Shown piece after piece: positions 1-64,000 of a stretch of 64,000 nt of DNA. Numbering within the stretch: position 1 is the first letter of the stretch; every line of letters starts with the position of its first letter. The notes beneath the pieces were generated by a model that worked only from the letters and a program-made list of their open reading frames with translations, ran no database searches and was not told the origin of the DNA. The position numbers were made by a program, and so were the translations under genes. The stretch comes from Klebsormidium nitens (Eukaryota; Plantae; Klebsormidiophyceae). The stretch covers positions 1 to 64,000 of the forward strand of contig DF237195.1 in the NCBI GenBank assembly GCA_000708835.1, read 5' to 3'.

Positions 1-237
1 GCTTCGTCCTTGGCTACAATTTAATTGGACAAGTGACTGAGGTGCCGAACCTCTTGTAAACTCCGTTTGTCCGTGCGCCCATTCAGCCAGCTCACGTTCG
101 CATGTCGAGAGCTCTGGAGAGGTATTAGGGCAGACCCGAACGATCAACTTACAGCAGCGGCTTCCGTCTGTATGAGACTGGTAATCCGACTTGGGCGCAT
201 GTATCTGATTCTGCAAGAATTCAGAGGACGTAACGGG

Positions 238-305
238 CAGCTATGATGCCGACAATTTGGTCACTTGTGCCACTGGTGAGTTTGACTGCAGTAAGCTGAT
301 AATGT
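238..305 (+). ncRNA. Box C/D-like cassette, family A (3' stem decayed)
   Basis: CAGC-TATGATGCC...TGGTCACTTGTGCCA...CTGA(296-299); the downstream GCTG stem is lost. Confidence 0.55.
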
Positions 306-454
306 TCGACGGAGAGCTTGCAGGCCTAGGAAGGCCGCAACTTGCACTGTCTTTCTGATTTTCAGAACCGTACAAGCATAAAGAGCATTGTTGATTAGCG
401 GGCCTTTGAAGGGGTTGCTTCCGCAAAAGTTTGGCTACCCTTAATGAATCGTCG

Positions 455-510
455 GAGTTCTTGTCAACGGTTTGCTTCAGGGCCAAGAATTGTACCAGGT
501 ATGACGCTGT
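455..510 (+). pseudogene. Decayed family C cassette (5' half lost)
   Basis: CAGGGCCAAGAATTGTACCAGGTATGACGCTG aligns with the 3' half of the cassette at 10271 (GAGGGCCAATAGTTGTACCAAAAGTGACGCTG) and sits at the expected position after A; no box C seen. Confidence 0.4.
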
Positions 511-940
511 TCATGTGTTGAATTGCAGCTAGTTCGTGGGCGCCTCCCAATCTATCCTCTCATTTTTTTCGTAGCCGAATTTCGTAGATGTGGAGTTGCC
601 TTTTCAAAATGGCGTTCAGGCGCATCTTCGTTCTTTGACGAGCTACAAAACCACGAGTGTCCAAATTTTGGTAAAGTCAAGAGTCTATCCAGCATGTCGT
701 GCGCTTCGATTGCCACTGCTGCCGTCGCTCCTAACAAGAATCCGCAAAGGTCTCCTCGTTCCGTCTTTCATAAATTTCAAAATGTCTCTCGTGAGGCGCG
801 GCCCCTCTGAAAGTTCCCTACGCTCTGTGCGCCCACCGGGCTGATCAGGTCCCGACTTATGAGGATATTAGTTGGACGAATTGAGTTCGTTCTCCCTATC
901 ACTCGTTGAGCTTGGCTGGCTTGGCCTTGTTTTGAACCTG

Positions 941-1012
941 CAGCGATGAGGACCTTCTCGTACTCTAGACGCTGGCCATCGAAAAGGATGTTGGCTTCGA
1001 CTTCTGGTACTG
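941..1012 (+). ncRNA. Box C/D-like cassette, family D (box D mutated)
   Basis: CAGC-GATGAGGAC...CTCTAGACGCTGGCC...CTGG-T-ACTG. Confidence 0.5.
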
Positions 1013-1409
1013 TTGCTTTGTGCATCCTGGATCCACCAGTGGCACTCAGAAACAATGGTCTCAAAGCAGGGGCTGGTTTATGGTGTTTGCTTCTCAACCG
1101 GCAGAAACCGTCGGACACGTTCTTAAAAGCTAGCCTCAACCAGCGCCTTCCCGTTTGGTTCTTAAATCTTCTACTTAGACTCCATACAAGTCACATGATG
1201 CCAATCCTGATTCAAGAGAAGCCAACGTACCCAAGCTACGCGCACAATCCACCCAAGGCTTCACGACCCATAGCGTCAAATTTTTGAGATGTCGAACTGT
1301 GAATGCGCTTTGACCAATTTTCACTTTCGCTGGATTGCAGCTAGATTTTAGCCACTCCCTCTTTTTCGCGTTGTATGTCAGCAGTCCCGGGTCTATATTC
1401 TTGTCGTAG

Positions 1410-1480
1410 CAGCCGTGATGCCCCATTGAACGGCGAAATATGCCAGCGATCTGGGTGGACGTGATCTGGGGCTGACGCTG
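1410..1480 (+). ncRNA. Box C/D-like cassette, family B
   Basis: CAGC-CGTGATGCCC...CGGCGAAATATGCC...GGGGCTGA-C-GCTG; the CCC/GGG pairing extends the C/D stem. Confidence 0.7.
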
Positions 1481-1991
1481 TGAGTGTATAATGTGCCCAC
1501 TCCGATGGAAGGATAGAATAGCAGTAAGTGAAAGGCACGTGTCATGACTCCGGCCGGAGATCGAGCTTGGCTGTCCAACGGGACTCGAAGATAAAGAACT
1601 TTTTGTAAGCAGAGGTCAGATCGAGGGCCTGAAACGCCACTTCTGAAAGCGGGCTTCAATGGCTCTTTGCCCATGAGGCGTGCCCATCGCAAGTCTGTAG
1701 AAAAACAAACTTCTCATCTGACCACTCACGTCGAAGTCGTAAAAATTTCATTTTTCAGCCATTGGCCCGTCAGCCTATCTAGCCATGCTTTACTGTACAT
1801 GAGATAATGCCAATCTTTTCGTACCCCAGTTTGAGCGCTTGAGAGAATCCCTTCTTTTCTGCAATCCCCAACACAAGCAGAGCTCTCGGGAGGTAGGTCA
1901 GACTGAATTCAAGTGCAGAGCGTCTTCTTCTGACCGCATAAGAGTTCAAATCCCTTTGGCCTGTGTATCTTAATCTGCCAGACTCAACGGG

Positions 1992-2058
1992 CAGCTGTGA
2001 CGCCGAGCACTGGTCGCTTGTGCCACCGAAATACTTCTCTGCGAGCGAGCTGATGCTG
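1992..2058 (+). ncRNA. Box C/D-like cassette, family A
   Basis: CAGC-TGTGACGCC...TGGTCGCTTGTGCCA...CTGA-T-GCTG. Confidence 0.7.
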
Positions 2059-2219
2059 TTGGAGTGCTTGTAGAAGGCCTCAACTGAGATTTTGTGTCCT
2101 CGTTTTCAGTTCCACATAAGCACATGAAGGGGCCTGTCGTCTATAGGAGGTCCTTGAGAGTTGCTCAAGGACCCAAGTATCACAAACCTTGTCAGCAGGT
2201 CTTCATTTTCTCACAATGA

Positions 2220-2287
2220 CAGCGAGGATGACAGACTTTTGGCATCCCCAATGCAAAGGCCAAAAGCTGTTTCTCTCGATGATGCTG
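2220..2287 (+). ncRNA. Box C/D-like cassette, family C
   Basis: CAGC-GAGGATGA...TTTTGGCATCCCC...GCCAAAA (7-bp hairpin)...ATGA-T-GCTG. Confidence 0.65.
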
Positions 2288-2667
2288 CTCATCTGTTCAA
2301 ATGAACCCGGTGTGTGATTACTTCCCGCTGTACGCTCAGATCGCTACTTCCAGCCTTTTTCAGTTATGAAGAGTGCCTTTTACCATGAAGCGTTCAGTCG
2401 TAGCTTCTTCGACGGTTTGGAACCACGAGCTCCTATGCTTCAATAGGTCAGTAATATGATTAATCATGCCGTCTAGAATTAGCCAGTGGTACCAGGATCC
2501 TCTTAAATTTCGCGGAGACTCTGGTCATGCTGACTGTCAATCGGTCCCTAAGGCGCGGGCCCCTCTACCAGGTCCTTTGCTTATCATTTTACGGGTCCGT
2601 ATCGGGTCTAAGAAAATTGTGGAGTCCGATTGTATCACGGATGAAGTTGGCCTTCCTCCGACATCTG

Positions 2668-2735
2668 TGGCTATGAGGACCCGCTGTAGATCTAGACGTT
2701 GGCCACTCTAGAGCGGTAATGCTGGTCTGATGCTG
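2668..2735 (+). ncRNA. Box C/D-like cassette, family D
   Basis: TGGC-TATGAGGACC...TCTAGACGTTGGCCACTCTAGA...GGTCTGA-T-GCTG; GACC/GGTC pairing. Confidence 0.7.
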
Positions 2736-3226
2736 TCGAATGCTGTTGCTTTAAGTATCCTGGATCAAATGTGCGATCGTAATCAAGTTTAAATGCGTCT
2801 CACGAGAATATCAAACACGTTCTCAGACCTTATTCTTGGTCTTCGATCAGTGTTGAGAAACCTACCCTTGGAAGAATCTCCTCAGACTCACATCGATCGA
2901 GATAGTCCCAGATTGCCACTCCTGAAAGAGAAAGCCGACAGTACGTGGGCGGGCAGAGTAAATTCTCAGCACAGATGTGAGGACCACTACGGATTGGGAA
3001 TCCTGAGGGGGTCCAGAGTGGCACCTTGAACCTGCGATGATTATAGACGGTAGCTTTAAATCTCCAAGCTTATGCGCACACGTCCTCGCATAGCTCCATA
3101 CTTCTTGACGTGTCAACAATCGGACAAACTGACATGAAGCAATAGGTCCGGACTCACCCAGCCTTACCTCTGCAAAACACCGCGCTTGTAGTCTTCCCCC
3201 TTCTGCATTCTCTGTCTTCGTCACAG

Positions 3227-3298
3227 CAGCCGTGATGCCCAATAAACCGGCAACCTGTGCAGCCAGCTCTCTGTCCACTTTGTTTGGGGCTGACGCTA
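3227..3298 (+). ncRNA. Box C/D-like cassette, family B
   Basis: CAGC-CGTGATGCCC...CCGGCAACCTGTGC...GGGGCTGA-C-GCTA. Confidence 0.7.
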
Positions 3299-3942
3299 TT
3301 TACGTGTCCGCTCGGATGGAATTGTTTTTGGACAGCTCAAAATATGGCTTCTACGCAACGTCATCACCCGGCTACTTTTAGCAGAGCCCGGTGCTCGAGG
3401 CATGAACTCTGATACCAAGTTTTTGGCGACAGAGTACCGGCAATCTACCCTTCGATGTCGCTCGGTGACGTCAGGCGTTCCGGGTCCCAGGACGCTCACT
3501 TGTAACGAGCGAAGGCTTATACGTACTGGTATGAAAATAGCCAGCTCTAATTATGCTTGTGCCAACCGGATAGATTGCTGACAGCCGTTGGTAACTAGAG
3601 GGAGATCAGAGGGCCCCGTTCTTGAAAGCGGGCTCTAAAACTTTCTTGCCCCATGAGAGCGCTATTGATTGCAGGTATTTATAGAGACAAAATTTTCAAC
3701 TGCCCACTAACGTCAAAATCGTATATACTTTCAAGCCCTTCGCCCACCAGCGTCAATTACTCCCCAACAGTTAATGATGCTCTTTCAGCGTACCTCTTCC
3801 GAGGGCTCTGCAAAAATCTCTCGTTTGCAATTCCCGACACGACGGAAGAGCTCCAGACTTGAAGGATTGATAGAGTCTCTGACTGTGTACGAATGTAGTC
3901 CTTGAGCCCGTCTTTGTGTGGTTGCTGGACTTGATTCGCGTT

Positions 3943-4003
3943 CAGCTGTGATGCCAATCTTCTGGTCGCTTGTGCCAGAAGAACTTCTTCAGATCTGATG
4001 CTG
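3943..4003 (+). ncRNA. Box C/D-like cassette, family A
   Basis: CAGC-TGTGATGCC...TGGTCGCTTGTGCCA...TCTGA-T-GCTG. Confidence 0.7.
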
Positions 4004-4193
4004 TTTGAGTGCTTGCATCAGAGGGCCGCCTAAAATTGGGGAGACCATAATCATAACCATATTATAACCATATCATTACCATAGGGAGACAGCCTGTCGG
4101 CTAGCCGACCTCTTGAGAGTAGCTTTCGCATCACGTTGGCAAGTTCAAAAGCAGCGGCGGCAGCCTTTGTCAACGGGTCGCCTTTTGTCACAA

Positions 4194-4270
4194 CAGCGAG
4201 GATGAGTTACGTGTTGCCTCCTTAGAAGGCATGAGCCACTCGTCAACCAGAAATATCAACAATGACGCTG
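4194..4270 (+). ncRNA. Box C/D-like cassette, family C
   Basis: CAGC-GAGGATGA...TTGCCTCCTTAGAAGGCA hairpin...ATGA-C-GCTG. Confidence 0.6.
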
Positions 4271-4788
4271 TTTCTTCAATCTATCTGCACGGGCACCTGG
4301 TTCGGAGGTAACTCCCCTTCTCCGCTCTGAAGTTTTGCTGTCACAAGCCCGTGCCTATCAAACGCGTGGCGTTAACTCAGATTGCTGCTGACACAACCAG
4401 CTACGGCTAAGAGCGGTTTGCCGGATGATATTTTCTCATCTGCAGCGTATCAAACGTGGGACGGGTACGATCATGCTGCTGAGCCGTAATGGTACACTTT
4501 TGCGCCGAGGTTGCAGATTGTGCCTGCCGTTTCCAAACCGGGGTTCAAACGTAATTCGAGGCCCATGAGGGCACTAATTGCAGTTCGCGACTTTGTAGGA
4601 ATGCACTTCGCCTCAGATTGTTTCTTGAACAGTTGTGCTAGTGGACCTCTTCAACACAAGTGCAGCTTTCGAGAGGTGGCCAAACCCAAACCACTTATTA
4701 ATTGACGGCTTTTGGCTGCATATGCGTAGAACGACTGTTATCTTACCTTGGGAAGCCTCTTCCAAAATTTGGATGAGGGACTAACGGG

Positions 4789-4856
4789 CAGCTGTGATGT
4801 CAAGCACTGGTCGCTTGTGCCAAGCAAGGTCGTGTTAGCGAGAAACGCTGATGCTG
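4789..4856 (+). ncRNA. Box C/D-like cassette, family A
   Basis: CAGC-TGTGATGTC...TGGTCGCTTGTGCCA...GCTGA-T-GCTG. Confidence 0.7.
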
Positions 4857-5026
4857 TTTCAGTAGTCTTAAAAGGCCGCAACTGAAAAGTATGTGTTCCT
4901 TGAGATTCTCGACTCATCATAAGCACAGAGAGGCATGTCGTCTATCAGGCCCCTGAGAGTAGCTTTCGCATCACCTCTGGATCTTTGAGAGGGACCGTCG
5001 TTGGGTCAGCAGTTCTTCTCTTCAAA

Positions 5027-5091
5027 CAGCAAGGATGAATCAACGTATGGCATCCCCAAAGTGCCAGCAAGTGTTCCCAACACTGACGCTG
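5027..5091 (+). ncRNA. Box C/D-like cassette, family C
   Basis: CAGC-AAGGATGA...TGGCATCCCCAAAGTGCCA hairpin...CTGA-C-GCTG. Confidence 0.72.
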
Positions 5092-5533
5092 CTCGTCCAA
5101 TCGATTGCAACCGGTTCTTGCGCACCGCTTCCTCGACAACGATCTCAACACGCAATCCGCTTACCTCGTTATATATGAGAGTCTTTTAACGATTGGGGCG
5201 TTCAGACGTTATTAGCTCTTCTACGTTATTGCGCTCCGGAACCACGAGCATCCAAGTTTGATAGGTTCTGGATCGTCTTGCGACAACTCATGCCGTTGAA
5301 AGCCACCGCTAACGTTGCTCCTTCGGTCGTCGGAGTCTGCGAAAGTCTAGTCATATCAGCTCCGTTAAAACTTTCAACGGTTTCTGAGGATTGAATCCTC
5401 TAGAGGATTCCTTAAAAACAACCTCGTTGACTTCCATAAGTCCATTTTGCTTCGAAAGGACAATCGCCAATTAAATGAGTTCCGTTTGTCTACTCACGTA
5501 CTACTCATGAGCCAGGCACGCATCTCATTCCTG

Positions 5534-5605
5534 AAGCTATGAAGACTCGTTGTGACTCTAGTTGTTGGCCAATCTAGAGGGGTATGAGAGCGAGATCTGA
5601 TGCTG
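5534..5605 (+). ncRNA. Box C/D-like cassette, family D
   Basis: AAGC-TATGAAGAC...CTCTAGTTGTTGGCCAATCTAGAG hairpin...TCTGA-T-GCTG. Confidence 0.7.
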
Positions 5606-5953
5606 CTGCTTTGTGGATTCCGCATCGCCACTGTTATTCCACGAAGTTGCTTCGTCATCGCCACGAAGAATCAAACAAGGTTGAAAAACCTAGCCTTGAT
5701 CTTCGCGGTTTGTTTCGAAATTCCTTTCCATCGACAAGTCTACGAAGACGATGTGGAAATTGCCAGTCCTCAAAGAGAGGCCAACGAAAGATTTCTTTGC
5801 GCAGATTCTTGACGCAAAAGCTCACGCAGAGCTTCAGCCTTTTTAGTTCCTTGACAGTTCTGCGAATTACAATGCCACAGACCCGTACTAAATAACTTTC
5901 ACCAGATGTTTTTGATGTTATAGATCCGCATTCGCCCTCGTTTCTCGTGGCAA

Positions 5954-6020
5954 CAGCAATGATGCCCGGAGAACGGCAACTTGTGCCACTTCCTCTGTCT
6001 CTTCTCTGGGGCTGACGCTG
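5954..6020 (+). ncRNA. Box C/D-like cassette, family B
   Basis: CAGC-AATGATGCCC...CGGCAACTTGTGCCA...GGGGCTGA-C-GCTG. Confidence 0.72.
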
Positions 6021-6556
6021 CGAATATGCCCGCTTGGATGGAAGATGATCACAGGGAGTGAGCAAGGAGCACGTGCCACTGATTTACTTGGCGCTCTTGC
6101 TTGGGCTTGCCAACCTGAATCGGACCACAAAGAACTTTTTCTACGAAGAGCCTTTTCTTTATTAGAGTCAAAGATCAGAGTGCCCGGCCCCCGCTAGTAA
6201 AAGCAGGCTTTGAAATATGTTTTTGGCCCACGAGGGCACTCCGTTTGCAAGACTTTAGAAAGGAAAAGGGTTGTACGGTCGTCGATCACTCACGTCCAAA
6301 GTCAACTTTGGTAATCTTTTGATTCTTCGCCTGCCAGAATATGTAGTGACACATGGTGTCTTGATTAAATTGAAAATTTTGACGCTCTTTCCGCGTACCT
6401 CAAGCTCTGGTAAAAGCTCTCGTCTGCACAGTTCGAGACAATAAAAGCCTTCAGGTACGTCGGCAGCCCCGGATCGTCAGCAGCAGCTTTTGTTTGTAAG
6501 CTACTACGTATACGTCCCTTGGGCCTCTGCCGAACCTAGAGAATCTAGTAATCCGG

Positions 6557-6610
6557 CAGCTATGATGCTGAGCCTCTGGCCATTTGTACCTCCGCGATGA
6601 GGCTGATGCT
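6557..6610 (+). ncRNA. Box C/D-like cassette, family A (short)
   Basis: CAGC-TATGATGC...TGGCCATTTGTACC...GCTGA-T-GCT. Confidence 0.6.
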
Positions 6611-6767
6611 CTTCGAGTGCTGCAGAAGCCGCGAACCGAAAAGGTTTTCGACTTTGCAGATCAGCAAGGCTGTAAGAGGAGCTAGGGCTGATGACTAGTG
6701 GTGCTCAAAAACGAGCTTCTGCATCGGCCACTTTTTTAGCAGCCGTTTCTATCGACGCTCGTTACAA

Positions 6768-6840
6768 CAGCCAGCAAAAATATCGGTGTCTTCCAGGGCC
6801 AAAGCATACATTAAGCCCGATCTTTCCAGGATAACTCTGT
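6768..6840 (+). pseudogene. Decayed family C cassette
   Basis: Expected position (A+211); residual ACAACAGC and CAGGGCCAA motifs; boxes not intact. Confidence 0.3.
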
Positions 6841-7252
6841 CTGTCCGTTTATGAATCATCGAACCGTTTGGCAGCAACTACGTCCAAGTTCGTCAAAGGT
6901 GACAGGGCTTTCCCACAGGGAGTCAGATCTAGCGGCTTCGCTGTTCGGCTTCGAACTACGATTATTTGCGTTTTCGTCCGAGTCACAGGCCGTCTTGCGT
7001 CAACTCACGCCGGCCGAAGCCATATTGCTGACGTGGCACTTCCAGCTTCAATTGGATTCAGCTTGGAAGGCCCTGTCTTTTGGGAAGGGTCTTCGAAACG
7101 CGGCCCCTAAGAAAGATCCTGGTAGTCTGAGCACACTGCACACACGGGCGAAGCAACTTCCTTCATCCCATGTTAGATTCGAAGAGACAGAGTTGGGCGA
7201 TCCGGATTCCTTCTGTATTGGTTGCTGAGCTTGGCTCTTGCTCGTTTTTCTG

Positions 7253-7323
7253 GAGCTATGAAGAACGCCTCGGGCTCTAGACGTTGGCTACTCTAGAACT
7301 GTAGATCGAGCCGTCCGATGCTA
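7253..7323 (+). ncRNA. Box C/D-like cassette, family D
   Basis: GAGC-TATGAAGA...TCTAGACGTTGGCTACTCTAGA hairpin...CCGA-T-GCTA. Confidence 0.6.
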
Positions 7324-7675
7324 CTCCTTTGTGCATCCTTCGATCACCACTGGCATTTGTTCACGGTGCCTCTTGTCCGCCACAATATTTTAGAAACGTT
7401 CCAAAATCCGTTTTCGTCATTCTTACACGGCTGAAATTGGAAAGATCCTCAACGGAGACACCTCAACGAAAAGAAACAAAGAGTTCGCCGCTCCTGAAAG
7501 AAACGCCAAAGGTATCAATATTATGCGACTGAATCCAGTCGTAGCCTCACGCGTCGCTTCAACCCGTCAACAATCTTTATTTTGCGTGCGATAGAATCAG
7601 GTTCAACCTCTTGACTCTGCAAATCTATAGTTGTTTATCTCGTTTATCTCATCATTCTCTATGTCTTCGTCACGC

Positions 7676-7743
7676 CAGCCGTAATGCCCAGTGGACCGGT
7701 AACATGTGCCAGGCCTGCCATAACGCTTTTAAGGCTGACGCTG
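7676..7743 (+). ncRNA. Box C/D-like cassette, family B
   Basis: CAGC-CGTAATGCCC...CCGGTAACATGTGCCA...GGCTGA-C-GCTG (box C G>A). Confidence 0.6.
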
Positions 7744-7953
7744 TGTGGGCGCCACTCGGATGGAAAAGGGAGATAGGAAGCGAGCGAGAGGCACGTGTCC
7801 TTACTTCGGCTCGCGCTCGTGCTTGTGCTTGCAAAACAAATCTCCGGAGTCTCAAACGGCACGGAGAGCTCTTGAGGAAGTAGTGGCGGCAATAGACAGT
7901 CGAGGCCGGCGCTCGCGACAGCAAGGATTGATATGCTTCTGTATACAACAGCG

Positions 7954-8031
7954 CAGCAAGGATGACCATCAGAGTTTGGCATTTGGGAACATTTGCCGCA
8001 CCTGCCTGCACGTCTACACGACCGGATGCTG
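7954..8031 (+). ncRNA. Box C/D-like cassette, family C (box D mutated)
   Basis: CAGC-AAGGATGA...TTGGCATTTGGGAACATTTGCC...CGGA-T-GCTG; a duplicated start ACAGCAAGGATTGA lies ~35 nt upstream. Confidence 0.55.
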
Positions 8032-8280
8032 CCTAGTAGATGCACCTTGGAGTTCAGTATCTCTCTGCGCTTTGGTTTAATTTGATTCTGAAAACCCTAC
8101 TTTGAGTCATCAGGGCTAAGGAGAAGTGGAATGTGAAAAACTTTAAGCGCATGATTCCACCCGGAGTCTCACGCATGGCTTCCGTTCCGCTGTTAGAAGT
8201 AGGCGTTGGAACCATCCTCACCGATCTGCGGAAGTTACCAATTGTTTCTATTCTGCGTTCCCCCTAGTTTTTCGTTACAG

Positions 8281-8348
8281 CAGCCGTGATGCCCAGTGAC
8301 CGGCGCAGCTGTGCTAATTCTGGTTTCTAATGGATTGGGCTGACGCTG
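8281..8348 (+). ncRNA. Box C/D-like cassette, family B
   Basis: CAGC-CGTGATGCCC...CCGGCGCAGCTGTGC...GGGCTGA-C-GCTG. Confidence 0.7.
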
Positions 8349-8472
8349 TGTATGTGCACTTTTAATTATGTGGTTCAAGACAGAATCGACAAAAGGGACC
8401 TGTCGGCACCGCGCGTAGTGCTTCTTTACATGTTGGTACACCTCATTCAATAGAAGGATCACTTCGTCCCGA

Positions 8473-8547
8473 CAGCGAGGATGAGGAAACTTTGCATTGG
8501 TATCCCCTACGAAAGGGCGGAGCCACACAACACCATCAACGACGCTG
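8473..8547 (+). ncRNA. Box C/D-like cassette, family C
   Basis: CAGC-GAGGATGA...TTGGTATCCCC...ACGA-C-GCTG. Confidence 0.6.
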
Positions 8548-8969
8548 TGCATCGGTTTCATCTGCACCCATCTTGAAAGTTCACCTTCCGGTTCCCGACT
8601 CCTTTGCTCATCTCAACCGCGTCGCATATCTGAGTGCCTTGTCAGTGCGGTCATTCGTGGCTTCTTCGTTACTAGGTTCCAATCACCTTCATGATTGCCC
8701 ACATTTTAATCAAGGGAGAAACCTTCAGAAGAGAAGTCAATTGATGTGCTCATCAAAGCCAGTGCTACCGGAGACCCTTCACAAAACCCTCGAAGGCCTT
8801 GCCATTTCCTCTCTCTGGTTCCACTGGCGCGGCCGCTCAGTAGACTTTGTTACTTTGTTACTTTGCTCGGTCTCCCTAATCAACCTCTACAACTTGTTTG
8901 TGTCCGGTCCTAGCTTGAGAATGAGCAATCTACGATTTCGTGTGTGTCCTGGGCCTCGCCCCGAAAATG

Positions 8970-9044
8970 TAGCTTTGAGGACCCAATGTGAATCTAGTCG
9001 ACGTTGGCTAGAGTGCACGTGGGATTGGAGAAGGTCTGATGCTG
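8970..9044 (+). ncRNA. Box C/D-like cassette, family D
   Basis: TAGC-TTTGAGGACC...TCTAGTCGACGTTGGCTAGA hairpin...GGTCTGA-T-GCTG. Confidence 0.65.
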
Positions 9045-9344
9045 CTGTTTGTGCAATAATGGATCATTACTGGCACTTGAAGAAGTTGCTTCTCGACTGC
9101 GGAGATGTTTAGAAAGGGTCTCAACAGCTTGCATTCATCTTCCTGACTGGTCTTGGAGGTCTTTCGCGGACAACAGATTCGCCACGGAGATTGCACCTCT
9201 TGAAAAGAAGCCAAAAGCATCAATCTTACGCGCACGAGCGCACCTAAAGCATCGTTCAATCCTGTTTCGTGATGTCAGCAGGATTCGGAACCGGGATTTT
9301 TCTGGTATTCACCACCGGGAGCCCCTTTGTCTTCGTCGTAGCTA

Positions 9345-9408
9345 CAGCCGCGAGTCCCATGAAAATGGCAGCCTGTGCCACGTGTTCCACTTCTTCGGGG
9401 CTGACGCT
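9345..9408 (+). ncRNA. Box C/D-like cassette, family B (box C decayed)
   Basis: CAGC-CGCGAGTCCC...TGGCAGCCTGTGCCA...GGGGCTGA-C-GCT. Confidence 0.5.
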
Positions 9409-10046
9409 TCAACGTACCCGTGTTCGCTCGAAACCAATCATAGGGCAGCAAGTAGGCCGAAACCAAGTGTCATCATCTTATCCGACTCTCGTGCTTGTGC
9501 TTGCCGACCCGAGCGGAACGAGAAATGACTGTGTGTAGTCCGGTCCGGTGACGCGAACGGTCCCGCCAGAAAGTTTGAAGTCAGCTGGGCACTTACCATT
9601 CGCATGAGTGTAGAAAGAGAGATTTCTCCTCACAATCAATTAAGATTACATCACATTCGCTTCTTCTCCGACCTCACAAGTTTGCATGCCAGTAACTGGA
9701 CAAGGTCTCAAGAAGCTCTACCAATATCTCGTGGAAATCCTGACGTTCCGTCTCGAGCTTGGAACCAGCCCCGCGAGCTAGGCAGGAAAATTTCATGTGT
9801 CGCTGCTATTATCTTTTTTCGGTCCGTCAAGTAATGCACTTTTGACTTGTCCATCTTTCAAGGCAAACCGCCTGCAGTGGCTTCTGCTAACTTCGGCTGC
9901 GAAATCGGATCCGATTGCAATTCCCAACGCAATAGGAGCTCTTGAAATAAAGGCCAGGCCAGCTTCAGCCGCGGATTTGTTTAGTCCGCGACTGAATTGC
10001 TTGGCCCATATATCTTTTTCTTCCAATATTTGAGAGAGCACACGGG

Positions 10047-10110
10047 CAGCTTTGATGCCAAGCAATGGTCACATGCGCCACTGGTATGCATACTTGACGA
10101 GCTGATGCTG
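10047..10110 (+). ncRNA. Box C/D-like cassette, family A
   Basis: CAGC-TTTGATGCC...TGGTCACATGCGCCA...GCTGA-T-GCTG. Confidence 0.68.
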
Positions 10111-10270
10111 TTCGAGGTGCTTGGAGACGGGCCCAATTGGAAACGCATTTTTGCTTCCTACCTCCGCGCATTGAGAGGCTTGTTGCAGGCGGGCCTCCGA
10201 AAGTAGATTCGCCACCACGTCGCCTTGATCGAGTGGCACCCGGATCTTTGTGCAGATTATCCTTCCGTAA

Positions 10271-10333
10271 CAGCAAGGATGATTAACACTTGGTATCCTC
10301 AGAGGGCCAATAGTTGTACCAAAAGTGACGCTG
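10271..10333 (+). ncRNA. Box C/D-like cassette, family C
   Basis: CAGC-AAGGATGA...TTGGTATCCTCAGAGGGCCAA hairpin...GTGA-C-GCTG. Confidence 0.65.
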
Positions 10334-10756
10334 TTGATCTGTTCAACTGGAGCCGGCTCGTGGGCGCAGCTGCCCGTGTCATGCTTGCTAGCTCATTCCA
10401 GTCCAGCATTTTTGAAAGCGGATTCTTCGTTCAAGGGGCGTTCAGTCGTCGCGCGCTTTGTCGTTTCCATGCTTCGTATCAACGAGTATCCACGTTTGGG
10501 TCAGTACTAAATGTTATCCAGGCAATCACGCGGGTCGGAAAGCGGTGCTACCATAGCTCCTTTGAGGGATGCTCGGAGGCCCTGTCGAATCTCCCTTCAG
10601 AAGGTCTTTGAGGCGTAGCACCAATATATATTTGGGTCCACTTGTTCGTGCGCATGCGGCGACCAAATTCCATTACTTCGTACCACCTCTGAAGAATACT
10701 GGGCGATTCAGATTTCGTTTGTATACTTGTGAACATTAGCCCTGCTCAGAGCTCTG

Positions 10757-10830
10757 CAGCTATGTATGACGACTCCCCGTGATCCCAGACGTTGGAAGCT
10801 CTAGAACGAGTCCTTGGTCAGGGTATGCTG
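10757..10830 (+). ncRNA. Box C/D-like cassette, family D (decayed)
   Basis: CAGC-TATGTATGACGAC...CCAGACGTTGG...CTCTAGA...GTA-T-GCTG. Confidence 0.45.
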
Positions 10831-11091
10831 CTACAGCTGCTTTGCATCACTGATCATCTCTGGCGTTCAACGGTCGAAACAGTGCTTCTCGAGTGCGGGC
10901 TACTAGTAGAAAAACGTACTCGGACGAAGCGTACTCTGGTCATTCTAATGCTGCTGTATCAAAATGAATCACCGAACAACCTGCAATAATTGACCTGGCT
11001 ACACGGATGGGCAGATATTTTGCTTGTCAAGGGACGTGATCTATGCATGTATCGGAGTCGAGTGCTTGAAGCAGTACCGTTTTCAGAAGAG

Positions 11092-11148
11092 TAGCAATGA
11101 TGAATCAGGAAGCCCGGCACTCTCCGAAGTTCCATCAGCCTGAGTGTT
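11092..11148 (+). ncRNA. Box C/D-like cassette with canonical box C
   Basis: TAGC-AATGATGA (canonical box C at 11097-11103)...CCGGCACTC...CTGA (11140-11143); terminal stem weak. Confidence 0.5.
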
Positions 11149-11828
11149 CAAAAATTATTGAAGCTGCCCAGCAATCAGATTTAAACCCGCCACCTTTTTA
11201 GCTGGTTAGAGCGGTGTTAATGGCCCGCATCACCGCTTCCTCAGATTGGCGGGTCTTATTGCTCGATCGAAAAGACTCATGGTTTGTGCTCGTCAGTTCT
11301 TGCCTCGGGCAGGCCCATTCTTTTAGAAAACTAGCTGCCCAGCAGCGTCTCTTGAATCTTTGTTCCACTCGAAACACCATCCGCACCATTGCTTCAACGC
11401 CTTTCGGGTCCCAAAAGGTGCGACTGATCTCGTTACGTGACGGCAAAAATGTATGATTTGAGTAGAGGCCGTTTGAAGCCTCTGACCACCTGTTGTGCTA
11501 AGACGTGCAAACCCCTCAAAGCGATCACAACAGGAAAAAAAGGAGTACGGAGTCGCCTTCTGGTCGCCCTTCTGGCCATAGGTTTCCAGAGCTTTTTGAA
11601 AGCTCACATTTGGTAAAATCATAACACACCGACACTTCGAATCATCCATTCCCTATGCCTGTCTCGGTGACCAACGTTCCTAGGTCACTTTCTTTGCCTG
11701 TCTTGATGAATGACGTGCCTAGATCTTATACGACGTGAGGGTTTCAAAAGTCTTCGTGGGCGGCAGGCGCGCAGGTAGTGGCGGCTGTTCCGACTGCTGA
11801 CGTTTCGTCGGTACCTCCTCACTTGGAG

Positions 11829-12078
11829 CAGCAAGGATCAGCAAGCTTACTTGGCACTGGCTCAAAATTCACTATAAATCAATACCCGGTTTAAGATCGT
11901 GTGCTGAGGCCGTTTTGATCTCAGAAACTCAGCTTTTAAGATCAAAGTGGTCTGACACAACGTTTAAGACCAAATTAGCCTGAAAACCTGAATAGGTTCA
12001 AGATCGAAGTGGCCTCACAACGATCTTAAACCGGGCTATCATTTATAGTGAAAGAGGAGATCAATGGGTCTGAAGCTG
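11829..12078 (+). pseudogene. Family C-like cassette interrupted by a MITE
   Basis: CAGC-AAGGATCA...TTGGCACT before the MITE and TCTGA-A-GCTG after it; removing 11870-12050 restores a 69-nt cassette. Confidence 0.6.
11870..12050. mobile_element. 181-bp CACTA-like miniature inverted-repeat element
   Basis: Ends CACTATAAATCAATACCCGGTTTAAGATCGT... and ...ACGATCTTAAACCGGGCTATCATTTATAGTG (~31-bp imperfect TIR starting CACTA); internal TT(A/C)AGA(T/C)C-type subterminal repeats; no perfect 3-bp TSD. Confidence 0.7.
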
Positions 12079-12682
12079 TGCGCCTGGAAACCCGCAGCCG
12101 CCGGGCTCTCCACGAAATTCACACCGATGTCAAGAGAAGCGCGTATAGAACTAACTGGGTGCGCAAAACTCTGTGCGCGCACCGGCCGTTACGGATCTAA
12201 TCATCTCAGATCCTTCTTTTTGCCTCGTGTTTTTCGCTTGCTACAGGCTCTTACTCTTCCGGGAAGATCCAGACCATTAAGCAAAGGGCAAAGCTACCAA
12301 ACCTGTGCATTTTCACGAGCGGCCAGGATGCTAGGTGTCTGGCCCTGCGCCAGTAATAGGGCCGAATCCACGTGCTGACGCTCTTCAGTCTCCTTCCCGC
12401 CATAGGACGACGGATCCCTGCGTAGCCTTGCAAGTTTCGAAGGATTTCTTCAGCGCCCGCGCCCTTCCCAAATAAGCAGCACGATGAAGCTTCTGATAGT
12501 AAAACCGTTGGATAACCTTAAGCAATGAGCAGCTTCGTTCCCAAATGAGAGGCTCTGCGAAAATTCTCAATGTCCGCTAGCGTATCTTCTCCGTTTCTCG
12601 CCGTCGCGTCCGTTATCCTCTCTAACACCAACCTGACAGAAAGTGAAGTCCGTGAGAGCGTCGGTCTGCCTGAGTCTGCAGA

Positions 12683-12758
12683 CAGCAACGATGCAACTCG
12701 AAGTGGCACACGCAGAAGGAACGCCAAACGTGCTCATCGCCCCTATGCACTGATGCTG
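12683..12758 (+). ncRNA. Box C/D-like cassette, family E
   Basis: CAGC-AACGATGCA...AAGTGGCACACGCAGAAG...CTGA-T-GCTGTTTGCGAAG; paralog at 14766. Confidence 0.65.
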
Positions 12759-12904
12759 TTTGCGAAGTCCTGGAGAGCGGGTCGGCGCCTTGAATTCTCA
12801 TTCGTTTCGTGTGGCCATCCATTCCTTTCTGCATAATTGACAATTTGATCCTTCTGTCCTTCATGATTATTTTGAGTGCCTATGATTTCCTGTTCGTCTT
12901 ACAG

Positions 12905-12975
12905 CAGCAAGGATACTAATCTTCTTCGGCACTTCTGCCGGAGTGACAAACTCCAAGTGCTTAAGTCTGACGCTG
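12905..12975 (+). ncRNA. Box C/D-like cassette, family C'
   Basis: CAGC-AAGGATAC...CGGCACTTCTGCCG hairpin...TCTGA-C-GCTG; paralog at 14973. Confidence 0.65.
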
Positions 12976-13432
12976 CGCATCATGAGTCGAAGCGTTACAA
13001 TCCCGCATGTTAAAGCATTATTTGGTGCCATTCTCTTGCCTGTTTTACCATCTTACCGGTGTTCCTTGAGGCTTCACTTGTGGCTGTATTCGGGCTCTTC
13101 TGGCTTCGACTATTTTCGGCGCAGGTTCCAAGATTCCCTTTGGGAAGATTCTGATGAGTCTCATCTTGGTTCGCAAATCTCGATCCGCAGTGGGCTAGAT
13201 TCCGCTCGCACTGCCGCAGAGGATTTGCAACCGGCAGTCCCTAGCTGCCTTTTGATTCGTCTCTCAAAGCGCTGCTTGCGTTCCGGATTCGTGCACATAG
13301 AAAGATGTGGGCACACCTGTAAAATGGATTCCGTACACGTCCTGACCCCTGGCGAATTTTTTGGAATTGAGTATCTTGGCTGACGTCACCATCGCAACTA
13401 GGCAGTGATCAACCCACAGTCGCCAGGACTAA

Positions 13433-13489
13433 ACGAAGGGATGGCTCTGGTCTGGGGACTGAGGAACTCGTGGTGGACCCTGATGCCGT
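13433..13489 (+). ncRNA. Box C/D-like cassette, family F
   Basis: ACGAAGGGATGGCTCTGGTCTGG...CCTGA-T-GCCGT; paralog at 15449. Confidence 0.45.
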
Positions 13490-13772
13490 ATTATAGGTGC
13501 AATATTCATGTACACAAGGTTAAACGAGGCGAAAAATGTCTGCTTCTCGGTCGAAGATCGGCCGTATGAACGATCAAGAAGGTCCTTCAAACGAGGCGAA
13601 TCAATCGCTCAAACCACGAGGACGTAAATGAGGGCCAATGACCCGTTGGATGGTCGAAACATCTGCGCAACCTAATCAACTCTCGCAACCTGAATGCCGC
13701 GTGGACCGCCCATGTCGATTTTGGAACGTGTTGAATTACGAAGAAAAAGAAAGAAGAGGGCTTTCTTTAGAG

Positions 13773-13843
13773 CAGCAATGATGCCAAGCCTGTTGCCCGC
13801 GCCCAGTGGCGTCGCGAGTTTTCTCGGAAGGTTTCTGATGCTG
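13773..13843 (+). ncRNA. Box C/D-like cassette, family A'
   Basis: CAGC-AATGATGCCAA...TGCCCGCGCCC...TCTGA-T-GCTGCGC; paralog at 15807. Confidence 0.68.
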
Positions 13844-13900
13844 CGCGTTCCCTGTACAAACGTCACAATCATATTGATGTCGACTTTTAGCACTTTCGAG

Positions 13901-13967
13901 CAGCAAGGATGGATTTGGACCTGGCGCTCTCTTCAGAGCGGCACGTCTAGTACGCTGACCTGAGCTG
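13901..13967 (+). ncRNA. Box C/D-like cassette, family C-like
   Basis: CAGC-AAGGATGG...TGGCGCTCT...CTGA-GCTG. Confidence 0.55.
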
Positions 13968-14765
13968 GCTCTGATTTTACATTTCCTTTGTTTTAGGCAA
14001 TGCTTTCAATCAGTTTAGAGTCTTTACCCGTTCAAATGGAGTACGTACAGAAAAATTTTGCTGCAACGCAGAACTTTATTCGGAGGGCACACAAGGCAGG
14101 AAGTTTGCGCGACCTCTTTTTTGTTTTCTTCAAAAGTGTCGATCTTTTCAGGTCGTGATTGCGACCTTCGCATAAGAAACGGCGATGATGAGCCCATTCG
14201 ACAACGTCGGGATTGACAGTACCGACTGGTCTTGGAGGTGATATGACGCCACGGGTGCGGTCCGTTTTGATTTTTTCCATTGTGCCGGGGTGCTCCGCGC
14301 CTCGTCTTCTTCTGGAAAAACAATTACGTCCAGCAAACGCTCACTTTATCTAGATTAGCACACCGTAATTCTGGCGAAGTCTTTCAACCTGATCTAACGT
14401 ACGGCCATTCGCTTATGCACCTGTCCGTAACACTGTCATGACCACGAGCCACAGTCTACAGTCTTCTTAGCGTAAACTCGTCATCTGAGAGCTGCCATCT
14501 GTTTCAAACGGGATGCATCGGCGTTCAAGACTTCGATCTTCTCCTGAAACGGGTAGTGTGACTTGACGAAGTCAGCGCTGACACTCGTGCCGGCCGCATA
14601 AGGCTTTTTCCCATTCCCTTGGTTCCTCGCCCTTGTGCTCAAAACGGTCTCGGCTCCGTGGTGGTCCAGAGGATCGTCAACCACCTCCACAACCCTCCTT
14701 CCAAGCTGGTAAGCCCGGAAGAAACCGAAATCCCTGACAAGGGTTGTTTCTCTTTAAACTGCGGA

Positions 14766-14845
14766 CAGCAAGGATGCAACAGGAAGTGGCGCGCGCAGAA
14801 GCAAGCCACAAACCTCTCTTCCGTAATCTCATCGGACTGATGCTG
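14766..14845 (+). ncRNA. Box C/D-like cassette, family E
   Basis: CAGC-AAGGATGCA...AAGTGGCGCGCGCAGAAG...CTGA-T-GCTGTTTGCGAAG. Confidence 0.68.
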
Positions 14846-14972
14846 TTTGCGAAGTTGCGAAGTGTGGGAGCACGGCGCCCACTTAAAGAACCAACGTCTT
14901 GCTTGCGTATTAACTCGCTGCAGCTTTGAACCTCGGTTGCTTCCTTCTGATGTCCTTGATTGATCCAAAGAG

Positions 14973-15042
14973 CAGCAAGGATTACCAATCAGCTGGCCCG
15001 GCACTCCCGCCAAATGCGCTGTTGTTGCTTGATCTGACGCCG
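14973..15042 (+). ncRNA. Box C/D-like cassette, family C'
   Basis: CAGC-AAGGATTAC...CCGGCACTCCCGCC...TCTGA-C-GCCG. Confidence 0.6.
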
Positions 15043-15448
15043 TTCACTAGAATTTAGTGACTTCACTGGGGCCAAAACTGAGGGACAGCGAAAAGCACGG
15101 GCTGTCGCCTTTGCTCGCCCGGTGTTCCTAGAAACTTAGCAGCTGGTGGTCGCTCTGAGTACGAAACTCTTCGCAACCCACCTTCCTGTCTGAAAAAGGG
15201 TCTGATGACTCCCTTGTTCCGCAAAGCCCATCTTCGACGCGCTGGCGGAAGGATTTGCGACCGGCCAATACTTATAGCGCCTGCGCCTTTCTGATTCCTC
15301 ACATCTGAATCCCCGCTGCTTGCGTCAGCAGAATCAGAGCCCGGAAGACGGCGTGGGAATAAGCTGCCAACTTGATACCTCCCCTGTGATATGGCGATCA
15401 GCTAAGCTGACGTCATCGTCCTAAAGCAGGAATGATCTGCCACTTCTA

Positions 15449-15514
15449 CACGAAGGAATGGCTCTGGCCTGGAGGACCATGAATGCGAGGGGAATATGAC
15501 GTGGGCTGACGCTG
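15449..15514 (+). ncRNA. Box C/D-like cassette, family F
   Basis: ACGAAGGAATGGCTCTGGCCTGG...GGGCTGA-C-GCTG. Confidence 0.45.
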
Positions 15515-15806
15515 CATTACTGGCGTGTTTGTCTTCCCGTGACGATCAGATGAACAAACGAACACATCCTCGTGCTTCCTCGGAAGGTTTGGCCGTACAA
15601 ACGTATAAAGAGGGTCCTCTAAACCGAGGCAAATTGACTGCGTCAACCTGAGGGACATGGTCCAATCCTAACCCCTCGTCGATGTCAAACCGGCTGTGCA
15701 ACCTGGTGCAACCATCACCACTCAGGATCAGCTGTGTGGATAGACATGTTGGCTTGGCAACGTTGACGAATTACGCGGGAGTTTCAGACGGGACTTTTCT
15801 TTGAAG

Positions 15807-15868
15807 CAGCCATGATGCCAATCATAGTGCCCCGCACCCGCCGCAACCAAAGACTTTGACTGATGCTG
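15807..15868 (+). ncRNA. Box C/D-like cassette, family A' (last recognisable unit)
   Basis: CAGC-CATGATGCCAA...TGCCCCGCACCC...CTGA-T-GCTGCGC. Confidence 0.68.
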
Positions 15869-17575
15869 CGCATGCGCCGTACATCCGGGTGAACTGACTG
15901 CTAGGGTTGATGGACGCAACAAATACTTCGTTCAAACCGTGTTTTGGCTTCTCTGCATTGCTCAAAAACGACAGACTTTGCAATCCATTCATGAATAGCG
16001 GGGCGCAATCTGGCGCCTGTCGGCTGGTCAGGTCGTCTGAACAGCGAGCTTCCGTGGAGCATTGCAGGTCAGCTAACGCCACTGCTTTAAACCACCCCTT
16101 ATGATAGCAGGGGCTAGAGCGATCTGCTCGATTTCAGCATTCCAGTTGGTGATCATGGAGGATTTTCAGATCGAAGATGCAAGAAAATGTTTGGTCGGAT
16201 GTGATGATCCGGGGGCCTCGCAGAAGGCACCGATTGGCCCTGATTCGTAGATTGGCTTGCGTTCAAAGACGCGTGGTCCCGCTAAAGTTATACGACATGG
16301 AGACTTGCGACTTTGCCGGTAAACTGAACCCACACGCGGCTTGCTTGATACGAGCGAGGGACCCCAGTCAACCAACCTTTGCGAGGTGGTGTTTGCACGT
16401 GCTACTTCATAACGCAAAAGATTCAAATCTTCTAAGTGGGATATTCTCATCGGAACCCATATGCATATCGGATGACAGCATGAGCAACACACATTTGGCA
16501 GCACACGCATGCATGAACCCCGCCGGACTTTTCAACTTAGATGAATGATTCAAGGGCCGCATGCCGATATGCTTCGTCGCCCTGGCAACCTTCTTTGCAT
16601 GCTTCAATGACATGTAAACGGAGCAGCGCGGCCTGTAGAAGTCATGCACATGATGATGCACTTGGCACGTACATACATGGCAAGCTGCATGCGAGATTTC
16701 ATGAGACGAATCGTGCTTGGAACAGAAAGTGGTTACTAAATCACAACGTTATCTAGCTCACTAGCCGCGTGTAGATCGACCGTCTGCAGCCCGCGCACAG
16801 CCACCTAGGCTAATAAATCCACATTGACTGGGCATGAGTCCATGTACTTTCACACATGACCTACAGGCGACATCATACGCGCACAGGGCACGGACGTAGG
16901 CAAACGCTTTTCGGCCTATATGTAAAAGATCAACAATTAACGTGACTGTCAATTGTGATCATAACCATGCATGTAGAACGCGGCCGGGCGCAGCCGTCCA
17001 CAATGCTCACCCAGCATGTTACCTAAACGTCCTATCATGCATGCAGTTCTGGCCCGGTCTCGGACTTGGAACAGACCGAATTCTCTGTTTAGTAGGATTC
17101 TGCAACATATGTTGTCCATTGCCCAACCAGATATGCGTTCGGTTCCCTTGCATGCAAGCTCATTCCGAAATATGAGAAAGCAAATGCAGCTCGGCTCCAG
17201 AACCACCGAGCTAAGGCAGTGGAGCTAAGCGGCACTATTTAAAGAAGTTTCGTAGGTCCAACCATACCAGTTTTAAAAACTGATTTTCAGCTGGAGGAAC
17301 AAGCTTGCAAAACAATTCTGCAGCTCTGTCTCTTAAAACAACGGAACCAACTGAAAACCGCATTTGCCGAAGGCAGCCTGAATCGACTAAGCGCAGAAAG
17401 GAAGGAGCCGGGAACATATACATACAAGGCATTATTATCTGGCATTCGACTAGCTACAAAGCTGGTTTGTTCGCTCAGAAGACATTAACCACCCACAGCG
17501 AGGGCATATCCAACACAGCAACTATAACTACCGCGCTCTTTGCAGCTGGACCTATCCAGCTTTGTTACCTCTCGC

Positions 17576-20209
17576 CTAACTGCAGCATGACGACTTCGTC
17601 TTGAGAGGCTTGTCGTTTTTGTTAGGCTTGATTTTGATCGCCTGCGGTGCCTGCAAAGCCGTTTGCCAAAGGTCTCAGGCCAATGCTCCACGGTAAGTTC
17701 ATGACAACAAGCGGATGTTCAGATTAAGAAGGGAATGCTTGAAGACAAGTCACAAGCTTTATCGATTTAACAAGAAACAAGCACGCTCCCAGAAACAAAC
17801 AACACAGGAAGCGTCAAGAAGTTTTGGCCTGGGCACAACACCGACGAAGCATGAAGAGAGACCAGGCAGAGGATTCCAAAATGCCAAGATGAGTCCGTTT
17901 TTGACGCTCAACACTCAACCTGCTTGAAACAGTGGTCATTCTATGCCAAACACAACTTAATTGGACGCACCTCTGTCTTTTGGTCAGCGTTCGCAGCCAG
18001 TCTCTCCTTGATGTCCCGAGCGATCGTAAAGAAGACGTTCTCCACATTGTGGTTGGTCTTGGCCGACTGGACATAGCAACAGAACGGAGTTGTGAGCATG
18101 CCGCCAGAGTGCAAATACTGCCTGCTCCTTGGCACAAGGAGGCGCCATATACCTCCTTCCTGGTCTAATACCATCTTCATACTGACGGGCTCTGGGGGCC
18201 TAAGAAACGAGAAGGCTTCACAAACAGCACTTTCCCATCCTTGAGTATCTATAGCAAAAACCTGAATTGTGTGACAAACTTAGAAGGATGTTTGTTGTTC
18301 AAAGCAAAGATCAAATAGTTCCAGCAAAACCTCGCTCACCGTTTCAAAGAACTGGATTCCAAATTCGTCAGCCAGCGCCTGGCCTTTGGCGGTGGGGACA
18401 GCCTGCACACAAGCAAGCGGTTCAGGCACTTCTTTGGTTGATCCATCCGGGCTGGGCTTTGCGAGCCTGCAGTCGACCCCTGAATTTTCAGTGACACTGC
18501 TCTGAAGTACGAAAAGTGGAGTATCTGGCTTTGCAGCACGGTCATCCCGCTGGTTCAAGCAATGAAGCAGCCCCAAATCTGCCTGAGGAGCACAGTCTGA
18601 ATCAGCGAGTAAGAAAATGTCTGCGCTCATGTCCAGAAGAATGACATAGACCTCTCCGTCACTCTTTACTTGCAAGGACAACTTCGTAGTAGATGCAAAT
18701 CCAGGTTATTCTACAACTTTGAGGAGGAGGGTGACCTCCACAGGTTCGAAAGTGGCAAAATCTTGTTAGCTAAGCCCCACAGTTACAAAGGGACTAAAGC
18801 TGCCCCGGTCTCCAGTCTCATGGTTCAAGAAGCCTTGCAGCGCCAGCAGAAATGGCTCACCCGTTTACTCTCATCCATATCTGCCTTGTTGCCAACGAGA
18901 ATCTTGTTCACGTTGTCAGATGCATGCTGCTCAATGTTCCGGATCCAATTTCTGATGTTGTTGAATGATGCCTCGTCAGTCACGTCATAGACCAGCAAGA
19001 TGCCCATGGCGCCTCGGTAGTAAGCTGTCAGAAAAACAGCATCTTCAGCTTCAGCCTGCTATAGACTTGTTACTAGAGCAGTACATACTGTGGCTTGTAA
19101 TAGCATTCAGCGCAACGCGAAGAGACAAGGAACATCATCTTGGACAGGGTTACAACCTAAAGCTTCCGCCCTTCACCGTCAGGCTTGCTTCCCTCCTAAC
19201 ATCCATGACAGAACACATTACTCTGAGAGGCTTTTTTGCCTTGCTGGGGCTACCTTAAGCACCACATAGCAACTAAACATTTTCAAACGGCATAAAGCTC
19301 ACCTGTTGTGATGGTTCTGAATCGTTCTTGACCAGCCGTATCCCTGCAGAAGAAGAGAATGTGCTCATGAAAATTGCCAGAGGGTTTCACAGTACTACTG
19401 ACGGAGTGTTTACACACTTCTGCGACATAAACCTTGCATTTTTGCAGGTGTCCTGCAACTGCTCAGACTAAAGCTCAACCTGACGAGTGCATTAGGCAGG
19501 TGAATGGAGAAAAAACCGAACGCTTAGCACTCCTCCATCAAGGGAAGGTGTTTCACAAGAGACGATTAGGGTTTGCTTGCAGATAGACATACCATATCTG
19601 GAGCTTGATCTTCTTCCCATCCAGCTCAATTGTACGAATTTTGAAATCAATCCTGCAGCTCCAAACAAATTGTCAGCAAGAAAACCCGCATCACAAAGCA
19701 AAACCCTCTTAAAGACGTAAACTTGCGAGGTATCCTGCTGTGGACCAACAAGTGTGAGGATCATAAGCATGACGGATGCGAAGCTTGTAGGAGCTTGTTT
19801 CCCAGGTTTGTACTGGCAGCAATCCCTAGCTTGTCCACACCCGGATCCACACACAAACCCACCCTATTGTGGTGATGAAGCTTGTCGTGAAGGAATCATC
19901 TGAGAACCGCAAAAGCAGGCAACTCTTTCCAACACCTGCACATTGAGAAAAGCGATCAGGAACGACATCGTCTCTAAAAGAGAAACACAGGGATCTACTT
20001 TGGCAGTGGTTTCCTTCTCTTGCATCATGGGATACTTGCTTTCATCTTTATTGCGGGGACAAAGGAACCCCTCATGAGGAATGTTCAAAGCACACACCCA
20101 AGCACAATTGATACAGTGGACAAGTTGAATACTGACCGCTATCCCCAATCAGCAGCAATTTGATGAGATAGTCATAATCAGCGCGCGCTCTGGTCCCCCC
20201 TGCCGCCAT
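17576..20209 (-). CDS. RABE1: Rab GTPase, RabE1/Rab8/Sec4 class, 214 aa, 8 coding exons
   Basis: Exons 20209-20137, 19935-19863, 19652-19593, 19343-19303, 19024-18861, 18402-18340, 18066-17971, 17650-17576, all GT-AG and in phase. Protein [29 protein letters not shown]...[47 protein letters not shown]...LVGNKADM...ETSAK...KSSCCS; all G-boxes and a double-Cys prenylation end are present. Confidence 0.97.
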
Positions 20210-20809
20210 TGCCCTCTCCTACTGGACTGTCAAAGGGCAGCAGATCCGAGTGTCTTTAAATGGACCGCCTACTTCAAGGTGGCCCTTCACCAACCCCTAT
20301 TCTTGTGGGGTGCTTATGATTGGCATTCGTCTCGATCTGGTCTCATTCGCACCAAAGCAAATAGCTCTCAGGCTTTCACTCTTGCCTACTCCCCTCTTCC
20401 TCCTTCACAAAGAAGGTCGTGAAGCAACACGAATGAGACTTCCTGCAAGCCTGGAAGCAATGGCTAGGGTACACAAGCGCTCTCAGAGCACACCCCTAAA
20501 TTCTGCTCCCAAGCTTGATCGCCCTGAACAGGGTGGCTCAACTTCAACTGCAGACTCCAGATGTCAGCATCCACACAGCCAGGCTACATATTCCGTCGCT
20601 AGTGAGGTACATAAGGGCTGGGATTTTGCCAGGCTGGTGCCAGGATGTACAACAGGCTGTAGGTACGTTTCCGTTGGATTGGCCGATCAGCCGCGTCAAC
20701 AGTGGTCAAATGTGCGCGACCAGTACTTTGATACGCGTCGCGTATCCCAGTTGACTTTTTGTGGAACTCGGCCCCCGAGCCCAGCTGACGAGTAGGTACG
20801 ACAGTCAGT

Positions 20810-20945
20810 ACAGAGCCCCGGGCCCCAATAGGTGGTTCTGAGTCGGTAGAGTACCTGCCTTCCCCGGGCGAATAATAATTTAGCCGGGCGGTCTGTACGA
20901 AGACTGCTGCAGTATTTTTGTCCTTGGTCGCCCTAAGGATCACCC
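20810..20945. promoter_or_regulatory. Probable bidirectional promoter zone between RabE1 and the BPP-like gene
   Basis: Lies between head-to-head genes; contains a GGGCCC (site II-like) motif near 20820, a CCCTAA (telo-box-like) hexamer at 20931 and a candidate minus-strand 5'UTR donor near 20853. These short motifs are weak evidence. Confidence 0.3.
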
Positions 20946-21520
20946 CAGTTCCGGTCTTGGCTCACGGGTTCGCGGGCGAGATTGCATACCCGGGCGCTGT
21001 TTTCGGCCCGTTTTGGGATATTACCTTCAAATAATTTGCACAAAATTGCACGTATACTGTCCTGCTGGTCGATTTTCCTCTTGAGGGGAAGCAACACGCG
21101 CTGTTTTCGACCCCCTGGCTTGAGAGAGCGAAGAGTGCGGAGGCGCGCACCGCATGTGTTTGGAGCTCTCCATGCTTCCACTTCAAGTGGTGGCTTCTGA
21201 GAGTCTCTCAGCCCAGCAAGAAGGGCAAGAATTGGCTCCAGCAGACGGGCATCAGGAATCTGCTGCGTTTGGGCAACAGGGACAGCTAAGTTGTAATGAA
21301 GGCGACAGCTGAATGCTTCTTAATCTGGCAGGAAGTGCTTTTGCTTTTGATGAAGCAGAAGCTGTCGCAGTCCTGATGTTGGTGTCCGGAATGCAGGGTC
21401 AGTGTTGGCGGCCTTCTGCGTTGCTTTATTGTGCCCCTAATAGCTTAGATCTGTGGTGCGAGGGTTGTCTTGGCGCAGTTTGAGTGTATGCAGAATCATC
21501 AAGGCGTTGGCGTAGGAAAC

Positions 21521-24500
21521 ATGGGTAAGCAGACCTGCCATTTCAATTCTTTTCCCATGTTGCCTCAAGACTTTTGCAGATCCAAGCTAGTGCCATCTTT
21601 CTTTTCGCCTGGCTCAATACTTGGTGGCAGCACTCAGACTTGCGCACTTCAACAGGGCAAGCTCTTTTGAAGACTTGCGTTTTGGTGTTAGAATGGGTTT
21701 TACGAGCATCTGATTCAAATGCTCGGTGGAATAGTTGTATGCTGTGCTCAAACCTTCCATGATAACACAAAAGAATCTTGTCCCACAGGTTGAAAAGGAT
21801 CTTGATTCTTCTGGGTCCCAGAGTTCCAAGTGCTTTCAGACACTTTCGGCGCACCTGTATATGTCGTCTGCTTTTCTAATGGGATTATATTCAATGGGGG
21901 AACGGACATTTTAATCAACATCAGAATGCACCTCTTTCAGACACACAGGCTGGAGTTTTCTGGGGCTGGCTTTTGGCAGGCCTATCCGCATTCATTTAGA
22001 CGACTCGTTGACAAGTCAGGTGGTGTTTTACCACCACTTGCCAGTTTCGCTAACTGCATTTCAAAGATGAATCCGTGTATTCTGACGCCACTGCCTAATC
22101 TCTCTTTCAGCCTAGAAGGTTGTCTGTACTGAAGTGTTGCAGCATTGATGCACTTCGTTCTCTGTGCCTACTTTCTTTTACATTATCCTCCAGCCACTTG
22201 GGAATTCTTGAAGTTACTGAATTGATTGTTGTCTTGTCCTCACGTCACTGGAATGACTGTTGTCATGTGCTCATGTCTGAACTTCATGTCTGAAGTTGTC
22301 TCTTTGGCATCCCTTGCAGCAAGTAGCAACCCGCTTTCTGTGACACCTCCCCGCCGCTACCAGCGCACGGGGGACCTGCTCGTTGAAGATGTGCAGAAGG
22401 ACGATGAATGGTGAGTGGCATCTCATGTGTTGGAATGAACCTACCTCTGCAAAATCTGGTTGAAGCTTTACTGTGAACGGATGGCAAGTCACCTCGAAAT
22501 ATGATTTTGAAGTAAGTAACAGAACTACGACAAGCTTGAAAACAGTTCTTGATAGCCAGTCCAGAAGCAGCTAGACCCTCTTCTAAGCATCTGGACGAGG
22601 TGAGAAGCTGTTAAGTCCATCAATGTTGACAAGACGGTCTTTGTCCTGCCGTAGATGTTGATATCTCCCAAGCCAGAAAACTTTCAGCTGGCTGCATAAT
22701 GTGTATTACTGCGTGATTCACACAACTTGACAGTGCTCGCAAAAATCGTGAACGACCATCGATCTTCCCGGTTGCCAGTTCGCAGTCAACAATCAGGACA
22801 ACACTCCACGCTGTTCAAGTAATCAATTCGAGTGTCTCTGACACAGCGTCTGCCTTCCACCGCAGGCTCTACTCTCCGTCAACAGAGCCGTCCCCTGTGC
22901 TTTCAAACTGGGACGACGACGGTGCTCCACCAAATCTGCGAACCAGCTTTGACCGCAATCTGGGGGGCCAGAGTCAGATGGAGAGAAGCAACTCGCTGCG
23001 GGGCAAGTTAGGGCTCGAGCCCCGGTCCTCCTCTCGCAGTTCCAGTCAGTCAGTGACTCCTCACGAGCTTTCCCCACTCGGGTCGAGGAGGCCCAGTCAA
23101 GAGGATTATGTTGCTGGGATGTCGCAGAGGATCAGTGAGGCGAGGTTCCAGGACCGCGCTCTGGACGAGCCAAGCCCGAAGCAATCAGTGAGTTCTTTGG
23201 GTTCCGTATGCTTTCTTAACGTTGCATTGATTCTTGGCATTGGCTCGATAGACGTTTTGTAGAAGTAATTCGTCAGTCTGGCCAGCAGCGTTTGGTATCC
23301 TGCATACGCGGGTTATGGCTGGGGCTGTCCTTGTCGCTACCTTGGACCTATGTAGGACCATTGAAGCTGCAGCTTAACTCGATAAATGATAACCACCGTC
23401 TCTGAATTGTCTATAGCGCAGAATATCTTTCCAGCAGCCTCCAATTCGTTGTTTTCGGAAAATAGCATGCCAAAGGTAGTAGGGATGTCGTGTCAAGGTG
23501 CCTGCAAAATGCGGCTCAACTGTGTAAAGAGAACACCAATACCGACTTTTTTTGCAGCTCTTTGAACTGCGCACCATGTTTCGAGACGACAACAGAGCAA
23601 AGCAAGAGGTGCAGGAGGGCACTCGCAGGATGTCGGCACCGAGCCCCATTGCTTTGCGGAGAGCCTCCAGCAACATCCCCACTCCGCCTGGCCATGCTCC
23701 GCCCTCTTCAGTTCCAGAACGGGGTGTTAGCCGTAAGTTATCCTCTCAGCTTTGGGGCTATGTCTCTTTGGCTGGCATACTGTTAAGACGTGCGTTGCCT
23801 GTCAGTATCAATATAGGTGCATGTTTGGCCTGCAAGTGGTCTTCAAGCACCGTCCGATATCTGGCAAAAGCATCCGAAACGATTAGGAATCAAACACACC
23901 CTCAAGCTCTTAAGGATATTGACGAATGTTTTCAACCTCTGCCGTCAGAAAAGGAGCACAGCGATGCTTGAATCGTGCTGATATGCGATCACTGCAATCT
24001 GCCTCCTCTTCTGCTACTTTGAGATCACGAAAAACCACCGCTCTTACAATCATGTGAGCAGCTCTGAATGCTAGTCGGTTTGTGTTACTTTGGGAAAGAC
24101 TTCTGGCCTTCTTCTGGCTCAGATCCTCAAGAGACTTCAGTCCAATTTGTCTTTTTCTTAAAAATGAGCGGAAGACAAAGCTCTGCCTTAATCCCGCAGG
24201 CGAGTCCCCTTCCCCTTCCATCATCGAGCGCAGCCTCTCGTCCGGCAGCAGGATCCCCTTCGCCCCCGGCTCGCGCAGGTCCTCCTCCGTTACTCCTTCA
24301 AGCCCCGCCCAAGCTCGGCCCCCCTCCCCAACCCCCCCCAACCCGTCCCCTCGGAGGGCCAGCGACGGGGGTAGCCATCTCGCGGCTTACCGCCCCGCCA
24401 CCCCAGAGTCCCAACGGCCAGGCTACGCGGCCATGCAGGCTCGTGTCAAGGCTGGTCTTGTCCACCTCAGCCCGTCCCCTGCCCGGGAGAAGCCTCCGGG

Positions 24501-27500
24501 GGGGCTGGCTAGGACTCCCCCATCGTCTGGGGGATCCCCCCGGGTGAGCGACCGCTCGAACCTCCGCCGGGCGTCGTCCAGCCCGTCCCGGAACAACACC
24601 GCTCGGGCCGGCGTCCCGGGACAAACCAGCGCCGGGCTTTCCAGCCCGGCCACGCCCGCGAGCACCTCCCGGGTGTCGTCTGCCGGGTCGTTCTCAGGCC
24701 GCACGGGGCCGGCGAGCAGCTCGGGGAATATGTACATGACCCCGGCCAGTGGCACGCCGGGAAGGTTGTACATGTCGCCGAGCCGGACTGGGAACAAATC
24801 AGTGAACCAGCCAGCAAAGCCCGCGTATGGATCAAGCTCCACGCGCTCGTTGAGCATGGGAAGCTCCAGCAAAGCAGGTAGGTTTCGTGTCATAGTCCTC
24901 TTGGTGTTTCATTGGTCGCTGGTCCATGAAGATGGTATGAGCGCCTCCTGTGCTCACTTGTTCTTGGTTGATAAAATGTTGGGATTCTGAGTCGCAAGCT
25001 TTGCTTCAGCGTGGCAATCATTGCTGCGTGATCTTCTGAAAGATCGAGACCTTTGAATTGTCGGGAGCAGTTGCTTGAGCTTGCCAGAGTCATGGGCTGG
25101 TCATCAGCGGAGCTCGTAGCGAGGCTGCATCAACCTTTCGTCTAGAGATTCTGTTAAGTTGGTGCAACTGCTCCGTCAAGGAAGGCTCTGTGCCTCACAA
25201 GAAGCGGTTGCTTCACGTCCTTGTTCAGTTGCCTTTGCAATTGTTCACATCCTTGCTCAGGCTGATGGATAGATGGCAAAAGCTGACGAACTTATTTCTT
25301 TAATCTCTTATTTTTAAAGAGGGCCTCATTCATCTCCTATCCCCCTCGCAGGCTTCAACAGCAGCGTGCCACGCACCTTCACTTTCCTGGAGGACCCCAC
25401 CCCGAAGCGGCGGGGGAGTGCCCTGGAGCGCGAAGAGATGGCGAGCCTGACCCAAGACACGTCTCCGGCCGCTTCCGGGGGGTACCTTTTCCCCGACGAG
25501 GAGTCCCCCCGGCGCCCCGTGGCAGACACCAACGACCAGAGCTGGGCACATGTGCGCACGGCTGTTGCGCAGGCGAAGCGCTCGCGGTCGATGGGCGCTG
25601 GATCGCCCAGGGATGGGAACGGGTCCGCCAAGACGGTCGGCCGGGGCGACCCAATGAGGTAAGAGCTGGGGCACTGTTTGACGTCCTCGAAGCTGTAGCA
25701 GTGTAGCAGATTATTCAAGGCATACAATTGTTGGAAAGTGTGCGACAGACTCGCTTGCTGCGAGTCCATCACTTTCTCTTCCATCCGTATAACAAGCAGC
25801 ATGCGTTCCTTTCGGTGTAGCAGGTGCTATAACTTTCTCGCTTAGGGGTCTCGAGTGCGCAGGATCGGCGCCGTAAGTTGCATGAAGAATTGCGCTTTGC
25901 AGATTGTCCGTTTAGGGCGGCTTGATTCGTTTGACAAGACTGCACCTTCTTAATCAGAGTGCTAATGACGAGTGGCTTCATTTGACCAGCTTTCATAGTT
26001 ACGATGCTCGTTAAGAAGTCTAGATCTTCCTAATTCCTGCAGAACCAGCAGCGTGCGCTCGAGCGCCGAGCGCAGCAACCTGCGCCTCAGCGGGGGCCTG
26101 GTTCCCCCTGGCCAGACCTCCAGCTTCAACGGCGGCGAGCCGCAGATGCCCGCTGCAAGCCTCCTCGCCGGCAAGCGGACCGGCAGTTCCGGTAACCTCG
26201 CCGCGGCCGAACACAGCCCCTCGTTTGCGGCCCCATCCAACGTCAACCGTGCGTCTTACTACCCCCCGGGGATTGCCCCTCCGGGGACAATGTTCCAGCC
26301 TGAGATGCCGTCGTTCCAGCCTGAGATGCCGTCGGATGTCCGGAAACAGGAGAAGGCGCCCGGGGTGATGAGTTCGGACGACGAGAGCTGGGGCCCGGGG
26401 GAGGGCTCCAAGGATGGCTCCGTGTCCGGAGAGTCCGGCCCGTGGACGGGGTCCCTGGCGAGCGAGGACGACGAATTGGTCGGGGGCAAGCCGGACAAGG
26501 GCGGGGCGAAGGCCGGGAGCAAGAAGCGGCGGCGGTTCCGCAAGTCGCGGACGCGGTTCCGGGGCACGGAGAGCGGCGTCGAGGGGGACGAGAGCGAGAT
26601 CGACGTCGACACGGCGTCGCTCGCGACCGCGGGGAGCCCCCTGCCGGGCAATCTGATGACGGTCCCCCCGGACAACCAGTCGCTTCCCGATACGGCGAGC
26701 GATACCATGAGCGTGGACGCGGCGGAAGGGGGGGCCGCGGAGGGCCGGGGGTCGGACCGGTTGCTCACCCGGGGGGGGAGGCGGGACGGGGTCGAGGTGC
26801 TGGAGCCACTGCCTGACGTCAGCATCGATGCAGAGGAGGGCGTGATGGCGGTGCGGTCGGAGCATGACGTGGCGCCGGCGGTTTTGGTTGGAATGGAGAG
26901 TCAGCGGGAGGCGGATGCAGGGCGGCCGAACCTAGGGGCGGCTATACCTACGCTGGGAGGGGCCGTTCTGCCGACCGTTACTCGGGACGAACAGAGCCAG
27001 ACTGAGGACGTTCTGACGGAGAAGGAGCCGGCTTCGTCGAGAGGAGAGTGGCGAAGCGAGGACTACTCGTTTGAGAGAGCCGAAGGAAAGCCGAAGAAGG
27101 CAGAGGAGGTGGTGTTTCCGGCGGCTGCCAATCTGGTTGGCTCAGGTTTGGAGCTGAAAGAGAGGCCCGTTGTGGCGACTGAGCGGTCCGGTTCCGCTGC
27201 TCCTGTCGTTGCAGAGAGTCCGCCTCCTATGGAAACGGATCAGGTCAGCGTTCCAGCCTCTCAGCCGCGCCTCAGCTTCGAGGAAACTCCCATCGTGGCA
27301 AAAGGGTCCTTTGCCGCGGCCCTGGAAGGCCCCATTAGCGGCCAGGCGTCGCCCGGCCCTGTAGTAGCTGCCAGAAATGAGTTGAACGAGTTGCCCGTGA
27401 CAGGGCCCGTCGCTTCCAGCCCAGCAGCAGTCAGCGAGCGTAGCAACGGATCAGGCCCCGCTCTGGGAAAGACTGCAAGCCAGCTTGTAGTGGAAGAGAC

Positions 27501-29181
27501 AGCCGTCGAGAAGGTGGGGATGACGAGGGAGGGCCAACTGCCAGATGAGATTCCGCTAAAGCCGCCAGCATCAGATCCAAAGCCTGTAGCGATGGAAGTC
27601 TCCAAAGCAATGGCCGACGAACAGGCTAGCAAGGACGTTCCCGAAGCCGCGGCCGCCGAAACGAGCCCGGTTCCCAAACCGAAGCCCCCGGTCCTCTCCT
27701 TCGACGACATCCCGGTCAGGGGCGTCCAAGGAATCTTCGGCGAACGGCCCCCGGTTCACTCCCCCCCGGCCGAGAGCCCCTCTCCCGCCAAACCCGCCGA
27801 GAAGCGAGGCCCTGTTTCTGACCCGGCCGCGCCTCGGCCAAGCACCGCCGCGCAGGAGGGCGCCCCAAAACAGGGCCCCAAGGGCGAGGGTGTGAGGAGG
27901 ATCAGGAGCGCTGGGGGGTCTGGGCAGGCGGCCCTGGGGTTGCGGGCGGGCAGCAGTGGCGCGAACCTGGAGAAGGCGATCGCGTCGATGAACCGGCGGA
28001 ACACGATGCGCCGCAGCAGCGACCGGTCCACCGCGACGGGCGCGTCGGAGAACTACGAGTGGGAGAGGAGCTCGCTAGGTGAGCGCTCGTCGCAGGCGCT
28101 GATGAGCGGTCCAGATTCTGTCCCATTCTTTTGAAAGTAGCTGAAGCAGGGCTGTCTATTGCTGCACAACGTTCTTTGCGGCCTAAAGCAAGCAGTCTCA
28201 CGGGCTCTCATTCCGCCTTCAGCAGCACCAGAGGATCTGGCAAAGCAGATGAACTCTTGCAGAAGAGAGGGTTTTGGGTGTAAAGTACTGTCCTATCTTG
28301 GCTTGGATTCTTCCGCGCCTCATTCCTCAGACGTCTCCCATCGCCGCAGCGAAGACTGGTCTCACAAATCCTGGAGACCACCTCTTTCCAGCTCACGGTT
28401 TTCGTTCGTCTTTCGATGCAGCCGACGAAACGTACAGTGACATCAGCACGCCGTCGACGATGCTCTCCCGGAAGACTCTGGAGGAGGCGGCGGAGAGCGC
28501 CATCTTCTGCTCGTCCATCGTGCACGATCTCGTGTATCAGGTCAGGCGACGGACACCTTCCAGCTTTTGGCCAACATATGATCTCTCTCCCCTCCGGCTC
28601 GAAGCCGTTCAATCCTGCATTTCGCCTCTTGTGTTAGAGAAGCTCGTGCTCAAATGTGCTAGCTCTTGCGCGACAGGCATTTGAGTTTGACGTCGGGCCG
28701 TAAAAGGAAGAGGTGGTCCAATGCTTCCTGAGCATATGCCGTAGAGAATGGATGCGCATTCACAAGCGTTTTGTAAAGTCTGACGGACGTGGGTCCCCGG
28801 TGCTCTGACACAAGAAAGCGCTGACAGCACTTGGCGAAGCAATTTGTAAATTTTAATGGCAAGGAGATCAGTTCCAGCTTTTCTCGCATGAAATTTCTCT
28901 ACACTTAATGTAACTCTCCACTAAAGCTCAATCGGTCTCGCGTGCAGGCGGCCAGCCTGGCCCAAGAGAAGGAGGACCTGGCGAAGCTTGGCAAGGCCTC
29001 CGGCGAGTTGGTAAAGCTTGTCTCCAAGCAGCGAGGCCCGGAGATTGACCGAATTCCTGCGGCCGGAATTGGCGCGAAGCGAAGCAACGGAGGCACAGCT
29101 TCCGGTCTCGAAGCTGGCAAGGAGAGTGGAAAGCCGCCAAAGGCAAAGAAGCAGCCGGCTTGTGGGTGTACTATACTTTAA
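21521..29181 (+). CDS. BPP/At1g27850-like Ser/Pro/Arg-rich microtubule-associated protein with C-terminal CaaX
   Basis: Phase-compatible exons 21521-21524 (ATGG, tentative), 22320-22410, 22866-23187, 23558-23732, 24200-24877, 25352-25658, 26043-28108, 28422-28540, 28948-29181. Motifs GDLLVEDVQKDDEW|LYSP (cf. plant DLL..EG.KNDYDWLLTPP) and RKTLEEAAESAIFCSSIVHDLVYQAASLAQEKE (cf. plant LTLEEATDTILFCSSIVHDLAYQAA); ends CGCTIL. Family recognised from memory. Confidence 0.8.
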
Positions 29182-30753
29182 GGTCGTGGAAAACGATTGC
29201 CGCTGCGTCGCAAGCTGCTCTGCATTAGGTGGGCTGCAAGGAATGGTCAAGTGAGAGAGATCACGTCTGAAGAACTGGCATTGGTGGAAGGTTAGTACCG
29301 CTAGGTCTTGAAACTAGGGCGGCTAAGTTATGCTATGTTCGCTTCCACACTGACTCAATGAGACAGAGTATTGGTCATAAGATTGCCAAGTTGCTCATGC
29401 GAAAGGTCAAGTTGGGGGATGGTAGACGGTCTTGGTATTGGTTTTAGTTGTCATTGATTACAATTTTGAGTGAAACAAGTCCGACCACTCACGTTATCTG
29501 CTTAAGCGGGCAGCACAAATGTCTGGTGTCAAAGCCGTCTTATTGAAAGATTGTTATATCCAATAAAGATCGACATGGTGCATTGACTGTCGAACCTTGA
29601 CGGCTCTCCGAGTTATTGACGGTTAATTGACGTCAGGCTAACTACAAACTCCTGTAGAAGACGGTAGATGGAATGAGCATACAGATATCCGCATGATCAC
29701 GTTCTAATGGCGGTCCCTCCATGTTACATGATGCATATACAACAATATCATACCGTCGTCCTTGCGCAGCCGTAGATTGCGTGCGCGCCAGGCTGAGTCC
29801 CAAATCGATAATGCGAGCGACACAGACCGACCTCGTAAATGATCTCGTTTCGCCGCGCGACCAGCCGGGCTGCTCACACTGAGCAGGATCCGTGGCACCG
29901 GCTAGGATCGAGCCTGCATTGCATGGTGAAGAGGTATGCGCGGAACCGGGGCCCGGCCGGTCTGCATGGACTGGTTGGAAAAACGAAATTGCGCAAAGAG
30001 ACGCCCACTTTCGGCATGTGCGCATGATGATCATTAAATTTGTCCTCGCGAGGTCCTCGCGTGTTGTGACAGTTGAGCGCCAAGTACGTGAAATGAACGG
30101 ATTTGCAGGTCGCTGGTCTTAACAAGATGCGGCTCGACTTTGAACAGATTGGATTCCTGGCGGCGCTGCCACTACAATCGCGATCAATTTGAATTGGGCC
30201 TTACACACAAGCTGATCACATCCCACTCGTTAACTCGTGTAGGTGCCTCCCAAACTCTACAAGTACTATGGGAGGCGGCAACCCCGCAGCTCGTTTCCAA
30301 AGAGTCAGCCCACATTTGCATACTGTCCATCAGTGCATGACAGCTTGAACACTATACGACTCGAAGGCGTGTCTGTTTACATAGTTTGCGTCACATTTGC
30401 CCTTTTACAAAACCACGGTGCTGTCATTAAGCCCGCATAGGCGATCTGCGTTCGTTATATATTGGTGGCCTATTTTTAACACATCAATGTCAAGATACAG
30501 GCAAGCCGCCGTAAGCGCCGGCTTTGCCTTGAAGCTGCATGGATTACAAAGCAAACGTACACAGCGGAAGCCCCGCTGCAGCATAGTAACGCGTCTAGAA
30601 AACGCTCACACTTAGCGGCTAGGCCGATCCTGAAGGTCTCACAAAGTCCATGTGTGTACGTAAACTCAACCGTACGAGACCTGAACATCAAGCTCTCCAA
30701 CTTCCAGGGGCTCTGTCAGCCGCTTATCCATTGTTCGAGGGCCGCGCCAAGCC

Positions 30754-32454
30754 TCAGGGAGTCAACACGGACACCCCGGGTGCGCCCGGGTTGCTGACTG
30801 TGACGCCGCCCGGTGTGATGGAAAGGCCTCCGGGGCTGGTGATTGCAATCCCGGGCACTAGAGACCCGGTGGAAGATGTGGACGCCGGGACGGTTGTCGG
30901 GGTCAGCATCGTTGGAGCCGGATTGGCTGTCTGGGTCGATACCGGTGTGGTGACGACGGGCGTAACGAACGGGAAGCAGATGAGGCGTCCTGGGAGAGAA
31001 CCAGCCGTTAGGACAGCGACACTGATCCAGACTACGAATTCTTCGTTTCTGGTTGGAAGATGCTGGGGCGATGGATTTTGATAACACAATCAAGAAGTAC
31101 TTTTAATCTTTTAACTGACGTTCGCTTGCAGTCGAGCCTCTGGGCAAGCCCAAGGGTGCGTTGGAGTAAAGGGGCATAGAGCAAGGTCTCGCCACCCTTT
31201 GCAAAGCTGGAAATTTGGATCACGTTAACAGAAAGACCAAAGACAGGCCTTGGTTACGAGCGAGTCACATAGAAAGACTTGAGAAACTCTTAATGAGTCA
31301 GTCTGCTTCTCGTCACTCTATCAGAAAGCTGCTAGCCAGAAGGCCCTTCCTGGCCTCGTTAGGAATCCTAACAGCTGGCAGACGAGCTGGCAACTGCAAG
31401 ATCAGATCCAAGAATGACTCGACCACGTGTCCTCTTTTGGTCTTACAACATCACGTACCAATGGGGAGGACGTTTACGGCAATCGTAGTCACAACGGCCC
31501 CGTTCTGCTTGCAGGCCCACTTGAGGCTCCCGTCCGTCTGACAGATGTGGCCATCCGGAGTGTTAAAGCCGAACTGCGACTGGCCGTCCTGGGTCCACTC
31601 GGTGATTCCGTTCACCACTGCTGAGCCGCCTTGAGCAAGGAGGTGGCGCCCGGTAGGTGATCCCCGGGCCCCCTCGGTGATTCCGTTGACGCCTTCCTGG
31701 ACGAGGAGGTGACGCCCGGCAAGTGACTCGCGACCCTGCTTACGCAGAAAGAAACTGGAAACTGTTAATGAAGGGCCTCCTGCGAAATTATACAAGGAAG
31801 AAATCTGAGACCCTTGTCAGGAAAGCATGCTAGCGTCACATTTGGGTGGCCTCTAGAAGCAGCGGATGAGCGACGTGACCCTACAAAATTGGTGTTGACA
31901 GGAGGAGGCTGGAAAAGGGCAGTAGTACTAGGGGCGCAACGTCTTGGAACTTGGGGCATCCATGAGACGCCTTCTTTCAAAGAAGACAGCCAGTTTCATG
32001 CAAGAAGACTCTGGAAGCTGATGCCCTTCGAAAGGGTCACAATCCCGGAAATTTGTGCACCGTCAGGGCACCGGTTAAGGGCACCAAAGAAGTAGGAAGA
32101 TGCCTTCTGAATGCTTTTAGACTCATTCGCCTCAATGCTTTACTGAGCTCAACCAACACGAAGCAGAGAGCCTTTGCGGCAGAAATCAGGCTCCGATCTC
32201 ACATAATTCTCTAAGGCAGAATTGCCCGTCTCGTTTTGATGAGTTTTCTGCTAGATCCATAACTTCATTGCACGAGACATCCACGAGAGATACATTTTAC
32301 AACGCAGATAAGGATCTTGGAATTCAAAACCCGGAACCAAATTAGAAGCAAGAAGTCGTTGAAACAAGGCCCTACTTTCTTTGTGAACGAAGCTCACCTG
32401 AGTGACCATCAGAGTCACAAAAAGAAGAAAAGCAGAGCCACGAAGAAGCGCCAT
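30754..32454 (-). CDS. Secreted protein (189 aa) with two RHLL motifs, a Cys-containing core and a Pro/Thr/Gly-rich tail
   Basis: Exons 32454-32398 (MALLRGSAFLLFVTLMVTQ, signal-peptide-like), 31735-31459, 30989-30754 (TGA); GT-AG and in phase. An extra exon in intron 1 cannot be excluded. Confidence 0.72.
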
Positions 32455-33544
32455 TATGCTTATTTCTTGCGGCGGACGCATCCCTGCCTGCGGTGAACTC
32501 TCTTTGGCGTGACAGCAGCGCCTCTAGCCAAACATAAACAAATAGGTCTGCGTTGCAGCATCATGCTTGAAAGTCCTGGTTTCACCAAAGTCAGCTATCA
32601 GACGGTGCTGTTTCGAAGTCTTTCCCGAGCTTCCGTGACTCGACAACCTCCATTTTACTTCCTCTTTTTACCAGATGGTTTACTGTTTACTGCCTTCTAC
32701 CAGAGCTTGGGCCTGGGCTAGAGGGGTGTCATGAGTACATGATTCACATTCAATCAGCCGCACAGGATTCACGGACTCCGGTTTGCTTTCTTTTGATAAC
32801 GCCATAGTATCCAAAGAAATGAGCTCTAGTGACGGCTCTTTCGATGACTTCCAGGCTCGAGCTGTCTGAGATGGGGCACCATTTTCCTGCTTCTTCGTGC
32901 AACACACTTCCTCTTCTGTTCAAGCTCTGCTCTAGCAGCAAATAACAGGCGGCTGGTTACTATACTGATATTCGACGGCGAGCGTCCTACTCCGCTGTAA
33001 TCGCGCGGCGGCCTTGTGCGCGTCGAAAGAGAAGCCCGTTCGAACGCGGCCCCTCTGAGGCTATGTCGATCAACGAGGAATGGCTCGTTCGTCAAGTCTA
33101 GAGTCTTTACATGATATCAGGCTAAGATTTCACGTGGTTCCAATCAATTGTCAGTGAAGAATAAGGTGCATGCCCCAAAGCAAAGGCGCTGGAAGGCAGA
33201 AAGTTGCGCGCACCGTTCAGAGCGAGGCAAGCCTAGGAGAGCAAAATAATTGAAGCAGGTGCCACCAAAAGCAGGGCTGAAGAGCAAGATTTCTGGCGCT
33301 GCGTCCTCGCGCGGTCCCTATGAGCTTCAGCGACTTGCTTGCTTCGAAAATGTTTGACAGGGGCTGAATGATCTGCTCGGTGGCAAGCTTTGCGTGGAAA
33401 GCAGGAAGAAGAAGCGAGGGTTCGGGTTAGAAGGACAAGGTTGCTGAAAGGGTGGAGCATGCAGCTGAGCTTGATTCGAACGAGTAAAGGGTGGATCTGC
33501 TTCTCTGAAAAGTTTTTGCTATTTGACTCGACAAGTAGCTTATC

Positions 33545-36500
33545 ATGTCTGATTCTGCGAGAGGGGAATGCAAGTTTCAAGCAGGAGACGTTGTTGAATA
33601 CAAGAGTTCCAAAAAGGGCTTACGGGGGTCTTGGTTCAGATCTAAGGTAAGAAAGAAAATTAATCATTCATGCATCTTTTGTCAGCCTTCATGAGTATGA
33701 TTGCTGAAGATGGGGGAGCGGTCATCTTACCAAACCAATCTTGGACCTGTGATTGGAATTGCCTCGTGTATTGCACTCAGAGACGCTAGAAGATACTTCA
33801 TTTCACTGGAAAGAGATTGACCTTCCTCTTCTCTGGCTAATCATGCAAGGCTTACTTCTAAGTTTCCATACCAGCATCTAGCACAATTAGTTTGCATCAC
33901 CAGGCCCCATTTGTATCGATGGACATAACAGGACATAGCGATAGGGACCAACTTTCTCGTATGTTGCATCGGTAGACTGCTGACCAGATCATTTGGATAT
34001 GGTCAGGAGTCCAGCTGATAACACTGAGCTATTCTGCACAGATCGTAGAGGTCTCCCATGGGCAGGCCCAGGATACTAGATATCTGCACCTCAGATGCCT
34101 TGACTTCCATGATGGTAAGGCTTCCATCCCTCCAAGTCAATATAGGATCAAAGAAACTTCGACAGAAAAGCTAAAAGCAGAATCTCTTACCCTTTCGTGA
34201 TGTTGCATAGTTGGATCTCAGCCACTTGTCAATGGCAGGTTGGATCAAACAGGAATCTCCTCAACAGAATCAAGGGAAGCACCTGAGCCATCAGGACAGA
34301 AGAATGAAAAGACTTTTCAGTCTTTTGAGAACATATTGCGCTTGAGAAACTCAATAAGTCAGGATCTCTTTGCCAAAATTAGGCTCTACCGAATGCTCAG
34401 TATCGGTAGAACTCTTGGACTGGTTGTTTAAACGCACAGCTCGACAATAAGTATCGGGGTCTTCAGAGGGACCTGTCTGCTGAAAAGGCTCTCAAAATCA
34501 GCCTTATCTGGCAGGAACAGGGCAGAAAGCTCATCACTTCTGCTTGGCAAGGGGCCAGCTGCAACAGATGAGAAATGGATTCCAGTCGAGTTGTGGTCAA
34601 AGAAGCCGTCAATAACTCTGATATTTAGCCCCTGTCGTCCTCAGTTTCTTTGCTGACATATTTTGGAAGATTGACAAAACGATACGAGCATTTGCCAAGC
34701 TTTTTGATTGAGATCTGGAGTCAACCTGTCTTGCAAACTCCTCCTCCAGTTGACTGCCAAGAGGAGCCGCACGTTGTTCCTCTGTTTGAGGCTTGCCCGA
34801 CGTCATCCCCGAGCAAAAAGACCAGGGTGCTGACGTCACGGCCTGAGCCGCCACCCATCTACCGTTCGACGAAGCCGCTGACAGAGCCCAAGCATGACGC
34901 GGACAAGCTGTTCTTCCATCGGACGAGAAAGTGAGAAAGCTGAAACGCACTGCATGCGAACATCAAGATGGACCAACGTGATCAAAATTCTTCGTTTAGT
35001 TCAGAAAGGACTACAGTTTTAGCATGAATCATTGTAAAATATAGGGTCCTACTCAAAATTTATTGAGCGGCTAATCAGAAACATGAAAGTTTTCTTCTTT
35101 CGAATATTTTGCACCGGTAGGTATTGACCCAAACAGCTAGTAGAGAAGGACACTCTAACGAGATGCTCCGCTGCAGCGAACGAGAGCTAAAGATTTGTCG
35201 TCTTCACACCTGAAAATATCCATGTGGCGTGAAGAGTCTCTTCGCTTGTCGCGCTCAACCTTCGCATACTCTGATGTGATTGCAGTCAGGGAGCAATATA
35301 AATTCCCCCAGAGTTTGAGCAGTTCCGTTCCTCTTCCGCTCAGGTACGCTGTCGGCGATGCCGTGGACGCGTTCATCAACATCTGCTGGTGGGAGGTGCA
35401 CATCACCGCTCTGAACGGCCAGGAGGCACAGGTAAGCGTCAGAAGCCAGATTGTCAGGTCTTCGGCATTCGATTATGGCCCGCTTCAACGCGAAAGAACG
35501 AACGGGGAAAGCCTGGACTGCAGTAAAAGTGGGATTCAAAACCCCCTAAATTGTCGACTCAGTGTCCGGTGGCCATGCTGCACTAGCGAAAGCAAAAGTC
35601 GAAGCTCGTGGTCAAGGCAAAATCAAGACGCAAACTATGTTCAGTCTGACAGCTATCTTCTTTGGGTCAAAGAAAGAGCTTCACTAATTTTCCTCAGGTG
35701 GAAGCCAAGCAGCCTCCTGAGGGTGAAGGCGGTGCTGCCTCCGTCAGCTTCAAGCATCTGCGGCCGACGTTCATCTGGAAGAAAGACACGTGGACGCTGC
35801 CCCCGACCAAGGATGGCCTACCTCCGCTGGGAGTCTTCGAAGGTGAGCTAGACAAAGCATTCTCAGGGTTCGACGTACAACTCACATCGGTGTACATCCA
35901 TCATGTCTCAAAGAGGGCCGATAGGCACTCCCGCCAAATTTAGCCGGTGCTGCATCGAGCGTCAGCTGGGCTTTCTTGGGCCGCAAGTGGATTTTAAAAG
36001 ATCACTGGAAAATTCTTAGGTTCTTGCTCCCGAAAGGCAGATTTTGCAGCTACGAAGGAAAGACTCCTTCAATGAAGAAGTTTGTCAGATTCCTTGTAAA
36101 AGTAGGAAAAGCTTTCAAGACTTTCAAGAAGCGAAGTCCAACATTGAGCGTTTAGGTATTGATGCAGATTCTAAACGCTCACCTTTCAGTATCAATTTTT
36201 CTCTCCTTCCAGTTGCGCCCGAAAGATTTTCACTCCCGACCGGTTTCCTTCCCCGGTCGGCGAAGTCCGACCAACCGGCTGACGATACTGTCACCGCCAC
36301 CAGCCTGGCAGCCGAAGACATCCGGCGAGGTTTCGAGACGCTCCTCGAGAACGTGCCCCGGAGAAGTCACCCGGGCGGATTCCAGCGCGAGCTCCGAGGG
36401 TTATCCAAGCAGAAGATCCAGCCGTTCCCGACAAGTCCGCCAGGCAGCGGAAGCGGCGGAGCGCCCGCGCGCACGCGCGCGCTCTCGAAAGGCTCGAGCG

Positions 36501-39500
36501 GCAAGGAGGGAACAAAACAGAAAGATCTGGAGCCTGTTAGCGAAGGCTTGGGCTGGGGCGGGAAAGCAAGTCGCGGCCCCAGAGTCCGGAACGGTTCCGC
36601 AGAGAGCGGAACAGCGGAAAAGCCGTCGGGTGGGAACGAGAGCGATCGGCCCAACGTCACACCTGTGCGTCAAAAGCAGCCGAAGAAGCCGCAGAAATGC
36701 AAAGAGGAGCCGGCGGCTGAAAATCCCGGTCAGTTTCTCCCAGATCTCCTCGGGGGATGGGAAAGCGTGTCGGTTGACGTTGCCCGGCGCGCCTTCGAGC
36801 AGCTGAACGGGTGGACGCCCGACGAGGCCATGATGCGGAGCCGGTGCGTGGACATACGGGCGTGGTACCGAGCAAAGTTTGAGAAGATGCTCCAGAGCAC
36901 GCGCCGCTTCGTGCGGTTCCTGAGGGCAAACAAGCACGAGTTTAAGTCGGAGCGCTGGGACCGGGGCCACGTGTCAGTCGGAGACTGGCCACCGCAGAAC
37001 GGCAAGGGGCAACTAGAGGCGGACGACAAAAAGAGCGGAGCAGGTACGGTGAGCGCAGCTGCTGCTGACGTAACGAAGCGGATGTCCGGGGGAAAGGAAC
37101 CGCAGCCCAAGCAGAGAATAAAATGCAGTGAGGGCCGGGGCCGCGCAACAGAAGAGCGGGCGCTCAGCGCGCGCGATCGCCAGCTTCACTTCCCCCGGTC
37201 GGAAACTGGCCCCACGCTGAAACCTTCCCTACATGGGCCAGCGTTGTGCGAGGGCGTCAAAAAAGCTAAAAGCAAGCGGCGCTTCTCTACCGACCCTCTC
37301 CCAGTTCTGGCCCTGCCGTGCCCCCTCCTGGAATCGCGCCAGCCCGTCGCACAGCCCGCCATGCTACCCGGTACAGACCGGCTACCAGTTCTCGCCCTAC
37401 CATGCCCCCTCCTCGAATCGCGCGAGACGGTCGCACAGCCTGCGATGCTGCCCGGTACGGACCATTCGGTTGCAAAGCAGGCAGAAACGTCGACGTACGA
37501 TCCCACGGCTCCTCTCCAGCATCATTCTAGAGCCCAAACGAGTCAAGAAGGGTTCTATGACGAGACTGAAGCCAAGTCGATAGAGCGGGGCTCTCGAGTA
37601 CGGATGGAACCATCTCTATCCGGGTTGGGAATGGGAGAAAAACAAAGAGCGGAAGCGGAAGGTGGAGCAGAACATGAGGCGGAACCAGAACCTCAAGGTG
37701 AAGAGAAAGTGAACTTGCAAGCGAGTGTAAGAGCGGAAGGGGAAGACAAGTTTGGGACTGAAGCGGACGCCAAAGTGGGGGAAGAGGTGAAAACAGGAGT
37801 GGAGTTGTCGGCGCCTTCTGAGGGAGCCTCTATGGATCCTAGCCTCGGTGAACGGCGGTCTTGCAGTACGGAAAGGTGAGGATGTGTATGAAACTGAGCT
37901 CAAAGCAGCAATCTGTAACAAGAAGGATTTCGAGATCCCCAATTCGTCACCACAACAGGATTCCCAACCTATCAAAGAAACGATCACGAGAAGAAGCAAG
38001 CGGCATCTTTCGTGGCTTTTCGACATAGAATGTTTTTGCTCAAGTAAAGAATGTTTTTCTAATGATTAACAATGTATGTTTGAAAATATTCTGCTTTTTT
38101 CCGCTTCTCTGTTAGCTTCTTTGAGTTTCAGAAATAAAAGAGACCAGACCTTTGAACCTCTGCAAGTTTCACTTCGACAAGCGGAAATTGTTGAAATCAT
38201 CGTCGACATCTGCCAAGTACGTACCGAATTGAAATTGTTTTTGTTTTGGCTGCTTTCGATTCTAAGAATAGCAAGTATCTTAAAGGTCTCACCAACGGAC
38301 GAATGAAAGCGGCGCCGACTTTGTCAGCTGCCTGGAGCCGTCCGAGGCCGAAGACTCGGCGCGCGCGTTGCTTGACACGTGGACGCCGGACGCGCTGGAC
38401 GAGGCACGTGGGCTGTTCTACATGGTGAACGGGTGGCTGCCGGACGAGGACGAGCTGGGGGCGGTAGAGACGTCCGAATGGTTCCGACAGAAGCTGGAGC
38501 GACTGGTGAAGGCCGGGGAAAGATGCTGTCAGATAGAAGGCGGGGAGGGCGTGCGTTTCGTTGCGTGGGTAGGTGGAGAGGCGGCGCAACTCAATGAGAA
38601 GGGGGGAACAGAGGAAGGCGATGCTGAAGAACGATGCCAAGAGCGGGGAGCACGGGATGCGGCAGATTTGGGCGACTTTAGAGGTGGGAAAGCCGAGCCT
38701 TCTAAGGGGGAAACAACGGAAACGGTTAGGGGGGCAGTCGACGAAGAGCCAAGCGTCCCATTGACGGCGATGCAGAAAACCTCCGAAGACCCCTGCGAAG
38801 CGAGTAAGATAGAAGACGATGCAGAGAAACAGAGAGGAGAGTGTCCAAATCTGGATTCAGAGGGCTCCCCAAAAGGCAAAGCGGCGGATGGGGGCGAGGT
38901 TGAAGCCGGCGGTGAGGGCTCTGGTGAGGGCGTTTTCGAGCGAGCCTTCGAGAATTTTGTAAATGAGACAAGCGAAGCCTTCTGGACGGGTGAGAGTGAA
39001 CAAGAGTGGGCGAATTCGAATCAGAAGGGCGAGTCGGATTTAAAAGCTTCCCGAATGGAGGCGAGCGAGCAGGGTGCGGAAGTTTCTTCGGAAAGCGCAA
39101 GGGTGGAGCCTAGTTCTGGGGCTGAAACGCAGGCGGGCTTGATGTGGACGCAAAAAAGCGCAAGGGGTCTGAGAAGGGGAAAGGAGGTGCCTTCGGAGGC
39201 ACCGGCGATCGGGTCTCTGGGCCCTGAGGATTCTGAAAATGCGGCGCTCGCATTGGAAGACGGGCAAAGAAAAGACGCAAAGGAGGAAAATTTGCAACTA
39301 AAGGATTCCAAAAACGAAGCGGAAGCGCAGAGAGGAGCCGAAGCAGGAAGGGAGCCGGAAGCGGAGCCGAGAGATCAGGCGGAACGGGGCGCGGAAGCAG
39401 AAGAAGAAGCGCTGGACAGCGAAGCGAAAAGGGAAATAGAAGTTCCTGTGGAGAAGGAGCAGCCTCCGATTACAGCTAATATTCAAATGGACGGATTGGA

Positions 39501-42500
39501 AGCGCTAGAAGTTGCGCGGACTGTGGTGAGGATGGAAATGTCAACCGAAATTGATGACTTTCCGCTTGCTCTGCGGTTTGGCTTGGGGAAGGCCGGGAAG
39601 GTGGCTGTCGCAAAGAGCGGTGTGACCGAAGGTTTAGAGGTTTTAGGTACGGGCAGAGTGTGGGCCGGAGACAGCAGCCCAACGGATGCGGGTTCAGTCC
39701 AAGACGGTGCAGCGCCAGCGGTGTCCGCTCCGGAAGAACTTCCGGCGGAAGAACGGAAGCCCGTCGTTAGTGACTTGGCAGGGCAGAACCTGGAACACGC
39801 GCAGAACCGTGACGACTTCCGCAAGCATCTCCTGCGCAACGTCTGCGCTCTCGCCAACGCAAGCCGGGAGCGGAAGGCGGAAGCGGTGCGGAGGATGGGT
39901 TTCCGCCGGCGGAGTCCGTTTATCGCGGAAGCCTTCGACGCGCAGAGCGCGGCCGCGGTGATCGAGGCAGTGGAACGTGCGGGGCTTCCTTGCCTGTCGC
40001 GGAATGCGGCGACGGGCCGTTTTGAGGTGGGGCGGAATGCTAACGGAACGGCGAGACACAGGATGCCGGACGGATGGTACGAAGAAGTGGTACGTGAGGT
40101 TGGGTACCGAGGTGCATCTAGCCAGAAGGCTGCAGCGGAAAACGACGGTGAGTCTGTAACTTTAACTTCAGAGTTGACTTGCTGCTAACCCATCCTAGAT
40201 GCCCTAGATGAATACACTGGCTGCTACCTTAGTATTTCAAAAGCGTAAGTACAGTCCCTCAATCTAATAAGATGGACTTCAGACCTTAAATCAGGGCGCG
40301 CACGCGCTTCATGCTGTAAGCTAAGTGTTCAGATTCTTTGCCCAATACTGTTTCAAAAGTCGGGATTGCTTTTGAAAAACATACGTACTGTCTCGTGATC
40401 TATCGGTGCAGTACGCTGCACAAGGCGTTTTGTTTTGGATACAATGTGCATCTAGTATGAAGCGTTCGCAAAACAAATGTTTTACAGAGTACCCTCCCTC
40501 ATTTTCACCTTTAGCAGACACCCGAGATAACTTTCGAGACCTATCTAGCCACTGCGGAGCCCATATAATGGCAAGCTACAGTAGCGTCTGTCTTTTCTTT
40601 GACTTACCTTGTATTTGCAGGGTGCTCAACTGGAACCGGACTCACGACGCGGGAGAAAGTGAAGGTCTACAACTTCGTCGGAAAGCTGATGCAGGATGTT
40701 GTTGTGATGCTTCAAAGAATGCAGAAGGTGAGACTACGCGCTTGAAATTCTTCATGATATGTAACCTGGGGAGATCTGTGCAGGTGAATTAATCTGTTTT
40801 CGTTCTTGCACTATTCCAAAATTTGGCAAAGGACGTCCTCGATACTTGAAAAGCCAGCATCTTACTCAGACAGGCTGGTGCAGAGCTTAGATCCTATGTC
40901 TAGGCTTCGAACTGTTTTCCTTCCTACTCGCCACTTCAAAGCCTGTTTTTTCCGAAAGCTGTGAGGATCTGGCACCCTTTGAATTCTCCTAGGATTTTGC
41001 TGATGATTTTGCTGAATTTTGAATACGTACAGATTACCTTGAATCTCGTTTCATAAAGCAAATAAAGTAACAAATCTAAACAATACAGGGCACGAGAGTG
41101 GAGACTGTGACAACAAAAGTTCGAAGCTAGGAAAAGAACGGGTGCCATCCCACTTGCATGACTTGCGTAGGATGTATATCTGTATTCTGCTCTACTCCGC
41201 ATCGATCATCGACAGATAGTTTGTATTTGAGGAAGTGAGCATAGCTTTTGAGTGTCAAGAGTGTAGGGCAAGATCCGAATGCTTACTCCCAGCTCTGCTT
41301 TCCTCAGGCGGAACGCAACGTGGTTGACACGTCCTCTTTGCAAGACGGAGTGGTGCTACTTTCAGCAGAAAACTGCGCGCGCGCGGCCGCGAGAGATGGT
41401 CAAGCGGACGGGCAGCGCGGTGACTACGTCCAAGAAGAGCCTGGCGAGCAGAAACTCGACGCTCCGTACGAGGCGGCTGGCAGATTGGATACAAAGCTCG
41501 TAAGGGGAGAAGCAAGCTGCACGACGGGGCTGAAGGAAGCTCACGAGCTCCTGCGGAAGTTGGGGGGAGCGGGAAGCTTGGGCCTCGAGAACGCGGCTGC
41601 CTCCGTCCTGAGACTGAGAGCCGCGGAAGTAGCAAACGAAGCCCGGAACATAAAGGAAACGGAAACGGATGGGGAAGAAACAACTCCGAGGCTTTTTCAG
41701 GGAAGAAAGGAGCCTTTGCGCCCGGCAAAAGAGGAATCCGAGGGAGCCGCTTTTGAGAACGCCAGCGAGGGAGAGAACCGGCAGCTGCATTTGCGGTTCG
41801 AAGACTTACCGCTCGCTGTGTTACTAAACTCAAGCAAGGCCGGGGGGATGGCAGAGGCGGGTGGCGGAGGATCTCGTGCAGATCGGGAAGCGGAGGGGAT
41901 CTACCCAGGTACGGTTCTACCTGCGGGCGAGGATTTGCAAGAAGAGAGGCCAACCGTCAAAGACATGTGTGCTGGAGCTGATGACGTGGCGGAGCCGGAG
42001 CGTGCGAAGAAGACACGGGTCAGCGGGCGCTTTCTGCGCGCAGTGTGCGCGCTTGCCAACGCGCGCAAAGAAGAGAAGGCGGAAGCCCTGAGAAAGATGC
42101 AGACTCGTCCCGGAAACAGGTTCTCTGAGGGTGGGTTCGACGCGCGGCGCGCCCTCACGCTGCTCGAGGCCGTCGAGCGCGCAGCTCTTCCGTCGCTGAC
42201 GCGGAACGCGGCGACGGGCCGTTTCGAAGAAGGGCGCACAGCTGACGGAATCGCTAAAACGAGGCTGCCGGATGGTTGGCACGACGCAGTAACATTCGAA
42301 GTTGGTTACAAGGCGACTTCTGCTGAGCGGGCGTCTCAAGATATCAGGAGTAGTTTGGGTAAGCTTTCCAGCAACCGTGGCCTTTCATTCTGCGTGCGTA
42401 CTCCTAAGAGTCGACTTCCGGCATTCTAACCCTGAGAGTCTTTGCTGGTCTGTCTGCGCTCAAATTGGGGAAGGCGGCAGACGCAGGGCTTCGCTATATA

Positions 42501-45500
42501 AAACTGGAGGGGTTGCAGGCGTCAAAAGTGCAAGGTTTCCGGCGGTAGTTCCTTGACTCGAGGGTGGAGGCAGACCTAGCAAGATGTTGCTTGATTTCTT
42601 AACTTGAGGAACCGTCTGGACGAAATGACGAGAAGTCTTATCTTATTGCACCCTATGTTGAACATGAACGTCCTCGCTCTGTAAATGCAAGAAGCTGGCT
42701 TTAATCCCTCATAGGAGCTTTATGTTCCTCATGAGTCTTGCTCAGCTGTGTCTTTCTTTTGTTACAGGTCCCGGTCCCGTAATGACGCCAAAAGAGAAGA
42801 ACTATATGAGCAACTTCGTTGGGAACCTGGTCCAGCAGGTCAATAAAGTCCTCGAAAAGTTTGAGCAGGTGAGAAAAAATCCTCCCAAACTAAGTCTTTT
42901 CCAGATGTAGACTGTCGTTTCCTGGATCACGAACGATGTCGCGGTGTTCTTCTAAGCATCAAGTTCTGTACTGACGAATCAAAGTGCGAAACTGGCTTAT
43001 GGTCCGCATGATGTAAAGAAGGACTACAATCTGCTCAAGCCACTGATTGAAATCAGCTTTTTGATGTCATTGAGCCTAACATCGAGTCGTGTAGGTTATA
43101 AAATGCGCTACCGCAAAAGACGTTTCAAGATTCGAAGTCGTTCACATTCTTCTCGCAAATCCTTGCTGACCAACAAGCAACTTGACTGAGTCCGATTTCG
43201 TACCTTTCAGGCGGAGGACGCCGCCTCGGAGTGTCTGCAGTCGCTGGGTCTGGAAAGTAGGAAGCCGCTTCTGCTTTTGAACGAGGCCCCGCGTGCGAAA
43301 GAGTGTGCGAGCAAATCCCAGCTCAGAGGCCAGCATATCAATTCAAAGCAGATCAAGAGAAAGCCAACAGCAGCCAAAACGGGTTTAACTGAGGGGACGG
43401 CAACTGATCTTTCGAGCAAAGAGGGCAATCCGCGGAAGAGAGCCAAGCACGGCAGCGTCAGCATAGATCCTGATCTTCTGCGCCCCGTTGGAATCCAAAA
43501 CCAGCCGTCGAGCAAGGCCAGTTTTGAAGGGGCTGACCCGCGCACTTTGATACAGGGTGCTCTTCCGATAGACTCCGCTTTGCGCAGAGGAATAGAAGTT
43601 CAGGGCCCAGGAGCGCAAGTCGAAGCGGCGGCAGCAGCGGTAGAGCCATCACAGATTCAGACATGTTCCGGCAAATCTAAAGGGATCAAAGTTCTGGAAA
43701 ATACTGGGCCGTGGGCGAGCCTGGGCCTCGCCGGGGATCCAGCATTCCCTGAGCAGTCCTCAATCGGAAGGGGCCCCACGGAAAACGAAAGGTGTGAGAA
43801 GCGCGACAAGAATACGACATTGCTAAAATCTGCTTCCGCTCCTGAAGAAAGCGAGCCAGAGCCAATAGTTCTGAACGAGTTTTTCCCGAAGAAACGTGCA
43901 ACCGGGGCTAGAGACGTGGCAGAGTCGGCGCGCCGCGCGCCCATTCATAAGCGGCCCCCCGGCCGCCTGCTGCAGATGATATGCGCGCTCAGCAACGAGC
44001 GCCGGGAGCGGAAGGCCGGAGCGCTGCGCAGAATGCAGTCTGAGCGCGCGTCGAACCGGGTCGCGCTGGACGCGCGCCGCGCGCTCGCGCTGTTGGAGGC
44101 GGTGGAGCGAGCCGCGCAACCATACCTGGCACATAACGCGGTGACGGGCCGGCTCGAAGTGAAGGAGAGCGCCAACGGGAGCAAGAGAGTGACGATGGGC
44201 GCATGGCATGACGCTGTGGTTCGGGAAGTGGGCTTCAAAGGTTGCTGGGCTCATTTGGCCCCCAAGGAAGATGGGCAAAATACAGGTTGGCTATCCTCTC
44301 TAACCAAGGTTCAGAGATGTTATACATTTACTAGTAAGTATCTGCTGATGTCGAACAAGGCAGAGTCCGTTGAAGTCTGTTGCTTGCGCAGGGACAGTGG
44401 ATGCTTAGAGAAGAGCAGAGTCTGCAAACATGAACAAATTCCACTTCGGCTGTCCAGACTCTTCCACGTGTTCTTCCATGGAGCGCTTTTGGCTGCTCCT
44501 GACAATGATGTGATGTTCTCTACTTGATCGAACGTCCACGGCTGCGCTGGAAAAGCAGTCCTCCTCCAATCTGCATTTGTTTTTACGATTTTAGGGCTAG
44601 GCTAACAAGAATAGAAGTTGCTTTTTTGCAAATTGCAGCGGAGCTTCTTTCAAAGAATTCTTATGCAATTGAACTGGTGCGCTTATGCAGAGGCCAGAGA
44701 GGATAGAAAGCTGACAAAGGAGGCGAAGAGATATATGGGCCAATTCGTTGAGAAGCTAGTACAGGAGGTTCTTCACATGCTGGAGTGCATGAGTCAGGTA
44801 AAAACTCTGCATTCTCATTGAAGATGCTAAAATAGACGAATAAATCGGATTTCCCTGTAGTGTTTTGTTTCCTGCCTCTGCTAACATCCACATGTTGGTC
44901 CTCAGTTCGAACTTCATTAACGCTCTCGAACAAGATATACCGGGTCCTTGCCTTGTTGGAATGCAGATCAAGTGCTTGAACCTACTCTCAGGGAAAACTG
45001 TAACCGTCATTCAGAAAATATCTTTTGCTGCTCATGAGTTGACGTACGACTCTTGAGGGACGCACAATGATCTGTCTTACCAACAGTTATTCCGGTCATA
45101 GGGTGATGCTCTTGGTCAAGTAAATTTGGCTTGAAGTGAATATTCTAGCTTGCCATCAACCGACTAAGTCCCGTTTGATAATCGTTCAGGAGGAAGTATC
45201 CCTTATGGGAGCGCTGTCGATGCTGGGTCTGGAGACCGGAAGCCCGCTCCTCGCAATACCGAACGAGGCCGCACGCGCAGCCGGGAGCGATCACAAACCT
45301 GCAAAAAGGAAGCCCGAAGATCAGGCGTTGAAACGAAAGGAGAAGCGCAGCGAAACCCGGTGGGGGGAGGACGTCCAAGAAGGTAGTACACCAGGGGAAT
45401 GCGTCGGTGAGGGCCGGCCAATGAAGAGAGCGAAGCACGAATCCCTCACCCAAACTCCAGAGTTTCCATCCCGTTCTGAAACCCAAACTCGTCCATCGGA

Positions 45501-47391
45501 ACCAGCCTCTTCTGGGCAATTCGGGATGCAAGCAGGTCGGCAAGATAGCGTCCGGTTGATGATGAGGCCGGGCGCTTTCGAGAGGAACGGAAACGGAAGC
45601 GCGGAGATTGGCGAGCTGTTCGCGGCCGCCTGTGCGATCTTGACGAAAGCTGGGATTCCGGCGGACACCGGCGGAATGCAGGATGACGAGCTGACCCGCC
45701 TGCGGAGCGCGATGCGCCCGGTGTTCCGATCCAGCGTGCGGTGGTTCAACACCGCCCTCGAAGACCTCAGGGATTACGCCACCGAGCCAAACCCTCCGGC
45801 GGGTGGCCCCGCGGCCGCGCCCGCCCGCGACTGGGAGGCCGACTTCGAAGCCGCGCCCGACGTGCTAAAGCTGCTGGGCGTGCTCGCCAACTTCGACCGG
45901 TCGTACGCCGCGCTCCTGGGCGCGCGCGCGGTCGCCGTCCATCGGGCGGTCGCGAGCACCATGGAGAAGTGGAATGTGCGCCCCAGAGAAGAGGCGACAG
46001 GGGAGGAGCGCCCGGGGAAACGAGCGCGCGCGGATAAGAATGCGGGGAAAGAAGAGCGCGCGAACAAAGAAGCGTCCGCGCACAAAAGCGCCCCGGGAAA
46101 ATCTCGCCCGGTGGAAAGAGCGCGCGGTCCGGCCAAAGAAGCGGTGGGAGTGCCTCAGGAGACGGGTGGTATGACCGGGGAGCTGCCGGAGGGTGTCCAG
46201 GTTGTTACCTCGGGCGTTGCGGATTTTTGGCGGCCGTTTGTGCGCTCTGCGCGTGAGAGAGGGTTTGCGGGCGACAAGTCAAGAGAGCCAAGCGGTGAGG
46301 CAGGAATTAGCGAAAGTCCGGCGGGCGCCGGAGAGAGCTTCGGAAGAGAGCGTGGCCGACGTAGAGCGACAGAATGCGGAACTGAAAGACACTTTGGGAC
46401 AAGGAAAAGCAACCGCAGAGGGTCACGTCGAGGCGGACAAGCAGTCCAAAGGTTCTCCTGCGCATGAAGTGGCGATGAGAGGTGCTGAATACGGCGCTGG
46501 AAATGAGCAGGATCGACGTTCTTCCCCTTCATGGACCGAGCCTTCCTTTCTGAAAACCTGGAGCCCTCCGCCCTCACGACCGGGGAACGCAGTCCCAAAA
46601 TTCGGTGCAACGTCCCAAGGAGCGCCACAAGACAGTTTTTCCGCTTCAACCGGTGCTAAAGTCAGAGAGCCTGTCGATAGCCCGCGGTTCAAACCCTGTA
46701 CCGGTGTAGGTCCTTTCCCAGTGCCCGAAACAGTTGCAAACCTCGGCGGTGCTGAAGCGGGGGATCTCGCTGCGGGAAACAAAGACGCAAAACGTGTAGA
46801 AGGTTTGCTGAAGCTGGGGCCAAAGAGGGGAACGAAGTAGGATGCAAACAAAGCTCCCGAATGGAGAGTGTCAGCTCCCCTGAGGTCACGGTTTCCCGGC
46901 CAACCTCCGCGCCAGCAAGGGCGGGGGCGCGCGGCGACCCGGTTCTACTCCGCGACGCGTGCGTGCTGGTTAACGCGACGCGCGGGCAGAAGACGGAGGC
47001 TCTCTGGAAGATCCACGGGGCTCGGAGGCTGAGAGATAACAATCCCGGGGAGGCGCTGCTGACGTCAGAGGAGACGGAGGACCTCGCGCTGCTCGAGGTG
47101 GTCGAGCTGGCGGCCGCGCCGCACCTTGCCCGTGACCCCGCGACGGGGCGCTTCGCGGCCCCGCGCGCGTCCGAGCCGCGGGGCTGGACTGCGAGCGCCC
47201 TCGTGTGGATGGAGCGGCAGCGCATCGCGGCGCGGGGATACGATGGGGATAGCGAGGACCTCAAAATAGTAAGGCGAAGTCATTCGCAGAATCTACAAAC
47301 AGATGCAGCGCCCATGACTCTAACCGAAAAATGTAGATACGAAACTCTGGTAGGGCGTTTTATGGAAATGAGATGTCCAGTACACGAGTAG
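33545..47391 (+). CDS. Tandem Agenet (plant Tudor-like) domain protein 1, >2500 aa, with repeated uncharacterised domains
   Basis: Exons 33545-33646 (MSDS..FQAGDVVEYKSSKKGLRGSWFRSK), 34042-34114, 34750-34930, 35344-35431 (YAVGDAVDAFINICWWEVHI), 35698-35842 (HLRPTFIWKKDTW), 36213-37875, 38286-40147, 40621-40727, 41308-42358, 42768-42868, 43211-44285, 44691-44797, 45190-~46200 are all phase-compatible (7566 nt). The 3' part 46.2-47.4 kb needs frame changes, so the end is uncertain. Confidence 0.75.
37298..37462 (+). repeat. 84-bp direct repeat (2 copies) inside a coding exon
   Basis: LPVLALPCPLLESRQPVAQPAMLPGTD / LPVLALPCPLLESRETVAQPAMLPGTD; CCAGTT starts at 37301 and 37385. Confidence 0.9.
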
Positions 47392-49395
47392 GAGTAAAGC
47401 GATTCGTCTTGTCATTGTACTGCTGCTCGATCTTATTCGAATCGGCCGTTCATTTGGCGGTCTTGATCCTGCTTTAGACATCGACCAACTTCTTGCTTTC
47501 AAAACCGTAACAATGGCTTACAAGCAACGAACTACTTGCACACTATAATCTCTGCTTCTCTTCTTTGAATGACCAGAGAGTTTTCCTGTCGTGTTCCATG
47601 GGTTTGTGCGACGGGTAAGATTACTAGTGAAACGACGCAAGTTTCCCGAACGCCGACGAGCTTCTGATTCTTACGCTCGGCCTACTTGCAGCCGTTGTTG
47701 ACGGAGGGAGAGTGCAGCCACGTTTCCTCGGAGATGGAGAGTCGTGCTTCAAGATTGGTCCAGGAGGTTGTGCGTGTTCTTGAACGATCGTAGTAGGTGG
47801 GAACTGATCTTCTTACGGTGGCTAATCTCAAGCAAGCTCTTGCGCGACAGGTAGTTTGCGCTCTGGTCATGATGTGCTTTCCCCCAGAGCAATCAAGAAG
47901 ACGTTGATCAGACCAAACCTTCTTGTTCGCTGCGTCGCAGATTCAGTACTCTGTGCGGGCAACACCACTTTGAGATCGATCAAGTAGAAGCATCAATTCA
48001 GGTCTTCGCAGCCAGATCATCTTCTGTCAGCTCTCAAAGTGCTATTGCCAATCTATTCAAGTGCTCAGCCCCTCGATTTTGAGGCCTGTCGGACGGTTGA
48101 TTTACGACTTCTGGACTTTGCAATCTGTTTCATTGGGTGATGGTTGAGTTCTACTTGACGAGAGTTGATTATTGGTCTGATCCCGGATCCTGCGCTCACA
48201 ACCGTTATTATCGCTTGGAGGTGCGGGAGATCGGCCAGCCACCTGCCGAAGAGAACTGAATAATCAGATGCAGCACAGTGTTAAAAGGCCTGGCTCAGTC
48301 GTGTAGCGACGTGCTGGATCAGAGGAACAAGTCGCAATAGATCAATAAACGCTCATACTTTATTCTGAAGAGTTACCACATGAGCTTCACATAGAGTTTC
48401 AGCGGCAATGGGAACGAGGAGTATAGTTCACCAGCTATTTCAAATCAACCTCATGAATGCGCTCAGCATCTTATCACACAACATAGGCTGCGAACGGTTG
48501 AATGAAGCCATGGGGTCGAAAGACGTCTCTTTATTATATGTATACGTCTTGATGGATCAGAGAGTTAACTTCACGGTTAGGCTGTTATATCTATGAGCAC
48601 TTCGTGTCAGCGTTGCACTACTACCTACAGTTGATCAAATCAAAGCGCCATAACTCCCTGTGAAACGGCTAGCAAATACTTCAACGTGTTCGCATAAGTC
48701 AAAGCCTTACACACTATTATTCTCAAGCGCCATTTGATGTCTTGTAGATTGGTGACCTGCAATCGCTTGAGCCATCTGACCTCCGTACCAGCTGAAACAC
48801 CTTTTTGACCAAAAGGTTTGCGGAAAGAAGAAGTGTCTTTCAAACGACCTATGCAGACGAGCCAAGCAGCGCGCGCGGTCGCGGATTAAGGCGGTCGCGG
48901 CCGCCGTCGCCGTCAACCAAGCGCGTGGGCTAACGCACCTGCGTTGAATAGACATAAACTTACGTCAGGTCACATCGTTGACGATACGCGCAAGATGTTT
49001 GGAAAGGAAGACCTGATACGACGTGATGAGCGCCAAGCTTGAAAGAGAACACGAAGGACTGCGAGCGATCTTGAGCGCCCATCAGCAACGCAGAAGCATT
49101 CAAAGCACCACCAGCAGCCCTCGGGCTGCACAAACAACCTGAGCATTCTTTTGCGTGGCTCGGCTCCGCTCAGGAGGAACCTTGAAGCTTACTTTTGACG
49201 TGAGAGCAGGAATATATTTTGCCATATTTCTAAACATTCAATCATTGTAGAAGCAGGAAGGAAGGCGCTGGCCATGCAAGCGACTCTTCTGGTTCAGAAG
49301 CACGGTGCAAAGCTAGGCCGGCTCAATCTTGTAAATTCTGCTGAGCTAGCAGCATTCTAATTCATCTGTGAGTCGAGAACACATCTGAAGACGCC

Positions 49396-52300
49396 ATGGC
49401 AGCTTCGAAGGAAGCGAGGCAGGAGTGCAGCTTTGAGATCGGGGATGTGATTGAGCACAGAAGCTCCGTGGTTGGGATCAGAGGAGCGTGGTTCCTATCA
49501 AAGGTATGCTTTGCTAGGTTAGACATGGTAGACTCCGAGCAATAGAGCAATCTGCTTCATGCAACTCTTTCATCAATGAGCCTGGCCATTCAATCTGGCT
49601 CTGCAACTCTTCATTCAAGGATGCAGAAAGATCATCTGTCTAGGCAGGTCAAGTGAGGGGATTGAGGGAACTGATTTGGGAGTTTGTCAGACTCGAGGAT
49701 GGTGCATAGAAAGCCTTTCCGAAAGGAAACCTTATATAATTTGGAATATTAGGTAATATCGTCTCTCTGACCAGGTCATCAGAGGGGTTCGAAGGAATTC
49801 ATTTGAACGTTTGTCAGAATCCACCAATGTTGCATGGACAGCCCTTTCGATAGGAAACCTTCGTATGGTTGAAGCATTCAATAAGCTATTAGAGCCTTGT
49901 CGCAAGGCTTGCGAAGAATCAGGCTTGCTGGGAATCTGTAGAGTAAGTTCTGCCAGTTCCTTCTGATTACAGAGGAAGATAAATGAGGTTTTGCTGTTGC
50001 TGAGCTGAACTTTTACGCTGGCAGATTATGGACGTTTCGCGTGGTGAGACAGCAGCATCGAGATATCTGCACGTGCATTACTTGGACTTCAATGACGGTG
50101 AGGCGTTTTTTCCTATTCAAGTACATGTGAGTCGAGTATATCGGCAGGAGACGGACAAGGACCGGACTCCTAAACAATATGAGCCTTTGCCAAAATTGAC
50201 TCGAGCAATCAAGAGCTTGGGACAAGAGCGTGCTGGAACTCAAATTGCTTGGAAGCTTGAGAATTTGCTGAGTATTACCCACTGTAAGAAGTGTCCGACC
50301 AGCGAGGACGACTACACCACGGCATTCTTATATAGTGCATCTGGGCCGCTGTTTCCTTCAATGTTGAAAATTCTTCCCCTCGTGTCCACATGTTGCATTG
50401 GCTTGTAGCTTATGCTTCAGTGGTACTTCTGCGGATAGCCGTCAGTGCCTCTCTTTTGAATATTCCTTCAACGTTGGCATGTTAAGCCGCAGGATGCTTT
50501 TCATGGCTTTCTTCCCCGCAATCCTCGCACCTAGAAAACCACGTAAGGTTGCGCGTCGACCGAAAACCTACCACCCCCCACTCGTATGTTGTCAGACCAC
50601 GTGGTTCAGAAAACCTTGGTTTCGGCAGAGGTTTGCAGCAAACCCTTCACATCTGTGCGCCCTATATCACCCAATTCTGCACCAAAATGCTCAATCCAAA
50701 GCAAGTGGGCAATGGCCATGTGTGGTGGCAATTGCCGACAAGGCTTCTTTGAGCAGAAAAGATGCGAATTTGATAGATTTAGGCGACACAATCACTTCAG
50801 TGTTGCAAACCTCTTGCAAACCCAGATTTATGGAAAGCAGGCCTCTGATTGGCTGAAAAACCTGGGAGGTTTTCGGTCGACGCGCAACCTAAGACTATGC
50901 GCAGAGTATGAATTCTACTCCTATTTGCTTATCTTCTGACTACCAATTCTCAAACCGCCTTCCGTTTAACACTATGTAGTTCTCTGACTTCATTGACGCA
51001 ACTTTATACTTAGGATGAAAACAGATTCCACTGTCCAATATGCTCGAAACTCACGAGATTCAGCGCTTCTGCAACGCAGAAATGCACACCGTCCGCTTGT
51101 ACGATTCCGTTCCGTCCCAGCCCGACAAGCGGAGCGACAGGGCGCTCATGGCGCGGCCGGATCCGCCCCACCACTACGTCGTCGCTCGGGGAACTTCCAC
51201 AAGTCAGCCCCCAAGACAAGGGGGCCCCAAGCTCTACTTCCACCGGACTCGAAAGTGAGATACGATGTTCGACGAATGTTCGGAGTTGCTTGCACTGGAG
51301 GAAAGATCATAAACAAGCTGCCTGCTCCCTTTTCAATTTCTGCCTGCCATTGGCAACTCATAATTCGTTTGCTCCTTCATGTTCGCGATGTAGTCAATAA
51401 GGTGCCTTCGATTACTCCTAGGCTGCTTTCGTTAGATGGTCGGATCAATGAAGCAACTTTCAGCTGTTAGAATCACCTTCAAGCAGGCTCCGACCGGTCA
51501 AGTGCAGAGGTCTTCTTAAGAACCGCAAGCCAAACAATGGAAGAAACAAGAATCCTGAAACGGGTGGCAGTGTTTATAGGTTATCTTTCTCTCAACCGTA
51601 CTTTCTTGACAGTCTGAATTTTTCCCAATTGGCCATCAGGTTTGCTGTGGGTGACGCTGTGGATGCGATGTACACCAACTGCTGGTGGGAGGGCCACATC
51701 AAGAGCATCTCCGGAAACGACGTCACAGTGAGTGGTTTCAGATGCCCAGAGCTGTTGGCGTGTCTCTTACCGGAGCATCTGAACAGACGTGATTTCTCGT
51801 GTCAGCATGTTGCGTGAAGATCGCCCTTGAAAGAACTGCAGTTTACGCTTGGAAGCCGCTTTAGTTCAGGCTCTCAGGAACAAGCGTTGACACTAGCACA
51901 GTGAGACGATCCTTCCCATCTCAAATATCGAGACCCAAGGATGAACTGTGACATTCCTTCGCTTGTCTCCGCATGTCAACACACAAAGTTTGTGAACGGC
52001 TACTCTTAAGAGAGCTGGTCGCCTTGTTTTTCTTTGAAAGGTGCGCCTTCCATCCAGCCTGTTGAAGTGAAATATTCGCCTCTTACTCAGATTAAGCAAG
52101 TTCATGTTACTATCTGCTCTCAGGTGGCCTTCGCGAAGCCTCCCAGGGGCGAGGGTGACGTCCAGATAATCCACAACCGCAGTCTCCGGCCCACGCTGGA
52201 TTGGAACAACGACACGTGGACGATCGCGCCCGGGAAAGCCGCGCTGCCTCTCATCGGCGTCTTCGAAGGTACGCCACAGGCACGCGTCTTGAATGCAGGC

Positions 52301-55300
52301 GAAAAATGAAGAATAAGAGATATGCTCTTGAAAAGGAAAATGTCAGATGAGAGTTGGCAGGTACTTGGCGAAAGATCTACTCTCGACATTGTGACTTCAA
52401 GTGACAAATCAGACAATGCTCTTGTGATGTTCACGGCTCTTCCAGGCTCGTTGATCTTCTTGCAAGCCGCAGATACAAGCATTGGTACCAAGGATAGCTG
52501 CTAGGGACCTTATCTGATTCTTCAACATGTTGAGCAAAGATCGAGATTATAAGATTCGCATTTGGGAGTCACGAATGGGTCCCTGGGCTCATCCGTGGGG
52601 TTGACAGCGGTGATAACCTCAGGCGCCTCGCCCATGCAATGGATTGGCGAACCCCTAAACACGCTTTCTCATCATCTTGGGGTGCAAGCGCTTGCGAGAA
52701 GAAGCCGTCCGGTCTCTGATTCTCTTTACTGACCCCTTAACATCTCTGCAGATGCCAGCGGCCGCGTTATCGTTGACAACTCGCTGGAGGGGCAGCCGGA
52801 ACCGCCGGAACCGGGGGCGCAGCAACAACTTGAAGCGGGTCTGCTGAGCCCAAAACCGTCCCGCTCCCCTTTGCCAACCTCCCCCTCCGGCTCTAAAGCT
52901 GACGTGAGCAGCAGGGCCTCCTCCAATCAGCGTGACGTCAGCAAGAAGAATGCGCCGAGAAAACCCAAAACAACTCCCAAAACGGAGCCGATACATGAGG
53001 CGGACAGTGATCCGGAAGAAGAGGGGGCGCAGAAGCGAGAGACAGAGCGAGAGGAGGGCCTGTTTCCGAATATGACGGACGATGACGTCATCAAGGGCTT
53101 CGAGACGTTGCTCGGTTCGGTCCCCCGGGCGACCCACCCGGGCGTGCAGCGGCTGGGGCTACGGGGCTTCTTCAAGCAGAAGGTCGCCGAGATGCACGCC
53201 GGGGAGCTGTTCCCGGCGCATCCGCCGGCGGCCGAAACGGCGGGCGCGCGCGCGCGAGAAACGAAGAACGAGAGCGGGGAGTCGTTGGCGAGCTCGAATC
53301 TGTCCGAGGAAGGAAAACTACGCGGTACTTTGCCGGTGGCTCCGGCAGAGCGGGTGGAACCGGGGGAAGCAGAGCTAGACCTTGGGAGGGAATTGAAAGA
53401 CCTTAAGGGTTCTGAGAAGGGAGACGAAGGGGAAGAAGTGAAAGGGACGGAGGAGAAGCAAAAAGAGGTAGAGGGTAAACAAGAACGGGAAGCCGTTCAG
53501 CCGCATGCTGGAGAGAAGCGGGGAAGAGGGAGGCCCAAGCTAACGGAGGAAGCGAGGGCGAAGAAGAGGCTCGGCGGACCGGCGGATTCCGTTGGTGCGA
53601 CGCTGGGCGTCTCTCACGGCAACGGGGGTCCCAAGCGACGGAATCTGGAGAGGGGGAAAGCGGAGGCGGGGGTGTTCCTGAGCGCGCTGCTCGCGCGCTG
53701 GGAGGGTGTTCACATTGACGAGGCTCGGCTGGTTTTCAGTGAGCTCAACGAGTGGGCGCCCTCGGAGAGTACAATCAAGGGGATCCACGGGGGGGAGATC
53801 AAAGACTGGTACCGGGCCAAGGTCGAGCGGATGCGTGCGAGCGGCACGCGCTTCGTACGGATTGTCTCGCAGACGACTAAACAACTGAGGTATGCCTGGC
53901 AGCCCTGGGGCGACGCGCGCTTCCCCGAAACCCTCAAACCCTCGGTGCACCCGAAAGCGGAGATGACGTCAGCGAAAGGCGCGGTGCATGAAGGGGGGCG
54001 AGAGGACGCGCCCGGGAACGAGGGGGCAGCGGACGGTGACGTCACGAGGGAAAGTCTGGTGGCGGAGCGAAAAGGGGAAGACACGAGGGGCGGGGGGAGC
54101 GGTTTGGGGGCCCCGGGAGCAGAAGCCGTGACGTCAGCAGCTGACGGAGAGGGTGGAGAACAGGTCAAGGAGGGAGAGTCTGAAGAAACCGCCGAGGAGA
54201 GTCCTCCACGTGGCGACGTCCGAGACGCCACGGCTGAAAGCGAAGGAAGAACGGAGAGAAAGGGGAAGTCGGAAACCGAAGACGCTGAAGAGGGCCTGAT
54301 GTTGGAGTCAGCAGAAGCTCCCCAGGTTGGGGAGGCAACCGCGAAAGAGGAAGTACCGGAACGAGAAGCGAAGGAAACGGGAAGGAAAAAACACGGCGAC
54401 AACGCAGCTTTTGAAGACAACGCAACAGCTAAAGGGGAGGAAATACTAGCAGGGAAAGAAACCGCAGGAGGAGGAGGAACTGTGGACGGGTGCCCGAACT
54501 TGGCCGCAGGCGATGGTGCAGGAGTAGCAGAGGTGAAAGGGAACGTTGAGGGGATCGGAACTTTTGGAAAGGCGGACGCCTCTGGGGAAGGGAGTGCAGA
54601 TAGCAAGGGTTCGGGGGACGGTGAAAGAGCGGCTGAGGGGAACGGAGCCGCCGAGATGAAGGGAAGTGCAGAAGAAAGCAGATCTGCCGGATCCTTTGAG
54701 GACGTAGGAGGCATGAAGAGTGCCGAGCGGGACGGAACGCCTGAGACCGGAAGCGTCGGTCAGAAGGCCAAGAAACGGCAGAAGAAGAAAGAGCCCGTCG
54801 TAATTCCCATGAACGTGCTCGACTTCTTCTTGGACGATACGGAGGAAGAGGTGCCCTTGATTGAGGAGCAGAATGAACGGAATCCCGGAAGCGGAAGGGA
54901 ACCGGAACGATTTTCGGATGTGCTAGAGGGGCAGACGGAGCGAGACTTGGCTCAGGGTTCGCTTGCAGAAACGTCAGCGGATGGAACGGTGACATCGGCA
55001 GAGGAGGCGGAGGCGATCATTCGCCCGCTGCTCGCGCGCTGGAGCCGTGCCGACCTGGACGAGATATTTAACATTTTCAAGAAGTTGAACGGATTCGTTC
55101 CGCACCGGAACGGGAACGGAGCCAAGCGGCAGGGCACCAAGAGCTGGTTCGAGGGCCTGTTCCGGCGGATGCTTGAGACCGGAAAGCGGTACGTGGAGCG
55201 GAAGAAGCTGGGTGAAAAGAAAGCCGTGAACCTGCAGATGCGGCCTTGGCCAACAAAGCGCCACGTGGCATTTGGAGAGGGCCACGTGGGTGCTGCCGGG

Positions 55301-57900
55301 GATGTTCAAGCTGAGGATCGAATTGCGGGGATGGAGAATGCGGAAGTTTTGGAACGTGGAGAAGCTGAAGACTCTGGAACCTCCGGTGCGGTAATCGAGA
55401 GGGGAGAAGGGAAACGCCGGCTAAAGAAACGGCGTTTCGGCCGCGAGTTTGTGTCGGAGAAGCTGGGGGAGCGGAAGATGAAGAGCAGAAAGCTCGAAAA
55501 CGGGGCTTTTGTAAAGCCGGCAGATGAATCTGAAGGAAAGGAGAGCACACCGCAAGAAAGCAAGTCGGTGCGAGCGATGCGCGAGCGTTTGGAGGAGAAG
55601 ATCCGGAGGTGCGGCCAGGAGGGCCTAGCGGCTGAGGCAACGGAACGGCCGGAATCCGCCGGAGCTGGTGGCGGAAGAGGAGCGAAGAAGCGGGCTGCTG
55701 AGGAGGCCGGAGTCTACTTTGAGGAGGAACGGAAGGGCGGAACGGGGCCGACCGAACGGGGTGGCTTGGGGAGCGCCAGGGACTTCGGCTTCACGAGGAA
55801 AACGAGCGAAACGGAACGGATGGAACAGAAGTTGTGGGAGGGAAGCGGAAATGCGGAACGGAAGAGCGGAAAGCGCCGCAAGGATTCAGAAACTCCACGG
55901 AAGGGAGGAGCAACGAAAGGAGCTACTCTACCGGCTACTTGCCGGCGCCCACCTCGAGGCCAGACGGGGTCGAATTCGAAAGCCCGAGCGAAATTGACTT
56001 TCTGCATACTGGATCCGCAGGACTCCGCTGCGACGAGCCGGTTCCGGTCGAAGAATCCGCTGGGTTTGGCGCAGCGGAACGCACGGCCGCGAAAGACGCC
56101 AGCCCTGCTGCGAACGGTACGGAAAAGCCGAGGAAAAGCGGTGTGGAAATTCCTGGGGAAGGAGTTTCGGAGGAACCGGGGGCAGGTTCTGCTAAGGCTC
56201 CTGCCGAAAAAGTGTCGGTAGAAGCGCGGAGAGACTCGCCGGGGCGTCGGCAGAGGACGAGAGCGGCAGATTTGCTGACGTCACCACGACTTTCGATGAG
56301 CTCGGTTCCGGGATTGAGCCCTCTTGGGCTTCTGCCAGCGGAATACGTGGGAACGGCTCTTTGGGCTGGCCAGGATAAACGGAAAGTGCTTGGATCTGCA
56401 CAAGGTGAAGACGCGATGGAGGAGACGGGAAAGCTTGAGGCGGAATTGGCGCCGGAAGCGGAGCGGAAGAAAATGTCGGAAGCGGAAGCGGAACTAGCGA
56501 AGGGGGAGGAACGGAAGGTAGAGCCGGGTCCGGCGGTCGGAACGTCAGAAAAGGAACTGGGGGCCGGCAGCTGTGCAGCAACGAGCTCTGATAAGCTCAC
56601 CAAGTCACCGGATTCCGGCGGAAAGGGCCGGAACGCGACCAGTGCGGATAGGGAGGGCGGTCCTCTGGGCGGAGCGGGAATGCAGAGGAGGACCAACAGC
56701 GGAGGCGAGAAGGTGTTGCTCGGAAAGGGAGGAGCAAAGAAACGGAAGGATGAGGTCAGCGGGTACGTCAGGGACGATGCAAAGGGGTTTGAGAGAGCAG
56801 GGGAAACGGGCCTCGAGGATGACGTCAGCAAAAGCGAACAAAGTAAGAAGGAATCGCGTGAAGACGGAGAGGGGCAGCAGTACGAGGAGAACCTTTCGAT
56901 TGACGCGGGGCGCGGTAAAGAGTCGTGTGAAGGGGCGAACGCGGAGGCTCCGTCAGAGGCAAAAGGAACGAAAGAGGCTGGCGAAAAGACGGAAAGCCGC
57001 AAGGCAGGACTCCTTAACGAAGTTTTGCGACGCGACATTGAAGAGCTTCGTAGAGCGGCGATGGAGATGTGGGGTGAGGACGGGAGCAGAAAGAGCACGG
57101 TTCACGACAGGATAGCGGAATACGAAGCGACGTTGGAGGGAACACTGTGCGAGGCAAGCGAGAAGCGAGATGTAAGGGAAACGAAAATTTTGAGAAAAAA
57201 GGTTTCGGTAGAGGGGCAGGATGAGGGGGAGGAGTTGAACGATGTCGTCAGCCGTTTCATTAGGGGCGGTGCTAAGTTGCTTGGAGATGCGGGGGAAAGG
57301 GGCCTCGAGGATGACGTCAGAAGGAGTAACGAGATTGGGAAGCTTTCGCTCGAAGCTGAAAAGGGGCAACAGATCGTGGACGACGTCACCATTTGCGCAG
57401 GGGGCGGGAAGGAGTCGATGGGGGGAGGTAGTCCGGGGGTTCGAGCGGAGGCGAAGACGACTCATAAGGCTTGCGAAAAGGCGAAGCGTGGCAATCAGGC
57501 GAACTCTTGCGACCTGATGACTGTCGAGATTGAGGACCTTTTGAGAATGAAAAAGGAGGAGATCTTGAGGGAGAAGGACAGCAGAAAGGGCGCAGTTTGT
57601 GAGAGGGGAGAAGAGACGACTTTGGAGGGGAAGGCAGGCGAGAAGGGAGATGTAAGGAGAACGGAAGGTGCAGGAGAGGGCGTGTCGGTAGTGGGGCAGG
57701 GTGACGGCGAGAAGCCAGAGGACACTTCGGCGGAGCCGGAACCGGAACCGGACACCGGAACTGAAGTGGAAGTCGTAATGGAAGTCTCGGAATCTGACGA
57801 AGCGGCGGTTGTCCGTGCGGCTCACCCGGAGAGCGACCAACGCAAGCGCGGCGCGGCCCAACTTTCTGCGGAGCGGCAGACTGTATCGCCGCGGCTTTGA
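49396..57900 (+). CDS. Tandem Agenet domain protein 2
   Basis: Exons 49396-49503 (MAAS..FEIGDVIEHRSSVVGIRGAWFLSK), 50025-50097, 51080-51254, 51640-51727 (FAVGDAVDAMYTNCWWEGHI), 52124-52268 (SLRPTLDWNNDTW), then a long exon from 52752 with an apparent frame switch at ~55720-55800 into ORF 55834-57900. Exon sizes 73/88/145 are identical to gene 1. Confidence 0.78.
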
Positions 57901-59753
57901 GTTTGCGGCCTGAGCAAGCTCCTTCGGGCGAACTCTGTGAGCCTGGTAGTCAATGAATAGGAGTTGTGTTTCTTCTATGTATTTGCAAGGGAGTTCCCGC
58001 GTGCTTCAATCAGCATTTATTCTTAGTGTCTTCTAGTGTCAACCGCGCTTGCTCCTTGTGGATTGTATGCCGCGGTGTGTCGCACTTAGCTAGCTGCAAG
58101 TCAAATCTTCAAAACAACTTTTTAGCATGTAAGTCCTTGTGCAAACTCAGGTGCCTACTCCAGATTGTTAATCATTTACTCGTTGTGCCGCGAATCTGGA
58201 TCGATTCCCTATCTCTTGATCCCTTTTTTCTCCGTGATTGCTCATGCCACCGTCTCTGCAAAAGCTCATGTTACGGCGGCTGATACTTATAATTATGAAG
58301 TGCAAATGCACGAGTCCATTTGTGCCAGACCTAAAACATCTATGGAGCCGGCGCAAGTGTCCGACTGGTCTGCCGGCATCATGAAGCAAGAGATTGGGGG
58401 CGGCCAGCTTACGGTACTGTCTGCATCTTGTGTGCATGCGCAATTGGCCGGTAACATCCGTGTGCACGTCGGTGCTGCAAGGTAGCTTATACAGGCAGAG
58501 GCTGGCTCCATGTGCTGGTCTAGTGTGCTCTCAAACTCGAACTCCCCTTCATAATTGAACCCATGTCATTTTATCACCGCGAAGGGAAACCCGGATCATC
58601 GCATCCCGTCGCGATTCAATGATAAAATGATCCAATCTCAGTAACTAGATGCGCGCGAGTGGTGATGATGCATGCAGAAAAAGTAGCAGTCCGAGAATGG
58701 CGCCGCGTGGCCCACGCCAGTGGCCCTCACCTGACCCATGCAACTAGAGTACGCGCGGTCATCAGTTTTAAGTCCGCGGCTGTATATGATCGCGATGTAT
58801 CATTGACAAACAGTCATTGCCGCGCGCAGCACATGTGTAAATGTATAGCTGACCACGTCATGCACTTTGTGAGGCTGACATTTGCGCATAATCTGGCGTA
58901 TAAGCCAATGGAACACCCTCTTCGCGAGCTTCAAGTGTCCAGGTCTTTCTCGGCTAAGCATTACTACTCGGCAGAAACTGACACACTTGGCGTTTCTACG
59001 GATTGCTTTCGGCCCCGCTGTATTGATTCTGTCAAGCACCACTTAGACGTGCTATTTCTACGCGCAATCCAAACCTGCAATTCCGGGGTGCCACAATCAG
59101 CTACAAAATCAAACATTAACGAGAAGCGAGGTGCCGTCCAACTGATGTAGAACTCATTCCGTGCTATTCTGATAGGGACTGAGCTTCGCAAGACGAGGTT
59201 GATCAAGCATAGCACACGTCATGCCGCTGACTTGAATGAGCAAAGTAAGCCGAATAAACGAAGGATGCCTGTTGATTTTGTTGCGAACGCCACGAAAGCT
59301 GGACAACAATCCGACACCGCTCGTGAAACAAAATGGGGGGGTTTGAAGGTGCTCACTTCACATGTCTTACGCCGAAAGAGGGAGGACGTCTCTTTGTCTC
59401 TTGGTGGCCGCCCCAACTTGGCAGCACGCCGGCTACGAGAGGGCATCGAACAGTGCACAGCAGGCACTCCCGCCACGAGAAAAATCGTCCTCTCGCTTTG
59501 ACCCTACAACCCAACATCGCGGTCCGTGTTCCGATATGCGCCACCTAAGCAGGATCGATCCTGGCCGTCAATCGGACCCAATCGGGCTCTATCCTGTCCG
59601 TCGCTCACACCTTTGACGGTCTGGGAGTGACCCCGCCTTCCGATTGTTCAGCGACTAGAGGTCTCCTTACGCCTCTGTAGCTCAGCCATCTCCCGTCCTG
59701 TGACCTCGACCAAGCCGGATTCCGCTCCTGAATCCTGAACGGAACGTGCGGTG

Positions 59754-62700
59754 CTATATCGGGTCGATGTCCCACGGGGCCCGGAACTCGTCGAGCGGCA
59801 CCCCCCCCGCTTCGTCCACTTCCCACAGCTGCAGCAAACCCCCAAGGTCCTGTATCTCTGCCGCGAAGCCCGGTTCCACGTCCGGGGGGGTGAAACGCAC
59901 CCCTGCACCGGCCCCCCCCTCGGCTGCCGCTGGCAGGTGTCCGTTTTCCCCCGCTCCGGGGGTGCGATTGGGGCTGCTTTCCGGTCCCCCGGCACCAGGA
60001 CCGGCGTTTTCGGATCCAACGCCAAAGACGGACCCCCGCAACTGCCACCACTCCGCCGACCCGCGCGCGGGGGCCCGTCCCACCGCAGACGTCCCCGCGC
60101 TGCGTTTTACTCCGCTTCCGGTTTCCCCCTTCCGTTTTCCGCTCTCGGCTTTCACGGAACCGGAAAAGTCCGCCGCAGGGGACATAGTCTTTGCTTTAAG
60201 GGTCCGCCCGGCGGCGTTGGCTGGCGCGGCCATGTCGCCGTTCGGAATGGAGCCCCGGGGCTCTCCGTTGCGCGCGCTCTTCGCCGCTTTCTGCTGCTTG
60301 CGTTTCTTCGGCGTCATCGCCACGGCAGGTGAGTAGGGCTCGCCAGTTTTCGCCCACTTGCGCAGCTTCGACAGCAGCCAATCCGTCCGATAGCCGGCCC
60401 CCTTCTTATTGAACGTCGGCGGGCGGCAGCCCGTAACCGTGCGAAGCGCGTCCTCCAGCGTCCGGATGTCCGGATTCCGCGCGTGCGCTTTCAGTGCCTT
60501 CCGCGCGGTTTCCATGCGCTCCTCGCGGCTCAGGCGCTCGTTCACCGCGCTCATCGAATACGGTGGCAGCCCAATGTCTTCATTTCGTATCAAACGCGGC
60601 GCAGCTGCCTTTCCGCTTTTGAACCCCTTTCTAAACCTAGGAGACAGAGCACTCTTCTGCCTCCGGGGGGGAGGTTCCGGCTGCCTCACGTTATACAAAA
60701 CCTCCGGCTTAACCACCCGCCCATACCGGGTGACGTTCGGTACCTCAGTTTCCTCTGCTTTTCTGACCCCAGGACTCGCTTCTCCCTTCTCCTGACCGTT
60801 CGATTGGTCTTGCTTGGGGACTGCTTCTGACTTCTTGCTCGGCCCTCTCTGACCGTCCAATTTTGCCTTTCCAGGGATCCCCCCCGACTTTTTCGCCAGC
60901 ACTTTTCGAAGGCACGCGTGAATAGCTCCCGCCTTTTTCCCCGCCGCTTTCGTCGCACCCGGTTTGGCTGGCCCGGAAATCCCCCCCGCTTTTGCTGGCC
61001 GCCCGGGGATCACTCCCGGTTTGGCTGGCCGCCCGGGAACCCCTCCCGCTTTTGCTGGCCCGGGGAACCCTCCCAGTTTGGCTGGCGCGGGCTTCCCTTC
61101 AATTTTCATTTTGGGCCCCACCTGAGCGACCGGTTCGCTTTCCCCCGGGCGCAGGAGCACCCCGAGAGGCCCTTTTGGGTGGCCGGGAAACGACCACTGG
61201 CCGCGGTCCCAGACCATGGCGGGGCGCAGCGCTCCGAGGCTGATGTTGACCTCCTCGCCGCCTTCACCGAAATGGGGGGGTCGCCACCACACCTGGGAAA
61301 GGAGGGGGGGGGGGTGAGGAAAGGTCAGTCGAACCGTGCTGGAGGATGGAAGTAGGTTAGGTCTTGGTTATGACAGGGGATCGTCGGATAGACTGACGGC
61401 ATAAGAAAGGTGCAGGAATTGTGGATCTGTTGAGCCAGAAAGCATCATCACTTGAAGTCCGTCTAAGTGCCTGCCAGAGAGAGGTACACAACACAGTGAG
61501 ACTTGCGCCGCGCATTGTGCATTTGCTGCTTTCAGACTACAGCTCAAACAACGCCCTAGAGACTCTGACTCAGCTTCCAAAGTCGACCTGGCTGTTCACT
61601 TGCAGTCGGCTTCGTAACCGTACGAAGTAAGGCTGTCGGAAGTTAGGACTCTCCTCTTGAAAATCGATGCATGCTGGCTAAGCGTAAGGACACACTCGCA
61701 GTGAGTTGGGATCTATACCGAGGTGCGCAGATTGACTGACATCTGCTGGGTGAAGTTAAGATTCTGTGATTCGAGTTTGACACGGTCGAAGGTGTCAAAG
61801 GGTTCGAGTTGCGTACCGAAACGCGCTGTCCGTCGACCTCGGAGACGCGGCCCATCCACCACGCGCAGTTGCACGAGTACTCCACAGCGTCGCCTATCGC
61901 ATAACTGCAAACAGAGAAGAGGGTTTAGGTTTAGGTTTAGGTTCACATTCAGGTTCAACTCTTATTTCGGTTTAGGTTTAGGTTTAGGTTTAGGTTTAGG
62001 TTCAGTTTCAGATTTGGTAGGGCTTTTCTAATCATTAGAGGTCTGGAATGCATCGTTGATCATTTACTGCTGTTTGCGTCAAACTTGGCACCCGGGCTCG
62101 GACTGATCCCCCCGTGACGTGTTGCATGCAATCTGAGCCGTCTGACTTTTCTCAAAAGCATCGAACGGCGTGAGTCATCACCTCATTGTAAGCCACCTCC
62201 TCGTCATTTGGAACGTAAGCACTTTGACCATAGACTAACCTAGTCAGGATCCAACCCGGAGCTTGGTGGAATCGGTAGCTTTCTAGGCCCCCATGACATG
62301 TGCATGCGAACTGAGCCGTCTGATCTTCCTCAAAGTTCTCGAACGGCGTGAATTGTTCCTCCTTGAACCCACCTCCTCATCATTTTGTATGTAAGCCCGT
62401 CCTGAGCGCACCGCCCCCCGCCGAGTTTCTTTGATGCAGGGGGTTGGATGCTGGGGGGCGTAGGCCGTACCATAAGCTCCCAGACAGGTTCGGCGACGCC
62501 CGGATTGGCCTGGTACAGCTGGCACTCGAATGGCTCTGCAGATAGGAAGAACTAGACTGGTTTTACTTCTACAGGAGTGGCCGAAGTGAGTCAGGAAGAT
62601 TCGAATCATGTGGAGAAGTGGTACACTTGATTGACTCCTGGCATCGAGTTTGCCATCATGATGAAAGCTCCTGTTTGGACTGCGACTCGCTCATGTGGTC

Positions 62701-63773
62701 ATTTTCCAAGTCCGACTTACTCTCCATTAACTTTCCCTCAGCACGTTTGAGATACAGTAGCTCGAAAAAGAAGGATTGTGGATACAAGATTTGGAACGTG
62801 TATCTGATGGAGAGCGTTGTCAAACTTGGAGGCAAGGAAAGGAGAGTCCGCCTCTTCAATGAAACCTGGCCAATGCTCTCGGATCACTAACTGCCGACAT
62901 TTCCCAAAGGCCATCCTACAAGTCAAGCCTTCGAAAGACATGAGCAGCCTTTGACAGTCAAAACCGCGCAAATTTGACAATAAGTTAAACCACGCATTAC
63001 GCTCTCTCCATTGGTTCCTACCATTTCCCCGAAGCTCATCCTGCCCGCTCCTCGCTTCCTTCCCTAAAACGCAAGGACTTAACTTGCCAGCGTTTCGTGA
63101 CCAGAAAGAAAGGCTGTCATATCCACGGAAGCATAGAATCTCACCATCCTCATCAAAGTCGACACACTTGATAGTCAGCGTGTAGGCTGCTGGACCGGCT
63201 TCCTGCTTGATCCCAAGGATCTGCAGTACGGGGCGGAATCATTCAAAGAACTCAATTTATCAGAAAGAACCAAGGGGTAGGAATTGTGCATAAGCGCACC
63301 GATGCCATCGTTTGTTTTTCTTCTCAGCCGCAGCGATGCAATTCTACATTGCTTGCGCTGGGCGACTGATCAGTGGGTCCAAAGCCAGATATTCTTCTCA
63401 AGCGTCCATTTGAGGATTCAAATGAACCAGGCAATACACTCAATTTCTTTCCACACATGCTGAGATTCCGAAGCTAGGCAGCGTCAGTAAGTTTTCTGCC
63501 CCCCCCTCGAGTCAGAAACGTGCAGAGTGTGAAGGAGAAAATGGTTGATTTGAACAGGATCCAGAGAAAAGTACACAAATGTAACTACACAAGAAAGGCA
63601 ATGTACCTCACCCGTGAGAGGAACCAGGCATCCCTGTAACCTTCCGCGAAGGCCCTGATAACAAGAGGAGACAAGGATTTACAGATTGGCTTACTTGAGA
63701 CATTCACTTCCACTAAAACCCAATTGAATGATATGCTCTCTTCCTGTTTTGGTTCTGGCAAAGAGGACTTCTC
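59754..63773 (-). CDS. Tandem Agenet domain protein 3 (5' end uncertain)
   Basis: Exons ~63773-63694 (..LVEVNVS), ~63654-63612 (RAFAEGYRDAWFLSR), 63220-63145, 62535-62373 (LMVRPTPP), 61904-61817 (YAIGDAVEYSCNCAWWMGRV, 88 nt as in the paralogs), 61292-59754 (ALRPAMVWDRGQW...TAG). Start codon not resolved. Confidence 0.72.
60955..61100 (-). repeat. Coding tandem repeat (27-30 bp) encoding PAK-x-G-x-x-PG(R) units
   Basis: PAKLGGFPG-PAKAGGVPGR-PAKPGVIPGR-PAKAGGISG-PAKPGA in Agenet gene 3. Confidence 0.8.
61923..62002 (+). repeat. Interstitial telomere-like (TTTAGG)n microsatellite in an intron
   Basis: Three copies at ~61923-61942 and five at ~61969-62002, separated by degenerate GGTTCA/TTCAGG units. 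Confidence 0.85.
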
Positions 63774-64000
63774 CTGCGCAGATTTAGCTCCCTCTCATAG
63801 GATGATAGGACTCTCAACAATGTATACTCTTTGGCGGCTGGGACATGCACTCACACTTTTCTAAGTGGTGGTGTAGGTCTTTATGGTCTGTAAATGTAAC
63901 TCAAACGATCTATTAATGTACCTCTTAAAAGATCATAAGCATACCTCCGTGAAGTCTAGATACGTCAGACTGTCTCAGCTCACCCATTGATTGATCAAGT

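Follow-up and report, generated by a model that had tools for sequence, protein, structure and literature searches.

A run of short, box C/D-like units on one strand of Klebsormidium nitens DNA raises the question of whether these units are snoRNA genes and, if so, whether they serve as rRNA guides, act as orphans with another function, or merely record past duplication. The window considered here is the whole analysed stretch of 64 kb. The locus is probably a large one-strand box C/D snoRNA cluster that has been shaped by repeated tandem duplication with gain and loss of copies.

Organization of the Array

By reading and alignment, 39 units of 56-91 nt were recognized at 237-15870, all on the + strand and separated by spacers of 53-678 nt (median 345) (Table 1). 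A tandem array of C/D snoRNA-like genes on one strand is confirmed at these coordinates. The first-pass annotation had counted at least 35 same-strand units in 238-15868, slightly fewer than found here, and had expected the array to run past the left edge, where it is indeed cut off by the window start. Part I (237-10832) is comprised of an A-C-D-B super-unit of ~1.9 kb in approximately six repeats. In Part II (11093-15870), the units are more varied and an F-G-E-H block is duplicated. Similarity between paralogues (70-88%) is limited to the units and short flanks. Decayed units are interspersed with intact ones, and in ~11/39 a box has been lost or only a fragment is left.

Several searches delimit the array. 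When stem, GA[TGA]G, TGA, and GCT were combined in a strict regular expression, 17 matches fell on the + strand within 1410-15868; one other lay elsewhere on that strand, and the - strand gave two over the 64 kb. The pattern CAGCNRTGATGCC...CTGAYGCTG was found six times versus none in 100 dinucleotide-preserving shuffles. With filters off, a sequence model trained on 28 units yielded 31 matches at E<=1, all on the + strand of 237-15870, and none in the remaining 48 kb or on the - strand; it also recovered B6, which was outside the training set. No H/ACA members were recognized in the array. A check against Rfam, proposed at first pass, returned no family for the units even at E<=10.

Table 1. 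Units of the array, with motifs given as box C/box D, and associated elements.
Unit	Position	Strand	Boxes and stems	rRNA pairing
A1 (family A)	237-306	+	AUGAUGC, CUGA present; 3' stem decayed (AAUG)	14 nt ending 1 nt before box D; 18S UUGUUGCAGUUAAA, 3 G-U; 5/5 rDNAs
C0 (3' fragment, family C)	484-511	+	only UACCA..AUGACGCUG left; aligns with C6 3' end; weak model match, E 0.81
D1 (family D), degenerate	940-1017	+	box C GAUGAGGACC kept; box D, second hairpin arm gone
B1 (family B)	1408-1482	+	GUGAUGCCCC/GGGGCUGA; stem CAGC/GCUG
A2	1991-2060	+	box C GUGACGC, position 5 changed; CUGA, stem intact
C1 (family C)	2219-2289	+	AGGAUGA; box D weakened to AUGA; 8-bp internal hairpin CUUUUGGC/GCCAAAAG	11 bp; 18S GAGAAACGGCU; 4/5 rDNAs
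D2	2670-2736	+	UAUGAGGACC/GGUCUGA; internal hairpin CUCUAGA..UCUAGAG
B2	3225-3300	+	GUGAUGCCC/GGGGCUGA
A3	3943-4005	+	boxes, stem intact; internal hairpin UUCUGG/CCAGAA; fold z -2.95
C2	4193-4272	+	AGGAUGA; box D AUGA; terminal stem 7 bp
A4	4788-4858	+	GUGAUGU/CUGA; terminal stem 7 bp
C3	5026-5093	+	AGGAUGA/CUGA; internal hairpin UGGCA/UGCCA
D3	5535-5607	+	UAUGAAGAC/AUCUGA; hairpin CUCUAG/CUAGAG
B3	5953-6021	+	AUGAUGCCC/GGGGCUGA; hairpin GGCA/UGCC
A5 (short)	6556-6613	+	AUGAUGC/CUGA; 58 nt; central element diverged
D4, degenerate	7253-7328	+	box D CCGA; box C AUGAAGA
B4, degenerate	7676-7745	+	box C GUAAUGC, G3 lost; box D intact
C4, degenerate	7953-8033	+	AGGAUGA kept; box D lost (CGGA)
B5	8279-8350	+	GUGAUGCCC/GGGCUGA; top model match, 34.9 bits
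C5, degenerate	8472-8547	+	AGGAUGA; box D ACGA
D5	8970-9046	+	UUGAGGACC/GGUCUGA; strong internal hairpin; fold z -2.4
B6, degenerate	9345-9408	+	box C lost (GCGAGUC); box D, stem retained
A6	10046-10112	+	UUGAUGC/CUGA; terminal stem 8 bp
C6	10270-10335	+	AGGAUGA; box D GUGA; hairpin UUGGUA/UACCAA
D6, degenerate	10757-10832	+	both boxes decayed; family D alignment persists
S1 (single)	11093-11148	+	AAUGAUGA/CCUGA; terminal stem weak
S2, split by 185-nt palindromic insert	11827-12079	+	AGCAGC-AAGGAUC ... GGGUCUGA-AGCUG flank insert
S2 insert	11868-12052		self-complementary element
S3	12319-12385	+	AGGAUGC/CUGA; terminal stem GAGCG/CGCUC
S4	12476-12535	+	ACGAUGA/AAUGA; stem AAGC.GC/GC.GCUU
F1	12682-12760	+	ACGAUGC/CUGA	12 nt ending 1 nt before box D; LSU GUAUAGGGGCGA, 1 G-U; 5/5 rDNAs
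G1	12903-12977	+	AGGAUAC/CUGA; hairpin CGGCA/UGCCG	10 bp adjoining box D; LSU 5' ACUUAAGCAU
E1 (long, 90 nt; E2 paralogue)	13403-13492	+	GUGAUCA/CUGA
H1	13771-13845	+	AUGAUGC/CUGA; terminal stem 6 bp
I1	13899-13972	+	AGGAUGG/CUGA; stem GAGCAGC/GCUGGCUC; fold z -2.9
S5	14180-14250	+	GAUGAUGA/AUGA; terminal stem GGCG/CGCC, compensatory vs CAGC/GCUG
F2 (F1 paralogue)	14765-14847	+	AGGAUGC/CUGA; terminal stem 8 bp	GUGGCGCGCG, then D'-like CAGA; 18S CGCGCGCUAC; 4/5 rDNAs
G2	14971-15044	+	AGGAUUA/CUGA; 3' stem GCCG
E2 (E1 paralogue)	15426-15516	+	AAUGAUC/CUGA-CGCUGC
H2	15805-15870	+	AUGAUGC/CUGA	13 Watson-Crick pairs directly 5' of box D; 18S UCAAAGUCUUUGG; 3/5 rDNAs
Conserved spacer block, example between C and D units	2364-2446	+
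Further spacer block copies	about 576-672, 5178-5264, 8630-8710, 10418-10500

Boxes, Stems, and RNA Structure

In 28 aligned units, the box C core keeps G3 in 27 and A4 in all, the box D core keeps G in all and A in 27, and the terminal stem CAGC/GCUG is kept in 24-28. The covariation of the stem beyond the boxes, reported earlier, holds for family B (GAUGCCC/GGGCUGA) and family D (GAGGACC/GGUCUGA), and as the first stem II pair beyond the boxes, 10 units have C-G and 6 have A-U. For the terminal stem and stem II, 73.6% of cells are paired; sliding the partner columns lowers this to 27-50%, so the pairing is specific to the proposed register. The terminal stems of S5 and S3 have other sequences with pairing retained, and the family C internal hairpin shifts by compensatory change from UUGGCA/UGCCAA (C1 and C3) to UUGGUA/UACCAA (C6). 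Compared with shuffled sequence, the unit interiors are more structured, at a mean z of -0.76 (p 0.01), and the same holds against spacer pieces (p 0.003). Each unit has one kink-turn, and paralogues retain the boxes, the stems, and a short central hairpin. This hairpin, often with a GGCA/UGCC-type stem, lies at the usual site of the C'/D' boxes, none of which could be recognized in the units apart from a D'-like CAGA in F1 and F2. The earlier view of box C/D kink-turn RNA genes amplified into a large same-strand array is supported by these data.

It may be asked whether small RNAs are released at all, since the locus could instead produce a lncRNA with cis kink-turns (e.g., as a platform for Snu13/L7Ae-type proteins) or be repetitive DNA without RNA function. 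Public runs indeed gave no small-RNA or precursor signal, but snoRNAs would probably escape such libraries and assemblies. Contigs assembled from seven RNA runs contributed one 262-nt piece (2631-2892, run X7, depth 2) spanning D2, and 4700-6100 was absent from all listed runs; for libraries of this kind, such thin matches are not evidence against the array. On the other hand, the conservation is of the kind expected for paired RNA, compensatory changes being seen in three different helices; it is confined to one strand, and rRNA antisense elements lie at the correct place in some units. A locus that releases no small RNA is hardly credible.

Complementarity to rRNA

H2, F1, A1, G1, F2, and C1 each have 10-14 bp of box-anchored complementarity to a conserved segment of 18S or LSU rRNA; in two of them the box is atypical (the D'-like CAGA of F2 and the degenerate box D of C1). 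Box-D-anchored duplexes, counted if the rRNA segment is conserved in at least three of the five reference rDNAs (metagenomic units of unknown taxa, not this organism's own), occur at 4/37 unit CUGA sites and 13/566 background sites (Fisher p 0.016). Total unit-rRNA complementarity showed no excess (91 sites versus 67-98 in shuffled/reversed controls), and complementarity on the + strand of the array did not clearly exceed that of the - strand or of the remaining window, in a search that covered conserved rRNA. For the conserved central elements of families A-D, no rRNA complement was conserved across 120 rDNA loci beyond the antisense controls. F1 retains the D guide and F2 the D' guide, a partitioning of tasks expected after duplication of a double guide. 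The designation "orphan" given to the array at first pass is thus apt for the conserved elements of families A-D, which have no conserved rRNA complement, but not for the array as a whole, six units of which match rRNA.

These six matches, with correct box geometry, could point to an ordinary guide cluster in which essentially every intact unit methylates some site in the rRNA or snRNAs of this alga, the targets having been missed for want of the organism's own rRNA and because many sites fall in lineage-specific or variable regions. The central elements could then be guides of degenerate D' boxes, similar to the CAGA in F1 and F2, and duplicated plant snoRNA isoforms are said to gain new methylation sites (PMC7671301). 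However, besides having no complement beyond the controls, the family A-D elements contain no GA dinucleotide able to form a D'/C' motif, the single strands beside the hairpin in several units (C6 and C1 among them) are just 3-7 nt and too short for a guide, and the slot 5' of box D is unlike in every paralogue. A cluster composed only of such guides appears unlikely.

Divergence of Guide Segments and Spacers

Paralogue identity in the slot 5' of box D is 0.50-0.52 (0.45 for shuffles), and spacer identity is 0.51-0.63 (0.45-0.47 for shuffles), with the weakly conserved spacer at 0.51-0.53, comparable with the slot. Such divergence is expected from relaxed constraint alone and gives no sign of selection for diversity, so the description of the locus as rapidly diversifying is not borne out. 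The ~11 decayed units suggest that copies are gained and lost, not kept up as a library. The proposed role of the locus as a defence or regulatory guide library finds no support. Overall, a C/D array and its amplification remain from the first-pass interpretation, whereas uniform orphan status, diversification, and defence do not.

The same measurements bear on the idea of lineage-specific orphan C/D RNAs with a non-rRNA function, as in SNORD115/116, in which families A-D would act on mRNAs or other RNAs via the central hairpin/loop or a retargetable box D slot. Conservation of boxes, stems, and central elements alongside a variable slot would fit this idea, as would the lack of an Rfam match and of conserved rRNA complements to the central elements. 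Against it, the slot does not exceed weakly conserved spacer in divergence, ~11 units are decaying, complementary 12-mers linking units with the remainder of the window number 20, in line with the ~15 expected by chance, and some units are plainly rRNA-guide-like. We consider this distinctly improbable.

Within the spacers, the blocks GCGUUCAG(U)CGU and GGAACCACGAG are retained in 5-6 repeats, with AG before and, at one aligned column in 5/6 copies, GU after. The conserved block could be a host-gene exon or another degenerate k-turn unit.

Proposed Expression and Function

With duplication and copy turnover as the preferred reading, one or a few long precursor transcripts would span the array, either as a plant-like polycistron or as a non-coding host gene with the units in its introns. 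In each unit, the CAGC/GCUG stem would join box C and box D into a kink-turn that is predicted to bind Snu13, which would recruit Nop58, Nop56, and fibrillarin. Exonuclease trimming of the precursor to the protected stem could then yield RNAs of ~60-90 nt. Units with a 10-14 nt rRNA match 5' of box D (H2, F1, A1, G1, and perhaps C1), together with F2, whose putative guide segment is the one before the D'-like CAGA, should guide 2'-O-methylation of the rRNA nucleotide that pairs with position five upstream of the box. Among families A-D, the segment 5' of box D has drifted in most copies, leaving orphans or redundant copies, and ~11 units are already pseudogenes.

Comparison with Known snoRNA Systems

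In Euglena gracilis and trypanosomatids, as here, different snoRNA genes occur in reiterated tandem clusters, which in those systems are transcribed polycistronically. Their repeats are near-identical and the members are mostly clear rRNA guides, often double guides, whereas the present repeats are old and diverged, with a single kink-turn per unit and most units without a target.

The mammalian SNORD115/SNORD116 and SNORD113/114 arrays similarly contain tens of same-strand tandem C/D units, mostly without an rRNA target. In contrast to these, several families alternate per repeat here, similarity among copies is much lower (70-88% within units), canonical rRNA guides occur among the units, a host gene with one snoRNA per intron is only hinted at by the AG/GU-flanked spacer blocks, and imprinting has no counterpart.

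Described plant snoRNA clusters usually hold just a few genes, whereas here a stretch of at least 16 kb contains at least 39 units, its four-unit super-units recurring approximately six times. The array also differs from land plant and Chlamydomonas reinhardtii clusters in having no recognized H/ACA members, C'/D' boxes, or Rfam homologue, and most of its members have no recognizable rRNA target. These polycistronic and intronic clusters, whose multigene families arose by local duplication, resemble it in their many one-strand C/D genes at few-hundred-base spacing and in their paralogous isoforms with diverged guides, decayed copies, and orphans inside (PMC2875012, PMC7671301). They also share its boxes and a terminal stem of 4-6 bp. 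Plant snoRNAs lie mostly in polycistronic clusters that include decayed copies and orphans (PMC2875012), and most snoRNAs of plants and Chlamydomonas belong to multigene families produced by extensive duplication, Euglena also being cited for a clustered, isoform-rich organization (PMC7671301). The contrast with plant clusters drawn at first pass is thus one of scale and not of kind, large polycistronic families being described as the norm (PMC2875012, PMC7671301). The locus is best read as a cluster of the plant/green-algal type, unusually large and containing a mix of canonical guides, orphans, and pseudogenes.

Detection and extent of the array

When positions 1-17000 are read, a cassette recurs on a single strand, with a 5' CAGC, 1-3 bases, a box C-like (R)UGAUGN or AGGAUGA, 35-70 bases, (C)UGA, 1 base and GCUG. 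A strict regular expression finds 17 plus-strand cassettes in 1410-15868 and, elsewhere in the 64 kb, one on the plus and two on the minus strand; a tighter pattern gives six matches against none in 100 dinucleotide-preserving shuffles. A sequence model trained on 28 units was run over both strands with filters off and returned 31 matches at E<=1, every one of them on the plus strand within 237-15870. This model also recovers decayed copies that were absent from training, namely B6, C4 and the 3' parts of C0 and E2 (units are named by family, A-I, and copy, with S1-S5 for singles). The cassette signal is far above chance.

Reading and alignment together delimit 39 units of 56-91 nt, all on the plus strand and separated by spacers of 53-678 nt (median 345), with fragments and degenerate copies included. 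The first-pass annotation had proposed about 35 same-strand units extending beyond the left edge of the window; the array and its single strand stand, and the count is now 39. With regard to its extent, the first unit begins at 237 and its upstream flank is similar to that of A6, so the array probably does run past the left edge. At the other end, the AT skew is negative over 1-16000 and reverses sign beyond 16000, which fits a single transcription unit ending near 15.9 kb. The array went undetected by Tandem Repeats Finder because its period is about 1.9 kb and its copies are too diverged, and an exact-protein look-up of two ORFs from the array matched no record.

Several long plus-strand ORFs in GC-rich, purine-skewed DNA elsewhere in the window are unrelated to the array. 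Two of them were translated (26053-28134 and 52871-56221) and give charged, low-complexity proteins, and a Pfam search of nine long ORFs outside the array in the window found no domains.

Organization of the array

The array comprises two parts of different composition, listed below with the other features of the window. In a self-BLAST, paralogues resemble each other (70-88%) only within the units and in the short sequences flanking them, so the duplications are old. When all families are aligned jointly, the stem and the boxes prove common to them, along with a central UGGC/UGGU whose distance from box C is fixed, which makes a common origin likely. The possibility that this central motif pairs with the NCCA end of tRNAs was dropped, the motif being the 5' arm of an internal hairpin.

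Positions of the units, spacer blocks and other features in the window
Feature	Positions	Strand	Description
Part I	237-10832	+	super-unit of ~1.9 kb, order A-C-D-B, about six repeats with losses and rearrangements
Family A starts	237, 1991, 3943, 4788, 6556, 10046	+	
Family C starts	2219, 4193, 5026, 7953, 8472, 10270	+	fragment at 484
Family D starts	940, 2670, 5535, 7253, 8970, 10757	+	
Family B starts	1408, 3225, 5953, 7676, 8279, 9345	+	
Part II	11093-15870	+	more varied: singles S1-S5 and I1, plus the F-G-E-H block
F-G-E-H block, starts	F 12682/14765, G 12903/14971, E 13403/15426, H 13771/15805	+	~2.05 kb, two copies
Unit F1	12682-12760	+	
Unit F2	14765-14847	+	
C-to-D block	2364-2446; also ~576-672, 5178-5264, 8630-8710, 10418-10500		GCGUUCAG(U)CGU and GGAACCACGAG
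Block just 3' of B	~1500-1550, 3307-3320, 6030-6085, 9420-9480		starts (C/U)GGAUGGAA, ends near CUGA or AUGA
B-to-A block	1665-1730, 3644-3720, 6221-6300		GCCCAUGAGG; copy 1 has CAAACUUCUCAUCUGAC, 17 bp to LSU with 3 G-U
A-to-C block			AAGCA..GAGAGG..CUGAGAG..UGCUU
Tandem repeat, 11 nt	4044-4083		ACCAUAUCAUA, 3.5 copies, in the spacer 3' of A3
Palindromic element	11868-12052		185 nt, self-complementary, ~73% arm identity, inserted in S2
16 nt from the G2 centre	15000-15015		GGCACUCCCGCCAAAU
Identical 16 nt	35924-35939	+	GGCACUCCCGCCAAAU
Long ORFs	26053-28134, 36044-40188, 52871-57900	+	600-1100 aa

Kink-turn core and internal hairpin

In the 28-unit alignment, box C (consensus RUGAUGA, near the 5' end) keeps G3 in 27 of the 28 units, A4 in all of them, U5 in 24 and G6 in 26, while 18 units have U at position 2 and nine have G (the AGGAUGA variant); box C is lost in about five further units. 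Box D (CUGA, near the 3' end) is equally well kept (C 24/28, U 27/28, G 28/28, A 27/28), as is the terminal CAGC/GCUG stem (24-28 of 28 per position). The kink-turn core is almost invariant.

The terminal helix is 82% paired and stem II, the pairing beyond the boxes, 61%. For both helices together, 73.6% of cells are paired, compared with 27-50% after a shift of the partners by 1-3 columns. The first pair of stem II is C-G in ten units and A-U in six, so both sides have changed together. The pairing level and this compensatory pair bear out the stem covariation that had been noticed between GAUGCCC/GGGCUGA and GAGGACC/GGUCUGA units. Terminal stems that differ in sequence still pair, as in S5 (GGCG/CGCC) and S3 (GAGCG/CGCUC).

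The unit interiors hold no UGAUGA/CUGA-like pair that could serve as internal C'/D' boxes, and a short hairpin is found there instead; a D'-like CAGA after a conserved element occurs only in F1 and F2. Eukaryotic snoRNAs often have degenerate C'/D' boxes, and the missing pair therefore does not bar the units from box C/D membership. The hairpin stems are of the GGCA/UGCC type in families B, C and G, CUCUAGA/UCUAGAG in D and GUGGC/GCCAC in F. Within family C, UUGGCA/UGCCAA in C1 and C3 is replaced by UUGGUA/UACCAA in C6 and the C0 fragment, which is a compensatory change. In addition, the interiors of the units carry more structure than shuffled sequence (mean z -0.76, p 0.01) and than pieces of spacer (p 0.003). 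The nearly invariant core, the register-specific pairing, the compensatory changes and the structured interiors are evidence that conservation acts on RNA structure.

Decay and drift of the copies

An element has been lost in about 11 of the 39 units. Damage to box C is seen in B4, B6 and D6. Five units outside the 28-unit alignment (D1, D4, C4, C5 and D6) have a lost or weakened box D. Furthermore, C0 is a fragment, the 3' stem of A1 has decayed, and S2 is split by the palindromic insert. This insert resembles a MITE or a long hairpin; its segment at 12000-12039 is matched by an RNA contig from run X10 that runs on into unrelated sequence, and the insert is therefore probably a dispersed repeat.

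Identity between paralogues is highest in the central element, at 0.80 in family A (shuffled 0.47) and 0.63 in family B (shuffled 0.45). It is 0.50-0.52 in the slot 5' of box D, the D slot (shuffled 0.45). Within the A-to-C spacer, weakly conserved stretches reach 0.51-0.53 (shuffled 0.44-0.46) and the other stretches 0.62-0.63 (shuffled 0.46-0.47). The D slot is different in every copy, yet its divergence is no greater than that of poorly conserved spacer. Nothing here indicates faster-than-neutral change, and the earlier description of the locus as rapidly diversifying is not upheld.

Complementarity to rRNA and other RNAs

A scan against Rfam, proposed in the first-pass annotation, gave no match at gathering scores in the whole window and three noise-level hits at E<=10 in 1-17000; none of the snoRNA families described in Rfam was matched by any unit. 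For target prediction, eukaryotic rDNA was taken from metagenomes by means of an LSU 5' motif, and Rfam served to mark out five complete 18S-5.8S-LSU units. Unanchored complementarity between the units and these five rDNAs is not enriched (91 sites versus 67-98 in reversed, complemented or shuffled controls), nor is rRNA complementarity clearly enriched over the whole array strand. Accordingly, the many spacer matches of 10-17 bp, including 1706-1722 and 10434-10449, are not counted as evidence. When the duplex has to end 0-2 nt before CUGA and to be conserved in at least three of the five rDNAs, it is found at 4 of 37 CUGA sites in units and at 13 of 566 background sites (Fisher p 0.016).

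Antisense elements of at least 10 nt that end 1-2 nt before box D or D' are present in H2, F1, A1, G1, F2 and possibly C1, all against rRNA other than the organism's own. In yeast, human and plants, the regions that contain the paired segments bear 2'-O-methyl groups.

Box-anchored duplexes between units and rRNA, with methylation sites predicted from the sequences
Unit	Duplex	rRNA segment	rDNAs	Predicted site
H2	13 Watson-Crick pairs	18S UCAAAGUCUUUGG	3/5	third A of UCAAAG in 18S GAAAUCAAAGUC
F1	12 bp, 1 G-U	LSU GUAUAGGGGCGA	5/5	U at fourth position of GUAUAGGGGCGA
A1	14 bp, 3 G-U	18S UUGUUGCAGUUAAA	5/5	U at fourth position of UUGUUGCAGUUAAA
G1	10 bp, 1 G-U	LSU 5' ACUUAAGCAU	3/5	
F2	10 bp before D'-like CAGA	18S CGCGCGCUAC	4/5	
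C1	11 bp, degenerate box D	18S GAGAAACGGCU	4/5	

The units had been regarded as orphans throughout. This no longer applies to the six with box-anchored complementarity to conserved rRNA; for the others, the reference rDNAs yielded no conserved target. For the elements kept within each of families A, B, C and D, no complement is conserved among 120 rDNA loci beyond antisense controls. U2 snRNA, 5S rRNAs and tRNAs from metagenome loci show only noise-level complementarity to the units, and for the remainder of the window the complementarity is as expected by chance. The central 16-mer of family A gave 35 scattered hits in viral contigs, which were taken as about chance and rejected. Likewise, the 16 nt from the G2 centre recur once in the window, at a place with no snoRNA boxes around it, so this identity is probably due to chance.

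The two F units differ in what they have kept. F1 retains the D guide to LSU, and its counterpart of the F2 D' guide has two changes; F2 retains the D' guide to 18S, next to the D'-like CAGA, and has partly lost the D guide. Judging from these sequences, F1 and F2 appear to be duplicates of a double guide that split the work.

Conserved spacer blocks and transcription

Several spacer blocks are kept in 5-6 repeats. In the C-to-D block, the GCGUUCAG(U)CGU motif could pair with LSU in a conserved segment (16 bp, 3 G-U, at 10434-10449). The block has AG before it and GU after it, the latter at one aligned column in five of six copies, and RNAalifold gives no convincing consensus structure for the C-to-D spacer (-3.5 kcal/mol). 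This block may be an exon of a host gene or a degenerate extra snoRNA. The two blocks after B may be extra decayed kink-turn units outside the CAGC/GCUG pattern. The AG/GU-flanked blocks could represent short host-gene exons, with each intron holding one snoRNA. The precursor may be polycistronic or a spliced host transcript.

The units are arranged as in a plant-type cluster, all 39 lying on the plus strand, closely spaced (median spacer 345 nt) and apparently without individual promoters; no recurrent TATA-like element was seen upstream of them on reading by eye. The array DNA occurs in four DNA runs from a single sample. None of the listed RNA runs with the same species label contains the stretch. 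Assembled contigs of seven RNA runs were compared with 1900-7890 and 10000-15990; one 262-nt contig (2631-2892, depth about 2) covers D2, and the remaining matches are partial (33-52 nt, 90-98% identity), one of them at the palindromic insert. No spliced RNA appeared among them. Assemblies of such libraries do not capture non-polyadenylated RNAs of 60-90 nt, so these sparse matches do not count against expression.

Comparison with known snoRNA arrays

Plant snoRNAs are mostly found in polycistronic clusters, with orphans and decayed copies among the members (PMC2875012). Multigene families account for most snoRNAs of plants and Chlamydomonas, and extensive duplication has led to isoforms with new sites; Euglena is similar to them in snoRNA organization (PMC7671301). 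The array is real and is the same kind of object as the plant and Chlamydomonas clusters. What sets it apart from them is its scale (at least 39 units in at least 16 kb), super-units built from several families, units that consist of a single kink-turn plus a hairpin, and a high share of units without a recognizable target.

For streptophyte algae, a full-text literature search returned no description of a snoRNA repertoire, and these repertoires appear to be essentially undescribed. For annotation, about 28 likely snoRNA genes are added that Rfam-based pipelines miss. If the units are expressed, they would provide a plant-lineage case of duplicated guides losing, dividing and changing their targets (for example, F1 and F2), as well as a case for how orphan snoRNAs arise, and the array might count as a large orphan C/D array outside the mammals. 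The suggestion of a regulatory or defence guide library has found no support so far.

Like the mammalian SNORD115/116 loci, the array is large, tandem and mostly made up of orphans. Unlike in those loci, the copies are much more diverged, canonical guides are included, host introns are candidates only, and lack of rRNA or snRNA complementarity does not extend to all copies, six units being complementary to rRNA. It is conceivable, though rather improbable, that families A-D (six-fold amplified, 24 units) are streptophyte-specific single-kink-turn C/D RNAs in which a conserved hairpin replaces C'/D' and which function outside rRNA methylation, via the central element or a freely retargetable D slot. 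Such a non-rRNA class would be the plant-lineage counterpart of the mammalian SNORD115/116 orphan arrays.

Follow-up and report, generated by a model that had tools for sequence, protein, structure and literature searches.

A putative birth-and-death array of orphan box C/D snoRNA-like genes in Klebsormidium nitens with a conserved frame and variable guide-position slots

Organization of the array

We analysed a window of 64,000 nt from the alga Klebsormidium nitens (GCA_000708835.1 DF237195.1:1-64000). Motif scans and reading of the sequence revealed about 36 box C/D snoRNA-like units, all on the plus strand, with a size of 56–90 nt and a spacing of 0.2–0.7 kb, separated by spacers of 150–700 nt that contain conserved blocks of their own (Table 1). 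The array had been delimited to positions 238–10830 in a first-pass annotation and was found to extend up to 15870. Self-BLAST of the window detected reiterated repeat units of ~1.8 kb with an overall identity of 58–64%, each of which is composed of four different families in the order A-C-D-B. A second sub-array with units E to L contains a G-H-...-I duplication (12638–13858 versus 14720–15883).

Table 1. Positions of the array, its units and an inserted element in the K. nitens window
Feature	Position	Strand	Slot	Remarks
Whole array	238–15870	+		~36 box C/D snoRNA-like units; motif scans, reading and self-BLAST
A1	238–304	+	273–295	3′ stem degenerate
A2	1992–2058	+	2026–2049	
A3	3943–4003	+	3978–3994	
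A4	4789–4856	+	4823–4847	
A5	6556–6611	+		short and degenerate, slot mostly deleted, hairpin weakened; absent from the first-pass annotation
A6	10047–10110	+	10081–10101	
B1	1410–1480	+	1446–1471	slot ends in GGGG
B2	3227–3298	+	3266–3289	
B3	5954–6020	+	5989–6011	absent from the first-pass annotation
B4	7677–7743	+	7712–7734	
B5	8281–8348	+	8317–8339	
B6	9346–9409	+	9381–9400	C box degenerate; absent from the first-pass annotation
Family C units	2220–10333	+		starts ~440 (degenerate), 2220, 4194, 5027, 7954, 8473, 10271
Family D units	941–10835	+		starts 941, 2669, 5535, 7254, 8970, 10758 (last degenerate)
Second sub-array	11828–15870	+		units E to L; reading and self-BLAST
Unit E	11828–12078	+		interrupted
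Units F to L	from 12320	+		F 12320, G1 12682, H1 12905, I1 13773, J 13901, K 14180, G2 14766, H2 14975, L ~15420, I2 15807
MITE-like insertion	11868–12052	.		185 bp, 33-nt terminal inverted repeats; splits unit E

Box C/D snoRNAs are stable small RNAs with Snu13, Nop56, Nop58 and fibrillarin bound to them. Among the read data, which comprised DNA runs and poly(A)-type RNA contig sets, a single RNA contig of 262 nt with a depth of 2 was found at 2631–2892. Pyrimidine tracts followed by AG in front of the units were considered as 3′ splice sites and rejected; the upstream pyrimidine content was 0.56 compared with 0.52 across the array, the AG is part of an extended GAGCAGC stem, and no 5′ splice consensus was found downstream.

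Unit anatomy

In order, each unit contains a C box variant, a linker of 4–10 nt, a small GGC/GCC hairpin, a slot of 11–27 nt and a CUGA box D, with its two ends joined by a CAGC/GCUG stem. The C box variants GUGAUGC, AGGAUGA and AUGAGGA all retain G3, A4 and G6 of the RUGAUGA consensus, and most units have CUGA as box D, some copies of family C having NUGA. The unit size and the terminal stem, which reads CAGC/GCUG in K. nitens and GAGCAGC/GCUGCUC in the related algal contigs X and Y described below, likewise agree with those of box C/D RNAs, 60–100 nt and 4–7 bp, respectively. For the C′/D′ boxes, no conserved internal UGAUGA or CUGA was found in families A and B, which have the GGC/GCC hairpin instead. 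A GGC..GCC core was present in 34 of 61 units, compared with 10 ± 2.8 in shuffled interiors, and the extensions of the hairpin arms covary (GGCA/TGCC, GGCT/AGCC and TGGCTT/AAGCCA).

Family C units carry CAGCRAGGATGA at the start and NTGAYGCTG at the end, and their GGC/GCC hairpin reaches up to 8 bp, while family D units have an ATGAGGA-type C box and a long internal hairpin around TCTAGA...TCTAGA, plus CTGATGCTG. In family A, a G directly precedes box D in five of the six copies. Family B slots end in a conserved GGG(G) of 3–4 nt directly in front of box D, which could form base pairs with the CCC that follows box C; this putative pairing does not fit the canonical D-guide geometry. We found no compositional constraint on the slots. 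Thermodynamic folding of single units gave z-scores of −0.9 to +1.5, and such scores are usually uninformative for C/D RNAs. The Rfam search returned no match at the gathering score in the window, nor any relevant match at E ≤ 10 in positions 1–16500.

Conservation of frame and slot among K. nitens copies

The first-pass annotation had described a fixed scaffold with a hypervariable guide slot in front of box D. All nine pre-box-D segments that it quoted were located directly 5′ of a CTGA box D, and the contrast between a fixed frame and a variable slot was borne out in families A and B, with identities of 71–93% for the frame and 52–54% for the slot (Table 2), a difference far beyond chance. 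The divergence of the slots equals that of the flanking spacer (48–57% identity) and does not exceed it, owing to the age and saturation of the ~1.8-kb repeat units. Boxes and stems persist in paralogues whose spacers are saturated.

Table 2. Mean pairwise identity among K. nitens copies of families A and B
Segment	Family A	Family B
5′ frame	0.80	0.71
Box D + 3′ stem	0.91	0.93
Slot	0.52	0.54
40-nt flanks	0.48–0.56	0.53–0.57
Shuffled sequences	0.45–0.47	0.46–0.51

Substitution rates in two related algal contigs

We then compared two related algal contigs, X and Y, the spacers of which differ by about 13%. Their array is syntenic, with the same order and adjoining the same low-complexity gene and a Rab GTPase gene, which carries introns and thereby indicates a eukaryotic context. 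The ORFs upstream of the X/Y array had no Pfam match, and a location in a MurE intron was not supported. Two candidates for a closer relative were discarded: sequences from the Logan run SRR23617307 (L082 and L089) were 74–85% identical around the Rab gene but had a protein-coding gene and no array beside it, and an ENA contig (L090) aligned almost solely in the Rab exons. The rate test was performed on sister families, as families A and B had no identified orthologues in X or Y.

Substitutions between X and Y amounted to 7.6% in the frame and 13.4% in the spacer (P = 3e-6), the frame rate being 57% of that of the spacer; indels were 2.5-fold fewer in the frame. These comparative rates show purifying selection on the frame in the related algae X and Y. 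The rate of the whole slot was 16.8%, not significantly different from that of the spacer (permutation P = 0.125), and the 9 nt adjoining box D, at 11.2%, evolved neutrally. After a post hoc split, the hairpin-side half of the slot showed 22.7% substitution (25 of 110 sites in 13 orthologue pairs; P about 0.005 against the spacer), and the indel rate of the slots was about three times that of the spacer. Neither the faster hairpin-side half nor the indel excess is predicted by pure neutrality. A difference of at least 30% was observed in 5 of the 13 orthologous slots compared with 14% of same-size spacer windows, while the share of well-conserved slots was no higher than among spacer windows, the slots of units f, h, l and p being nearly unchanged. 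In the strict sense of changing faster than neutral DNA, hypervariability of the slots is only weakly indicated, by their excess of indels and by the raised rate of the hairpin-side half, a figure from the post hoc split of 13 pairs.

In 4–5 of 15 orthologous pairs, reading of the X/Y alignments revealed a box or stem that is damaged in either X or Y, a pattern known from birth-and-death evolution, and the two contigs differ in the copy number of the array. Between K. nitens and X, the best frame matches were 0.56–0.72, while the slots matched at 0.45, as did shuffled sequences. Both the architecture and the locus have been retained in the two lineages, K. nitens and X/Y.

A weak common core is shared by the slots of two family C units (C4 and C7) and that of X unit p. 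Given this core, a genuine antisense element may be present in some of the units.

Search for slot targets

Complementarity of the slots was searched against the SSU, 5.8S and LSU rRNA of a metagenomic chlorophyte (L037), a reference other than the rRNA of this alga itself and the sole locus with a full LSU among the long metagenome loci obtained by a 5.8S pattern scan, most of them unsuitable as rDNA. In this chlorophyte rRNA, complementarity exceeded that of shuffled controls for none of 32 K. nitens slots and none of 30 X/Y slots. A 9-nt Watson-Crick core at positions −3 to −11 was found in 0 of 61 units, where about one would be expected by chance. Against the rest of the 64-kb window, the slots had four 12-mer matches compared with 2.2 ± 1.3 for shuffled slots, and two of the four were same-sense paralogous repeats. 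Judged against the conserved cores of chlorophyte rRNA, the units contain no conserved antisense element of 10–21 nt adjoining box D or D′ that is complementary to rRNA, as is expected of a methylation guide.

The first-pass annotation had suggested either a diversified guide repertoire resembling prokaryotic TIGR arrays or RNAs whose function lies in the scaffold and hairpin. The former was not supported: slots and spacers are equally diverged among K. nitens paralogues, the whole-slot rate in X/Y is not significantly above neutral and complementarity does not exceed that of shuffles, the outcome that the annotation itself had named as speaking against a guide repertoire, with the rRNA compared being that of a chlorophyte. 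A function of frame and hairpin is better supported, by a frame that evolves at about half the neutral rate in X/Y and is recognisable between K. nitens and X where the slots are random, and by the covarying hairpin arms.

Interpretation and alternative explanations

We consider it probable, at roughly 60%, that positions 238–15870 are an array of lineage-specific 'orphan' box C/D snoRNA-like genes, all on one strand and evolving by birth and death, with selection on the frame but not on the slot sequence. The array would have arisen by old tandem duplication of a ~1.8-kb four-gene unit (A-C-D-B), together with the second sub-array. Each 60–90-nt unit is predicted to form a C/D kink-turn from an xGAUGx C box and the CUGA box D, closed by the CAGC/GCUG terminal stem, with the 4–10-nt linker leading into the short GGC/GCC hairpin. 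Transcription would yield a long precursor carrying the units, which would then be trimmed to RNAs protected by snoRNPs; selection would presumably target snoRNP assembly and the dosage of the whole array rather than single copies or guiding. The slot sequence, though in the D-guide position, appears to drift approximately neutrally and to be prone to indels, with no selection detectable from the comparisons above.

The slots could alternatively be real guides with fast turnover that are directed at targets other than rRNA, for instance mRNAs, transposons, snRNAs or tRNAs, with a different target for each copy and with diversity being favoured. Their canonical D-guide position, the fast hairpin-side half with its excess of indels, the surplus of strongly diverged orthologous slots and the four nearly unchanged ones are consistent with this explanation. 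However, it is unlikely, since the window holds no complementarity above shuffles, the 9 nt beside box D, the most important for guiding, evolve neutrally, conserved slots are no commoner than conserved spacer windows, the D-proximal bases of family B are buried in a cis helix and C′/D′ boxes are absent. In a quite unlikely version, the slots are guides under diversifying turnover in hundreds of C/D snoRNP frames kept by the alga; substitution, indels or short conversion tracts would renew the hairpin-side halves faster than neutral DNA changes and redirect them to RNAs other than rRNA, for example transcripts of transposons or viruses. If true, the diversifying slots would be the eukaryotic counterpart, based on snoRNPs, of an adaptive guide library.

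That the array is a decaying set of functionless snoRNA pseudogenes would account for the degenerate copies (A5, B6, C1 and D6), the unit split by the MITE-like insertion and the one-sided box damage in X/Y; but the slow, indel-poor frame, the survival of boxes and stems next to saturated spacers and the retention of architecture and locus in two lineages make it improbable. Ordinary guides for rRNA or snRNA methylation, the targets of which were missed with a foreign rRNA as reference, would have the C/D anatomy seen here and the clustering typical of plant snoRNA genes (PMC5122169). A single complete, foreign rRNA set was compared; methylation sites in rRNA lie mostly in conserved cores, but not one of the 61 units matched it with even a 9-nt core, and the units match no Rfam family even at E ≤ 10. 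A real guide is the best conserved part of a snoRNA, but the slots are unconserved between paralogues, between X and Y and between lineages, and this explanation is very improbable. The least probable explanation, in which the antisense role belongs to the conserved 5′ half, next to a degenerate D′ box, and the pre-D slot is filler, was rejected: the A1 element TCACTTGTGCC is complementary over 11 nt to the GGCACAAGUGAAAUACCACUAC region of the L037 LSU, but about six 11-mers of this kind would occur by chance across all units (estimated from sequence lengths), the 4 nt after the element are unconserved and thus form no D′ box, the 4–10-nt linker is too short, and the element keeps its pairing rather than its sequence across families and genomes and so behaves as a hairpin.

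Comparison with known systems

No report of such arrays in algae or plants was found in our literature search. Plant and green-algal snoRNA clusters, polycistronic or intronic, resemble the K. nitens array in consisting of same-strand C/D genes expanded by local tandem duplication, and few land-plant families are detectable in algae (PMC5122169). These known clusters are compact and have mostly conserved, identifiable rRNA targets, orphans being a small minority, whereas the K. nitens array has long spacers with conserved blocks and no unit with a detectable target.

With TIGR-Tas, the array shares only the abstract idea of tandem units with conserved ends, variable inner segments and a Nop-domain protein (PMC12045711). 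TIGR arrays are short-period arrays of bacteria and phages that adjoin a Tas gene and have dual spacers targeting DNA (PMC12045711). The K. nitens array, in contrast, is eukaryotic, its units lie 0.2–0.7 kb apart and its variable segments bear no sign of selection or acquisition. No Nop-domain gene was found among the large ORFs of the window, which had no Pfam domain.

Imprinted loci of mammals are the main source of known orphan C/D snoRNA arrays, whose function, a long-standing puzzle, is thought to lie outside classical rRNA guiding. SNORD115/SNORD116 of the Prader-Willi locus and SNORD113/114 are tandem arrays with dozens of same-strand units every 1–2 kb, and they share with the K. nitens array the same-strand C/D repeats, the lack of an rRNA target (for K. 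nitens, in the chlorophyte rRNA tested) and a lineage-specific birth-and-death turnover (PMC12429941; PMC4063771). There is no homology between the mammalian and the K. nitens arrays. Gene conversion homogenises the mammalian copies, in which the antisense elements are retained (SNORD115), whereas the K. nitens copies are 58–64% identical with random slots; unlike the mammalian arrays, that of K. nitens has a repeat unit of four different families, no known host-gene exons or imprinting, and internal GGC/GCC hairpins with no C′/D′ boxes.

Because copy divergence is very high, selection can be read directly in this array, where the frame and the small hairpin are kept and the 'guide' is not. 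If the excess of slot change holds up, a quick turnover of guides becomes a testable idea. K. nitens seems to have evolved large arrays with the logic of the mammalian orphan arrays independently and in a cleaner form, which would make RNAs that act via snoRNP assembly, dosage or RNA-end protection, rather than base-pairing, testable in a tractable alga.

Organization of the array and its units

Over its first 16 kb, the window carries a + strand series of short C/D-like units, about 36 of which were placed between 238 and 15870 by reading and motif scans, and motif matches elsewhere in the window or on the opposite strand were only scattered and chance-like. Each unit starts with CAGC and a C box variant (GTGATGC, AGGATGA or ATGAGGA), continues with an interior of 40–70 nt and ends with CTGA, one base and GCTG. 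Four unit families, arranged A-C-D-B, repeat with a period of about 1.8 kb as far as ∼10.8 kb. Beyond them lies a second sub-array (units E to L), where G-H-...-I is present twice. By self-BLAST, the repeat units were 58–64% identical to each other and their unit bodies 68–72%, indicating that the duplications are old. No Rfam family was matched, either at the gathering score or at E ≤ 10. Unit E is split between its hairpin region and box D by a MITE-like element (see table).

The sister families A and B share the plan TGATGCC, linker, GGY-loop-TGTGCCA, slot and CTGA, where the slot is the stretch between the internal hairpin and box D, at the D-guide position, and the other conserved parts are here called the frame. 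From the sequences, the conserved element of the units is predicted to be a small hairpin. Across three genomes, 34 of 61 units had its GGC...GCC core, compared with 10.0 ± 2.8 when interiors were shuffled, and the core is extended by covarying pairs (GGCA/TGCC, GGCT/AGCC, GGCG/TGCC, TGGCTT/AAGCCA, CTGGC/GCCAG and CTTTTGGC/GCCAAAAG), with a longer hairpin and compensatory arms in family D. Folding energies of single sequences were not distinctive, as is usual for C/D RNAs. The linker from box C to the conserved element is just 4–10 nt, too short for the element to be a D' guide, and no conserved C' or D' box was found in the units.

Conservation of frame and slot

All of the pre-box-D segments quoted in the first-pass annotation were located directly 5' of box D, and its description of a fixed frame with a variable slot was borne out by flank-inclusive alignments and pairwise global alignments of families A and B. 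The slots are indeed variable, yet within K. nitens their divergence equals that of the saturated spacers. They are partly constrained: immediately 5' of box D, family B copies retain a GGG(G) complementary to the CCC that follows box C, and family A copies retain a G.

Mean pairwise identity among K. nitens copies
Segment	Family A	Family B
5' frame	0.80	0.71
Box D and 3' stem	0.91	0.93
Slot	0.52	0.54
40-nt flanks	0.48-0.56	0.53-0.57
Shuffled sequences	0.45-0.47	0.46-0.51

Syntenic arrays and substitution rates

Homologues of a low-complexity ORF of the window (26053–28134) were found at 81% identity in a single Logan assembly and at 46–47% identity in two related algal contigs of JGI sample 3300060284, X and Y, which we explored stepwise via called ORFs. 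Both share the order of a low-complexity gene, a Rab gene and a same-strand array of ∼16 C/D-like units built as in the window (C box, hairpin ending in GCCA, slot of 11–25 nt, CTGA). In X and Y, but not at this place in the K. nitens window, Rab and array are separated by a MurE-type Mur ligase gene (Pfam Mur_ligase_C) on the same strand as the array. The Logan relative (run SRR23617307) has no array beside Rab, and an ORF related to the window's long low-complexity ORFs takes its place. Between K. nitens and X, the best frame matches were 0.56–0.72 identical (shuffled, 0.46–0.50) and the slots 0.45 on average (shuffled, 0.44), the sole hint of a common slot core being family C copies C4 and C7 with X unit p.

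Because their non-coding DNA is 79–86% identical and local unit duplications distinguish them, X and Y are well suited to a comparison of rates, for which we used 13 orthologous unit pairs; direct orthologues of families A and B themselves were identified neither there nor in the Logan relative.

Divergence between X and Y
Segment	Substitutions	Indel events per 100 nt
Frame	7.6% (54/710)	0.56
Spacer	13.4% (1188/8872)	1.4
Whole slot	16.8%	about 4
Slot, 9 nt adjoining box D	11.2%	3.4
Slot, hairpin-side part	22.7% (25/110)	4.5

The frame was slower than the spacer in substitutions (P = 3e-6). Against 2000 draws of length-matched random spacer segments, the substitution rate of the whole slot was not significantly different (P = 0.125) and its indel excess was significant (P = 0.0035), while the hairpin-side part was faster than spacer (P = 0.0045), a post hoc split with 25 changes. 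Alone among the results, this indel and hairpin-side excess is unexpected under pure neutrality. Its source could be alignment noise around indels, short conversion tracts between paralogues with alike frames, a neutral rate underestimated on spacers that have conserved blocks, or real diversification. A box or stem was lost in one species in 4–5 of 15 X/Y pairs, and individual units are therefore expendable.

Search for guide targets and transcripts

No rRNA lies in the window, and a single complete rDNA unit came from scanning metagenomes for a green-lineage 5.8S pattern: that of the chlorophyte L037 (Ga0194130_10006354), the only locus spanning the whole LSU. The target tests covered this rRNA, which is foreign to the host alga, and the window itself. 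Of the seven group I introns of L037, one is at the SSU 3' end and the other six are in the LSU; a same-strand 5S rRNA gene lies ∼1 kb downstream of the LSU. No unit had exact complementarity to its SSU, 5.8S or LSU beyond chance. By a local, G:U-tolerant score, none of the 32 K. nitens and 30 X/Y slots beat its own mononucleotide shuffles at p < 0.05, and a Watson-Crick 9-nt core at -3 to -11 was found in 0 of 61 units (∼1 expected by chance). Slot complementarity to the rest of the window was not above chance, and no special base composition of the slots was found.

This stretch of DNA was present in four DNA runs and almost absent from RNA-type contig sets labelled as the same species, where a single 262-nt contig of depth 2 spans 2631–2892 over unit D2.

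Spacers and neighbouring genes

Spacers have their own conserved blocks per repeat unit, including GTGCCCGCTCGGATGGAA, AGGCACGTGTCA and CTCGTGCTTGTGCTTGCC after B, where a GGATGGA motif and GTGCC/GGCAC complementarity occur, GCGTTCAG...AACCACGAG after C, and elsewhere GCGGCCCCTCTGAAAG, TTGCCAnTCCTGAAAGAGAA and GAAAGCGGGCTT...CCCATGAG. These blocks might represent additional small RNA genes or signals for processing. With an intron-bearing RabE/Rab8-type GTPase gene adjoining it, the array clearly has a eukaryotic context.

Positions of features in the window and in related contigs
Feature	Position	Strand	Remarks
Conserved spacer blocks	1493-1575, 6030-6115, 7752-7835		examples
Further spacer blocks	605-655, 790-815, 1199-1232, 1640-1680		
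MITE-like element	11868-12052		185 bp; 33-nt terminal inverted repeats, 88% complementary
RabE/Rab8-type GTPase gene	17390-20760	-	several introns
Rab exon	18855-19034		encoded peptide and its contig X counterpart identical over 55 residues
Long low-complexity ORFs in series	36044-47391, 52871-57900	+	no Pfam match; several share C-terminal VCALANA..EKAEALRRM, LEAVERA.LP, RNAATGRFE
Tandem repeat	37301-37463		84-nt unit x1.9
Tandem repeat	60958-61090		57/30-nt G+C-rich array
Tandem repeat	61922-62002		(GGTTTA)n x13.7
MurE-type gene region, X/Y	L084 14353-18700; L085, L086	- (L084)	
Tandem duplication, X	L087 about 6840-8850		∼1 kb, adds units
Extra segment, Y	L088 8628-10261		∼1.6 kb; C/D-like units at about 9075 and 9982
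Related ORF, Logan relative	L089 about 5500-6300	-	beside Rab

Evolution of the array and known systems

The first-pass annotation had proposed a diversified guide repertoire, to be refuted by slot divergence equal to that of spacers and complementarity no higher than in shuffles; as far as these tests could be run, both were found. Its alternative, that function resides in frame and hairpin, is favoured by the slower frame (7.6% against 13.4% for spacer), by a frame still recognizable between K. nitens and X, where slots match no better than shuffled sequences, and by the covarying hairpin arms. The evidence fits a birth-and-death array of orphan C/D snoRNA-like genes, in which selection would retain what C/D snoRNP assembly needs and the small hairpin, and would not act on the sequence at the D-guide position.

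Our literature search turned up no description of arrays like these, either in Klebsormidium or in any other alga. The closest functional analogues are the mammalian orphan SNORD arrays (PMC12429941), and the closest by lineage are the clustered plant snoRNA genes, most of which have conserved rRNA targets (PMC5122169). TIGR-Tas has only an abstract layout in common with the K. nitens array (PMC12045711).
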